A stretch of 64,000 bases of DNA, taken from the NCBI GenBank assembly GCA_965227695.1, contig OZ245760.1:317034-381033 (forward strand). The letters run 5' to 3'. The position numbers and the translations under genes were made by a program. Below are positions 1 to 64,000 of this stretch, one piece after another. The notes beneath the pieces are model-generated. The model worked only from the letters and a program-made list of their open reading frames with translations. It made no database searches and was not told the DNA's origin. Position 1 is the stretch's first letter; each line of letters starts with the position of its first letter. Source of the stretch: Gammaproteobacteria bacterium. Its GTDB lineage: Bacteria > Pseudomonadota > Gammaproteobacteria > UBA4575.

Positions 1-513
1 TTTGTTATGCAGGCTTTGCGCAGTGTCATCCGGTGCAATCGGACAATCCGCCTGAAGCCAAATATCTCCGGCATCCATCGCCCGTGTCATTTGCATAATA
101 CTGATGCCACTTCTGGCGTCTCCGGCCAGGATGGCATGCTGGATCGGCGAGGCACCACGCCAACGTGGCAAGAGCGACGCATGAATATTGATACAGCCAT
201 AACGCGGTATATTCAATACCTCCGCCTTGAATAACTGGCCAAAGGCGGCGACGATCATCAAGTCAGGGGCCAGTTCATTCAGGCGCATAATGGTGTCCTC
301 ACTATTAACATTTTCTGGCTGCAGTATCTCGACGTTTCCAGATTTTACAGCCTTTTTCACCGCGCTTTCGGTGACTTTACGGCCTCTGCCAGATTGCCGG
401 TCGGGCTGCGTCAGAACCGCGACCAACTGATGCTGGCTATTAACAATGGAGAGCAGGGCGGGCACGGCGAATTCAGGCGTGCCGGCATAGATAATGCGCA
501 AAGCGGTGGTCAT
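1..513 (-). CDS. fmt: methionyl-tRNA formyltransferase, N-terminal part (3' end lies beyond the window start)
   Basis: Reverse-strand translation from 513 reads MTTALRIIYAGTPEFAVPALLSIVNSQHQLVAVLTQPDRQSGRGRKVT, a classic Fmt N-terminus. It sits immediately downstream of def, as in the usual def-fmt operon. The ORF track missed it because it runs off the window edge. Confidence 0.9.
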   Translation of the reverse strand, partial: MTTALRIIYAGTPEFAVPALLSIVNSQHQLVAVLTQPDRQSGRGRKVTESAVKKAVKSGNVEILQPENVNSEDTIMRLNELAPDLMIVAAFGQLFKAEVLNIPRYGCINIHASLLPRWRGASPIQHAILAGDARSGISIMQMTRAMDAGDIWLQADCPIAPDDTAQSLHNK

Positions 514-553
514 ATATTATCGGTTTTAGGTGAGATCAGACCGCCCGGGATAA

Positions 554-1090
554 TCAGATAATCGTGGAACTTCGGCTGTTTTTTTGATCAACGGTTGATT
601 TGGTCATTTTTTCCAGTTTTTTCCTGATTCGCTGGCGTTTAAGTGGAGATAAATAGTCAACAAACAGCTTGCCCTGCAAGTGATCCATTTCATGCTGAAT
701 ACAGACGGCCAAAAGCCCGTCAGCCTTGAGCTCAAATGACTCACCCTGCTCATTCAGCGCCTGCACGGTCACACTTTCGGCCCGTGTTACATTTTCGTAA
801 TATCCGGGAACAGACAGGCAGCCTTCCTGCATTTCCTCGGTACCTGCTGTTGCAGTAATCCTGGGATTGATGAGGCATATCGGCTGATCTTTTGTTTCGG
901 ACACATCTATCACAATCACCTCAAGTTGCTGATTCACCTGGGTGGCCGCCAAACCAATACCAGGCGCGTCATACATGGTTTCGAACATATCCGCCACCAT
1001 TTGTCGCACTTGATTGTCCACCTGAGCGACTGGCCGGGCTTTAAGCCTTAAACGGGGGTCTGGAAAGTGTAATATTTCAAGTAGTGCCAT
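554..1090 (-). CDS. def: peptide deformylase
   Basis: 178 aa with [14 protein letters not shown] and HEMDHL motifs. def-fmt arrangement. Confidence 0.95.
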
Positions 1091-1195
1091 TGAGTTACTT
1101 TAAGTTGATTGATCATGTTTCACTTTGTTAAATAATAATCTTGAGACTACAATTCAATACTCATTTCTAATTATTTTAAACCATCGTACAGTCCA

Positions 1196-2410
1196 ATGCG
1201 CAAAAATCACAATAGAACATCTCGCATAAAGCCTTTGCTTGTGGGTACCGCACTCATAATTTCAGGCTGCACTATAACCCCTGAACAGGCGACAGTTGAA
1301 GAGACTGCTTCACAGGAACCGCCAGATTCAGTACAACAAACGCAGGAATCGACGAATAATGTCTATGTGGTTGACAGTGCGGATGACGTACAAATAGATA
1401 ACCTGCCCACCACTCCCGCCAAAAATAATGTGAGCGTTAAAACTTCAGCACCTGAAGAATATATTGTTCAGCAAGGCGATACTTTGTGGGATATCTCAAG
1501 CCAGTTTCTAAACCAGCCCTGGTATTGGCCGGAAATCTGGTATTTGAATCCTCAGGTGCAAAACCCGCACCTGATCTATCCGGGCGATGTCATTAACCTT
1601 TTTTATGTGGGTGGCCGTCCATATCTGACGGTGAATGGAGAAAATCGTATCTCGGGCATTGAACGACTGTCGCCGATGATGCGCGGCGAACCAATTGATG
1701 CCACCGAGAAAATCATACCCATCCAGGTAATAGAGCAATTTCTCACCCGGCCATTGATTGTAGATACCAAGACACTGGAAGAATCACCTCATATTGTTGC
1801 ATCACGGGATAATCGAATCGTCTATGGCTCTAATGACAGCGTCTACCTGAGAGATGCGTCAGCTTTATCACAGGACAGTCTTTACAATATCTACCGGCCA
1901 GGGGCCACCTTTGAAGATCCTGACACGGGTGAAGTGTTGGGCTATGAAGCCATACATGTGGGAGATGGTAAAGTAACCAGACATGGTGAGCCGGCCACCC
2001 TGTATATCACTGAAGCTATCAGGGAAATCCTGCGTGGTGACCGGATATTGAAAGTTGAGCAACTCGAGGTGGATAGCGACTTTCGACCGCGTGCTCCTGA
2101 AGCTGACATCCACGGGAAAATAATTCATTTGCATAATGCCATCACACAATCCGGCACATACCAGATTGTTGTGACTAATGTGGGCAAAAATCAGGGCCTT
2201 GAAAAAGGACATGTTCTCGCCATTAACAAAGACGGTCGATCGGTGACTGATGCCCATGCGGACAAGGGTCAATCTGATATCGTCACTCTGCCTAGCGAGC
2301 ATTCCGCAGATGCGATCGTCTATCGTGTTTTCGATAAAGTCAGCTATATGTTTATTCTTGATGCAAACCGTCCGGTCAGAATTGGAGACATGGTGGCCAC
2401 GCCTGAATAG
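1196..2410 (+). CDS. LysM-domain lipoprotein (TsaP-like, peptidoglycan binding)
   Basis: Lipobox LIISGC after a basic N-terminus. LysM motif YIVQQGDTLWDIS. Occupies the same position next to def and dprA as Pseudomonas tsaP. Confidence 0.8.
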   Translation: MRKNHNRTSRIKPLLVGTALIISGCTITPEQATVEETASQEPPDSVQQTQESTNNVYVVDSADDVQIDNLPTTPAKNNVSVKTSAPEEYIVQQGDTLWDISSQFLNQPWYWPEIWYLNPQVQNPHLIYPGDVINLFYVGGRPYLTVNGENRISGIERLSPMMRGEPIDATEKIIPIQVIEQFLTRPLIVDTKTLEESPHIVASRDNRIVYGSNDSVYLRDASALSQDSLYNIYRPGATFEDPDTGEVLGYEAIHVGDGKVTRHGEPATLYITEAIREILRGDRILKVEQLEVDSDFRPRAPEADIHGKIIHLHNAITQSGTYQIVVTNVGKNQGLEKGHVLAINKDGRSVTDAHADKGQSDIVTLPSEHSADAIVYRVFDKVSYMFILDANRPVRIGDMVATPE

Positions 2411-2461
2411 AAGATCCATGCTGACTTGTGCGCTAACCTCTTTCAAGTAACTGCCGGACTC

Positions 2462-2495
2462 AGTACATTTCTCTGATACTACAGAGAAATGTACT
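2462..2495 (+). promoter_or_regulatory. perfect 14-bp stem, 6-nt loop hairpin ending 1 nt before the dprA ATG
   Basis: agtacatttctctg / atacta / cagagaaatgtact. The arms are exact reverse complements. No T-tract follows, and the stem covers the expected ribosome-binding region. Confidence 0.6.
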
Positions 2496-3596
2496 ATGGA
2501 TGAATTAGAGGCCTGGCTGAGACTTTGGCATACTCCGAAGGTAGGCCCGAAAACTTTTCACTTCATACTGAAACGATTTCCGGATCTTCGCGAAATATTC
2601 GATACGACCCTAGATGCACTGATTGATCGGGGCATCCCGTCCCATATTGGCAAATCGATTATTGATGGTCACACGACTGATTATGGTATTGACCTGGAAT
2701 GGGCGCAATCGAGCGATGCTCATCATATCCTCCGCTGTACAGATCATGATTACCCGGATATCTTGCAACAGATCAGCCAACCGCCTCCTCTGCTGTATAT
2801 CTGTGGTGACGTCCGCCCGTGGCAATATCAAGTGTCAGTGGCCATGGTAGGCAGTCGCAAGGCAAGTAGTTATGCCTTCAAAGTCGCTTTCGAGATTGCT
2901 GAACAGCTGGCCAATTGCGGATTTACGATTGTCAGTGGACTGGCCCGGGGCATAGACCGGCAGGCACATGCAGGTGCGCTGGCAGCAAAATATCCGTCCA
3001 CCATTGCGGTCCTGGGCAATGGTCTTGATCGGATTTACCCGGCAGAACATGGCTCCCTGGCCAGACAAATTGCCTCAAACGGCCTGCTTATCTCGGAATT
3101 CCCCCCTAAAGTGGCGCCCTTACCCCAACATTTCCCCAGGCGTAACCGCATCATCAGCGGGCTGAGCCTCGGCACACTGGTCATTGAGGCAGCACAGAGC
3201 AGTGGGTCGCTGATCACCGCCAGATATGCCGTGGAGCAAAACAGGGAAGTGTTTGCCATCCCTGGCCCCATTAATAATCCCCAAAATCAGGGCTGTCATT
3301 CACTTATTCAACAAGGCGCAAAACTTGTCACCAAGGTCGAAGATATCATTGCGGAGCTGGCTCCGATGATTGAGTTGAAACCATGTGATCCGTTTTCTGC
3401 CAGCTCAAAAAAACCACAATCAAACAACCCACAACAACAGACACTGCTCGATTTCATTGATTATACCCCTACACCTGTTGACGTGATAATTGAAAAAAGT
3501 GGATTGACCCCGGAACGAGTTTCCTCCATGCTGATGGAGCTTGAGATCAGCGGTGAGGTGGCTGCTGATGCATTTGGACAATACTGCCGCGTATAG
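2496..3596 (+). CDS. dprA: DNA processing protein A (DprA/Smf)
   Basis: 366 aa with a Rossmann-like DprA core (GSRKAS, ALGNGLDRIYP, IISGLS). Syntenic with def and smg. Confidence 0.9.
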   Translation: MDELEAWLRLWHTPKVGPKTFHFILKRFPDLREIFDTTLDALIDRGIPSHIGKSIIDGHTTDYGIDLEWAQSSDAHHILRCTDHDYPDILQQISQPPPLLYICGDVRPWQYQVSVAMVGSRKASSYAFKVAFEIAEQLANCGFTIVSGLARGIDRQAHAGALAAKYPSTIAVLGNGLDRIYPAEHGSLARQIASNGLLISEFPPKVAPLPQHFPRRNRIISGLSLGTLVIEAAQSSGSLITARYAVEQNREVFAIPGPINNPQNQGCHSLIQQGAKLVTKVEDIIAELAPMIELKPCDPFSASSKKPQSNNPQQQTLLDFIDYTPTPVDVIIEKSGLTPERVSSMLMELEISGEVAADAFGQYCRV

Positions 3597-3612
3597 CTAC
3601 GGAATCAACCTA

Positions 3613-4086
3613 ATGAAAGAAAACGTTCTTGATGTCTTAACCTACATGTTTGAAAGCTACTTCGAAGAAGCCGATGCCATGTTTAATCGTGAGGCGTTAC
3701 TGGAAGAGTTAGTCGAGGTCGGCTTCGACCATGGCGATGTTGAAAAAGCGTTTAACTGGTTGGCAGACCTGCCAACCTCCAGCGAGGATATACAGCTTAA
3801 AACGCCTACCCAGCGATCCGTGCGACAGTACAATGCCCTTGAAATTAAAAAACTTGACCCGGAATGTCAGGGATATCTGCTGAGCCTTGAGCAAATGGGC
3901 GTTCTTTCCGCCGCCAGTCGGGAATTGGTGATTGACCGGGTCATGGCTCTGGACACCGATGAGATTAATATCGACCAGTTACGCTGGGTCTGTTTAATTG
4001 TTTTATACAACCTGTCAGGAACCGATGTGCCCTATCACTGGCTGGAAGACATCATTATGGATCTGTCTTCATCGCATATACACTGA
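3613..4086 (+). CDS. smg: Smg (DUF494) protein
   Basis: N-terminus MKENVLDVLTYMFESYF resembles E. coli Smg MFDVLMYLFETYI. Start placed at the internal ATG (3613) rather than the ORF-track start that overlaps dprA. Confidence 0.8.
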   Translation: MKENVLDVLTYMFESYFEEADAMFNREALLEELVEVGFDHGDVEKAFNWLADLPTSSEDIQLKTPTQRSVRQYNALEIKKLDPECQGYLLSLEQMGVLSAASRELVIDRVMALDTDEINIDQLRWVCLIVLYNLSGTDVPYHWLEDIIMDLSSSHIH

Positions 4087-4117
4087 CCGTTAAAGCTCGT
4101 AGTTAATCTGTCGATCC

Positions 4118-6445
4118 ATGGGTAAAAACCTCGTCATCGTTGAATCTCCAGCGAAAGCAAAAACTATTGAAAAATACCTGGGCAAAGATTTCCAGGTACT
4201 TGCGTCTTATGGTCATGTTCGTGACCTCGTTCCAAAAGAAGGCGCTGTTGACCCTGAAAATCATTTTGCAATGAAGTATCAGCTCATTGAGCGCAACGAA
4301 AAACATGTCTCAGCCATCAGCAAGGCACTCAAAAAAGCCGACGCGCTGTACCTGGCCACTGACCCCGACCGTGAAGGAGAAGCGATCTCATGGCATCTGT
4401 ATGAGCTGCTTAAGGAACGCGGGCTGCTTGAAGATAAAGATGTTCATCGTGTTGTTTTTTATGAAATTACCAAAACTGCGGTCCAGGATGCAATTGATCA
4501 TCCCAGATCACTGGCAAGTGAACTCATTAACGCACAACAGGCCCGCAGAGCCCTGGATTACCTGGTTGGATTTAATCTTTCACCCTTACTGTGGAAGAAG
4601 ATTAAGCGTGGCTTATCCGCAGGCCGTGTTCAGAGTCCTGCGCTGAGACTAATCTGTGAACGCGAAGATGAAATAGAAAAATTTGTTGCCCAGGAATACT
4701 GGACAATAGAAGCTGACTGCAAGCAACAAGAACAGCCATTTCAGGCTAAGCTGACGCATTATCAATCCAATAAACTGGATCAGTTTGATATTAATAGTGA
4801 AAAACTTGCTGAAGATGCTCATAAAGTCTTAACAGACGCATCCCACAGTAAACTGCGCGTTGGCAAGGTCGATAAAAAAGAACGCCGTCGAAATCCAACC
4901 GCGCCTTTCATTACCTCGACGATGCAACAGGAAGCCATCCGCAAGTTGCGATTTTCAGCACAACGTGCCATGCGGATTGCACAGCAGTTATATGAAGGCA
5001 TCGATTTAGGGTCGGGACCTATTGGCCTGATCACTTACATGAGAACGGATTCTGTGATCCTTGCCAATGAGGCGATAGAAGAAATTAGAGGCCTGATCAG
5101 CGAGCGCTATGGAAAAAAGTGCTTGCCCGGCACCCCACCGACATATAAAACCAAGTCCAAAAATGCACAGGAAGCGCACGAAGCAATCCGACCAACTTCA
5201 GCATTACGTATACCAGAAGAGATCAAGTCTTTTTTAACTGAAGAACAGTACAAGCTTTACGATCTGATCTGGAAAAGAACGGTCGCCAGCCAGATGACCC
5301 ATGCAACCCTGAATACCGTCGCCGTGGAATTACATTGTGGCAGCAGGGAAAATATCTTTCGTGCACTTGGTTCATCCATTAAAGATCCGGGTTTCATGGC
5401 CGTCTACCAGGAAGGAGCGGATGACAAGGTCGCCGAGGCCACGGATGAAAAGCTGTTGCCTGCCATGGAAGTCGGGGACGAGATCGATCTGGAAAAAATC
5501 AGGTGTGAACAACATTTTACTGAACCCCCCCCACGATTCACAGAAGCCAGTCTGGTAAAGGCTCTTGAGGAGTTTGGTATAGGCCGTCCTTCTACCTATG
5601 CATCGATCATTTCAACAATACAAAACCGTGAGTATGCAGAAATCGAAAACCGGCGATTTTTTCCAACAGATATTGGCCGGTTAGTCACGCGCTTTCTGAC
5701 CAAGCATTTTACGCAATATGTTGATTATGACTTTACCGCGAAACTTGAAGATGAGCTTGATGAAATCTCCCGTGGAGAAAAGGACTGGGTCCCGGTCATG
5801 GAGTCTTTTTGGCAGCCGCTCGATGAGCTGGTAAAAGACAAAGAAGTATCGGTTAGCCGTGAAGAAGCTGTGGAGGCACGCGAATTGGGAACACACCCCA
5901 AAACAGGCAAGCCGGTCAGCGTGCGCATGGGTCGATACGGACCTTTTGTACAGGTCGGAACCAAGGATGACGAGGAAAAACCCAAATTTGCCGGCCTGCG
6001 TCCCGGACAAAAAATGGATTCAGTCACCCTTGAGGATGCCCTGGAATTGTTCAAGCTACCTCGTGAATTAGGTGAAACCGCTGATGGCGAAAAAATTTCC
6101 GCAAACTTCGGGCGCTTTGGCCCTTATGTAAAATATGGAAATAAGTATGCCTCTATTAAGGGAGAAGACCCGCATTCAATCACGCTTGAAGAGGCACTGA
6201 AATTTATTGAAATCAAGAAACAGGAAGATGCCAATAAATTCATTAAAGAATTTACTGATGAGGGGATACAGGTATTAAACGGGCGCTATGGTCCTTACGT
6301 CACAGACGGTAAAAAAAATGCCAAGATACCAAAAGATGTGGAACCAGCGTCACTCACTCTGGCTCAGTGTCAGGAGATGATTGCCAAGGCTCCGGCAAGA
6401 AAAGCCCGTCGCAAAACCACCGCCAAAAAGAAAAAATCATCTTAG
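4118..6445 (+). CDS. topA: DNA topoisomerase I (type IA) with Topo_C_Rpt-type C-terminus, no Zn ribbons, Lys-rich tail
   Basis: 775 aa. N-terminus MGKNLVIVESPAKAKTIEKYLG, TOPRIM, active-site region. C-terminal repeats GRYGPFV, GRFGPYV, GRYGPYV. No CxxC pairs. Ends KARRKTTAKKKKSS. Confidence 0.95.
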   Translation: MGKNLVIVESPAKAKTIEKYLGKDFQVLASYGHVRDLVPKEGAVDPENHFAMKYQLIERNEKHVSAISKALKKADALYLATDPDREGEAISWHLYELLKERGLLEDKDVHRVVFYEITKTAVQDAIDHPRSLASELINAQQARRALDYLVGFNLSPLLWKKIKRGLSAGRVQSPALRLICEREDEIEKFVAQEYWTIEADCKQQEQPFQAKLTHYQSNKLDQFDINSEKLAEDAHKVLTDASHSKLRVGKVDKKERRRNPTAPFITSTMQQEAIRKLRFSAQRAMRIAQQLYEGIDLGSGPIGLITYMRTDSVILANEAIEEIRGLISERYGKKCLPGTPPTYKTKSKNAQEAHEAIRPTSALRIPEEIKSFLTEEQYKLYDLIWKRTVASQMTHATLNTVAVELHCGSRENIFRALGSSIKDPGFMAVYQEGADDKVAEATDEKLLPAMEVGDEIDLEKIRCEQHFTEPPPRFTEASLVKALEEFGIGRPSTYASIISTIQNREYAEIENRRFFPTDIGRLVTRFLTKHFTQYVDYDFTAKLEDELDEISRGEKDWVPVMESFWQPLDELVKDKEVSVSREEAVEARELGTHPKTGKPVSVRMGRYGPFVQVGTKDDEEKPKFAGLRPGQKMDSVTLEDALELFKLPRELGETADGEKISANFGRFGPYVKYGNKYASIKGEDPHSITLEEALKFIEIKKQEDANKFIKEFTDEGIQVLNGRYGPYVTDGKKNAKIPKDVEPASLTLAQCQEMIAKAPARKARRKTTAKKKKSS

Positions 6446-6462
6446 CAGTACAGACCCGTTCA

Positions 6463-7008
6463 ATGGCCGTATCCTTCCAGTCCAGAGCAGCATTTGTATT
6501 AAAACAGGGCGGCATAATCGCGCATCAAACCGATACTATTTTTGGGCTGGCCTGTTTGCCATATGAAAAAGTACTGACCCGCTTAAGTCATATTAAAAAA
6601 CGACCTGCGGATAAAGCATTTATATTGCTGGCATCCAGTCTCCAGCAAATCAGCAGCTATATTGCCGATGATCATTCAGCGATCGAAACCATCGCGCGTA
6701 ATACGGCTAAACCCACTACCTGGCTTGTAAAGCCGGCGAAAAACATCAGCAGTCAGCTGATCGGGCCAACCCATAAAGTTGCCGTGCGATTGACAGAGTA
6801 TCCCCCGGTTGTAGAGTTATGCCAGCAGGTAGGCGCCATTGCATCCACCAGTGCAAATATTTCCAGTTATAGCGCCTGTACTCATGCTTACCAGGCAAGA
6901 CAGATGTTTGGACCTAATCTTGATTACGTTGATCCGAATCAAACACCTGGCACTGGGCAATCAAGTACTATAATCGATCTGTCCACTGGCAATATTATTC
7001 GCAGGTAA
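6463..7008 (+). CDS. tsaC: L-threonylcarbamoyladenylate synthase (Sua5/YciO/YrdC family)
   Basis: YrdC-fold motifs ([19 protein letters not shown]). Start taken at the internal Met after the topA stop. The ORF-track start 6367 overlaps topA. Confidence 0.8.
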
Positions 7009-7018
7009 CTGGCAAAAC

Positions 7019-8939
<1,921 letters not shown>

Positions 8940-8969
8940 TTATTTTCGCAAGATATTTAATAATAGACA

Positions 8970-9788
8970 GTGGATAAGTATGCGGTCATCGGCAACCCTA
9001 TAAAACATAGTCAGTCGCCTCAGATTCATTCGGCTTTTGCTGCGCAGGAAGGCATTCAAATCGAATATCGGCGCATCCTGGCAGATCAACACAATTTTGT
9101 TCAAACCGTTAATCATTTTTTTGCCGAGGGTGGAAAAGGAATTAACGTCACGGTTCCTTTCAAGCTACTTGCGTATCAACACTGTATTGAGCTGGATGAA
9201 TTCGCCCGGGCCGCTCAAGCAGTAAACACGCTCTGTCCCCGCAGTGAAATGCAGTGGGCAGGATCCAATACGGATGGCATCGGTTTAATCACGGATTTAA
9301 CAAAAAATCTGAAGATAGAACTTGCCAACAAAAACATTTTAATACTTGGTGCTGGCGGCGCGACACGTGGAATTTTACTTCCTTTGTTACAACAACATCC
9401 TGCCTTTCTTACTATCGCAAATCGCAACGTTGATAAGGCACATCAATTAGAAAATGCTTTCCAGCATGCTGGAAACATACGCGCCAGCAGTTATAGTGAA
9501 ATTGGATGCCTGGTCTACGATATCGTGATTAATGCCACTTCTGCCAGTTTGACCAACACGGTGCCACCAATTCCACCAAATTGCGTCAGCGCACAAAGTA
9601 TTTGTTATGACCTCGCTTATGGTAACGAACCCACAGTATTTATGAACTGGGCAAAAACACAGGGTATAAAGCAGATATATGACGGTTACGGGATGCTAGT
9701 TGAACAGGCTGCAGAATCCTATTACCAGTGGCGTGATTACAGACCTGATACAGGGAAAGTGTTCCAGCGATTGAGAGCTAACGGCTAG
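8970..9788 (+). CDS. aroE: shikimate dehydrogenase
   Basis: N-terminus MDKYAVIGNPIKHSQSPQIHSAF and the NADP-binding GAGGATRG motif. Confidence 0.9.
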   Translation: MDKYAVIGNPIKHSQSPQIHSAFAAQEGIQIEYRRILADQHNFVQTVNHFFAEGGKGINVTVPFKLLAYQHCIELDEFARAAQAVNTLCPRSEMQWAGSNTDGIGLITDLTKNLKIELANKNILILGAGGATRGILLPLLQQHPAFLTIANRNVDKAHQLENAFQHAGNIRASSYSEIGCLVYDIVINATSASLTNTVPPIPPNCVSAQSICYDLAYGNEPTVFMNWAKTQGIKQIYDGYGMLVEQAAESYYQWRDYRPDTGKVFQRLRANG

Positions 9789-10321
9789 TCTTCTTTGTGT
9801 TCATGCATATTTTTCACTTTTACATAATGTTTTGCTGAATAAGACAGGTACTCTATTTCTCTATCAGTCAGCTCACGCACTTTTTTCGCGGGTCGTCCCA
9901 TCCATAAGAATCCTCCTTCCAGTTCTTTACCACTGGTAACCAGAGAGCCTGCACCTACCATTGCATGGCGATGCACTACCGCATTATCCAGAATCACTGA
10001 GCCAATCCCGATCAGGCAGGAATCCTCGAGTGTACAGGCATGTAATACCACCGAATGTCCTACTGTGACATCATTACCAATCACCATACTGGCGCCCCCT
10101 GGACTGAATTCCCCATCATGACTCACATGCAGAATTGAACCATCCTGTATATTGGTTCGCTCTCCAATACTGATAGTGTTGATATCTCCTCTTACAACGG
10201 TCATGGGCCATATCGAACTATCCGCACCAATCGTGACCTGTCCGATTACCAATGATGTTGTATCTACATAAGCGGTATGATGAATGTCAGGCTCATGGCC
10301 CTGAAACGCCCTAATTGTCAT
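9785..10321 (-). CDS. gamma-class carbonic anhydrase-like / hexapeptide-repeat protein (YrdA/PaaY-like)
   Basis: 178 aa left-handed beta-helix hexapeptide repeats with the conserved His triad region. Confidence 0.8.
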   Translation of the reverse strand: MTIRAFQGHEPDIHHTAYVDTTSLVIGQVTIGADSSIWPMTVVRGDINTISIGERTNIQDGSILHVSHDGEFSPGGASMVIGNDVTVGHSVVLHACTLEDSCLIGIGSVILDNAVVHRHAMVGAGSLVTSGKELEGGFLWMGRPAKKVRELTDREIEYLSYSAKHYVKVKNMHEHKED

Positions 10322-10403
10322 AGTGAAGTAAATTCTATTTAATGATAGTTACAGGGCAATGCTATCATGACCCAATGTGAATCGTTAAATTGCATATATA
10401 TAG

Positions 10404-11276
10404 ATGTCGACCATTACACGGCTAAAGGCCTACGCCAGACTGATTCGTCTGGATAAGCCCATCGGATATTTTTTATTGCTGTGGCCTACCTTGTGGGCTT
10501 TGCTCATGGCAGGAAAGGGGCAACCTGATCCAGTGGTGATAATCGTTTTCATATTGGGCGTATTTTTAATGCGTTCCGCGGGATGTGCGATTAATGACTT
10601 TGCTGATCGACACTACGATGGCGAGGTTTTACGCACACAACATCGACCGATCGTGACCGGCGCAGTCACGGCCAAAGAAGCAGTGATAATATTCGTTATA
10701 TTAAGCGTGATTGCTTTTTTTTTGGTCTTCTTTTTGCTTAACCTTTTTACACTTTATTTTTCCCTGGTTGCGATAGCACTTGCGGCTTCCTACCCATTCA
10801 CCAAGCGCTTCCATTACTTACCCCAGGTTCACCTTGGTCTCGCTTTTGCCTGGGCTGTTCCAATGGCTTTTGTTGCACTCACAAATCAGTATCCACCGAC
10901 CTGGGGCTGGCTGTTATTTACCGCGACGGTGGTGTGGACGACAGCCTATGACACAATGTACGGAATGGTTGACCGACAATACGACATCAGAATTGGAGTC
11001 AAGTCCACAGCCATTTTATTTGGTTCAGCAGATCGGCTGATTATTGCTTTCATGCAGCTATTTGTCGTGTTAGCCCTTGTCGCCGTTGGTGTACAAGCTG
11101 GATTGCGCTATTGGTTTTTCATCGCGACTGGCGCTGCCAGTTTGTTTTTTATTTATCAGCAACGTCTGATTTACTCACGCACCCCGCAGAGGTGCTTTAA
11201 TGCTTTTTTGAATAATAATTACTTTGGCATGACAGTCTTTGCTGGAATCGCGGCAAGCTACTGGGTTCCTTTTTAA
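10404..11276 (+). CDS. ubiA: 4-hydroxybenzoate octaprenyltransferase
   Basis: 290 aa polytopic membrane protein. NDFADRHYD prenyltransferase motif. N-terminus LIRLDKPIGYFLLLWPTLWAL. Confidence 0.9.
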   Translation: MSTITRLKAYARLIRLDKPIGYFLLLWPTLWALLMAGKGQPDPVVIIVFILGVFLMRSAGCAINDFADRHYDGEVLRTQHRPIVTGAVTAKEAVIIFVILSVIAFFLVFFLLNLFTLYFSLVAIALAASYPFTKRFHYLPQVHLGLAFAWAVPMAFVALTNQYPPTWGWLLFTATVVWTTAYDTMYGMVDRQYDIRIGVKSTAILFGSADRLIIAFMQLFVVLALVAVGVQAGLRYWFFIATGAASLFFIYQQRLIYSRTPQRCFNAFLNNNYFGMTVFAGIAASYWVPF

Positions 11277-11279
11277 AGA

Positions 11280-12014
11280 TTATTTCATTCGGATATCCCT
11301 GGTTCTTGCGAGTGTCCATACAGAAACTTTTTCTACTCCGGCACGCTTTAGACACCTGCTAATTTCGTTGACGGTCGCGCCAGTGGTAACCACTTCATCA
11401 AAGATCCACACATGATCAAGCTTAATTGGCCGAATGACTTCAAAGGCGTTGCGCAGATTATGGCGACGTTGACTTTTGGACTTACCTGTCTGTGGCTGGG
11501 TATTTTTAACACGACGAACAAGTTTAGTATCAAAATCAATATTGTATTGGCGTTTAAACAGTCTTGCCAGCTCATACACGGCATTAAAACCACGTTGTCT
11601 GACTCTTGAGGGATGGCTTGGAACAGGGACAACGGCAGAATAGTTGTCGCTGTTGGCGACGGGTCCCTGCGTTAAGGCAACTAGCGTTTGTGCATATTCC
11701 CAGCGTTTAAAATACTTGTACTGGGTAACAAAGTGATTAATGGGTGGCTCATACCAAAATGCAGCACTTAACTTGTCATAGTACGGAATCCTGATCTGGC
11801 ATTGTCCACATACTCTCTGATGGCGCGGATTCGATGTCACCGGGACACCACAGACACGACAACAGTCATCGTTCTTACACCAGGGCAGACAAGGGGTGCA
11901 TTGCGCACATACTCCATCTGTGCCAGCCGAAGACCCGCAAAGCAGACAGTGTCTTGGGAAAACCAACTGAAGTGATTTTTTTATACATTTGTCAAATTTT
12001 ATTGTCGGCTTCAT
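11280..12014 (-). CDS. ComF/GntX family phosphoribosyltransferase-domain protein
   Basis: N-terminal Cys-rich zinc-finger-like region. C-terminal PRTase motif [12 protein letters not shown]. Confidence 0.75.
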
Positions 12015-12074
12015 TTGACATGTCGAATTAGCTGTTTAGACTTCACGGTCATTATTCCATTGTTGAGAACATAC

Positions 12075-13028
12075 ATGTCCAATACCTCGTTTAACAAGCA
12101 GGCGGTAAGCGATATTTTTGCTAAACCATTCAATGATCTGTTGCATGAAGCTCAATCGGTCCACCGCGATCATCATGATCCTAATAGCATTCAAGCTAGC
12201 ACACTGCTTTCAATCAAGACAGGTGCCTGCCCGGAAGATTGTGCATATTGTCCACAAAGCGCACATTATGACACCGGCCTTGAACGGGAAAAATTGTTGT
12301 CGCTGGAGGAAGTCCGCCAGGCAGCAAAGACCGCCAGGCAACAAGGTGCATCCCGTTTTTGCATGGGTGCCGCCTGGCGTAACCCGACAGATAAAAATCT
12401 GGACACCGTGATCCGCATGATCCATGAAGTACAATCAGAAAACCTGGAGACCTGTGTGACATTAGGAATGCTCACTGAAAAACAGTCGCGGCGTCTTGCC
12501 GAGGCGGGTCTTGATTACTATAACCATAATCTCGACACCTCCCCGGAGTTTTATGGAGAAATCATTTCAACGCGCGATTACCAGGACCGACTGGATACAC
12601 TTAAATATGTGCGTGAGTCAGGCATACATGTATGCTCTGGTGGCATTCTTGGTATGGGAGAAAACCGCCAACAACGGGTCGGTCTGCTCCACCAGCTTGC
12701 CAGTCTGGATCCACAGCCAGAGTCAGTGCCAATTAATTTACTGGTCCAGATAGAAGGCACACCATTACACGGCACTGAAGAGCTGGACCCGATCGAATTT
12801 GTTCGAATGATCGCAACTGCTCGCATCCTAATGCCGCAGACGTACATCAGATTGTCAGCAGGACGAGAATCGATGAATGATGTAATGCAAGCACTGTGTT
12901 TCCATGCCGGTGCCAACTCGGTCTTTTTTGGAGAAAAGCTTTTAACCGCGGGAAACCCGGATATCGCACAAGATACACAGCTATTCGCACGCCTTGGTAT
13001 GAGCCTGCAGGCTCAAACATCACACTAA
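12075..13028 (+). CDS. bioB: biotin synthase
   Basis: Radical-SAM [10 protein letters not shown] motif. Aligns with E. coli BioB from [15 protein letters not shown]. Start placed at MSNTSF rather than ORF-track 12015. Confidence 0.9.
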
Positions 13029-13038
13029 TCATTAGTAC

Positions 13039-14205
13039 ATGACTAATGACCTGGTTTCAAAAAAATTACTGGAAATTCGCCATAGCAATGCCTACCGAAC
13101 GAGGCTGCCTCTAGACAGTCCACAAGGTGTTTATATCACAGTCGATGGCCAGCGCTGTTTGTCGTTCTGCAGTAATGATTACCTTGGTCTGGCCAACGAT
13201 CCCAGGGTTTGTCATGCTGCGACAGACGCCATACAGCGTTATGGTGTTGGTTCAGGGGCATCGCAATTCATTAGTGGTTATACCACCGTGCATGCTCAGC
13301 TGGAAGAGCAGCTGGCAGCGTTTCTGAATTATCCCAGATGTATCTTGTTTTCCTCCGGATATCTGGCCAACCTAGGTACCATCTCAACATTTGCTCCCCA
13401 TTATTCCTATATCTTGCAGGACAAATTAAATCACGCGTCCATCATTGATGCCGCCAGCTACTCGCGGTCGAGGCTCAAAAGATATCGTCATCTGCAGACA
13501 CAACATGCATCTGCCATTATTAGATCCGAGAATCATAACCCATGCCTGATCGTGACGGATGGCGTATTCAGTATGGAGGGCTCCATTGCCCCTTTACAAT
13601 CATTGATCAAATTAAAACATCAGGGTCAGCATATGTTAATGGTCGATGATGCACATGGTATTGGTGTACTGGGTCGCTGCGGTCTGGGCACTATCGAGCA
13701 TAATCTTGTCGATACGACCGACGTGGATGTACTAATCGGGACATTTGGCAAGGCTTTTGGGGTGAGCGGCGCATTCGTGGCCGGGTGTGACAATTTAATT
13801 GAGTACCTGTTACAACAGACGCGCACCCTGATTTACACAACCGCCCCACCCGCCGCGTTGGCCGCAGCGGCCCTGCAAAGCCTGAAAATAATCATTAATG
13901 AGCCACAACGGCGTGATCGACTTCACGATAATATCCGCTATTTTCGTCGATGTGCACAACAGGCTTCACTGTCATTACTCGACTCTATCACTGCCATACA
14001 AGGCCTGATTATTGGTAACAATGAGCTGGCTCTTGCCTGTAGCGACAAACTCAGACAGCAGGGAATCCTGGCGCTGGCAATAAGGCCACCGACCGTACCA
14101 AAAAATAGTGCACGGATACGTATCACACTGAGCAGTGAACACACACATGAACACATTGACCGACTTGTTTCCAGTTTGGCCTCTATCGTTACAAAACCTG
14201 TTTAA
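13039..14205 (+). CDS. bioF: 8-amino-7-oxononanoate synthase
   Basis: 388 aa PLP-dependent acyltransferase with the lysine region GTFGKAFGVSGAF. Follows bioB. Confidence 0.85.
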   Translation: MTNDLVSKKLLEIRHSNAYRTRLPLDSPQGVYITVDGQRCLSFCSNDYLGLANDPRVCHAATDAIQRYGVGSGASQFISGYTTVHAQLEEQLAAFLNYPRCILFSSGYLANLGTISTFAPHYSYILQDKLNHASIIDAASYSRSRLKRYRHLQTQHASAIIRSENHNPCLIVTDGVFSMEGSIAPLQSLIKLKHQGQHMLMVDDAHGIGVLGRCGLGTIEHNLVDTTDVDVLIGTFGKAFGVSGAFVAGCDNLIEYLLQQTRTLIYTTAPPAALAAAALQSLKIIINEPQRRDRLHDNIRYFRRCAQQASLSLLDSITAIQGLIIGNNELALACSDKLRQQGILALAIRPPTVPKNSARIRITLSSEHTHEHIDRLVSSLASIVTKPV

Positions 14206-14870
14206 ATTTGTCCATGTTCTGCCATGGAGTATGCGGCTTCTCCTATAATTATATGGTCGAGTACTGGCACATCAATTAAATCAAGCGCCTGTTTAAGTCG
14301 GGCGGTAATGAGTTTGTCTGCCTGACTGGGCTGATTGCATCCTGATGGATGATTGTGGGCAAAAATAACACTCGAAGCATTATGTTTTAACACCAGTTTT
14401 ACAACCTCCCGCGGATAAACGCTGGCATGATTAATTGAACCTGAAAACAGCTCCTCGTAACAGATCAATTGATGCTGTGTATTTAATAATAAACATGAAA
14501 ATACTTCTGCCTGGTAATCTCTCATTGTCGCAAGCAGGAATTGTGTTGCCTGCTGTGCGCCGTCAAGCAAAGGTTTCAATGCAAGCTCCTGTTTGAGGCT
14601 GCGTTGGGCAATTACTTTGATTGCTGCGAGTTGAGAATATTTTGCCAGGCCCAGTCCACTAATCAGGCGCAACTGTTCAAAATCACATGCCAGTAAACCC
14701 CGTAAATCACCAAATCGGGTTAATAATTCCTCGGCCAGCTGAATCACGCTTTTTCCACGTGTGCCGGTCCGTAATATAATAGCGAGTATTTCAGCATCCG
14801 AAAGACTGTCGGCGCCCTGAGCCAATAATCTCTCACGCGGACGATTTTCATTTGGCCACTTCTGTATCAT
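14202..14870 (-). CDS. radC: RadC-like JAB-domain protein (UPF0758)
   Basis: N-terminal HhH-like region RPRERLLAQGADSLSDAEILAIILRTG. C-terminal JAMM motif HNHPSG. Confidence 0.85.
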   Translation of the reverse strand: MIQKWPNENRPRERLLAQGADSLSDAEILAIILRTGTRGKSVIQLAEELLTRFGDLRGLLACDFEQLRLISGLGLAKYSQLAAIKVIAQRSLKQELALKPLLDGAQQATQFLLATMRDYQAEVFSCLLLNTQHQLICYEELFSGSINHASVYPREVVKLVLKHNASSVIFAHNHPSGCNQPSQADKLITARLKQALDLIDVPVLDHIIIGEAAYSMAEHGQI

Positions 14871-14946
14871 ATTTATACTTAATTAATGACAAAAACGAGT
14901 GATCGATACATGATCCGATCAAGGTTTCTGGTAAACTCCTTTCGAT

Positions 14947-16170
14947 ATGACATTAAATAGTAAACATATTGTTGTTGTTGTCAGCGGTGGAATAGCTGCC
15001 TATAAGAGTGCCGAATTTGTTCGCGCGCTACAAAGCGCAGGCGCACAAGTACGCGTTGCAATGACAGATAGTGCAACCCGGTTTGTGACTCCGTTGACTT
15101 TTCAGGCCCTGTCAGGCTTCCCGGTACATACTCACGATGATGGCAACATGGACTCTGCCGGAATGGACCATATTTCACTGGCACGCTGGGCAGATGCCAT
15201 CGTTGTTGCCCCAGCCACGGCTAACCTGCTGGCCAAACTCAGTCATGGTATTGCAGATACTTTTGTAACTTCCCTGTGTCTTGCTCATGAAGGGATACTG
15301 GCGGTTGCCCCAGCCATGAACCGGGCCATGTGGCATCACCCGGCCACACAGCAAAACATCAATGCCCTCAAAGCCCGCCAGGTCAGTATCCTTGGACCAG
15401 CAGATGGTCTGCAGGCCTGTGGAGAGTCGGGTCAGGGGCGCATGCTGGAACCCGGGCAACTGCTGAAATTATGCAGTTCTTTGTTTTCCAATCAGCAACT
15501 TTCAGGCAAGCATGTCGTTATTACTGCCGGCCCCACGATTGAACCGATAGACCCGGTAAGATTTATTACAAACCGTTCTTCTGGCAGGATGGGTTATGCA
15601 CTGGCAGATGCGGCGATCGATGCGGGTGCGCGGGTGTGTGTCATCTCCGGTCCTGCTCACCTTAACAGAAACGACCGTGTTCATTACCTGGATGTGGAAA
15701 CTGCCCAGCAAATGTACCAGGCGACCCAACAACAATGTGCAACCGCAGATATTTTTATCGCAGCCGCGGCCGTGTCAGATTACACGCCAGACAAGTACCA
15801 TAATCATAAAATTAAAAAATCCAGCAATGAATTGTGCCTGACACTAAAGCGTACACCTGACATATTAAAAGAAATAAGACAACTATATAAACACCTATTC
15901 TGCGTTGGATTTGCCGCAGAAACAGATAATCTAACGCTACATGCAACCGAGAAACTTCATGCCAAGTCACTGGATATGATTATCGCTAACCAGGTTGGAT
16001 TGGAGGGGCAGGGTTTTGACAGCGATTACAATGCCATTGAGATTATTTCACCACAGGGAAACGAGTCCATCAGTCGAGCTCGCAAGTCTTATATCGCACG
16101 GTTAATCATTAGCAGGATATCCAATCTACTGAATGAAAAAAATAAGCACACAAATGTCAGCTACCTCTAA
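14947..16170 (+). CDS. coaBC: bifunctional phosphopantothenoylcysteine decarboxylase / phosphopantothenate-cysteine ligase
   Basis: 407 aa with an N-terminal flavoprotein domain and a C-terminal CoaB domain. Pseudomonas-like order coaBC-dut-algC-argB. Confidence 0.9.
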
Positions 16171-16627
16171 AAACCCGAAAATAAAACTCAAAATTCTCGA
16201 TTCACGCATTGGCAGTGAATTCCCGCTACCCGCTTATGCGACTGATGGTTCAGCAGGTATGGATCTGCGCGCATGTGTTGAAAAAAAGATAACTGTCTCG
16301 CCATCACAAACCATCCTCATTCCAACCGGAATATCCATTTTTATTGCTGACCAATCCCTGGCGGCGGTAATTCTGCCTCGTTCCGGTCTTGGACATAAAC
16401 ACGGTATTGTACTGGGTAACCTCGTTGGCCTGATTGACTCGGACTACCAGGGACCACTGATGGTTTCACTGTGGAATAGAAGCAGCGAACCATTTGAGGT
16501 CAATGCAGGTGACCGAATCGCGCAGCTTGTTTTTGTCCCGGTCGTGCAAGCCGACTTTGAAATTGTAGATGCGTTTGAATCCAGCGTGCGCGGCGATGGA
16601 GGATTTGGTCACACGGGTAAGCAATAG
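16154..16627 (+). CDS. dut: dUTP diphosphatase
   Basis: Aligns with E. coli Dut throughout ([33 protein letters not shown]). Start set at the internal Met. The 5' end overlaps coaBC. Confidence 0.9.
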
Positions 16628-16660
16628 CATTAATTACAACACTCTAACAGGAATCACTTC

Positions 16661-18037
16661 ATGGACGTCACTTCTAGTATTTTCAGAGCTTACGACATAA
16701 GAGGGGTCGTTGAAACGGATTTAAGGCCAGACGTTGTCACACGTATTGGCAAAGCCGTCGGAACACTCTACCCGGATTGCCAAACTGTTGTGGTCGCACG
16801 TGATGGAAGACTCACCAGTAAAACACTTTCAGACAGCTTGATCGAGGGTTTGCGTTCGACCGGAACGAACGTGATTGATATCGGTGAAGTCCCAACGCCC
16901 GTGCTTTATTATGCAACGCATGCATTGTCAACTGGTTCTGGTTTAATGGTTACCGGCAGCCATAATCCCCCTGAATATAACGGTATTAAAATGGTCATGG
17001 GCGAAAAAACCCTGTTCGGCGAAATGATCAGGGAAATCTATTCATGCATACAGTCCGGTGAATTTCGTGTTGCTGAACATGTTGGTGATCTTAAGCAATT
17101 GAATATTCTCGACGATTATGTAAATGAGATCACCGGCGAAATTAAATTGCATCGATCCATGTCTATAGCCATTGATTGTGGTAACGGTGTCGCGGGACCT
17201 TGTGCCACTAAATTATTTAATAAGCTGGGTTGCAAGGTCGCAGCTTTACATTGCGATATTGATGGACGCTTTCCCAATCACCATCCCAATCCAAGTGAAC
17301 CCGAAAACCTCAAGGATCTGATTAATACAGTAATAGATAAAAAACTCGAGCTCGGTTTAGCATTTGATGGCGATGGCGATCGCGTTGGCATCGTGGATGA
17401 AGATGGACAGGTATTATGGGCCGACCGCCAAATGATGCTTTACGCTAAAGATGTTTTATCTCGTAACCCCGGCGCAGAAATTATTTTTGATGTTAAATCA
17501 TCACGCAATCTTGCACGTTACATAACCCAGGCGGGTGGCAAGGCAACCATGTGGAAAACAGGACACTCTTTTATAAAAAATAAAATGAAGGAGACCGGTG
17601 CACTGCTTGCAGGAGAAATGAGTGGGCATATATTTTTCAAAGAACGCTGGTATGGTTTTGATGACGGCTTGTATTCAGCCGCAAGAATGCTTGAGATTCT
17701 CGCGGCTGACCCGCGATCGGTCAGTGAAGTTTTCAATGATCTGCCTAATGACATTTGCACTCCCGAAATTACGGTTCACCTGGATAATGAGGGTGACCAG
17801 CATGAGTTTATTAAAAAGTTCATTGAGAAGGTGAACTTTGATGATGCCACAATATCCACTATTGACGGTGTGCGCGCTGACTTTGACTATGGCTGGGGAC
17901 TGGTAAGAGCGTCTAATACGACGCCGTCATTAGTGATACGATTCGAGGCCGAAAGCGAACAGAAATTAAATCAACTTCAGACACTATTCAAGTCACAGAT
18001 ACATGCCGTTGACCCAACAGTTAATTTGCCTTTTTAA
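16661..18037 (+). CDS. algC: phosphomannomutase / phosphoglucomutase
   Basis: 458 aa. Active-site serine loop TGSHNPPEYNGIK and metal-binding DGDGDR. Confidence 0.85.
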   Translation: MDVTSSIFRAYDIRGVVETDLRPDVVTRIGKAVGTLYPDCQTVVVARDGRLTSKTLSDSLIEGLRSTGTNVIDIGEVPTPVLYYATHALSTGSGLMVTGSHNPPEYNGIKMVMGEKTLFGEMIREIYSCIQSGEFRVAEHVGDLKQLNILDDYVNEITGEIKLHRSMSIAIDCGNGVAGPCATKLFNKLGCKVAALHCDIDGRFPNHHPNPSEPENLKDLINTVIDKKLELGLAFDGDGDRVGIVDEDGQVLWADRQMMLYAKDVLSRNPGAEIIFDVKSSRNLARYITQAGGKATMWKTGHSFIKNKMKETGALLAGEMSGHIFFKERWYGFDDGLYSAARMLEILAADPRSVSEVFNDLPNDICTPEITVHLDNEGDQHEFIKKFIEKVNFDDATISTIDGVRADFDYGWGLVRASNTTPSLVIRFEAESEQKLNQLQTLFKSQIHAVDPTVNLPF

Positions 18038-18044
18038 TCGATAA

Positions 18045-19545
<1,501 letters not shown>

Positions 19546-19614
19546 GTGTGATCAATATAACAAGGCTTTATTTCTTGATTCCTCGAATTAGATCACTAAT
19601 TTTCGCGGCGGTTC

Positions 19615-20253
19615 TCATTTAATGCCATAAGATTGGCGATAAGCTGTTAATACTTTCAGTTGGCTGGATAACTCACTCTTGGAATGAGCATATTCAAGCA
19701 GGTCGTCAAGCCTGGCGATGGCGATAACCGGAATCTGATAAGCCTGTTCTATTTCCTGGATGGCACTCTTACCATCTGGGCCTACTTCCTGGCGATCCAG
19801 GGCTACGATCACGGCCACAGGGCGGGCTCCGGCCTGTTCAATGAGTGACATGCTCTGTCGTATGGCAGTACCTGCGGTAATGACGTCATCTACGATTACG
19901 ACGCGACCAGCCAGCGGTGCACCCATTAACAACCCCGTTTCACCATGGGTTTTCTCTTCTTTACGGTTAAATGTGACGCAAACTGAACGCTGATGTTCGC
20001 GTGACAGGGCAATAGATGTTGCTGTGGCAAGAGGAATTCCTTTATAGGCAGGACCAAATAACGTGTCAAATTCTATTCCGGACTTCATTAGTGCATCCGC
20101 ATAAAACCCCCCTAACCTGTCAAATGAAGCGCCACTGTTAAATTTTCCTGCATTGAAGAAATAGGGACTGACTCGTCCAGACTTGAGTGTAAATTCACCA
20201 AACATAAGTGCATCATTGGCTACAGAAAATTCAACAAAGGCAGATGAGTTCAT
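19615..20253 (-). CDS. pyrE: orotate phosphoribosyltransferase
   Basis: 212 aa with the PRPP-binding VVIVDDVITAGTA. Confidence 0.9.
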   Translation of the reverse strand: MNSSAFVEFSVANDALMFGEFTLKSGRVSPYFFNAGKFNSGASFDRLGGFYADALMKSGIEFDTLFGPAYKGIPLATATSIALSREHQRSVCVTFNRKEEKTHGETGLLMGAPLAGRVVIVDDVITAGTAIRQSMSLIEQAGARPVAVIVALDRQEVGPDGKSAIQEIEQAYQIPVIAIARLDDLLEYAHSKSELSSQLKVLTAYRQSYGIK

Positions 20254-20331
20254 AACGATAATGTGTAATGATTGTTGTTTTTCAGCATGCTAAAGTAACC
20301 AATCAATTTTAACAATCTCACTGAATTTCCC

Positions 20332-21117
20332 TTGCCAACCACCAAAATCATTTCCCTTAACGCCAATGGCATCCGTGCGGCTGCCAGAAAAGGCTTCTTT
20401 GACTGGTTAGCTGGACAACACGCGGATGTTGTCTGTCTGCAGGAAACCAGAGCACAAATAGAACAGCTACAAGCCGATAATATCTACTTTCCGCCTGATT
20501 ACTATCATTACTATGTTGACGCACAAAAAAAAGGGTACAGCGGCGTGGCCGTTTATACCCGGAAAAAACCACAAAAAGTCATCACGCAACTTGGTGTCGA
20601 AGAAATTGATATTGAAGGTCGCTATCTGGAAGTCCAATTTGACAAGATTGCTGTCATTTCACTCTATGCCCCTTCCGGAACCTCGAGTGATGATCGTCAG
20701 CAGGTTAAATACAGATTCATGGATCAATTCATGCATCACCTTAAAGCGCTCAAGCGACGCAAGAGAGAATATATCATCTGTGGTGACTGGAATATTGCTC
20801 ATAAAGAAATTGACCTGAAAAACTGGAAAGCCAATAGAAATAATTCCGGCTTTTTACCGGAAGAGCGGGCCTGGATGGATGACCTGTTCGATAATCACGG
20901 GTATATCGATGTGTTCAGGGAAGTAAACCTTCATCCCGATCAGTATACCTGGTGGTCGAACCGCGGCCAGGCCTGGGCGAAGAATGTTGGCTGGCGAATT
21001 GATTACCATATTGCGACACCCGGATTGGCTCAAAATGCCATTTCAGAATCCATTTATAAAGATCAACGCTTCTCTGACCATGCTCCGTTGACGATTGAAT
21101 ACAATTTTACACTCTGA
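20332..21117 (+). CDS. Crc-like exonuclease III / EEP-family protein that keeps the nuclease catalytic residues
   Basis: TTG start. Strong similarity to Pseudomonas Crc (YRFMDQFMHHLKALKRRKREYIICGDWNIAHKEIDLKNWK) and divergent from pyrE, as crc is. Unlike Crc it retains LQETR, GDWN and SDHAP, the ExoIII catalytic positions. Confidence 0.8.
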   Translation: MPTTKIISLNANGIRAAARKGFFDWLAGQHADVVCLQETRAQIEQLQADNIYFPPDYYHYYVDAQKKGYSGVAVYTRKKPQKVITQLGVEEIDIEGRYLEVQFDKIAVISLYAPSGTSSDDRQQVKYRFMDQFMHHLKALKRRKREYIICGDWNIAHKEIDLKNWKANRNNSGFLPEERAWMDDLFDNHGYIDVFREVNLHPDQYTWWSNRGQAWAKNVGWRIDYHIATPGLAQNAISESIYKDQRFSDHAPLTIEYNFTL

Positions 21118-21123
21118 CGATGT

Positions 21124-22476
21124 ATGAACAGCTGGGCCCAGTCATTCATGATTTACCTGCGCCCAAAAATGCTGGCCATGTTGCTTTTGGGCTTCTCAGC
21201 GGGTCTGCCACTCTTACTGGTATTTGGAACACTATCATTCTGGTTACGCAAAGAAGGAATTGAACGAAGTACGATCGGCTATATCTCCTGGGTGGCGGCA
21301 GTCTATGGGCTTAAATTTCTATGGTCACCACTGGTTGACAGACTTCCTATTCCGTTTATAACAGGCGTGCTGGGACAACGACGAAGCTGGATGTTCATCG
21401 CCCAGATGGGTATTTTCACTGGCCTGCTGTTTCTCGGCTCGGTAAACCCGCACGAACAACTTTGGCTACTGGTCGTATTGGCACTGACAGTTGCCATCTC
21501 GTCCGCCACCCAGGACATCGCCCTTGATGCATGGCGTATTGAATCTGCACCCGATCATGAACAGGGTGCGATGGCTGGCACCTACCAGCTGGGTTATCGT
21601 CTTGGTATGTTGCTCGCGGGAGGGGGTGCATTTTCACTGGCACACTTTTATGGTTGGCACTTCGCCTACACCGTGATGGGGCTCAGTATGCTTGTTGGTA
21701 TTGCCACGACACTACTGGTAAAGGAGCCAGTTAACCATCCTGGGCGCATGGCAGCTTTGGACCAGACCGATGTATTGCCATGGATAAATAAAATTCAATT
21801 TCTGCCTCAACGCTCAAGAAATATCCTTGTTTGGATGTTTACTGCTGTATGTTGTCCGTTTATTGAGTTTTTTAAGCGTAATGGGTTGTATGCGATCGTC
21901 ATTCTGATCTTTATTGCCACATTCAGACTGAGTGACATAACAATGGGCGTCATGGCCGGACCATTTTACGCGGATATGGGGTATACCGAATTACAGGTTG
22001 GTGTGATTTCCAAGAGTTTTGGCATTGGTATGACAATTTTAGGCGCATTGCTTGGTGGTGTACTCGTGATGCGCTGGGGCATATTGCGCGTGTTGCTGAT
22101 CGCGGGTGTTCTGGTTGTTTCCACGAACCTGATTTTTGTTTGGCTTGCCACCCAGGCTCCCAGCAACATACTACTTGCACTGGTAATTACTGCAGATAAT
22201 CTCAGTGGTGGTATTGCCGGGACTGTATTCATCGCTTATTTATCAAGTTTAACCAGTAAAGCCTATACCGCAACACAATATGCACTACTAAGTTCTGTCA
22301 TGTTACTTCCGGCAAAGTTTTTAGGTGGTTTTTCGGGAGAAGTGGTTGATCAGTTCGGATATATTAATTTTTTTCTATATGCAGGCGCGCTCGGAATACC
22401 TTCAATCATATTGGCCCTGTACCTAGGAACTCGAAACAGCATCGATCATCTAACGTTTAGACGACCCAACCAATAG
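21124..22476 (+). CDS. ampG: AmpG-family muropeptide MFS permease
   Basis: 450 aa, about 12-14 TM segments. AmpG-like N-terminus LAMLLLGFSAGLPLLLVF. Confidence 0.8.
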   Translation: MNSWAQSFMIYLRPKMLAMLLLGFSAGLPLLLVFGTLSFWLRKEGIERSTIGYISWVAAVYGLKFLWSPLVDRLPIPFITGVLGQRRSWMFIAQMGIFTGLLFLGSVNPHEQLWLLVVLALTVAISSATQDIALDAWRIESAPDHEQGAMAGTYQLGYRLGMLLAGGGAFSLAHFYGWHFAYTVMGLSMLVGIATTLLVKEPVNHPGRMAALDQTDVLPWINKIQFLPQRSRNILVWMFTAVCCPFIEFFKRNGLYAIVILIFIATFRLSDITMGVMAGPFYADMGYTELQVGVISKSFGIGMTILGALLGGVLVMRWGILRVLLIAGVLVVSTNLIFVWLATQAPSNILLALVITADNLSGGIAGTVFIAYLSSLTSKAYTATQYALLSSVMLLPAKFLGGFSGEVVDQFGYINFFLYAGALGIPSIILALYLGTRNSIDHLTFRRPNQ

Positions 22477-22486
22477 GGCAATCGCA

Positions 22487-23233
22487 ATGAATAAAGTTAA
22501 TCAATTTTCTTACGCTGTCATATCTTTATTGTTAATTTCGCTAGTCTTTTCCCATATCTCACATGCCAGCTGGCTAGATAAGATAAAAAATGTAATCGGC
22601 ACAGAAACAGGCAGCTCCAGTCTATCTGCGATGACAGATTATGAAATTGCCACGGCATTAAAAGAGGCGCTCACAACAGGTTCAGACAATGTCGTCAACC
22701 AGCTCAGCGCACCAGGAGGCTTTAACAGTGACGCCAATATTCGTATTCCGCTTCCTGAGTCATTGCAAACAGTACAGAAAACAATGAATAAATTTGGCAT
22801 GGGAAGTTCCTTAAACAACCTCGAAATCAAGTTAAACGAAGCGGCTGAAACCGCCACTGATCGAGCCAAACCTCTTTTCATTGATGCAATTCAGCAGTTG
22901 TCCTGGGATGATGTAAAAACAATCCTGAACGGTCCCGACGATGCCGCCACCCGTTATTTTCAGAGCAAAATGTCAGCCCCACTAGCACAAGAAATGAGGC
23001 CCATTGTGGATGCAAGTCTTGATGAAGTGGGTGCAATTAATGCTTATAACAATGCAATGGGACAATATCAGTCTTTACCGCTGGTCCCTGATATACAGGC
23101 AAACCTGACCGACCATGTTCTGGATAAAGGGATTGAAGGTATTTTTTATTATCTTGCTGTTGAAGAAAAAGCGATCCGTCAAAACCCTGCAAAACGAACC
23201 ACTGAACTGATGAGAAAGGTATTTGGCAATTAA
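22487..23233 (+). CDS. DUF4197-domain secreted protein
   Basis: Signal peptide. DUF4197-like helical protein (EALTTGSDNVVNQL, IRIPLPESL). Confidence 0.6.
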   Translation: MNKVNQFSYAVISLLLISLVFSHISHASWLDKIKNVIGTETGSSSLSAMTDYEIATALKEALTTGSDNVVNQLSAPGGFNSDANIRIPLPESLQTVQKTMNKFGMGSSLNNLEIKLNEAAETATDRAKPLFIDAIQQLSWDDVKTILNGPDDAATRYFQSKMSAPLAQEMRPIVDASLDEVGAINAYNNAMGQYQSLPLVPDIQANLTDHVLDKGIEGIFYYLAVEEKAIRQNPAKRTTELMRKVFGN

Positions 23234-23248
23234 TGTATAAATAATCAA

Positions 23249-23833
23249 TCAGGGTTTAATTTCGATGGGTGTACCATCTTTAACCAGGTCCCATACTTCT
23301 ATCATGTCCTGATTTTCCAGTGCTATACAGCCCTCTGTCCAGTCTTTGTCAGCAAAGGTTAATCTTATCCTTTCTGACCAATCGTTCGGCTGACCATGAA
23401 TCATAATTTCACCACCAGGGTCTATACCCGCCTCTTTTGCTGATCTCTTCTGGGAAATATTAGGGTAGGATACATGAATTGATCGGTAAAATTTGCTGTT
23501 TGGATTTCGCCAGTCCAGCGTATAGAGTCCTTCCGGCGTTCTGGAGTCTCCTTCCTTTTGTTTTTGCCCGACCGGCTGTTTACCCAAAGCGATATTATAT
23601 GATTTGACAAGGTCTGGACCGGCATACAAAAATAATTTGCGTTCGCCTTTTTTTACCAGCACATAATCGACCGGGACCAGGCTTTGATTAAGCTCTGTCT
23701 CTGATGATGGCGATTCAGTCTTACCGGGTGCAGTTGATGTAATCACGAGTGAACTCGCATTAAATTCGGCAAAACCATCGCTGGCAAATAGAATGAACAT
23801 GACTACCAGGCGGGAAAGAGCTATCCATTGCAT
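23249..23833 (-). CDS. L,D-transpeptidase (YkuD domain) family protein
   Basis: Signal peptide. YkuD catalytic region IMIHGQPNDW...DWTEGCIAL with the conserved His/Cys. Confidence 0.7.
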   Translation of the reverse strand: MQWIALSRLVVMFILFASDGFAEFNASSLVITSTAPGKTESPSSETELNQSLVPVDYVLVKKGERKLFLYAGPDLVKSYNIALGKQPVGQKQKEGDSRTPEGLYTLDWRNPNSKFYRSIHVSYPNISQKRSAKEAGIDPGGEIMIHGQPNDWSERIRLTFADKDWTEGCIALENQDMIEVWDLVKDGTPIEIKP

Positions 23834-23895
23834 ACACGGTGTGCCTTATCACTCTTTGGGTTTATTCATGCTGGCAAACTCCCACTCCCGTCAGA

Positions 23896-24534
23896 TTAAG
23901 GTTCGCTGCGTTTGCTTTTTATCCACTTAATGATTGGCGACCACTGTTCCCTGTCCACTGCGGTCGCGGCAGGTCCCATTTCAAAAATTCCCAGGCCCCT
24001 TTCTGCTGCACGTACATAATTCTGGTTATCACGTAACATCGTTAAATAAGGAATTTTCTGTGTACTCAAGAATTCTTCCAGTTCCCATGCAATGTTAGTG
24101 ATTTCACGCGCACGATTTGCAACCAGGGCCACTTTTGCTTTCTTTTGTGCAACCGGGGCAGATTTTTTCAGTTCATCCAGGAAATGTGTCGCGGCTCGCA
24201 TATCAATGGGCGACGGTAACACGGGAACCAGTATGGTTTCAGCTTTTCTGATAAGTCTGGTTAATTCAGTGCCATGAACCGCTGCAGGGACATCCATAAT
24301 GACAATATCGGTGTTTCTTTTGGGTTTCTCCGCTTTTTTATTAAACCCTGCAATGCCAATGATCGGTGGCTTGGCTGAGGATCTGGCGGCCAGCCAGTCA
24401 AGACTGCTGCCCTGTGGGTCATAATCTACAATCGTGACGTTTTTATTTTGATTAGCAAAATAACTCGCAAGGTTCGTTGCAATGGTGGTTTTACCAGAGC
24501 CCCCTTTGGCATTGATAACCATGATATGGCGCAT
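23896..24534 (-). CDS. orphan ParA/MinD-like Walker ATPase (no adjacent ParB)
   Basis: 212 aa. Deviant Walker A INAKGGSGKTT. Short ParA-like fold. A G7 tract lies immediately 5' of the ATG on the coding strand. Confidence 0.75.
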   Translation of the reverse strand: MRHIMVINAKGGSGKTTIATNLASYFANQNKNVTIVDYDPQGSSLDWLAARSSAKPPIIGIAGFNKKAEKPKRNTDIVIMDVPAAVHGTELTRLIRKAETILVPVLPSPIDMRAATHFLDELKKSAPVAQKKAKVALVANRAREITNIAWELEEFLSTQKIPYLTMLRDNQNYVRAAERGLGIFEMGPAATAVDREQWSPIIKWIKSKRSEP

Positions 24535-24637
24535 GTTCCCCCCCTATGAAGGTGGTGCTGATGAAATCAGACAGTGATTCTGAACTATGCGCGTGCAAGT
24601 CTCAAGCGACACTAAAATTAAATGTCGTCAATGGTGA

Positions 24638-25399
24638 CTAAAATTCTGCGATTACCGGAGCATGATCCGATGGTCTCTCCCAGGTTCTTGGCGTAATGTC
24701 AATTTCACTGCTTTTACAAGTTCGAACAAGCGTTTTACTTGCCAGTATCAAGTCGATTCTCAATCCATGATTACGTCGGAATTTCGCACCGCGATAGTCC
24801 CACCAACTATATTTACTCTCCGGTTGTTCAAATTCACGATAGGTATCGCTCAAGCCAAGAGCCAGCAGGTTCTGAAATGCTTTTCTTTCAGCATCACTAC
24901 AAAGTATCTTGCCATGCCAAAGCTCGGGATCATGTACGTCGCGGTCATCCGGCGCGATATTAAAATCTCCAAGGACAACGACTTTTTTATGTTTTTCCAG
25001 CTCCTGGCGGACATATGCCGTGACTTTTTCCAGCCAGTCAAGTTTATAGAAATACTTATCACTGCCGACTTCCGCACCATTGACGACGTAAAGATTAATT
25101 ATTCTTACTCCGTTCACCGTCGCTCCAAGAATGCGCCGTTGCGGATCGTCGAGATTATCAATATCCGTGACTATATCCTTAAATGCCGCTTTAGCTAATA
25201 TCGCGACACCATTATATGTTTTCTGCCCGGAATATATGACATTATAGCCAGCCTCGACTATTTCAGTGGTTGGAAAATCTTCATCACGCAATTTTGTCTC
25301 CTGGACAGCAAGAATATCAACAGGATTCAGTGTTAGCCATTCCAGCACCTGTGGTAATCGAACGCGTAGAGAATTTACATTCCAGCTGGCTATCTTCAT
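24638..25399 (-). CDS. xthA: exodeoxyribonuclease III
   Basis: MKIASWNVNSLRVRLPQVLEWL...LAVQETK...GDFNIAP...SDHAPV, a close match to E. coli XthA. Start set at the internal MKIASW rather than ORF-track 25483. Confidence 0.85.
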   Translation of the reverse strand: MKIASWNVNSLRVRLPQVLEWLTLNPVDILAVQETKLRDEDFPTTEIVEAGYNVIYSGQKTYNGVAILAKAAFKDIVTDIDNLDDPQRRILGATVNGVRIINLYVVNGAEVGSDKYFYKLDWLEKVTAYVRQELEKHKKVVVLGDFNIAPDDRDVHDPELWHGKILCSDAERKAFQNLLALGLSDTYREFEQPESKYSWWDYRGAKFRRNHGLRIDLILASKTLVRTCKSSEIDITPRTWERPSDHAPVIAEF

Positions 25400-25403
25400 A
25401 GAA

Positions 25404-26027
25404 CTAGTAGGCAAGTTGGTAACCCCAGAGACGTTTTTTCTCTTTAAATCGCTTGAGTATGTAGGCAGACAGGAAGCCAACACTGAACGAAATTAAAAAC
25501 AAAACCAGGATTATCAGATTTATATTGTATTTTTCCGCAAGTGCGTATTTTGCAAGTTCACCGGATTGTTGTTCAAGTTTATCTTCCAGGTTGCGTCGTG
25601 TCGCCGTTAACCTTTCTATTTTACTGGCCAGTGTCGCGACAGTATTCCTGAGTTGATCGTTTTCTTTTGCTGTCTCACTGTCAAAATTTTTGAGTTTTGA
25701 CTCTGCCCTGCTTAACTGATTGGCAAGAGTTTCTTTTTCCCTGGTTAAATTAGCAACTTTGTAGGCCGCGGGGATCTTATCTGTTAAGAACCATGATTGC
25801 ACCCAACCCGTGCGACCATCACTGGTCTTAACGCGTGTGTAACGCTTGTGTTTTTCAACGATAGTAAGCTTATCTCCACTCGACAGGTTGGCGATCACTT
25901 CTGCGTCAGTTCCAGTTGAAGCACGTAATTTAAGCTTTAGAATATCTGTCACATAAACGGTTTCTGCCATGCTGTATCCAGGGGTAAGCAGTAACAGTAT
26001 AAATAAAAATCTTTTTTTAATATCCAT
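25404..26027 (-). CDS. SH3-domain protein (TIGR04211-like): signal peptide, bacterial SH3, coiled coil, C-terminal TM anchor
   Basis: N-terminal signal peptide. SH3b-like region VYVTDILKLKLRASTGTDAEVIANLSSGDKLTIV. Long coiled coil. Terminal hydrophobic helix. Confidence 0.6.
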   Translation of the reverse strand: MDIKKRFLFILLLLTPGYSMAETVYVTDILKLKLRASTGTDAEVIANLSSGDKLTIVEKHKRYTRVKTSDGRTGWVQSWFLTDKIPAAYKVANLTREKETLANQLSRAESKLKNFDSETAKENDQLRNTVATLASKIERLTATRRNLEDKLEQQSGELAKYALAEKYNINLIILVLFLISFSVGFLSAYILKRFKEKKRLWGYQLAY

Positions 26028-26167
26028 GTGTTGATCCTCAGTTAGACCAGGTCCAGGCTCAATGAGGAATGTTTCACACTTTGTGCATGACTTCTATGCT
26101 TGCCAACATATCCTTGTATATAAAGGCGACAAGCGACAAAATTTCATGGATCACAGGTTAAATCCTG

Positions 26168-29688
<3,521 letters not shown>

Positions 29689-30783
29689 TTAGAGTCGCAT
29701 CGGCATGACGACGTACTTGCGGGTCTCCACGTCCGGACACACAATGAGCAAACTGCTATTGGTATCCTGCAAATGAAATTGAACATCACTGCATCTGACA
29801 GTGTTTAACACATCAACCAGGTAGCTCACGTTAAAGCCAATTTCAATTGCCGGGCCATTATAGGTGATGTCCAACTCTTCTTCGGCTTCTTCCTGTTCAG
29901 GATTATGGGCTTGAATCCTTAAGAGATTATCGCTGAACCCAAGGCGGACCCCGCGGTATTTCTCATTACTGAGGATAGAAGCACGCATGAGGCTGGCACG
30001 CAGTGGCTCACGCGCCAATGTCGCGATATTCTGATGGCCTTCAGGAATGACGCGCTGATAATCAGGAAATTTTCCATCAATGAGCTTGGTAACAAAACGG
30101 ATATCACCCAAATTGGCTAACAAGTGGTTCTGGCTAAAGGCGAGGTCAACGCTACCACTCGCGGCTGTCAATATCCGCATAAATTCCTGCACGGCTTTTT
30201 TAGGCACAATTACCTGCCTGTCTTCGACATCGCTATCGAGATCCGTATCTGCCATGGATAATCTGTGGCCATCTGTCGCCACAGTTCTAAGTTTACCCTC
30301 CCGGGATTCCATCATCAGGCCATTGAGGTAATAACGTACGTCCTGTTGTGCCATGGCAAATGAGGAGTCTTCAATTAACGCATGCAATTTATCCTTGTCG
30401 ATGGTTATCGTTTGATCAACATTAATTTCGTCAACCAAAGGAAACTCATTTGCAGAAAGTGTCGCCAAAGTGAAGCGGCTTTTACCCGACCTGATTTCTG
30501 CCTTATCATTTAATAATGAAAACTCAATGTCACTGCTTTCTGGCAATGATTTACATATATCCAGTAATTTTCTGCCGGGTACAGTGACTGACTCACCTTC
30601 GGGACTGATATCAATCGTGGCGGAAACTTCCAGCTCAAGGTCCGTCGCACTGATTACCAGCCGTCCATTCACGTTTCTGAGTAAAAAATTCGACAATATT
30701 GGCATCGTCTGCCGTCGTTCAACTGCCCCAATAATGAGTTGAATGGGTTTTAATAAATCTTCTCTCTGAATACTGAACTTCAT
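29689..30783 (-). CDS. dnaN: DNA polymerase III beta sliding clamp
   Basis: 364 aa. MKFSIQREDLLKPIQLIIGAVERRQTMPILSNFLL. Confidence 0.95.
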   Translation of the reverse strand: MKFSIQREDLLKPIQLIIGAVERRQTMPILSNFLLRNVNGRLVISATDLELEVSATIDISPEGESVTVPGRKLLDICKSLPESSDIEFSLLNDKAEIRSGKSRFTLATLSANEFPLVDEINVDQTITIDKDKLHALIEDSSFAMAQQDVRYYLNGLMMESREGKLRTVATDGHRLSMADTDLDSDVEDRQVIVPKKAVQEFMRILTAASGSVDLAFSQNHLLANLGDIRFVTKLIDGKFPDYQRVIPEGHQNIATLAREPLRASLMRASILSNEKYRGVRLGFSDNLLRIQAHNPEQEEAEEELDITYNGPAIEIGFNVSYLVDVLNTVRCSDVQFHLQDTNSSLLIVCPDVETRKYVVMPMRL

Positions 30784-31021
30784 AGCTGATTAATAATATA
30801 ATTTATAGTTAAAGAATTATTATTATTATAGACCCGATTCTCTGTGGATAACCAAAATTTATTCAAATTTATCAATAAGTTATTTGTTTATTAATTTGTG
30901 CATAACATTTTAAGTTAACTGGATAACATCCGACGTAATTATATTTTATTTCTGATTAAAAAGTTATCCATAGTTATTCAGGCAGTTGTCCACAGGTTTT
31001 CCCGTGCATCGGATTATGTGA
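30784..31021. promoter_or_regulatory. DnaA-box cluster in the AT-rich dnaA-dnaN spacer (candidate oriC and/or dnaN regulatory region)
   Basis: Perfect box tgtggataa at 30843-30851. One-mismatch boxes ttatccata (30964-30972) and ttgtccaca (30986-30994). A weaker ctggataac (30919-30927). The spacer is about 80% AT with an attattattatta tract. Confidence 0.5.
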
Positions 31022-32356
31022 CTAATTACTAAGTATACGTAATAGATTAACGTAGTCGTCATTTATTTTTACATCACTTTGACGCAGTTCTTTTGTTTTT
31101 CGACAGGCGTGAAGAACTGTCGTATGGTCACGACCGCCAAAAGCTTCCCCTATTTCAGGAAGACTATGGTTGGTAACTTCTTTTGCAAGCGCCATGGCTA
31201 TTTGTCTGGGACGGGTGATTGATCGTGTGCGTCTCGAAGAGTTCAAATCGGAAATACGTATCTTGAAGTACTCTGCCACGGTTTTTTGAATGTTTTCAAT
31301 AGTGATCAACTTTTCCTGTAGCGTAATCAGATCGTGCAATGCTTCTTTAGCAAATTCCAGGGTGATCGGTTTTCCGGTAAATTGAGAATTTGCCATGACG
31401 CGGCGCAAGGCTCCTTCAAGTTCACGGATATTTGATCGAATTCGTTTTGCTATAAAAAAGGCCACTTCATTGGGTAGTTCAACATTCACCGCTTCCGCTT
31501 TACTTTGCATGATGGCGACGCGTGTTTCGAGTTCAGGCGGTTCTATTGCCTGGGTCAGCCCCCATCCAAACCTGGATTTTAGTCTTTCTTCCAGACCATC
31601 CAGTTCTTTGGGATACCGATCGCAAGTGAGAATGATTTGCTGCTGGCCTTCGAGTAGTGCATTGAAGGTATGAAAAAACTCTTCCTGAGAGCGTTCTTTG
31701 CCCGCGAAAAACTGTATATCATCGATCAATAGTGCGTTAACCGAGCGGTAATGTCTCTTGAATTCGTCAATTGCATTATGTTGCAGCGCTTTTACCATAT
31801 CCTGAACAAACCGTTCCGAATGAAGATAAACAACCTTGGCCTGCGGGTTCAGAGCAAGAATCTGGTTACCTATCGCATGCATCAGGTGGGTTTTACCAAG
31901 GCCAACGCCACCATATAGTAACAATGGGTTATAGGCCTGTCCGGGATGGTTGGCGACCTGCAGAGAAGCCGCTTTGGCCAGGACATTTGATTTTCCTTCT
32001 ACAAAACTATCGAAGGTAAAATCCTGATTAAGATTGTGTGTGTAGGCTTTATTGGTTGGAGCCGCCGGTGGTTGTGGCGCTAAGGTGGTTGGAGCCGGTG
32101 CGGTGATATTACGGCTACCTACACTGAGCTGGACCTGGTGAACACCAGAATCCTGGCCAACATTGGCTACCAGCTGCTGAATCCGCTCCAGATAGTGATC
32201 ATTGACCCAGTCCAGTACAAATCGATTGGGAGCAAGCAAGGTTAAAATATGATCATGCTGTTCTGCCTGCAGAGGCCTTATCCAGGTGTTGAGTAATTGC
32301 TCAGACAGCTCGGACTCCAGCTGTTTGATGCATGTATTCCATATCGGGCTTGTCAT
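31022..32356 (-). CDS. dnaA: chromosomal replication initiator DnaA
   Basis: 444 aa, collinear with E. coli DnaA ([16 protein letters not shown], box VII and VIII, C-terminal HTH). Confidence 0.95.
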
Positions 32357-32534
32357 GGGCTTTTAAACTAATTAGGTAGTATTTAATCGAACAGACATGT
32401 TTCATCAGGGATGAGATATTATTCTATTCTGAATGAATGAAGCCTGAAAGCGCATTATAATTATTGACAAATGTGTGGCTGGCAATTACTGTTTGCGCCC
32501 CTTCGAGATTTAATCACAAAACCGGGTAATTGAA

Positions 32535-32669
32535 GTGAAAAGGACTTATCAACCAAGTAATTTGCGCCGTGCACGCACTCATGGATTCAGGGCTCGCATG
32601 AAAACAAGAGGCGGCAGAGCGGTGATTCGTGCCCGCAGAGCACGCGGCAGAGCGCGCCTGTGCCCATAA
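32535..32669 (+). CDS. rpmH: 50S ribosomal protein L34
   Basis: Hand translation from the GTG at 32535 gives [44 protein letters not shown]. Below the ORF-track size cutoff. Divergent from dnaA. Confidence 0.85.
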
Positions 32670-32672
32670 CCA

Positions 32673-33038
32673 TTGTGTAAAACAGCCGCAACCAATTGCT
32701 TTACCAGGCAGAATCGTCTGCTTACATCCAAAGATTTTGAGTCAGTTTTTGCCAGGCCAGTCAAGTCAGCTGACGCATACTTCACCGTGCTTGCCAAGCG
32801 ACAACATCTGCGCAACCCCAGGCTGGGGATTATCGTCAGTAAAAAAAATGTACGCACGGCAGTCGCAAGAAATCGAATCAAGAGACTGATTCGGGAAAGT
32901 TTTCGTACCCACAAACATATGATTGAAGCCTTTGATGTGGTAGTAATATGCAAGCAACGATGTGCGGGTACAATTAACAGTAAGCTTTCTCAAAAACTTC
33001 AACATCACTGGAAGTCATTAAAATTTCATGCTGAATAA
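32673..33038 (+). CDS. rnpA: ribonuclease P protein component
   Basis: TTG start 3 nt after the rpmH stop. Basic RnpA-like protein ([35 protein letters not shown]). Confidence 0.85.
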
Positions 33039-33264
33039 AATCTTTATTGCCATAATACGTTTTTATCAGCTTTGCATCAGTCCGATGCTTGGACCACATT
33101 GTCGATTTACTCCTACCTGTTCGCAATATGCGATCGAAGCGATCCACACACATGGCGCATTTAAAGGGATACTGCTTAGCATCAAACGACTGTCTAAGTG
33201 TCATCCTTTTCACGATGGAGGCGATGATCCGGTTCCACAAAGATCGATGGATAGACACGGATAG
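33028..33264 (+). CDS. yidD: membrane protein insertion efficiency factor YidD
   Basis: 78 aa. [28 protein letters not shown] signature. Overlaps the rnpA end. Confidence 0.85.
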
Positions 33265-33289
33265 ATAAACTTCTTAAAGATTACATTAA

Positions 33290-34945
33290 ATGGACAACCA
33301 ACGCTTTTTCCTATACGTCTCACTATTGTTTGTGCTGTATTTATTATGGAGCTCATGGTCCCGTGAAAATATGGAGCCCGTCGAGCCGAATGTTGCACAG
33401 CAACAGGGCTCGGTCAATCAAAGCCAGGTACAAGACGATGTGCCCGCCGCTGCCGCCGCTGCTGGGCCAGGGTCTGTAGGTTCCAGCGATCCCGGGATCC
33501 AGTCCCCGGATGAGTATGTAACCGTTGAAACTGATGTATATACTCTATTTATCAATACGCGGGGCGCGGATATTCACCGAATTGAATTGAAGACATATCC
33601 AGTAGATATTGACCATAAGGACCAGCCTCTTGTCCTGCTGGATAACCGGGCCAAAACATATATCAGCCAGTCTGGTTTACTACACGACAGGATCGCGAAC
33701 ATAGATGTCGCGTCACTTGCCCCTAATCATCACGATATTTACGAAACTGAAAATAATAAATATGTCCTCGCCGAAGGACAGGATGAATTGATAATCCCGT
33801 TTAAATGGCGAGGTGAAAATAATGTAGAAGTGATCAAGAATTATCGTTTTAACCGCAGCGAATTTTTAATTCATGTTGATTACCAGATAACAAATAGTGG
33901 TGATCAGGACTGGATAGGTCGACAGTATCGACAGTTAAGGCATAGCTATGTCCAGGGTGAGAGAAGTCTGCTTCGACTGCCGACATATACCGGTGGTGCC
34001 TACTATGACACAAAATACGAAAAAATCTCTTTTGATGACATGCGGGAAGAGCCGCTGGCAACAGAAATTACTGGTGGCTGGGCAGGCATGTTACAACATT
34101 ACTTTTTTTCTGCGTGGCTGGCAGAAAAATATGAGACGAATTACTACTATACAAATGTCGTCAATAATAATGTCGGGTCAGATTATATTATTGGTCTGCG
34201 TTCTGAACCTGTCAGAATCGCCCCGGGTGAAACAGCGCAGTTTCAGGGCCGATTATATGCCGGTCCAAAACTACAAAAGAAAATTGAAAAAATTCAGCCG
34301 GGCCTGGAACTGACAACCGACTATGGGATGTTCACTCCCCTGTGCAAACCTTTATTCTGGATTCTGGATTTCATTCATCAGTATGTGAACAACTGGGGCT
34401 GGGCAATTATTCTTGTGACACTGCTGATTAAAATCGTCTTTTACCGATTATCCGCTGCCAGTTATAAATCGATGGCCAGAATGAGAAAAGTGCAACCAAA
34501 AATGGTTGCACTGCGGGAACGTTACGGTGACGATAAACAGAAACTGAATACCGCTCTTTGGGACCTTTACAAGAAGGAAAAAATCAATCCATTGGGCGGA
34601 TGCCTTCCAATCCTGATCCAGATGCCCGTATTCCTGTCTTTATATTGGGTGTTAATTGAAAGTGTTGAAATGCGCCATGCACCATTCATACTGTGGGTGC
34701 AGGATCTGTCATCAAAAGACCCTTTCTTTATACTCCCGTTGCTAATGGGTATATCAATGTTTGTTCAGTTCAAACTGAATCCCAAGCCACCGGATCCAAT
34801 GCAGGAAAAAATATTTATGATCATGCCTGTTTTCATGACAGCATTTATGGCATTTTTTCCGGCAGGGCTCGTGTTGTACTGGTTTGTAAATAACCTGCTT
34901 TCAATAGCACAACAATGGTACATCACCAAGAAATATGCCGATTAA
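33290..34945 (+). CDS. yidC: membrane protein insertase YidC
   Basis: 551 aa with a periplasmic domain and the conserved C-terminal 5-TM core (WGWAIILVTLLIK). Confidence 0.95.
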   Translation: MDNQRFFLYVSLLFVLYLLWSSWSRENMEPVEPNVAQQQGSVNQSQVQDDVPAAAAAAGPGSVGSSDPGIQSPDEYVTVETDVYTLFINTRGADIHRIELKTYPVDIDHKDQPLVLLDNRAKTYISQSGLLHDRIANIDVASLAPNHHDIYETENNKYVLAEGQDELIIPFKWRGENNVEVIKNYRFNRSEFLIHVDYQITNSGDQDWIGRQYRQLRHSYVQGERSLLRLPTYTGGAYYDTKYEKISFDDMREEPLATEITGGWAGMLQHYFFSAWLAEKYETNYYYTNVVNNNVGSDYIIGLRSEPVRIAPGETAQFQGRLYAGPKLQKKIEKIQPGLELTTDYGMFTPLCKPLFWILDFIHQYVNNWGWAIILVTLLIKIVFYRLSAASYKSMARMRKVQPKMVALRERYGDDKQKLNTALWDLYKKEKINPLGGCLPILIQMPVFLSLYWVLIESVEMRHAPFILWVQDLSSKDPFFILPLLMGISMFVQFKLNPKPPDPMQEKIFMIMPVFMTAFMAFFPAGLVLYWFVNNLLSIAQQWYITKKYAD

Positions 34946-34959
34946 CAAGTAATGCTGTT

Positions 34960-36285
34960 GTGTCAAACACAGATACCATTTGCGCGCTGGCAACTGCTGT
35001 AGGGAATGCCAGCGTCGCAGTCATCCGTCTATCCGGTGAACGCTCACTCTCGATCGCTCAACAGGTCACGAAAATTAAGCTCAAGCCTCGTTATGCCCAT
35101 TTGGCATCATTCTATGATGGTGATGATCAAATCATTGACCAGGGTCTGACGATATACTTTCCTGCTCCCAGGTCATTCACTGGCGAGGAGACAGTAGAGT
35201 TGCATCCACACGGCAGTCCGTATGTATGTCAGCTGATCACTCAACAGCTTATCAATCATGGAGCGCGCCATGCTTTACCCGGTGAATTTAGTGAGCGGGC
35301 CTTTATCAACGGTAAGCTGGATTTAACACAACTGGAGGCGATCGCCGATCTTATCAATAGCGGATCCCAGCAGGCCGCCAGGTCGGCGGTTAAATCGATG
35401 CAGGGAAACTTTTCAAAAAAAATAAACCATTTGTTAGAACAGCTGATTCAGATTCGCACCCATATTGAAGCCTCACTGGATTTTGCAGAAGAAGAGATTG
35501 AAACCGAGACACGTGACGCCGTTGAAAGTCAGCTGTCTTCTTTAACAAAACAGATTATCGAGCTGTTTGATATCGCGCAACGGGGAGCACAATTACAAAA
35601 AGGCTATACTGTTGTATTAACCGGAAGCCCCAATGTTGGCAAATCTTCCCTGTTTAACGCGCTGTGTGAGCAAAGCAGGGCTATTGTTACCAGTATCCCG
35701 GGGACCACTCGTGATATTTTATCCGCTGACATACAAATTGATGGTGCACCCATACGCCTTCTGGATACCGCAGGCATACGTGAACATGCTGATCCTGTCG
35801 AGCAACAGGGCATTGAAAGGGCGCAGACGGCGCTGGATAGCGCCGATGTCATCGTACAGCTATTGGATGCAAGCGTGATAGATCAGGATCACCGGTTTGA
35901 CAATGCGTCGGCGCGACATTTACTGGTCGTGAATAAGTGTGACTTAATTGATCACAGAATGCATTTTCCTAGTCATGTCATTGGTGTATCAGCTAAAACC
36001 GGGGAAGGAATACACGGGCTGAGAAAAAGGATTCAGCAAATACTTCATAGTGCACCGGCGCAGTATGAAGCTCCATTCTCCGCGCGAACTCGTCACCTTG
36101 AAGCGTTACAGCGATGTCTGGAGCATTGTCAATCGGCACAAGCGCAAATTGGCACTTCAAACCCCATTGAACTGGCCGCCGAAGAATGTCGTCTTGCACA
36201 GCGGTGTCTGAGTGAAATTACCGGTGAGTTTACCGCAGATGACTTACTCGACTATGTTTTTCGCGAATTTTGTATCGGAAAGTGA
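34960..36285 (+). CDS. mnmE: tRNA modification GTPase MnmE
   Basis: G-domain GSPNVGKSS, DTAGIR, NKCD. C-terminal CIGK. Start tentatively at the in-frame GTG (34960) just after the yidC stop. ORF-track start 34915 overlaps yidC. Confidence 0.85.
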   Translation: MSNTDTICALATAVGNASVAVIRLSGERSLSIAQQVTKIKLKPRYAHLASFYDGDDQIIDQGLTIYFPAPRSFTGEETVELHPHGSPYVCQLITQQLINHGARHALPGEFSERAFINGKLDLTQLEAIADLINSGSQQAARSAVKSMQGNFSKKINHLLEQLIQIRTHIEASLDFAEEEIETETRDAVESQLSSLTKQIIELFDIAQRGAQLQKGYTVVLTGSPNVGKSSLFNALCEQSRAIVTSIPGTTRDILSADIQIDGAPIRLLDTAGIREHADPVEQQGIERAQTALDSADVIVQLLDASVIDQDHRFDNASARHLLVVNKCDLIDHRMHFPSHVIGVSAKTGEGIHGLRKRIQQILHSAPAQYEAPFSARTRHLEALQRCLEHCQSAQAQIGTSNPIELAAEECRLAQRCLSEITGEFTADDLLDYVFREFCIGK

Positions 36286-36335
36286 CATTCGTTACGCTAT
36301 GATTCAGGTCCAGCAAGTCAAAAATTACTATAACT

Positions 36336-38252
36336 ATGCAGCATCAATTTGAAGTCATCGTGATCGGGGGCGGGCATGCCGGAACAGAGGCTGCGCTGGC
36401 TGCGGCCAGAATGGGAATACAAACCCTGTTATTAACGCAAAACATCGAAACCATCGGGCAAATGAGCTGTAATCCCGCCATTGGCGGAATTGGTAAAAGC
36501 CATCTGGTGAGAGAAATTGATGCCATGGGTGGTTGTATGGCGATCGCCGCGGATCATGCCGGGATCCAGTTTCGTGTATTGAATCGACGCAAGGGACCTG
36601 CCGTACGTGCAACACGCGCTCAAACAGATCGCGCTCTGTATCGCCAGTCAATCCGTTCTATCATCGAGAACCAAGTCAACCTGTCCATATTCCAGCAGGA
36701 AGTCGATGACCTCATTGTCGAGCAAGGTCGGGTCAGAGGCGTAATGACCCGCATGGGTCTTAAGTTCAGTGCTCAGGCAGTCATATTAACTGTAGGGACT
36801 TTTTTGGGCGGTAAAATATTTGTTGGTCCGCAAACCTATCAGTCCGGGCGCGCGGGTGATGCCGCCTCCATCCGACTGGCCGACCGTTTACGAGAACAGC
36901 CTCTGGATGTTGATCGCCTCAAGACCGGAACTCCGCCACGCATTGATGGTAAAACAATAAATTATTCGAAAATGGAAGCACAGCCCGGTGATCAACCGCT
37001 GCCGGTTTTCTCATTTATGGGCAATTCCCGGCAACATCCGCGCCAGGTAAACTGCCATATCACATACACTAATGAAAAAAGCCACGAGATTATTCGTCAC
37101 GCCATTCATGAATCTCCGATGTACAGTGGTGCTATTAAGGGCGTGGGACCACGTTACTGTCCGTCAATAGAAGATAAAGTCATGCGCTTTGCCGAGCGTG
37201 AGAGACATCAGGTATTTATTGAGCCGGAAGGGCTGCATACACAAGAAGTCTATCCGAACGGCATTTCCACCAGCCTGCCATATGAAGTACAAATGGAGAT
37301 GGTTCATAGTATTGTCGGGCTTGAAAACTGTCATATCACACGTCCTGGTTATGCCATCGAATATGATTTCTTCAACCCAATGGGCTTACAGCCCACACTG
37401 GAAACCAAATCATTGGCCGGTCTTTATTTTGCCGGACAAATCAATGGCACAACGGGTTATGAAGAGGCGGCTGCACAGGGTTTAATGGCCGGTATCAATG
37501 CTGCGCGACAAGTACAGAATGAAGCACCCGTCGTATTGCGTCGTGACCAGGCCTACATTGGCGTGATGATTGATGACCTGGTGACACGTGGAACTCAGGA
37601 ACCATATCGCATGTTTACCAGCCGGGCGGAATACCGGCTAATTCTGCGTGAAGATAATGCGGATTTGCGATTGACCAGCCTGGCTAACGATCTGGGTTTG
37701 ATTGACCCTGCCCGATGGTCACGCTTTTGCCGGAAAAAAGAAACCATTGAAAAAGAGCAACAACGGCTTGAACGAACCTACATACAGACATCCGACGTTA
37801 ATGAAGAGCAAAGCCTGCGCTTATTTGGCAGCAAACTGGAACATGAATACAGCCTTGCAAATTTACTGCGTCGGCCAGCTGTGAGCTATCAGTCATTCAC
37901 AGAACTGCCGAGACAGGGTCCGTATGTTGAGGATCAGGAGATCATTGAACAAATCGAAATCCAGGCCAAGTATGCCGGATACATGCAGCGACAGGCAGCA
38001 GAAATCGAAAAATCAAAGCGCCTTGAAGATACCGTCATACCTGATCAGTTCGATTATCACAAGATTAAGGGATTATCCAACGAGGTCCTTCAGAAACTCA
38101 CAACAATCAAGCCCAGAACGGTAAGCCAGGCCTCACGAATATCGGGTGTCACCCCGGCTGCGGTTTCTTTACTGCTTGTACACTTAAAAGCGCGCAGTCA
38201 AAAATCGTCTGACATGATACAGAAAGATGTCCGCATGGCTGGTGATGCATAA
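36336..38252 (+). CDS. mnmG: tRNA uridine 5-carboxymethylaminomethyl modification enzyme MnmG (GidA)
   Basis: 638 aa. N-terminal FAD motif [14 protein letters not shown]. Confidence 0.95.
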
Positions 38253-38288
38253 GCTGGCAGGTATTGATTAGTTTTAACGCTGACCAAA

Positions 38289-38912
38289 ATGGATGCGCGC
38301 ACACACCTGCAAGCGGGAATTAGCCAGCTCGCACTGACGCTATCTGAAAGTCAAATAGAAAACCTGTTAGGTTATGTGCACATGATTCAGGAGTGGAATC
38401 GGGCATATAATCTGGTGGGTACATCCAGTACCGAGATTTTGATTAATAAACATATCCTGGATAGCCTCGCGATCTTGCCTTTTGTCACTCAGGGGCCCGT
38501 ACTGGATGTTGGCAGTGGCGCCGGGCTGCCAGGTATTCCTTTAGCTATTGCGTTACCTGACATATCATTCACCTTACTGGACGCCAATGGTAAAAAAACC
38601 AGATTTATGCGTCATGTCATTATGCAGCTTAAGATGAGTAATATTGATATCGTGCAAAACAGAATAGAGCACTACCAGGCTGAGCCTGCACCAAATATTG
38701 TGTTATCACGTGCTTTCGCACCCGTTGACAAAGCACTGCAACTGATGAGTGACGTGTGTGCACCAAAAGGTACACTGCAGATAATGCTTGGTATGCCCCC
38801 CGCCCGGCTGGAAGATCATGAACAAGGTCATCAGACAAAATTATTTTCCATTTCAGTTCCCTATCTCAATTCACAACGCCACTTGCTGGTCGCACGACGA
38901 GACTCGTGCTGA
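38289..38912 (+). CDS. rsmG: 16S rRNA m7G527 methyltransferase RsmG (GidB)
   Basis: 207 aa. SAM motif LDVGSGAGLPGIPLAI. Confidence 0.9.
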   Translation: MDARTHLQAGISQLALTLSESQIENLLGYVHMIQEWNRAYNLVGTSSTEILINKHILDSLAILPFVTQGPVLDVGSGAGLPGIPLAIALPDISFTLLDANGKKTRFMRHVIMQLKMSNIDIVQNRIEHYQAEPAPNIVLSRAFAPVDKALQLMSDVCAPKGTLQIMLGMPPARLEDHEQGHQTKLFSISVPYLNSQRHLLVARRDSC

Positions 38913-39691
38913 TGGCCCGGATATTTGCGGTAACCAATCAAAAAGGCGGTGTGGGTAAAACTACCACCACCGTCAATCTGGCCGCCTCACTGGCGGCCGC
39001 CAAACGTCAGGTACTGCTGGTCGACCTTGATCCACAGGGAAACGCAACCATGGGTTCCGGAATCGACAAGCGGGAATTGGAAAAATCTGTGGCCGATGTA
39101 TTGCTTGAGCAGAACAGCATTCAAAATTGCATCTACCCAAGTGAAACAGCCGGCTTCGACGTGTTGCCATCGAATGAGCAATTAACGACGGCAGAGGTTG
39201 GTTTGCTTACTGCGCGCGGCAAGGAATTTAAGTTACGCCTGGCGTTACAGCAGGTGACAGAACAATACGATTATATTGTAATAGACTGCCCGCCTGCGCT
39301 GAATATGTTGACAGTGAATGCGCTGGTTGCCGCACAGGCCGTCATTATACCGACCCAGTGCGAATACTATGCCCTGGAGGGACTTTCCGCTTTGCTTGGA
39401 ACAATAGAGCGAGTCAGACAGGGCGCCAATCCTGAATTAAAAGTGGGTGGCGTACTGCGTACCATGTTTGATCCGCGTAACAATCTGGCCAATGATGTCT
39501 CTTCACAGCTTACTTCCCACTTTGGCGACAGTGTTTATCGCACTATCATTCCCAGGAATGTCACGTTAGCCGAGGCACCCAGCCATGGGTTGCCTGTTAT
39601 TCGCTATGATAAAGGTTCGCGCGGTGCACGCGCCTATATCGCGCTGGCCGGCGAGGTGCTCAGAAGGGAAGAATCCACGCAATCTACATGA
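38906..39691 (+). CDS. parA: chromosome partitioning ATPase ParA (Soj)
   Basis: 261 aa. Walker A NQKGGVGKTTT. Confidence 0.9.
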   Translation: MLMARIFAVTNQKGGVGKTTTTVNLAASLAAAKRQVLLVDLDPQGNATMGSGIDKRELEKSVADVLLEQNSIQNCIYPSETAGFDVLPSNEQLTTAEVGLLTARGKEFKLRLALQQVTEQYDYIVIDCPPALNMLTVNALVAAQAVIIPTQCEYYALEGLSALLGTIERVRQGANPELKVGGVLRTMFDPRNNLANDVSSQLTSHFGDSVYRTIIPRNVTLAEAPSHGLPVIRYDKGSRGARAYIALAGEVLRREESTQST

Positions 39692-40587
39692 GAATGACTA
39701 TGGGCGGACAAAAAAAACGTAAAGGACTGGGTAATCTGGGAGTCGATATTCTACTATCTACACCGGTTGATACTGACCCGCCAGAACAAAAACAGAATAG
39801 TTCAGAGGGACTCGATTATCTGTCAATCGACTTGATCGACCGTAGCCCATACCAGCCTCGTCAAATCATGCAGGAGGAGGGCTTGGCCGAGCTGGCAGAT
39901 TCCATTAAAAGTCAGGGCCTGATCCAGCCGGTAGTCGTTAGAAAAGTGGCTAATCGGTATGAATTAATCGCGGGTGAACGTCGTTGGCGTGCTGCACAAC
40001 TGGCAGGACTGGAGCACATACCCGCAATAATCAAGCCTGTTGATAACGAATCGGCCGCTGCCATGGCACTGATTGAGAATTTACAAAGAGAAAACCTCAA
40101 TCCTGTTGAGGAAGCGCAGGCCATGGCAAATTTAACCAAAGAGTTTGACTGGACCCATCAGGAAGTGGCCGATGTATTGGGCAAAGCACGCGCCACCGTC
40201 AGCAACATGTTACGTCTACTCGAATTGTCAACAACGGTCCGCGATTTGATTAAACACGAAAAGCTGACCATGGGACATGCAAGAGCCCTGTTATCACTCC
40301 CGGCCAACCAGCAGGATCAGGTCGCTGAATTGGTGGTCACCAAAAAGTTGTCTGTCCGCCAGTGTGAACAGGAAATTCGTCGTCGCCTTCAAGGCGAAAA
40401 CCTATCGCCCAAAAATGACAAGAAAGATCCAAATATCCTGAACCTGGAACATTCGATTGCGGATGTGCTCGGCGCCTCCGTGCTGATAAAATCATCGGCC
40501 AATCACAAAAAAGGGAAAATAGAAATCAAGTACAATAGTTTGGATGAATTGGACGGCATCCTGCGTAAAATTGGTGCGAAACTTTAA
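39688..40587 (+). CDS. parB: chromosome partitioning protein ParB (Spo0J)
   Basis: 299 aa. ParB box GERRWRAA. HTH. C-terminal dimerisation region. Confidence 0.9.
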   Translation: MRMTMGGQKKRKGLGNLGVDILLSTPVDTDPPEQKQNSSEGLDYLSIDLIDRSPYQPRQIMQEEGLAELADSIKSQGLIQPVVVRKVANRYELIAGERRWRAAQLAGLEHIPAIIKPVDNESAAAMALIENLQRENLNPVEEAQAMANLTKEFDWTHQEVADVLGKARATVSNMLRLLELSTTVRDLIKHEKLTMGHARALLSLPANQQDQVAELVVTKKLSVRQCEQEIRRRLQGENLSPKNDKKDPNILNLEHSIADVLGASVLIKSSANHKKGKIEIKYNSLDELDGILRKIGAKL

Positions 40588-40684
40588 CTCCAGTTTGCAT
40601 AATGCAATCCAGTGCCTGCTTCTGAATTCACGAGTTGAGATTTTGCCCGTCAGCGCTTATACTCCGCGCCGCGAGCAGAATTCG

Positions 40685-40718
40685 TTTTAAATTATGGAGC
40701 TTGTTTCATAATTTAAAA
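40685..40718. promoter_or_regulatory. perfect 12-bp inverted repeat with a 10-bp spacer upstream of atpI
   Basis: ttttaaattatg-gagcttgttt-cataatttaaaa. The arms are exact reverse complements. About 60 bp upstream of the atpI start. Confidence 0.4.
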
Positions 40719-40779
40719 CGCATAGGGCATGAAGACACTTTGGATATTAAGGGCAAGCGCCTGATTAGACTCAAATAAA

Positions 40780-42038
<1,259 letters not shown>

Positions 42039-42083
42039 CTATATTTTACAAAATTCGGTTTTTAACAACATAAACATAAGTAA

Positions 42084-42329
<246 letters not shown>

Positions 42330-42373
42330 GCCTGAGCGGGCCAGATAGTTATCTAAACGAATGAGGTGTTAAG

Positions 42374-42844
42374 GTGAATATAAACGCCACGCTAATTGGA
42401 CAATCGATTGCATTTTTAATATTTGTATGGTTCTGCATGAAATTCGTCTGGCCTCCCATTACAGGGGCGTTGGCCGAACGCAAAAAGAAAATAGCGGAAG
42501 GACTGGAAGCGGCTGAAAGAGGCATGCAATCGCAGGAACTGGCCCAGGAGCAGGTCAAAGTCCAGCTAAATGAAGCCAAGCAACAGGCATCTGAAATAAT
42601 TAACCAGGCACAAAAACGAGCCAATGAAATTGTAGAAGAAGCTAAAGGTACGGCCACCAAAGAAGGTGAACGTATCAAGGCGGCTGCTCATTCAGACATC
42701 GAAAAAGAGATCAATAGGGCAAAAGAACAGTTACGCACTCAGGTCTCGGCACTCGCAGTGGCAGGCGCCGAAAAAGTCCTAAATAAAGAAATTAATGCCG
42801 ATGCTCATCGAGCTGTGCTTGATGACCTGGCGGCACAAATTTAA
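42374..42844 (+). CDS. atpF: F0F1 ATP synthase subunit b
   Basis: GTG start. N-terminal TM helix then a long charged helix. Confidence 0.9.
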
Positions 42845-42853
42845 GGAACCCAA

Positions 42854-43390
42854 GTGTCAGAATTAACAACCGCAGCACGCCCATATGCTCGAGCCGCATT
42901 TAAATATGCGACAGAACACCAGGTCGTCGATAAATGGCTGGACATGTTGAGTTTCTGTGCCGCCGTTGTGGAAGATGCAAGTATGAAAGCAGCACTTGAG
43001 CAGCCACGCCTGAACCGGCTGCAGAAAGGTGAGCTTTTCATTGAAGTATGTGCAGACCAGATTAATGAGCAGTGTAAAAACTTCATCAAAATGCTTGCTG
43101 AAAATGACCGGTTATCTTTGTTACCGGAAATAACAGTCTTATACCACCATGATCAACTGGAAGCAGAGGGTGCTGTTGACGCTGAGCTGATAAGTGCTCT
43201 GGAAGTCAGTGAGCAACAGGTCAGGTCAATCGAGCAATCACTTGCAAAACGATTAGGCAAAAAAGTTTCTTTGACGACCAGGATTGATAACACACTGATC
43301 GGTGGCGCGATTATTCGGGCGGGTGATATGGTCATTGATGGCTCGGTAAGAGGACGGCTTGAAAAGCTGTCAAACACTCTCAGCAACTAG
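42854..43390 (+). CDS. atpH: F0F1 ATP synthase subunit delta
   Basis: 178 aa OSCP/delta family. GTG start. Confidence 0.9.
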   Translation: MSELTTAARPYARAAFKYATEHQVVDKWLDMLSFCAAVVEDASMKAALEQPRLNRLQKGELFIEVCADQINEQCKNFIKMLAENDRLSLLPEITVLYHHDQLEAEGAVDAELISALEVSEQQVRSIEQSLAKRLGKKVSLTTRIDNTLIGGAIIRAGDMVIDGSVRGRLEKLSNTLSN

Positions 43391-43425
43391 AATTTATATT
43401 AATATAGAGTTCAAGAGGAATTCAT

Positions 43426-44967
43426 ATGCAACTCAACCCTACAGAAATTACAAGCTTAATCAAGCAGCGCATTGACAAGTTTGAAGCCGCATCAGAAGCA
43501 CGAACAGAAGGAACAGTGGTCGGGGTTACTGATGGTATTGTGCGGATCCATGGCTTGGCCGATGTCGTCTCAGGTGAAATGATCGAATTTCCCGGAGGTG
43601 TATTTGGTATGGCCCTGAACCTTGAACGGGATTCTGTCGGTGCCGTTGTTCTTGGAGATTACAAAACGATATCTGAAGGGGATAAAGTAAAGTGTACCGG
43701 TCATATACTGGAAGTCCCAACCGGACCTGAACTGCTTGGTCGTGTTGTGAATTCGCTGGGTGAGCCGATTGATGGCAAAGGTCCAGTCAATGCAAAAATC
43801 AGTTCACCAATTGAAAAGATTGCCCCGGGAGTGATTGAACGCAAGTCTGTAGATCAGCCAGTACAGACAGGTCTGAAGTCGATTGATGCGATGGTGCCAA
43901 TTGGAAGGGGGCAACGAGAGTTAATCATTGGTGACCGTCAGACAGGGAAAACAGCTGTCGCACTCGATGCAATAATCAACCAGAAAGGAACCGGCGTTAA
44001 GTGCATATATGTAGCCATTGGACAGAAAAACTCATCGGTTGCAAACGTTGTTCGAAAGCTGGAAGAACACGATGCGATGGAACATACAATTGTAGTCTCT
44101 GCTGCCGCGGCTGAATCTGCAGCAATGCAGTACATCGCGCCATATTCAGGTTGTACCATGGGTGAATATTTCCGTGACCGTGGTGAAGATGCATTAATAA
44201 TTTATGATGATTTATCAAAACAGGCAGTTGCATACAGACAAGTATCGCTGCTGTTGCGACGTCCGCCTGGTCGGGAAGCGTATCCCGGGGATGTGTTTTA
44301 TCTGCACTCCAGATTGCTGGAGCGGGCATCACGCGTTAATGAAGAATATGTTGAAGCATTTACTAATGGTGAGGTTAAGGGTAAAACAGGATCACTGACA
44401 GCATTACCCATCATCGAAACCCAGGCTGGAGATGTGTCAGCGTTCGTTCCTACCAATGTCATTTCAATTACTGACGGCCAGATCTTTCTTGAATCTAATT
44501 TGTTTAACTCGGGTTTTCGACCGGCAATTAATGCGGGATTGTCTGTATCACGTGTAGGTGGTTCCGCACAAACCAAAATCATCAAGAAGCTTGGTGGTGG
44601 TGTAAGACTGGCGCTTGCCCAGTATCGTGAATTGGCAGCATTTTCACAATTTGCATCAGACCTGGATGAGCAAACAAGAAAGCAGCTTGAACGCGGTGAG
44701 CGGGTAATGGAATTGATGAAGCAACCCCAGTACTCACCACTCACCGTAGGCGAAATGGCAGTATCACTTTATGCAGCTGACAAAGGCTATATTGATGATG
44801 TGCCAAAGAATAAAGTCGTGGCATTTGAATCTGCATTGCATGATTACCTCCGCTCAGAACAGAAAGAGCTGCTTGATAAAATCAATGAGTCAGGCGACTA
44901 CAATGATGAAATCGAGGCCGCAATCAAAGCTGCGGTTGAAGCATTTAAAGCAAATAACGTCTGGTAA
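43426..44967 (+). CDS. atpA: F0F1 ATP synthase subunit alpha
   Basis: 513 aa. Walker A GDRQTGKT. Confidence 0.95.
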
Positions 44968-44972
44968 ATCAC

Positions 44973-45839
44973 ATGTCTGGCGCGAAGCAAATACGCTCAC
45001 AAATATCGAGTATTAAAAACACTCAAAAGATAACCAAGGCGATGGAAATGGTTGCGGCGAGCAAGATGCGCAAAGCACAAGACCGCATGAATGAAACTCG
45101 ACCCTATGCTGAAAAAATAAAACAGGTTATTAGCCACCTGGCATCGGCACATTCGGAATATAAGCACCCATATATGACTGCGCGTGAAGAAGTGAAGCGT
45201 GTGGGCGTCATTATTATTTCAACCGACCGTGGATTGTGCGGTGGGTTAAATATCAATTTATTCAAAACTGCACTTGGTTTGATAAAAGATTACCAGTCAG
45301 AAGGCGTAGAAATAGATTTGAGCATAATAGGCTCCAAGGGAATGGCATTTTTCAAACGCCTCAAAGGATTGAACATCGTTTCTCATGTCAATAATCTCGG
45401 TGATACGATTCATATGAATGAAGTCATAGGTCCGATTAAAGTTATGCTGGACGCGTATTCTGAAGGCAATATTGATCGATTACACCTGGTAGAAAATGAA
45501 TTTGTCAATACAATGTCGCAATCTCCCCAGCAAGTGACTTTACTGCCTTTGCCAAAAGAGGAAGAAGATATCAGGCAGCATCACTGGGACTATATCTATG
45601 AACCAGATGCAAAAGAAGTTCTTGACTCACTTCTGGTGAGATATATCGAATCCATAGTATATCGCGCAGTAGTGGAGAATGTCGCATGTGAGATGTCTGC
45701 ACGCATGATCGCCATGAAAAGCGCTTCAGATAATGCTGGTAATCTTATCGATGACCTCCAGCTTGTGTATAACAAGGCGCGTCAGGCATCGATTACACAG
45801 GAATTATCAGAAATTGTTGGCGGTGCAGCGGCTGTATAA
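44973..45839 (+). CDS. atpG: F0F1 ATP synthase subunit gamma
   Basis: 288 aa. Confidence 0.95.
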
Positions 45840-45880
45840 TGCCGGGAAACACAGTACAGAATACTTAAAGATTGAAGTAA

Positions 45881-47269
<1,389 letters not shown>

Positions 47270-47274
47270 TAGAT

Positions 47275-47694
47275 ATGGCGAACTCAATGCATTTAGATAT
47301 CGTTAGTGCAGAAACTGAAATATTTTCAGGGACCGTGAACGCGGTAATTGCACCTGCTATTGTTGGAGATGTCGGGATATTTCCACAACATACCCCTTTA
47401 ATAACCCGTTTAAAACCCGGAGAATTAAAGATTGAAATTGAGGGTGAAGAAGACCGGTTCATATATGTGTCTGGAGGCATGCTGGAAGTACAGCCGGATG
47501 TAGTGACTGTACTGTCAGATACCGCAATCCGCGCTGAAGATCTGGATGAAAGTATGGCATTGGAGGCCAAGCAAAAGGCAGAAGAATCACTCAAAGACAA
47601 GCAGTCTGAAATTGATAGTGCACGCGCACTGGCTGAACTGGCAGAAGCAGCCGCTCAACTGCGTTTAATCGAGAAAATGCGAAGAAGCAGATAG
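47275..47694 (+). CDS. atpC: F0F1 ATP synthase subunit epsilon
   Basis: 139 aa. Confidence 0.95.
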   Translation: MANSMHLDIVSAETEIFSGTVNAVIAPAIVGDVGIFPQHTPLITRLKPGELKIEIEGEEDRFIYVSGGMLEVQPDVVTVLSDTAIRAEDLDESMALEAKQKAEESLKDKQSEIDSARALAELAEAAAQLRLIEKMRRSR

Positions 47695-47729
47695 TAGATA
47701 GAAGACAGTTTTGAGATAAATTGAAGATA

Positions 47730-47760
47730 AAGGCAGCCAAATGGCTGCCTTTTTCATTTT
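47730..47760 (+). terminator. rho-independent terminator of the atp operon
   Basis: aaggcagcc-aaat-ggctgcctt followed by ttttcatttt. Confidence 0.7.
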
Positions 47761-47820
47761 TATGTAAAGGTAACTAGTTCAAAATATAAATCAGGAATAT
47801 AGTATAACCTTCTATCTTTA

Positions 47821-49209
47821 TTGAAACTTATCCATGATATGTCTTTGAACGTCGTTATTTTAGCTGCCGGACAGGGCACGCGAATGAAAAGCAAACTACC
47901 CAAAGTACTTCACCAGGTCGGGGGTAGAACAATGCTGGCACATACTGTTGCCACAGCCGAGCAGTTAGGGGCCAATAGAATCATAGTAGTGTATGGCCAT
48001 GGTGGTGAACGGGTAAGATCATCGATTGATAATAGTAAAATCGAGTGGGTCGAACAGGCCCAGAGGTTAGGGACCGGCCATGCGGTTCAGCAGGCGATCC
48101 CATACTTTGATGCAACTGAAGATGAAAGAATAATCATCCTCTATGGTGATGTCCCTCTGGTGACGCATAGCACTCTGGAAAAATTAACAAGAGCTCAAAA
48201 GCCAGGATCAATAGCGATATTAACAACAATAATGCCAGACCCTACTGGATACGGACGGATTGTAAGAAATAAACATCAGCATGTAGAGGCAATTATTGAA
48301 GAAAAGGATGCCAGTGAAAAGATCAGGGCGATTGATGAAATCAATACCGGAATACTCTGTGCCTCATCACAAAGCCTGATTAAATGGCTGGGACAAATAG
48401 ATAATAACAACCAACAAAAAGAATACTACCTGACAGATTGTATAGCACTGGCAGTTGAGGATGGTAAAGAGGTGGAAGCCGTTATTTGTCAGGATAAATC
48501 CGAAGTAATTGGCGTGAATAGTTGCATGCAGCTGGCAGAAGTTGAAAAGATATACCAACAGCGTCAGCGTAAAATATTAATGGACAATGGCGTCACGTTG
48601 CGGGACCCCGGCAGTATTTATGTGGAAGGGCAGACTGAAACAGGTAGCGATATAGTGATCGAGCCAGGAGTAAAGTTTAAAGGGCGTGTAAAAATTGGTG
48701 ACGATGTCTCGATAGGTATGAACAGTATCATTATCAATAGCGAAATCGGGAGTGGAACGGTAATACATCCAAATTCAGTAATTGAGCATTCAAACATCGG
48801 TGAAAAATGTGAAATAGGTCCTTTTGCAAGAGTACGACCCGATACAGAATTAGCCAGCCAGGTGAAAATTGGCAATTTCGTAGAGATAAAAAAATCAAAA
48901 ATAGCAACAGGCAGTAAAGTAAACCATCTAAGTTATATTGGTGATGCAACTATTGGTGAAACGACGAATATAGGAGCAGGGACAATCTGTTGTAATTATG
49001 ATGGGGCAAATAAACATAAAACCGAAATAGGCAATAATGTATTCATTGGATCTGATACACAATTAGTGGCGCCGGTAAAAATAAGTGATGGTGCCACCAT
49101 AGGTGCAGGGTCGACAATCACTCGTGATGTTCCCGCGGGTAAATTGACTCTCTCAAGAAATCAGCAGAAAACAATTGAAGACTGGCAACGGCCAGTTAAA
49201 CAAAAATAA
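47821..49209 (+). CDS. glmU: bifunctional GlcNAc-1-P uridyltransferase / GlcN-1-P acetyltransferase
   Basis: N-terminal LAAGQGTRMKS. C-terminal hexapeptide repeats. The true start may be the Met at about 47839 (MSLNVVILAAG). Confidence 0.9.
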   Translation: MKLIHDMSLNVVILAAGQGTRMKSKLPKVLHQVGGRTMLAHTVATAEQLGANRIIVVYGHGGERVRSSIDNSKIEWVEQAQRLGTGHAVQQAIPYFDATEDERIIILYGDVPLVTHSTLEKLTRAQKPGSIAILTTIMPDPTGYGRIVRNKHQHVEAIIEEKDASEKIRAIDEINTGILCASSQSLIKWLGQIDNNNQQKEYYLTDCIALAVEDGKEVEAVICQDKSEVIGVNSCMQLAEVEKIYQQRQRKILMDNGVTLRDPGSIYVEGQTETGSDIVIEPGVKFKGRVKIGDDVSIGMNSIIINSEIGSGTVIHPNSVIEHSNIGEKCEIGPFARVRPDTELASQVKIGNFVEIKKSKIATGSKVNHLSYIGDATIGETTNIGAGTICCNYDGANKHKTEIGNNVFIGSDTQLVAPVKISDGATIGAGSTITRDVPAGKLTLSRNQQKTIEDWQRPVKQK

Positions 49210-49232
49210 TGATGAAGTAAGGAGACTTAATC

Positions 49233-51062
49233 ATGTGTGGCATCGTTGGCGCAATCTCAAAGAGAGATGTATCAGATATACTTCTGGAAGGGTTAAAACG
49301 TCTGGAGTATCGGGGATATGATTCTGCTGGAATGGCAATACTCAATAAAGGTCTTCTTGAAAGAATTCGGCGCCCGGGAAAAGTATCAGAGCTTGGAAGT
49401 GCGCTGAAAGAGTCGAAACTCGGAGGTATTGTGGGGATCGCACATACACGCTGGGCGACACATGGTATCCCTTCTGAATATAACGCACATCCACATATAT
49501 GTAATGGCCGGGTCGCCATCGTTCATAACGGAATAATTGAAAACTATCAGCAGTTACGGGAACAACAGTCTAAAGCAGGGTTTAGGTTCACATCCGATAC
49601 AGACACCGAGGTAATCGCACACCAGATTGTATATTATCTGGAACAGGGTGAATCACTTTTCCACGCTGTTCAAAATACAGTGAAAGACCTTAAGGGGGCC
49701 TACGCACTTGGCGTGATAGACAGGACCGATGAAGAAAGAATTATTGCAGCACGCAGTGGCAGTCCACTTGTCATTGGTGTTGGTGAAAATGAAAATTTTA
49801 TTGCATCGGATGTACAGGCGTTACTCAAGGAGACGCAAAAATTCATATATCTTGAAAATGGCGATATCGCTGAAATAACGCGTGATAAAATTTCAATTTT
49901 CGATTTGAACGGCCAATTTGTAGAAAGGGAAATTAAATCGAGCAGCCAAAATTCAGATGCCGCAGAAAAAGGAGAGTTCCCCCATTACATGCTCAAAGAA
50001 ATTTATGAGCAGCCCCGCGCGATCGCAGATACCCTGGAAGGACGCGTGCTAAATGGCAGGGTGATGGATGAAATCCTTGGCCCAAAATCCAAACATATAT
50101 TAGACAGGGTTCAATCGGTACAGATAATCGCATGTGGCACAAGCTACCACGCGGGACTGGTTGCCAAATACTGGTTTGAAGAAATTGCAGGGATTCACTG
50201 CCATGTTGAGGTTGCAAGCGAATTTAGATACCGCAAGCATGTAGTCAGACCTGGAACTTTATTTGTTACCATATCGCAGTCAGGTGAAACCGCTGACAGT
50301 CTTGCTGCATTGCAGCAGGCGAGTTCAGAAAACTACGTTGGATCGCTGGTAATCTGTAATGTCCCTGAAAGTTCGCTGGTACGTGAATCCGATCTTGTTT
50401 TAATGACACATGCAGGGCCTGAGATTGGCGTAGCATCCACGAAAGCATTTACAACACAACTTGTTGCTCTGATGATGCTGGTGATTCTTGTTGGCCGGCG
50501 CAATGGGCTGCATCCTGAAATGGAAAAAATTCTGGTTGAGCAGCTTCTAAATTTACCAGTAAGAATCAATAAAGCACTTGCCCTGAATGACTCTATAAAA
50601 CAACTGGCGGAGTTATATAAAGACAAGAATCATGCGCTGTTTCTCGGCAGAGGTTCACATCATCCAATCGCGATGGAAGGTGCATTAAAGCTTAAAGAAA
50701 TATCATATATCCATGCTGAAGCGTACGCTGCCGGTGAATTAAAGCACGGACCCATTGCATTGGTCGATGCACAAATGCCAGTTATTACGGTAGCCCCTAA
50801 TAACGAACTACTTGAAAAACTCAAATCCAATATAGAAGAGGTACGGGCACGGGGCGGGGAAATGCATGTTTTTGCGGATGCAGGGTGTGCATTTAAATCT
50901 GATGAAACAATGCAACTGATAGAGCTGGATGCCCCTGAGAATGCTGTTGCACCGATTATCTTTACAATTCCACTTCAATTACTTTCATATCATGTTGCTG
51001 TTTTAAAAGGAACAGATGTTGATCAGCCGCGGAATCTGGCAAAATCCGTGACAGTTGAGTAA
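49233..51062 (+). CDS. glmS: glutamine--fructose-6-phosphate aminotransferase
   Basis: MCGIVGA N-terminal nucleophile. Two SIS domains. Ends KSVTVE. Confidence 0.95.
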
Positions 51063-51116
51063 TTTCACTTAGATCGCACGAATTGTAATTACTAATAACT
51101 GATAGCTTAACTAAAT

Positions 51117-52550
51117 ATGTCCATTGGAAAAGCAGTTTCGAGCTCAGTGCGATGGATGGTTGGAATGCGCGTAATAAGCCAAGTTTTTACTTGGGCTGCC
51201 ACGTTGATAGTAATTAGACTTCTCTCGCCTGAAGATTACGGCTTGATGGCCCTAGCATATGTAGTTATTGGGCTTTTAGATATTCTTGATGATATGGGCT
51301 TAGCGTCAGCGATAGTCAATAAAAAAGAGTTAACAGATAACTTTGTTCAAAAGATATTTGGTATGCTCTTTATATTCAACACCGGCTTCTATGTACTATT
51401 ATTTTTATCTGCTCCACTGGTTGCTAATTTCTTCGATGATCAAAGATTATCAATTATTATCCAAGTCTTAGGGTTGCAAACTATAATAAGGATATTTTTT
51501 TATATTCCAAACGCGCTTATGCGTCGAAATATGGAATTTAAAAGTGTGTCCCTCATTAAATTTTCTGCTGTATTATCACAGAGCATTATAATTTTATTTT
51601 TTGCATATCAAGGCTATGGTGTATGGTCATTAGTATATGGTGGGCTAGTTTATAGTATCGTTCAAACGATAGGATCAATGGCGCTTTCACACTATTTTCG
51701 ATTACCCGTTTTTTCATTTAAAGGGATTAGTGGAGCACTGAGCTTTGGAGGATTGATCACAGCACACAGGCTCCTGTACTATTTTTACGCATCTGCGGAT
51801 GCAGTTGTTTTAGGCAAGATATCTGGTCAGAAATCATTAGGCTATTATGCAGTGGCCAACCAAATTGCAAGTCTGCCTATCGATAAGTTTATGATGATTC
51901 TAAATGAAGTTGGTTTTTCTGCATTTTCAACTATTCAGGAGGACCAACGAAAGATGAATGATCTTTTATGTAAAGCAGTGCGGTTGCTCGGTATAGTCGT
52001 ATTTCCAGTTTTTATGGGTGTGTCGTGTACTGCGCCGGAGCTAGTCGAGGTAATATTGGGTGATAAATGGATGCCGGTTGCAACACCTTTACAAATAATT
52101 AGTGCTGTAATGGCGCTAAAAATGATGAATATTACAGATCCACTATTGTTCGCCATTGGCCGCCCGGATATTGGAGTAAAGGCTTTAGCTATTGGGTGTG
52201 TGATTATGCCGGTTGCTTTCTATATAGGGGCACATTGGGGAGCAGTTGGCGTAGCTTTTGCCTGGTTAGTCGCATATCCGCCGTATTTCTGTATTGCAAT
52301 GAAGTTTGTTCTTAGAACAATAGGAATGAGGTTAACTACTTATATTCGCGAATTCATATATCCAGCCGTATTTAGTGGTATTATGTATCTCGCGGTGACT
52401 TTGGTTAGAGAAGTTATAAGCCCACATTTGAACAATACTGTATTAGAATTGATAGTGCTGGTATTTGTTGGGGTGCTGACGTACACCACACTAGTGCTAT
52501 TGTTTCAAAGGGATGCTTTAAAACAACTATTCTCTATGGTTAGATACTGA
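51117..52550 (+). CDS. MOP-superfamily polysaccharide flippase (Wzx/PST family)
   Basis: 477 aa, about 12-14 TM helices. PST-family N-terminus (VISQVFTWAATLIVIRLLSPEDYGLMALAYVVIG). Confidence 0.75.
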   Translation: MSIGKAVSSSVRWMVGMRVISQVFTWAATLIVIRLLSPEDYGLMALAYVVIGLLDILDDMGLASAIVNKKELTDNFVQKIFGMLFIFNTGFYVLLFLSAPLVANFFDDQRLSIIIQVLGLQTIIRIFFYIPNALMRRNMEFKSVSLIKFSAVLSQSIIILFFAYQGYGVWSLVYGGLVYSIVQTIGSMALSHYFRLPVFSFKGISGALSFGGLITAHRLLYYFYASADAVVLGKISGQKSLGYYAVANQIASLPIDKFMMILNEVGFSAFSTIQEDQRKMNDLLCKAVRLLGIVVFPVFMGVSCTAPELVEVILGDKWMPVATPLQIISAVMALKMMNITDPLLFAIGRPDIGVKALAIGCVIMPVAFYIGAHWGAVGVAFAWLVAYPPYFCIAMKFVLRTIGMRLTTYIREFIYPAVFSGIMYLAVTLVREVISPHLNNTVLELIVLVFVGVLTYTTLVLLFQRDALKQLFSMVRY

Positions 52551-52627
52551 AGACTGTTGTCATGGGATCTTGAAACCCCGTCTGTATATCTTTATGTTTC
52601 AATATCTGTAATTGAGGAGCGTTATAA

Positions 52628-55288
52628 GTGACCAAGCGACCCGAAATAGAAGATGATGAAGTCCAGGAGTGGGTACAGGCACTGCATGACATCCTGGAGC
52701 ATGCAGGTGATAGCAGAGCCCATCACATTATAGAAACACTAATCACTGAAGCCCGCCGAGCGGGTGTCAATCTTCCATTTAAAACAACCACGCCATACAT
52801 CAATACAATAGAGTCCTCAGACGAAGAGAGATTGCCAGGGGATCCGGCTCTTGAGCATAGAGTACGCTCGCTGGAGCGATGGAATGCACTGGCGATGGTT
52901 GTTCAGGCTGGTAAGTACAATAGTGACCTTGGTGGCCACATTTCTACATACGCTTCTGCGGCAACATTATATAGTGTTGGATTCAATCATTTTTTTCGAG
53001 GTCAAGGCGACGATAATAATGGCGATCTGGTCTATTTTCAGGGCCATGCTTCCCCTGGGATATATGCGCGCGCATACCTGGAAGGCAGGCTAACAGAAGA
53101 ACAATTAAAGCATTTTCGACGTGATATCGATGGCCAGGGACTAACATCCTATCCACATCCGTGGATTATGCCCGATTTTTGGCAGTTCCCTACAGTATCG
53201 ATGGGACTGGGTCCGATTACCGGAATATACCAGGCGCGTTTTATGAAATATCTGAATGACCGGCAGCTCAAAGCTGAATCAGGTCGAAAAGTATGGGTAT
53301 TTGCCGGCGATGGAGAAATGGATGAGCCTGAATCGCTGGGAGCGATTTCGCTGGCAGCCAGAGAAAACCTGGACAACCTGATTTTTGTTGTCAATTGTAA
53401 CCTGCAAAGGCTGGACGGTCCGGTAAGGGGCAATGGCAAAATAATACAAGAGCTTGAAGCGGTATTTAGGGGCGCTGGCTGGAATGTTATAAAACTGATT
53501 TGGGGATCAAACTGGGATGCGCTATTTGAAAAAGACAGCACTGGTATTTTATTGAAGCGTATGGAAGAAGCCCTCGATGGTGATTACCAGAATTATCGTG
53601 CAAAAGGCGGCAGCTACACACGTGAACACTTTTTTGGCAAGTATCCCGAGCTTGAAGCCATGGTTGCTAAGATGACGGATGAAGACATATGGCGGTTAAA
53701 TCGTGGGGGCCATGATCAGCAGAAGGTGTACGCGGCTTATGCCGCAGCAGTTAAACACAAGGGACAACCCACGGTTATTCTTGCCAAGACAGTCAAAGGC
53801 TATGGACTTGGTAAAAGCGGTGAGAGTCTTAATATTGCGCATTCAATGAAAAAACCATCCATTGAATCCATTCGCGCACTAAGGGATCGCTATCAAATTC
53901 CAATTCCTGATGACGAACTTGAAAATGTCCCATTTTATAAACCAGCGGAATCATCACCAGAGATTAAATTTATAAAACAGTGTCGTGAAAAACTTGGCGG
54001 TGCGATACCTGAACGTGATGCTAATGCCAGGATAGAATCGTTTAAGGTGCCTGGTTTTGAGGTCCTGAGTAAACTGGTAGAAGATAGTGGAGAACGTGAA
54101 TATTCCACCACAATGACTTTTGTAAGAATCCTGACCACGCTTACAAGACAGCCGGAAATAGGTAAATATATTGTACCCATCGTGCCTGATGAGGCGAGAA
54201 CCTTTGGTATGGAAGGGATGTTTCGAACGACGGGCATTTATTCACGTAAGGGACAATTATATGACCCTGTCGATGCCAATGAAATTATGGTTTACCGTGA
54301 AGATAAAGCAGGACAGATTCTGCAGGAAGGCATAAATGAAGCGGGTGCGATGTCATCCTGGATCGCAGCTGCCACATCATACAGCAATCATGGTACAGGA
54401 GTCGTACCATTTTATATTTTCTATTCCATGTTTGGTTTTCAGAGAGTTGGTGATCTTGCATGGTTAGCGGCTGATAGCCATGCCCGCGGGTTCCTGATAG
54501 GAGCAACTGCAGGCAGAACAACTCTTGCAGGAGAAGGCCTCCAGCACCAGGACGGGCATAGCCATGTGATGGCTAATTTGATTCCAAACTGCCGAAGTTA
54601 TGACCCGGCTTTTGGGTATGAGCTGGCAATTATTATTCATGACGGCCTGCTTCGTATGTATCAAAAGCAGGAAGACTGCTTTTACTACATCACGGTAATG
54701 AATGAGAATTATCAACACCCGCCAATGCCACGAGGAGTAGAGCAGGGTGTAATAAAAGGCATGTATTTACTGCAACAGGGAAGCTCAAGTGATAAAAGAG
54801 TACAGCTATTAGGTAGCGGCACAATACTGCGAGAAGTGATTAAAGCTGCAAACGCCCTTGAAACGGAATATCAGGTGAGTGCAGATGTCTGGAGCGTGAC
54901 AAGCTTTAATGAGCTTTACCGTGATGGTATGGACACAAACCGATGGAATATGCTGCATCCTGGTGAACCGCGAAAAATCTCTTATGTAGAACAGTGTTTG
55001 TCATCATCTGCTGGGCCGGTGATCGCGGCAAGTGATTATGTGAAATTATACGCTGACCAAATCCGTTCTTTAGTTCCTGCCCAATACATAGTTCTAGGGA
55101 CAGATGGATTTGGGCGAAGTGATACAAGAGAACAACTAAGAAATTATTTTGAAGTGAATTATAAATATATTGTTGTGGCCGCACTGTCAGAATTAGCCCT
55201 GCTTGGACAGGTAGAGAAGGAAGAAGTATTACGCGCCATAAAGAAATACAAGATAGATACAGAATCACTTAATCCATTATATCGATAA
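52628..55288 (+). CDS. aceE: pyruvate dehydrogenase E1 component (homodimeric type)
   Basis: 886 aa. GTG start. Collinear with AceE (TPP-binding GDGEMDEPES). Confidence 0.95.
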   Translation: MTKRPEIEDDEVQEWVQALHDILEHAGDSRAHHIIETLITEARRAGVNLPFKTTTPYINTIESSDEERLPGDPALEHRVRSLERWNALAMVVQAGKYNSDLGGHISTYASAATLYSVGFNHFFRGQGDDNNGDLVYFQGHASPGIYARAYLEGRLTEEQLKHFRRDIDGQGLTSYPHPWIMPDFWQFPTVSMGLGPITGIYQARFMKYLNDRQLKAESGRKVWVFAGDGEMDEPESLGAISLAARENLDNLIFVVNCNLQRLDGPVRGNGKIIQELEAVFRGAGWNVIKLIWGSNWDALFEKDSTGILLKRMEEALDGDYQNYRAKGGSYTREHFFGKYPELEAMVAKMTDEDIWRLNRGGHDQQKVYAAYAAAVKHKGQPTVILAKTVKGYGLGKSGESLNIAHSMKKPSIESIRALRDRYQIPIPDDELENVPFYKPAESSPEIKFIKQCREKLGGAIPERDANARIESFKVPGFEVLSKLVEDSGEREYSTTMTFVRILTTLTRQPEIGKYIVPIVPDEARTFGMEGMFRTTGIYSRKGQLYDPVDANEIMVYREDKAGQILQEGINEAGAMSSWIAAATSYSNHGTGVVPFYIFYSMFGFQRVGDLAWLAADSHARGFLIGATAGRTTLAGEGLQHQDGHSHVMANLIPNCRSYDPAFGYELAIIIHDGLLRMYQKQEDCFYYITVMNENYQHPPMPRGVEQGVIKGMYLLQQGSSSDKRVQLLGSGTILREVIKAANALETEYQVSADVWSVTSFNELYRDGMDTNRWNMLHPGEPRKISYVEQCLSSSAGPVIAASDYVKLYADQIRSLVPAQYIVLGTDGFGRSDTREQLRNYFEVNYKYIVVAALSELALLGQVEKEEVLRAIKKYKIDTESLNPLYR

Positions 55289-55307
55289 TAATATTGCTTT
55301 TCTGGAT

Positions 55308-56588
55308 ATGGCGAATATAAAAAAAATTACTGCAAACGAATTGGAAGACTTCGATGATGTTGAAGTTGTAGAAGTTCTTGTATCACAAGGCAGTGAGATT
55401 GAAAAGAATCAGTCACTGATCGTCCTGGAAAGTGAAAAAGCAATGATGGAGTTTCCTTCCCCTGACACCGGAGTAATCGAGCAAGTGGCAGTGAAAGTGG
55501 GGGATAAAATCAGACAGGGTGATGAAATAGTCACAATTAGAATTACGGAAGCGCAGAAAACGGATAAAGATCAAGATGACATTAATGAGGTCATGACGGA
55601 TGAACAAAAACCAGCGGAGACGGATAAAGAAATAAGTGACAATTACCAGGACGGAAAAACAAAGACCAAAACCAATCACGATGAGGAGATAGAGGTTGAT
55701 AAAGTTTATGCCAGCCCCGGCGTGAGAAAATATGCAAGGGAGCATGGGGTCGATCTGGAGGAGGTGAGGGGAAGCGCTGATAATGGTCGTATTCTACAAA
55801 GCGACGTAAAAGATCATATCAAAGAAAAAATGTCCGGGAATGCAGAACCTGGATTTCATGCGGGTAAGCGTACACAAGATTTTAGTGTATTTGGGGTCGT
55901 TGAAGAAAAAAAATTAAACAAGTTAAAACAAACATCAGCACGCCATCTGCTAAACGCATGGAGCCAGATACCCCATGTAACACAATTTGATGAGGCAGAT
56001 ATCACTGAGTTAGAAGAAGCAAGAAAAAGTCTCAAACAATCTGCGCTGGAACAAGAGGTAAAATTAACTCTGCTGCCCTTTATAGTAAAAGCGCTTGTTA
56101 AATGTCTGCAGGAATTTCCCGAATTCAATAGTTCGGTAAATCAGGATGTTACGGCGCTAATACAAAAGAATTATTATAATATCGGTATCGCTGTGGATAC
56201 CCCTAGGGGTTTGGTTGTGCCGGTAATCGCCCATGCTGATCAAAAGAAAATCATCGATCTTGCCAAAGAGATTGAGCATATCAGCGAATTAGCGCGTGCG
56301 AACAAATTGACTGCCGGGCAGATGCAGGGAGGCTGTATGACGATTAGCAACACAGGGGCAATCGGAGGACAGCATTTCACGCCAATTATTAACCAGCCTG
56401 AGGTTGCAATACTTGGAGTATCAAGATTTCATGGCAAGCTGGTCAAAGTAGAAAGTTCTATTGTTGAGAGATTGATATTACCACTATCGCTTAGTTATGA
56501 TCACCGGGCAATTGATGGCGTAGCAGCCGTTAAATTTATCACCAGATTTAAAAGTTATTTAGAAGATGTGTGGGCATTGATGGTTTAA
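55308..56588 (+). CDS. aceF: dihydrolipoyllysine-residue acetyltransferase (PDH E2), single lipoyl domain
   Basis: One lipoyl domain (ESEKAMMEF), a peripheral-subunit-binding domain (ASPGVRKYAREHGVDL) and a catalytic domain with DHRAIDG. No lpd gene follows. Confidence 0.9.
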   Translation: MANIKKITANELEDFDDVEVVEVLVSQGSEIEKNQSLIVLESEKAMMEFPSPDTGVIEQVAVKVGDKIRQGDEIVTIRITEAQKTDKDQDDINEVMTDEQKPAETDKEISDNYQDGKTKTKTNHDEEIEVDKVYASPGVRKYAREHGVDLEEVRGSADNGRILQSDVKDHIKEKMSGNAEPGFHAGKRTQDFSVFGVVEEKKLNKLKQTSARHLLNAWSQIPHVTQFDEADITELEEARKSLKQSALEQEVKLTLLPFIVKALVKCLQEFPEFNSSVNQDVTALIQKNYYNIGIAVDTPRGLVVPVIAHADQKKIIDLAKEIEHISELARANKLTAGQMQGGCMTISNTGAIGGQHFTPIINQPEVAILGVSRFHGKLVKVESSIVERLILPLSLSYDHRAIDGVAAVKFITRFKSYLEDVWALMV

Positions 56589-56621
56589 TTGAGCAGCGCA
56601 ATGAGCACTTCTCGTGCGAGA

Positions 56622-56828
56622 TCATAGGCCGACGATGAATTGATATATCAGCAACACTGCGAGTATGACGAGTAAGAATATACTTTTACGGGAATTAGTG
56701 CGTTTAGTTTTTCCGTGCTGCTTGTTTGTTGTGATGATAACAGGCGAGTCCTGTTCATCGGGGACCTTAACCTCAAAGTTTTTCAGTGAGAGATTTGGAT
56801 TCACAACGGTTTCTTCAAACTTGTCCAT
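56622..56828 (-). CDS. hypothetical tail-anchored small membrane protein (ORFan)
   Basis: 68 aa: soluble N-terminus, basic stretch KQHGKTKRTNSRK, then one C-terminal TM helix. AT-rich. No recognisable family. Confidence 0.3.
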   Translation of the reverse strand: MDKFEETVVNPNLSLKNFEVKVPDEQDSPVIITTNKQHGKTKRTNSRKSIFLLVILAVLLIYQFIVGL

Positions 56829-57050
56829 ATTCTAATTCCAAAGTTAAAATGACATCCTTGTCCTGCAGCTCCTTTGAATTAGAATTTAATAGTAGTAGGC
56901 TGAATTTTATGCACGATGGTTCACAAAATTATGGCCTTTATTAATTTTTGACTATTTTTTTTCCATAATTTGAACGTGTTCTCAATTTTTAAACCATATA
57001 TAACCGTGTGAGTTAAGTAATCATGACATCTATTTTATAAATTTGAACCG

Positions 57051-57635
57051 TTACTTGAATGCCGGATTATACTTTTCATTCCATAGCGAATAGATAGAGG
57101 ATAGCTGTTCATTTTTCCGAATCGGCTGCCTGCTTTCAATCTTGATATTGGTTAGTGCCGGCGCCGGTATTTCATTACACTCAGTTTCCATAAAATCATC
57201 TATCACCGTAACAGGATCATTACCGGCCTCCATAGCATCATTGCCGGCTGTTGATTTCAGTTCTGCCATGATCGTTAAATTTTCAGTTTCTTTTATATCA
57301 CTGAATTCCCCTAGAATTTCACGTGAATAGTAAGTACAGCGGTTAAATGCCGCGGTATGGCTGCTGCCCATTTTGAGATCCGATAAAGTCAGTCTTTTAA
57401 TTAATTGTTTGGTTGCGGAATGTTTCTCCTGGCCTAAATAAGTAATGGATTCCAGATAACATTCTGTTAGATGATTGAGTATATGCAGTAATAAGACTTC
57501 ATCCAGCTGCTCAATTTTGGACTTGTAATCTTTTTCTAATAAAAGAATCAGACAGCAAAGTTTATTGCGTGCTTGTCTGTCATTACTTTCCGACTGGTTT
57601 AGATAGTTCAACGCCTGACGACTCAACGAGTTCAT
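57051..57635 (-). CDS. hypothetical protein (ORFan), helical N-terminal half and acidic C-terminal half
   Basis: Start set at the internal Met MNSLSRQ, which has a strong SD (aaggaaatttggATG). The ORF-track start 57767 adds 44 aa with no RBS. No motif recognised. AT-rich codon usage. Confidence 0.5.
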   Translation of the reverse strand: MNSLSRQALNYLNQSESNDRQARNKLCCLILLLEKDYKSKIEQLDEVLLLHILNHLTECYLESITYLGQEKHSATKQLIKRLTLSDLKMGSSHTAAFNRCTYYSREILGEFSDIKETENLTIMAELKSTAGNDAMEAGNDPVTVIDDFMETECNEIPAPALTNIKIESRQPIRKNEQLSSIYSLWNEKYNPAFK

Positions 57636-57873
57636 CCAAATTTCCTTCTGAGTGTAGTTTATAATTATTATGCCAAGTGTCTCTATGCACTTGATCTTGT
57701 TAGCATTGAATCGTATTGCTAGTGAAGAAAAGAGGCTGTGAATCAGGTCGCAATATAGAATCAACATAGCGTGCCTGCTTCAAATAAATTCAGTTATAAA
57801 AGTAGGTGATGACGTTGTCTTTTTCCAATGATTATTGCCTGGTTACAAGTAACCAAATGATACTTAGAGGGTT

Positions 57874-58095
57874 CTACTTATCGAGCTCAAATCTTAAATT
57901 TTCAATCTCATACAAGTACTGGTTATTGGTCTGCTTAAGTACAGCGATTAACTTTTCAAGCTTGTATTGAATATTCTTTTTATAAGATTCACTTGGATTG
58001 ACGCAATCCTCATATTCAAAAAAACTTTCCAGTGTATCTTGCAGCAGTAGACCAATACTGTCCTCATCGTGAATATTAAAATGCTCCTTGCCCAT
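57874..58095 (-). CDS. hypothetical small acidic protein (ORFan); may be spurious or leaderless
   Basis: 73 aa predicted helical. The ATG abuts the T-run of a terminator with no room for an SD. Confidence 0.25.
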   Translation of the reverse strand: MGKEHFNIHDEDSIGLLLQDTLESFFEYEDCVNPSESYKKNIQYKLEKLIAVLKQTNNQYLYEIENLRFELDK

Positions 58096-58126
58096 AAAAA
58101 ATCCCTGTGTATGTTTTGTACACAGG
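58096..58126 (-). terminator. rho-independent terminator (minus strand) about 185 nt downstream of the Fur-family gene
   Basis: Plus strand reads aaaaaa then cctgtgta-tgttttg-tacacagg. That is an 8-bp stem followed by U6 on the minus strand. Confidence 0.5.
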
Positions 58127-58309
58127 ATAATGTGTCACGAATTATTTGCGGAGTATGCGAACGGTTTCATAATTCTGAATTGTTACAGTAATGTTGCATC
58201 TCCTGCTGAGTTTCAAAATTACGGCAACACGATGTAGTCGCCAGGTTCAGCTTGTAGAAGATTAGTTCACAACAATCCTGATTATTAGGTACCGATGAGA
58301 GCGAGCCGT

Positions 58310-58759
58310 TTATGCGTTATTTTTTGCTATTGATTTTCTTAAACGAATGATGACATCAACGTCTTCAAGCTCAGTACCTTCAGGCAATTCGGGCAACTGC
58401 TGTATTTCGACTTTATCAGCACTGATATCTTCCAATGTTCCCGAGTCAACGTGATATAAATGATGATGTTTTTCAAGATTGGTGTCATAAAAAACTTTGC
58501 CTGGTTCGATAATCACTTCGTGAAGTAATCCTTTTTTGGCAAATAGCCCCAATGTATTGTAGACGGTCGCTTTGGAAACTTCCTCCTGGTTTTTATTTAC
58601 CATGGCGAGAAGTTGCTCAGCCGATAGGTGCTGGGGCCTTGAAAACAGGACTTCGCCTATGCGGATTCTTTGTTGTGTTGGGGTGATGCCATGCTCCCGG
58701 AGTCGCTTAGCGACCAGGCCTGGATCGTCACTTAACGGATGGGTTGTTGTCATATTCAT
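58310..58759 (-). CDS. Fur-family transcriptional regulator, cysteine-free paralogue
   Basis: 149 aa. Winged-helix region SAEQLLAMVNKNQEEVSKATVYNTLGLFAKKGLL. Metal-site HHHLYH motif. No Cys residues at all (no structural CxxC). Not in the usual recN-fur-bamE context. Confidence 0.85.
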   Translation of the reverse strand: MNMTTTHPLSDDPGLVAKRLREHGITPTQQRIRIGEVLFSRPQHLSAEQLLAMVNKNQEEVSKATVYNTLGLFAKKGLLHEVIIEPGKVFYDTNLEKHHHLYHVDSGTLEDISADKVEIQQLPELPEGTELEDVDVIIRLRKSIAKNNA

Positions 58760-58824
58760 GGCGGTATTATAACCAGAATTTAGAATAAGTCTATTTCTCA
58801 GCTTCTAAATAGTGATGGTGTCTT

Positions 58825-58847
58825 GATGATATCATTTCTCATAATCA
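58825..58847. promoter_or_regulatory. Fur-box-like AT-rich palindrome upstream of the Fur-family gene
   Basis: gatgatatcatttctcataatca contains the perfect 10-bp palindrome atgatatcat and GATAAT-like hexamers. It lies in the 85-bp gap between the thiO-like gene and the Fur-family gene. Confidence 0.35.
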
Positions 58848-59903
58848 CAGATGTGCGTAACTTCGTTCCTGCAGAGAAAGGGAGGCCCCATTATCGCATA
58901 CCCAGTTCATCAGGATCTGTGCGGATGTTGGCGCCATGGCTACCCCGTATCTAAAATGGCCGCAATTGAAGTATAGGCCCTTGATTTCAGGGTGTGGCCC
59001 AATGGTTGGCACATTACCTGGGGAGCCTGGCCGCAGTCCTGCCCATTGATTTTCAATAGGTGCTTTGGAAAGCTGTGGCATGATTTCGATGCCGCGCTGC
59101 CATAGTGTCTTTTTGGCATCAGTGGTGATCGAGTCATCATAACCACTATATTCCAGCGTGCTTCCGACTAATACCAAACCGTCTCTACGGGGGATCAAAT
59201 AATAGCCATCCTGGTAAAGAATACGGTCAAGGACGCCAGGATTTCCTCTTAAGGCAATGATTTGACCTTTAACCGGTGTGATCTCAGGAGTACGGATGAT
59301 TGCTTGATGCGGGGTAAATCGAGGTAACCAGCTCCCTGCGGACCAGATAATATTCGCTGTCTTGATCATCCCGGAAGAGGTGTCAATACCTGTAATTTTA
59401 TTTTGACTGATCCGGCAGCTCGAGACAGTGGTGCCGGGGAGCATTGTTACCTCGAGTCTGTTCAGCTCTGCCATTAATGCCTTGATTACACGAGGTGGGC
59501 GAACCTGGGAAACTTGTGGCAGGTAAAGTGGGCCGGTGCGATGGGTGTCATGTTGGTATTGAAGAGTATGGTGATTACACCAGTCATATATTTGTGGGAA
59601 TTCCATGTCCGTGGACAGGATGTTCATGCCGCATGGCCAATATTCAATGTCATGTTGCGAATTTTCAAAAAGTGTGCGGGCAAGCATTTGATATGCTTTG
59701 TTGGCATGCTGTGTCAGATATAAAACATTGTCGTCATATTGCCAGGGCAGAAGTGGGGTAAGTATGCCACCTGCGGCCCAACTACTCTCTAAGCCAAAAT
59801 TACCCTTGTCTAAAATGACAGGCTTTGTGCCACGAAGCGCCAGAAGATAGGCGCTATAGAGGCCAATTATTCCTCCACCGACTATGATTATGTCAGATTT
59901 CAT
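58845..59903 (-). CDS. FAD-dependent oxidoreductase, DAO family (glycine oxidase ThiO-like)
   Basis: IIVGGGIIGLYSAYLL dinucleotide fold. ThiO-like GGILTPLLPW and C-terminal GLRPGSPGNVPTIG...GHFRYG. No TPP riboswitch upstream, so the thiamine role is uncertain. Confidence 0.8.
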   Translation of the reverse strand: MKSDIIIVGGGIIGLYSAYLLALRGTKPVILDKGNFGLESSWAAGGILTPLLPWQYDDNVLYLTQHANKAYQMLARTLFENSQHDIEYWPCGMNILSTDMEFPQIYDWCNHHTLQYQHDTHRTGPLYLPQVSQVRPPRVIKALMAELNRLEVTMLPGTTVSSCRISQNKITGIDTSSGMIKTANIIWSAGSWLPRFTPHQAIIRTPEITPVKGQIIALRGNPGVLDRILYQDGYYLIPRRDGLVLVGSTLEYSGYDDSITTDAKKTLWQRGIEIMPQLSKAPIENQWAGLRPGSPGNVPTIGPHPEIKGLYFNCGHFRYGVAMAPTSAQILMNWVCDNGASLSLQERSYAHL

Positions 59904-59951
59904 TATTTATAAAAATTTTTAGTATAAATAATCATTCAATTCGTAAAACAT

Positions 59952-59969
59952 TGTTAAATATGTTTAACA
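59952..59969. promoter_or_regulatory. 7-4-7 palindrome TGTTAAA-tatg-TTTAACA upstream of marR (candidate MarR operator)
   Basis: Exact inverted heptamers about 75 bp upstream of the marR start, in the divergent thiO-like/marR spacer. Confidence 0.4.
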
Positions 59970-60043
59970 TTTAATGCATTGAAATAATAACATTGGGATA
60001 ATCAGTACCTTCAAAGCATATAAGCACTTATGAGGTATAACAC

Positions 60044-60457
60044 ATGATTACGGCCCGCGAATTCAATAAGGAAATTGTACCGAAAAAATTGACTGATTTA
60101 CGCTCTCCGGCAAAAGATCGCGCCAACATACTGGTTGATTTAACCGTCATGTCGCGCCAGGTCGGTTACTCAATCAGTAAAAAAGTGTCACGTTTTGGGA
60201 TCAATTATAATCTGTGGCAGGTGTTGGTTACCTTATGGAGTGAGCATGCTGTGACACCAGCAGCTGTGGCCCAGCACTTACAGGTTGAACCTGCAACTAT
60301 CAGCCGTTATCTTGATCAGCTGGAGTCGCTGGATTATATAACCCGAGAAAGAAGTAAGACAGATCGTCGTGTGGTAGACGTTGTTTTAACAGCAAAAGGT
60401 AACAAGGCTGTCAAGGCGGGTTTAAATGAACTGGATGAGCTCGGCAAAATGTTTTAG
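60044..60457 (+). CDS. MarR-family transcriptional regulator
   Basis: 137 aa. wHTH region TPAAVAQHLQVEPATISRYLDQLESLDYITRERSKTDRR. Confidence 0.85.
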   Translation: MITAREFNKEIVPKKLTDLRSPAKDRANILVDLTVMSRQVGYSISKKVSRFGINYNLWQVLVTLWSEHAVTPAAVAQHLQVEPATISRYLDQLESLDYITRERSKTDRRVVDVVLTAKGNKAVKAGLNELDELGKMF

Positions 60458-60557
60458 TTTTAAAGGCGCAGGTCCATATGGTTGGCAAAAGAAAACCAGC
60501 ATTTAACCTTATTGAGAAATAGTCAAAAGAAATTTCACCCCCGTATATTACAATAGC

Positions 60558-61772
60558 GTGACTTCTGGACCGATATTGTCATGCATAATGCAAGCTAAAC
60601 TTCTCAGGGATCTTTCTATACACCCCAAGATCGCAGATACCTCGCCGCCCCCGTTAATCGCGCATATTCTGTATCGCTTTGCAATTGGCGGGCTGGAGAA
60701 TGGAGTGGTAAATCTGATTAACCGGATTCCTGAATCCAGATATCGACATGTCATTATATCTCTAACAGACGCAACCGATTTTCAGCAACGTATCCAACGC
60801 AAAGATGTTGAGATTTACTGCTTAAACAAGAAGCCTGGACATGATCCGGGCGTTTATTTTCGTCTCTGGAAGTTACTCCGAAAATTAAAGCCTGACATTA
60901 CCCATACCAGAAATCTGGCTGCACTGGAAATGGTGCTGATAGCATTATTGGCTGGGGTAAAACGAAGAGTGCATAGCGAGCATGGCTGGGGAATGAGTGA
61001 CCTTCACGGAACCAACCCAAAATATCAGCTGCTAAGACGCTACATGAGCAAACTGACTCACCGCTATATCGGCCTGTCACGCCACATTACAGATTACTTG
61101 CAGAATGAGGTAGGAGTGAATAAGGCTAAGCTGGAGCAAATATATAATGGCGTAGATACAGACCGATTCAATTGTTTACATGTATCGCAACCGATACTAG
61201 ACCTGCCGAAGAATATTGATAAGGAATGCATTGTTATCGGTACTGTCGGGCGTATGGAACCTGTCAAGGCACAGACATTACTTGCCGAAGCGTTTGTACG
61301 CCTTCATCAGGAATGCAGGCACTTACAAAACAGACTTCGTCTTGTAATGATCGGTGATGGTGAACTCAGGATGCAAATCGAGCAGATCCTTGATAATGCT
61401 GGTCTTTTGCAACAATGCTGGTTACCAGGCAGCTGTAATAATGTACCTGCGGTTATGAAACACCTCGATGTATTTGTCTTACCATCACAAAATGAAGGAA
61501 TATCAAATACCATCCTTGAAGCGATGGCATGCGGACTGCCGGTGATAGCAACAAGAGTGGGCGGAAATCCGGAGCTGGTGACAGATCAGAAAACCGGATT
61601 GCTGGTGCCTGCTGACAACCCGCATAAGTTGATGCTGGCCTTAAAAATTTATGTAGAAAATGAATCTATGAGGAAAGTGCATGGAGAAGCCGGCTATCAG
61701 GTCATCTCAGACAGGTTCAAGATCGAGCACATGATTGACAACTATCTGTCTGTTTACGATAGCCTGATATAA
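60558..61772 (+). CDS. GT4 glycosyltransferase, resembling the PEP-CTERM/EpsH1-associated sugar transferase family
   Basis: N-terminal LIAHILYRFAIGGLENGVVNLINRIPESRYRHVIISL, which I recall as typical of the exosortase-associated stp family. C-terminal GT4 EX7E region (EGISNTILEAMACGLPVIATRVGGNPELV). The start could be the Met at 60588. Confidence 0.75.
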   Translation: MTSGPILSCIMQAKLLRDLSIHPKIADTSPPPLIAHILYRFAIGGLENGVVNLINRIPESRYRHVIISLTDATDFQQRIQRKDVEIYCLNKKPGHDPGVYFRLWKLLRKLKPDITHTRNLAALEMVLIALLAGVKRRVHSEHGWGMSDLHGTNPKYQLLRRYMSKLTHRYIGLSRHITDYLQNEVGVNKAKLEQIYNGVDTDRFNCLHVSQPILDLPKNIDKECIVIGTVGRMEPVKAQTLLAEAFVRLHQECRHLQNRLRLVMIGDGELRMQIEQILDNAGLLQQCWLPGSCNNVPAVMKHLDVFVLPSQNEGISNTILEAMACGLPVIATRVGGNPELVTDQKTGLLVPADNPHKLMLALKIYVENESMRKVHGEAGYQVISDRFKIEHMIDNYLSVYDSLI

Positions 61773-61975
61773 ATTAATGAATCTCCGGATGTGCCGAGTA
61801 ATTCAAGTTATACAAATGAATCATGGCACATAATACATACTAACTAATTGTATGGACAGCCATTTTAGATGTATTACTGGAAATACGTGCCACCAGAATA
61901 AGTATAGACTTGGCATCGCCACTAGCAATTATACCAGTCATATTTCTATAACTTTTTCAATATTGGATAACACAT

Positions 61976-63868
61976 ATGTGTGGAATAACGGGGATATTCG
62001 ATACCAGGGCAAAGCGCTCAATTGATGTCGAATTATTACGGCGAATGAATGATTCGCAATATCATCGTGGTCCAGACCAGGAAGGGCTTCATACTGAAGA
62101 AGGTGTTGGGCTTGGTCATCGACGTCTTTCGATCATTGATTTATCAAGCGGTAAGCAACCCCTATATAATGAAGACAATTCAGTTGTTGTGGTATACAAC
62201 GGAGAGATATACAACTATCAGTCATTGGCTGAGGAACTCCAGGCCGCCGGCCATGTCTTCAGAACACGTTGCGATACTGAAGTCATCGTTCATGCCTGGG
62301 AACAATGGGGTGTTGCTTGTGTAGAACGTTTTCGTGGCATGTTCGCTTTCGCCATATGGGACAGAAACAAAAAGACACTGTTTTTGGCCAGAGATCGCCT
62401 GGGTATTAAACCGCTTTATTATTCTTTACTGTCAGACGGTAATTTAATATTCGGTTCAGAATTGAAATCATTAATGAAACATCCACGTCTGGTGCGAGAT
62501 ATAGATCCATTGGCAGTAGAGGATTATTTCGCTTATGGATATGTCCCTGAGCCAAAGACAATTTTTAAAAATACATTTAAATTGTCGCCCGGCCACTGCT
62601 TAACCATAAAACATGGTGAAACACTTCCCGCGCCGGTTGAATATTGGGATGTGCCTTTTGAGCAGCATGGTCCTATGGATGAGCAGGAGACCTGTGATGA
62701 GTTAATCCGGCGGTTAAGAGAAGCAGTCGACATTAGGCTGGTTGCGGAAGTACCGCTTGGCGCATTTTTATCAGGCGGAGTGGACTCAAGTGCGGTGGTT
62801 GCCATGATGGCCGGATTAAATGATTCCGCAGTAAATACATGTTCCATATCATTTGGCGATCCAAAATTCAACGAAGCGTCATACGCACAAGCGATAGCTG
62901 AAAAATATAATACTGAACATTATGTTGAGCAGGTAGACCCGGATGATTTTGACTTGGTTTCAAAATTAGGTGGGTTGTATGATGAACCATATGCTGATAG
63001 TTCTGCAATGCCTACCTATAGATTATGCCAGCTGGCAAGAAAGAATGTAACGGTGGCATTGTCAGGTGACGGAGGTGATGAAAATTTTGCAGGATATCGG
63101 CGTTATCGCTGGCATAATTATGAGGAGCATATCAGGTCTGCGCTGCCCTTAGGGTTAAGAAAGCCTGTTTTTGGAACGCTTGGACATATTTATCCAAAGG
63201 CAGACTGGGCGCCAAAAGTATTTCGCGCCAAGACAACGTTTGAGGCGATGGCACGCGATACCTGCGAGGGATATCTGCATAGTGTCAGTTTATTCAGCGA
63301 CAAGCAGAGAAACATGCTATTTAATGATTCTTTTAAAAATATTTTGCAGGGATACAATGCCGTTGAGGTATTACGCCACCATGCAGGACGGGCGCCAACA
63401 GATCACCCATTGTCTCTGGTGCAATATATGGATATGAAAACCTATTTGGTAGGGGACATCCTGACCAAAGTTGATCGGGCTAGTATGGCACATTCACTGG
63501 AAGTACGTGTGCCGTTGCTGGACCATAAGTTTGTAGAGTGGATATCAGGGTTATCCCCGCAAATAAAACTTAAAGGGACAGAGGGTAAATATATTTTTAA
63601 AAAATCGCTTGAGCCTTATCTGTCTCAGGATATTTTATACCGGAAAAAAATGGGGTTTGGTGTGCCTCTGGCCAGTTGGTTTAGAGGTCCACTTAAAGAA
63701 AAAGTGCAAACTGCTATTCTGGGAGAGAGATTAAACAGTAGCGGTGTATTTGATCATAAATATCTGAAACACCTTGTTGAACAGCACCAGTCGGGCGTGC
63801 GGGATTACAGTGCACCCATCTGGTCATTACTGATGTTCGAATCATTTTTGCAACGTCTTGATAGATAG
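61976..63868 (+). CDS. asparagine synthase (glutamine-hydrolysing) homologue, exosortase-associated amidotransferase type
   Basis: 630 aa. MCGITGIF Ntn nucleophile. SGGVDSS PP-loop. Longer than housekeeping AsnB, as in EPS-locus amidotransferases. Confidence 0.85.
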   Translation: MCGITGIFDTRAKRSIDVELLRRMNDSQYHRGPDQEGLHTEEGVGLGHRRLSIIDLSSGKQPLYNEDNSVVVVYNGEIYNYQSLAEELQAAGHVFRTRCDTEVIVHAWEQWGVACVERFRGMFAFAIWDRNKKTLFLARDRLGIKPLYYSLLSDGNLIFGSELKSLMKHPRLVRDIDPLAVEDYFAYGYVPEPKTIFKNTFKLSPGHCLTIKHGETLPAPVEYWDVPFEQHGPMDEQETCDELIRRLREAVDIRLVAEVPLGAFLSGGVDSSAVVAMMAGLNDSAVNTCSISFGDPKFNEASYAQAIAEKYNTEHYVEQVDPDDFDLVSKLGGLYDEPYADSSAMPTYRLCQLARKNVTVALSGDGGDENFAGYRRYRWHNYEEHIRSALPLGLRKPVFGTLGHIYPKADWAPKVFRAKTTFEAMARDTCEGYLHSVSLFSDKQRNMLFNDSFKNILQGYNAVEVLRHHAGRAPTDHPLSLVQYMDMKTYLVGDILTKVDRASMAHSLEVRVPLLDHKFVEWISGLSPQIKLKGTEGKYIFKKSLEPYLSQDILYRKKMGFGVPLASWFRGPLKEKVQTAILGERLNSSGVFDHKYLKHLVEQHQSGVRDYSAPIWSLLMFESFLQRLDR

Positions 63869-63882
63869 GCGAACCAGATCAT

Positions 63883-64000
63883 ATGACGGCAATGAGTGAT
63901 CGTTTAAAAGTTGGAATAGTCGGACCACTACCACCACCCTCCGGGGGGATGGCGAATCAGACGCAGCAGTTAGCGAATTTATTAAAGGGTGAAAACATTC
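63883..64000 (+). CDS. glycosyltransferase (GT4-like), N-terminal fragment cut by the window end
   Basis: MTAMSDRLKVGIVGPLPPPSGGMANQ is a GT4-type N-terminus. It continues past 64000. Confidence 0.55.
   Translation, partial: MTAMSDRLKVGIVGPLPPPSGGMANQTQQLANLLKGENI

What the first reader, a model, noticed from the sequence alone, without database searches (positions are those of the whole stretch)
60044..64000. Start of an exosortase/PEP-CTERM-type exopolysaccharide locus (MarR, GT4 stp-like, AsnB-like amidotransferase, GT4)
The GT4 has the GGLENGVVNLIN N-terminus that I associate with the PEP-CTERM/EpsH1-associated sugar-transferase family. The 630-aa asparagine-synthase paralogue matches the exosortase-A-associated amidotransferase architecture. 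A third transferase continues past the window end. This predicts an XrtA/EpsH exosortase, PEP-CTERM substrates and chain-length/export genes immediately downstream. Such loci are poorly characterised in gammaproteobacteria.
Basis: partly seen in the sequence, partly recalled or inferred. Interest (0 to 1): 0.5.

Follow-up and report, generated by a model that had tools for sequence, protein, structure and literature searches.

The report
Exosortase-type sugar genes without an exosortase

Summary
The ORFs are real. They are MarR (60044-60457), a GT4 (60588-61772), a 630-aa AsnB-like amidotransferase (61976-63868), and the first 39 codons of another GT4 (63883-64000).

The family calls hold. The GT4 scores 499.5 bits on TIGR03088 (cutoff 409). 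The amidotransferase scores 1095.9 bits on TIGR03108 (cutoff 816.9).

The locus-level prediction fails. In canonical XrtA loci, xrtA lies immediately upstream of stp2. The order is deacetylase-FemAB-stp1-XrtA-stp2-amidotransferase-stp3-GT-CapK-like ligase. Here that upstream place is taken by marR and thiO.

Eight syntenic loci carry the cassette: the window plus seven relatives, with 70-96% amidotransferase identity. One relative is a closed 2.4-Mb genome of the uncultured marine order UBA4575. In the six relatives that extend past the amidotransferase, the cassette ends after one more GT4 and a PaaK/CapK-like ligase. Next come thiS, thiG and trmB.

No exosortase, FemAB, ATPase, stp1 or canonical deacetylase was found in the 64-kb window or the relatives' loci.

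So this is the exosortase-distal half of an XrtA operon, detached and placed behind a highly conserved MarR. It probably builds or decorates an amidated (uronamide) glycan.

Whether an exosortase exists elsewhere in the genome could not be tested. Interest is modest.

The parts
58845..59903 (-). thiO (glycine oxidase). This is the left boundary of the cassette and is transcribed divergently from marR.
   Evidence: TIGR02352 scores 242.2 bits, just under its cutoff of 250.8. Pfam DAO is recorded at the same place in all syntenic relatives.
59930..59992 (.). Conserved block in the thiO-marR intergenic region. It contains the palindrome TGTTAAA-TATG-TTTAACA at 59952-59969. It is a candidate MarR operator and divergent promoter region.
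   Evidence: The block is nearly invariant across 6 relatives while the flanking intergenic sequence has diverged. Promoter-like hexamers on both strands overlap it, but promoter-like sites are no more frequent here than in shuffled sequence. The operator function is inferred.
60044..60457 (+). MarR-family winged-helix regulator, the first gene of the cassette.
   Evidence: Pfam MarR scores 48.6 bits. It is 86-99% identical across the clade (93-99% in four of the five relatives compared), against 79-82% for AceE in the three distant relatives that carry it. Its 90%-identity cluster has 66 members. It was not found in any canonical XrtA locus.
60588..61772 (+). GT4 glycosyltransferase of the TIGR03088 'stp2' family.
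   Evidence: TIGR03088 scores 499.5 bits against a cutoff of 409.05. The GGLENGVVNLIN motif and an EX7E motif (EGISNTILE, residue 303) are present. The 394-aa form is confirmed in the collection.
61976..63868 (+). Glutamine-dependent AsnB-type amidotransferase of the TIGR03108 family.
   Evidence: TIGR03108 scores 1095.9 bits against a cutoff of 816.9. Cys2 and the SGGVDS PP-loop are present. The closest solved structures are 7YLZ hydroxyamidotransferase (3.5e-63) and E. coli AsnB 1CT9. It is 86-87% identical in relatives, more conserved than AceE.
63883..64000 (+). N-terminus (39 codons) of a second GT4 ('GTb'), cut by the window end.
   Evidence: The translation MTAMSDRLKVGIVGPLPPPSGGMANQT... 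aligns to the 358-aa GT4 of L082/L083 and to the GT4 after stp3 in canonical loci such as L024. The full-length homologue matches no curated XrtA GT family.
51117..52550 (+). Lone MOP/Wzx-type flippase between glmS and aceE. It is a possible partner of the cassette, not shown to be one.
   Evidence: Pfam Polysacc_synt_3 scores 256.6 bits. NF007773 scores 218.6 bits, below its cutoff of 273. It is conserved at this place in relatives. The link to the cassette is only an inference.

Best explanation
This is a compact, self-contained five-gene cassette: marR, a GT4 (stp2 family), an AsnB-type amidotransferase, a second GT4 and a PaaK/CapK-like adenylate-forming ligase. The last one and a half genes lie beyond the window end. 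The cassette sits between thiO and thiS-thiG in the core chromosome of an uncultured marine gammaproteobacterium, near or in GTDB order UBA4575.

It is the exosortase-distal segment of a canonical XrtA/PEP-CTERM exopolysaccharide operon (xrtA-stp2-amidotransferase-stp3-GT-capK-like). It has become detached from xrtA and from all genes upstream of xrtA, has lost stp3, and has acquired a MarR regulator.

Proposed mechanism:
1. MarR binds the conserved palindrome in the thiO-marR intergenic region and gates transcription of the operon.
2. The two GT-B, EX7E-type GT4 enzymes add two sugars from nucleotide sugars to a lipid-linked or other glycan acceptor.
3. The amidotransferase hydrolyses glutamine at Cys2. 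It adenylates a sugar carboxylate (a uronic acid) at its PP-loop site and converts it to the carboxamide (uronamide), as WbpS/PGN_1234 does.
4. The CapK-like enzyme activates a carboxylate as an acyl-AMP, to attach an acyl or aminoacyl decoration.

Shown: gene content, family membership, catalytic motifs, cassette boundaries in relatives, descent from XrtA-linked homologues, and strong conservation. Inferred: the substrates, the product, MarR control, and where the glycan ends up.
For: - Family scores are above the curated cutoffs.
- The canonical gene order was established with NCBIfam on L001 and L086 and mapped across about 25 XrtA loci.
- GTb and the CapK-like gene recur right after stp3 in canonical loci L005, L006, L010, L011, L024 and L026.
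- The cassette has identical boundaries in L082 (a closed 2,402,513-bp genome), L083-L085, L087 and L003.
- The window clade is monophyletic. It nests within XrtA-linked amidotransferases and is sister to L086+L001.
- No XrtA, FemAB, ATPase or stp1 was found, even at E<=10 with profiles built from 17-28 sequences. The deacetylase profile gave only weak hits to the divergent gene of L003/L087.
- Cys2, the PP-loop and EX7E motifs are intact.
- The amidotransferase (86-87% identity) and MarR (93-96%) are more conserved than AceE (79-80%) in L082/L083.
- There is a conserved palindromic block upstream of marR.
- An AsnB paralogue (PGN_1234/WbpS) has been shown experimentally to make glucuronamide. 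The same paper reports that asparagine-synthase genes of XrtA loci, which fall in TIGR03108, match it by PSI-BLAST (PMC7468200).
Against: - The window ends 39 codons into the third transferase. The right half of the cassette is therefore seen only in relatives at 70-87% identity. The 96% relative, L081, is also cut there.
- No initiating transferase, polymerase or exporter is in the cassette, so it cannot act alone.
- TIGR03088 and TIGR03108 were defined by co-occurrence with XrtA. Scores above cutoff argue that an exosortase may exist elsewhere in the genome.
- No substrate has been determined for any TIGR03108 member.
- The promoter and terminator scans were no better than shuffled sequence.
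Confidence: 0.62

Rival explanations
1. Split XrtA system. The genome carries xrtA, PEP-CTERM substrates and the export and regulatory genes at another chromosomal site. This cassette supplies the glycan steps for that system in trans.
For: - Both marker proteins exceed the cutoffs of families built on co-occurrence with XrtA.
- Several other genomes also show the amidotransferase without XrtA within 10 kb: L004, L007, L008, L014, L025 and L036. Dispersed arrangements may therefore be common.
- The cassette lacks any membrane or export component of its own.
Against: - xrtA is immediately upstream of stp2 in the great majority of the canonical loci mapped (about 20), the exceptions being L008, L011 and L018. 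Exactly that junction is replaced here.
- No XrtA-system gene occurs in 64 kb of the source genome or in the relatives' loci.
- No PEP-CTERM-like tail was found in the window (a low-power test).
- The genomes are small, 2.4-2.7 Mb.
- Haft et al. note that only EpsH itself lacks homologues in PEP-CTERM-negative species (PMC1569441).
Confidence: 0.33
2. Ordinary Wzx/Wzy-type O-antigen, core or capsule decoration genes that merely resemble XrtA-linked families. They would work with the lone Wzx-like flippase 9 kb upstream.
For: - A MOP/Wzx flippase lies at 51117-52550 and is conserved at that place in relatives.
- AsnB paralogues (WbpS type) act in O-antigen/LPS pathways (PMC7468200).
- In L003 the cassette enzymes diverge faster than housekeeping genes, as surface-glycan genes often do.
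Against: - Four of the cassette genes have their closest relatives, in the same order, inside XrtA operons. The resemblance is therefore descent, not coincidence.
- No Wzy, Wzz or priming transferase was seen near the cassette.
- The flippase is separated from the cassette by aceEF, three unknown genes, fur and thiO.
Confidence: 0.25
3. The 630-aa protein is simply the cell's housekeeping asparagine synthetase, and the neighbouring transferases are unrelated.
For: It passes the general asparagine synthase model TIGR01536 (509.4 bits against a cutoff of 267.1) and has intact glutaminase and PP-loop motifs.
Against: - It fails the AsnB model NF006949 (306.4 bits against a cutoff of 499), while it passes TIGR03108 by 279 bits.
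- It is followed within 14-25 bp by GT4 and capK-like genes in every relative.
- It groups with XrtA-locus paralogues.
Confidence: 0.04

Closest known systems
Canonical XrtA (exosortase A)/PEP-CTERM exopolysaccharide locus (Haft et al. 2006, PMC1569441), exemplified here by L001 (Chromatiaceae MAG) and L086
   Same: The stp2 (TIGR03088) and amidotransferase (TIGR03108) genes are orthologous and lie in the same order and orientation. The GT4 and CapK/PaaK-like ligase that follow are also found after stp3 in many canonical loci.
   Different: Missing in cis are xrtA/epsI, stp1, FemAB (TIGR03019), the deacetylase (TIGR03006), wecB, the ATPase (TIGR03015), the outer-membrane protein (TIGR03016), stp3 and the Wzy_C-type ligase (TIGR03097). 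A MarR regulator found in none of the canonical loci heads the cassette. The cassette sits inside the thiO/thiSG thiamine cluster.
WbpS / PGN_1234 uronamide-forming AsnB paralogue of Porphyromonas gingivalis (Veith et al. 2020, PMC7468200)
   Same: Both are AsnB-type glutamine amidotransferases encoded among sugar-modifying genes. Deleting PGN_1234 abolished glucuronamide formation. The paper reports that asparagine-synthase genes of XrtA loci, which fall in TIGR03108, match PGN_1234 by PSI-BLAST.
   Different: I did not compare the two sequences directly. The P. gingivalis gene works in a Wbp/Vim pathway tied to type IX secretion. No Wbp genes lie next to the cassette here.
Solved AsnB-fold enzymes: 7YLZ hydroxyamidotransferase and E. 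coli asparagine synthetase B (1CT9)
   Same: They share the two-domain architecture of an Ntn glutaminase plus a PP-loop synthetase, matched over residues 1-380.
   Different: Similarity is only moderate (217 and 159 bits). The C-terminal 250 residues, where the acceptor substrate is expected to bind, are not covered by the best matches, so the substrate cannot be transferred.

Membership tests
TIGR03088 (stp2) PEP-CTERM/XrtA system glycosyltransferase | Whole-protein HMM score at or above the curated cutoff of 409.05 bits | tested here: met
   The score is 499.5 bits, E 5.8e-150, covering profile positions 2-373 of 374.
TIGR03088 (stp2) PEP-CTERM/XrtA system glycosyltransferase | N-terminal GGLENG..NL.N signature that separates it from other GT4s of the locus | tested here: met
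   GGLENGVVNLIN is present. The motif occurs in 22 of 32 stp2-like ORFs and 0 of 36 stp1/stp3 ORFs.
TIGR03088 (stp2) PEP-CTERM/XrtA system glycosyltransferase | Encoded next to exosortase A (xrtA directly upstream in canonical loci) | tested here: not met
   The genes upstream are marR and thiO. No XrtA hit occurs in the window or the syntenic loci.
TIGR03108 XrtA/PEP-CTERM system amidotransferase | Whole-protein HMM score at or above the curated cutoff of 816.9 bits | tested here: met
   The score is 1095.9 bits, full length 1-627 of 628.
TIGR03108 XrtA/PEP-CTERM system amidotransferase | Catalytic Cys2 glutaminase nucleophile and SGGxDS PP-loop | tested here: met
   The N-terminus is MCGITGIF and SGGVDS lies at residue 266.
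TIGR03108 XrtA/PEP-CTERM system amidotransferase | Groups phylogenetically with amidotransferases of XrtA loci | tested here: met
   In the NJ tree the window clade is nested among XrtA-linked sequences, sister to L086+L001.
XrtA/PEP-CTERM protein-sorting and EPS system (as a system) | An exosortase A gene (TIGR03109 / PF09721) in the locus | tested here: not met
   phmmer and a 26-sequence profile find none in the 64-kb window or in L003, L081-L085 and L087. No PF09721 is recorded among called genes within 10 kb in relatives.
XrtA/PEP-CTERM protein-sorting and EPS system (as a system) | An exosortase A gene anywhere in the genome | not testable with these tools
   The source contig (2,725,066 bp) is not in the gene-position index. 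The XrtA probe search could not reach the required distance.
XrtA/PEP-CTERM protein-sorting and EPS system (as a system) | PEP-CTERM-tailed substrate proteins | tested here: inconclusive
   A regex scan found no PEP-CTERM-like tails in the window or the relatives' loci. It also found none in canonical loci L001, L002 and L086, so the test has little power over 64 kb.
XrtA/PEP-CTERM protein-sorting and EPS system (as a system) | Chain-length, export and accessory genes (TIGR03006, TIGR03015, TIGR03016, TIGR03019, TIGR03087) adjacent | tested here: not met
   None is present in the window clade. Downstream genes in relatives are thiS, thiG, trmB, SulP and an aldo-keto reductase. The PrsK/PrsR/PrsT regulators and the chain-length/export families (TIGR03007, TIGR03018, TIGR03027) were not searched for specifically.
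Housekeeping asparagine synthetase B | Score at or above the cutoff of the AsnB equivalog NF006949 (499 bits) | tested here: not met
   The score is 306.4 bits.

The most novel reading that the evidence does not exclude
The whole UBA4575-related clade has lost the exosortase and PEP-CTERM sorting. It has kept the stp2-amidotransferase-GT4-CapK-like block for hundreds of millions of years of divergence, under a nearly invariant MarR. If so, this sub-module has an exosortase-independent job, making an amidated and acylated surface glycan. The 'XrtA system' marker families TIGR03088 and TIGR03108 would then not be reliable indicators of an exosortase.
Probability: 0.5. Interest if true: 0.35.

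Novelty: new variant of a known kind. Interest (0 to 1): 0.25.

Why it matters
- Annotation pipelines label these two proteins 'XrtA/PEP-CTERM system' proteins, as NCBI does for the relatives. This locus shows that the label can be correct at the family level while the system is absent from the neighbourhood.
- If the exosortase is absent genome-wide, the cassette isolates the glycan-modifying half of the XrtA operon from the protein-sorting half. That would make it a cleaner place to learn what the still-uncharacterised TIGR03108 amidotransferase and its CapK-like partner do.
- Otherwise it is an ordinary surface-glycan cassette in an uncultured marine lineage.

Tried and rejected
- **Exact look-ups of window proteins.** I tried to fetch the source contig with the amidotransferase, MarR, Fur and the 100%-identical GyrB P0121. 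All failed. The proteins are in the collection on a 2,725,066-bp contig, but that contig is not in the position index.
- **The closest relative.** L081 (96% identity) ends 108 codons into the third transferase, so it does not show the right boundary.
- **The last protein search, used as an XrtA probe.** None was listed. The result is uninformative: the 120th hit scores 348 bits, whereas an XrtA from a lineage as distant as the window clade (L001) scores only 300 bits.
- **PEP-CTERM tail regex.** It found no hits anywhere, including canonical loci, so it has low power.
- **Rfam.** No family matched in the window, so no TPP riboswitch lies near thiO.
- **Promoter and terminator scan.** It found no more sites than in shuffled sequence.
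- **A possible sigma-54-like TGG...GC element.** I looked for one in the conserved CTGGAAAT stretch between the GT4 and the amidotransferase. The spacing is not consistent among relatives, so I dropped it.
- **Curated XrtA families for the third GT and the CapK-like ligase.** I tested TIGR03087, TIGR04063 and TIGR03098. Neither protein is a member, and their homologues inside canonical loci are not members either.


Full report
**Observation.** The + strand between 60044 and 64000 carries four reading frames.
- A 137-aa MarR-family regulator lies at 60044-60457 (Pfam MarR 48.6 bits).
- A GT4 glycosyltransferase follows. Its ORF is open from GTG 60558, but the 394-aa product from ATG 60588 is the form present in the public protein collection.
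- A 630-aa asparagine-synthase paralogue lies at 61976-63868.
- The first 39 codons of another transferase start at ATG 63883, 14 bp later.

In my locus set it is specific for the stp2 type of GT4: 22 of 32 stp2-like ORFs carry it, against 0 of 36 stp1/stp3 ORFs. The amidotransferase has the Cys2 nucleophile (MCGITG) and the SGGVDS PP-loop. The GT4 has an EX7E motif.

Against NCBIfam, the GT4 scores 499.5 bits on TIGR03088 (stp2; cutoff 409.05). The amidotransferase scores 1095.9 bits on TIGR03108 (cutoff 816.9). It also passes the generic asparagine synthase model but fails the AsnB equivalog NF006949 (306 bits against 499), as shown. Family membership by score is therefore met for both. The third transferase was tested through its full-length homologue in L082. 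It is a generic GT4, with 112.7 bits on stp2 and 87.9 bits on stp3, far below both cutoffs.

**What lies beyond the window.** The source genome is a 2,725,066-bp contig held by NCBI and ENA. It is absent from the gene-position index, so exact look-ups failed. Relatives were retrievable.
- L081 (96% amidotransferase identity) is cut just after the amidotransferase.
- L082 (86%) comes from GCA_033344735.1. This is a closed, circular 2,402,513-bp MAG from a red-alga culture, classified as Gammaproteobacteria, order and family UBA4575, genus UBA1858.
- L083-L085 (87%), L087 (79%) and L003 (70%) are all syntenic with the window.

The shared gene order starts with the wzx-like gene, aceE, aceF, three small unknown genes and fur. 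L087 is the exception: it matches the window only from the unknown genes onward and lacks wzx and aceEF upstream. All then share:
- thiO on the opposite strand;
- marR, GT4, amidotransferase, a 358-367-aa GT4 and a 434-463-aa PaaK/CapK-like adenylate-forming enzyme;
- thiS, thiG, trmB, a SulP transporter and unrelated genes.

The cassette is therefore five genes long. It is inserted between thiO and thiS-thiG. Nothing resembling an exosortase, a PEP-CTERM protein, or chain-length or export genes lies within 10 kb downstream in any of the six relatives that extend that far.

**How this compares with real XrtA loci.** A scan of species-representative genomes returned 80 loci with related amidotransferases. 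NCBIfam annotation of L001 (Chromatiaceae) gave the canonical order:
- TIGR03016 outer-membrane protein, TIGR03015 ATPase and wecB;
- TIGR03006 deacetylase, TIGR03019 FemAB and TIGR03087 stp1;
- an XrtA-EpsI fusion (TIGR03109);
- TIGR03088 stp2, TIGR03108 amidotransferase and TIGR04063 stp3.

L086, whose amidotransferase is 73% identical to the window's, shows the same order. It continues with a CapK-like gene and a TIGR03097 Wzy_C-type ligase. Mapping with seed proteins shows this order in about 25 loci. In many of them (L005, L006, L010, L011, L024, L026) stp3 is followed by homologues of the window clade's second GT4 and CapK-like gene.

Two points follow.
- In canonical loci xrtA is immediately upstream of stp2, not downstream. 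In the window that place is occupied by marR and thiO.
- The window cassette corresponds gene for gene to the exosortase-distal end of the canonical operon, minus stp3.

Profile HMMs built from 17-28 locus sequences find no XrtA, FemAB or ATPase in the window or the clade's loci, even at E<=10. The stp1 and stp3 profiles give only weak cross-hits on the cassette's own GT4s. The deacetylase profile gives only weak hits to a divergent gene in L003 and L087.

**Descent.** A neighbour-joining tree of the amidotransferases places the window, L081-L085, L087 and L003 in one clade. That clade is nested among XrtA-linked sequences and is sister to L086+L001. The cassette is thus derived from an XrtA operon rather than being a look-alike. 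The more basal members keep further sugar-modifying genes next to it.
- L003 and L087 carry a divergent deacetylase-like gene between capK and thiS. Homologues of it occur in canonical loci L013 and L025.
- L087 carries an Acetyltransf_6 gene, the Pfam family that FemAB-type proteins also hit.
- The window lineage lacks both.

**Conservation.** Against L082 and L083, the amidotransferase is 86-87% identical and MarR 93-96%. AceE is 79-80%, AceF 55-56%, ThiO 51-54% and the GT4 64-66%. The MarR 90%-identity cluster holds 66 members and spans the clade. The thiO-marR intergenic region contains a block of about 60 bp that is nearly invariant in six relatives. It includes the palindrome TGTTAAA-TATG-TTTAACA at 59952-59969. 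I read this block as the MarR operator and divergent promoter region. That reading is an inference, and the simple promoter scan is not above background.

**Mechanism.** The following steps are inferences from family chemistry and context.
- The two GT4 enzymes presumably perform two glycosyl transfers.
- AsnB-type enzymes adenylate a carboxylate and amidate it with glutamine-derived ammonia.
- The best experimental precedent in a glycan context is P. gingivalis PGN_1234 (WbpS). Its deletion abolished glucuronamide formation. The authors report that asparagine-synthase genes in XrtA loci, which fall in TIGR03108, match it by PSI-BLAST. They also suggest that the FemAB, deacetylase and AsnB genes of XrtA loci make an amino-acid-modified sugar (PMC7468200).
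- I therefore propose uronic acid to uronamide conversion for the amidotransferase.
- For the PaaK/CapK-like enzyme I propose acyl-AMP formation for a further acyl or aminoacyl decoration.
- The closest solved structures are 7YLZ hydroxyamidotransferase and E. coli AsnB. They cover only the first ~380 residues, so they do not fix the substrate.
- The cassette has no membrane component. A lone Wzx-type flippase 9 kb upstream (51117-52550) is conserved at that place in relatives and is a candidate partner, but nothing links them.

**The open question.** I could not test it. I used the last protein search as an XrtA probe, querying with the L086 XrtA. The hope was to see hits carried on the clade's recognisable long contigs. 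None appeared. The list stops at 348 bits, whereas the XrtA of L001, a lineage as distant as the window clade, scores only 300 bits. The negative result therefore carries no weight. A PEP-CTERM regex found nothing, but it also found nothing in canonical loci. Haft et al. noted that all families of the system except EpsH have close homologues in PEP-CTERM-negative genomes (PMC1569441). I put the chance that an exosortase exists elsewhere in this genome at roughly one in three.

**Verdict.** The claim that this is the start of a large exosortase locus with XrtA immediately downstream is not supported. The thing itself is a detached, MarR-headed remnant or sub-module of an XrtA operon. It is conserved across an uncultured marine gammaproteobacterial clade. 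This is a new variant of a known kind and is of modest interest.

Noticed in passing
window 26168-40587, with GC-skew turn at about 30-32 kb: The window spans the chromosomal replication-origin region. Genes confirmed are gyrB, recF, dnaN and dnaA on the - strand, then yidC, mnmE and mnmG on the + strand, with topA at 4118-6445 and atpD, glmU, glmS, aceE and aceF further on. Cumulative GC skew reaches its minimum at 30-32 kb. The cassette therefore sits in the conserved core chromosome, about 30 kb from dnaA, and not in an island.
   Followed up: partly
window 51117-52550 (+): A lone MOP/Wzx-type flippase lies between glmS and aceE with no other polysaccharide genes beside it. Pfam Polysacc_synt_3 scores 256.6 bits. 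NF007773 scores 218.6 bits, below its cutoff of 273. It is conserved at the same place in relatives L082-L085 and L003.
   Followed up: partly
window 60044-60457 (+): MarR is the most conserved protein of the neighbourhood. It is 93-99% identical in L081-L083 and L003 and 86% in L087, while AceE is 79-82% and ThiO 46-54% in the distant relatives. Its 90%-identity cluster has 66 members. Such constraint is unusual for a local regulator.
   Followed up: partly
window 59930-59992: A block of about 60 bp in the thiO-marR intergenic region is nearly invariant in six relatives. It includes the palindrome TGTTAAA-TATG-TTTAACA. No TPP riboswitch, nor any other Rfam family, was found in the window, so thiO here is not preceded by a recognisable THI element.
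   Followed up: partly
window 56622-58095 (-): Three small or unknown ORFs (68 aa, 194-238 aa, 73 aa) lie between aceF and fur and match no Pfam or NCBIfam family. ORFs of the same sizes occupy the same positions in relatives; the 194-aa protein, the only one compared, is 75-96% identical (48% in L087).
   Followed up: no
L087 14401-15363 (-) and 5659-6516 (-); L003 14385-15356 (-): More basal relatives carry extra genes at the edges of the cassette that the window lineage lacks. One is a divergent deacetylase-like protein of about 320 aa (Pfam Polysacc_deac_1 at 22.4 bits, just under the cutoff), which also occurs in canonical loci L013, L019 and L025. The other, in L087 only, is an Acetyltransf_6 protein of 285 aa.
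   Followed up: partly
L003 8064-14338: In the L003 genome, housekeeping proteins are as close to the window as in the other relatives (GyrB 87%, AceE 82%, MarR 95%). The cassette enzymes are much more divergent (amidotransferase 70%, GT4 55%). This suggests allelic replacement or faster evolution of the enzymes behind a fixed regulator.
   Followed up: no
L008 (Methylococcales MAG) 7607-9984; L025 (Marinobacterium rhizophilum) 8559-17920: Some otherwise canonical loci also lack xrtA at the expected place. In L008 stp1 abuts stp2 with no exosortase between them. L025 has stp1-amidotransferase-stp3-GT-stp2-capK with no XrtA, FemAB or deacetylase within 10 kb.
   Followed up: no
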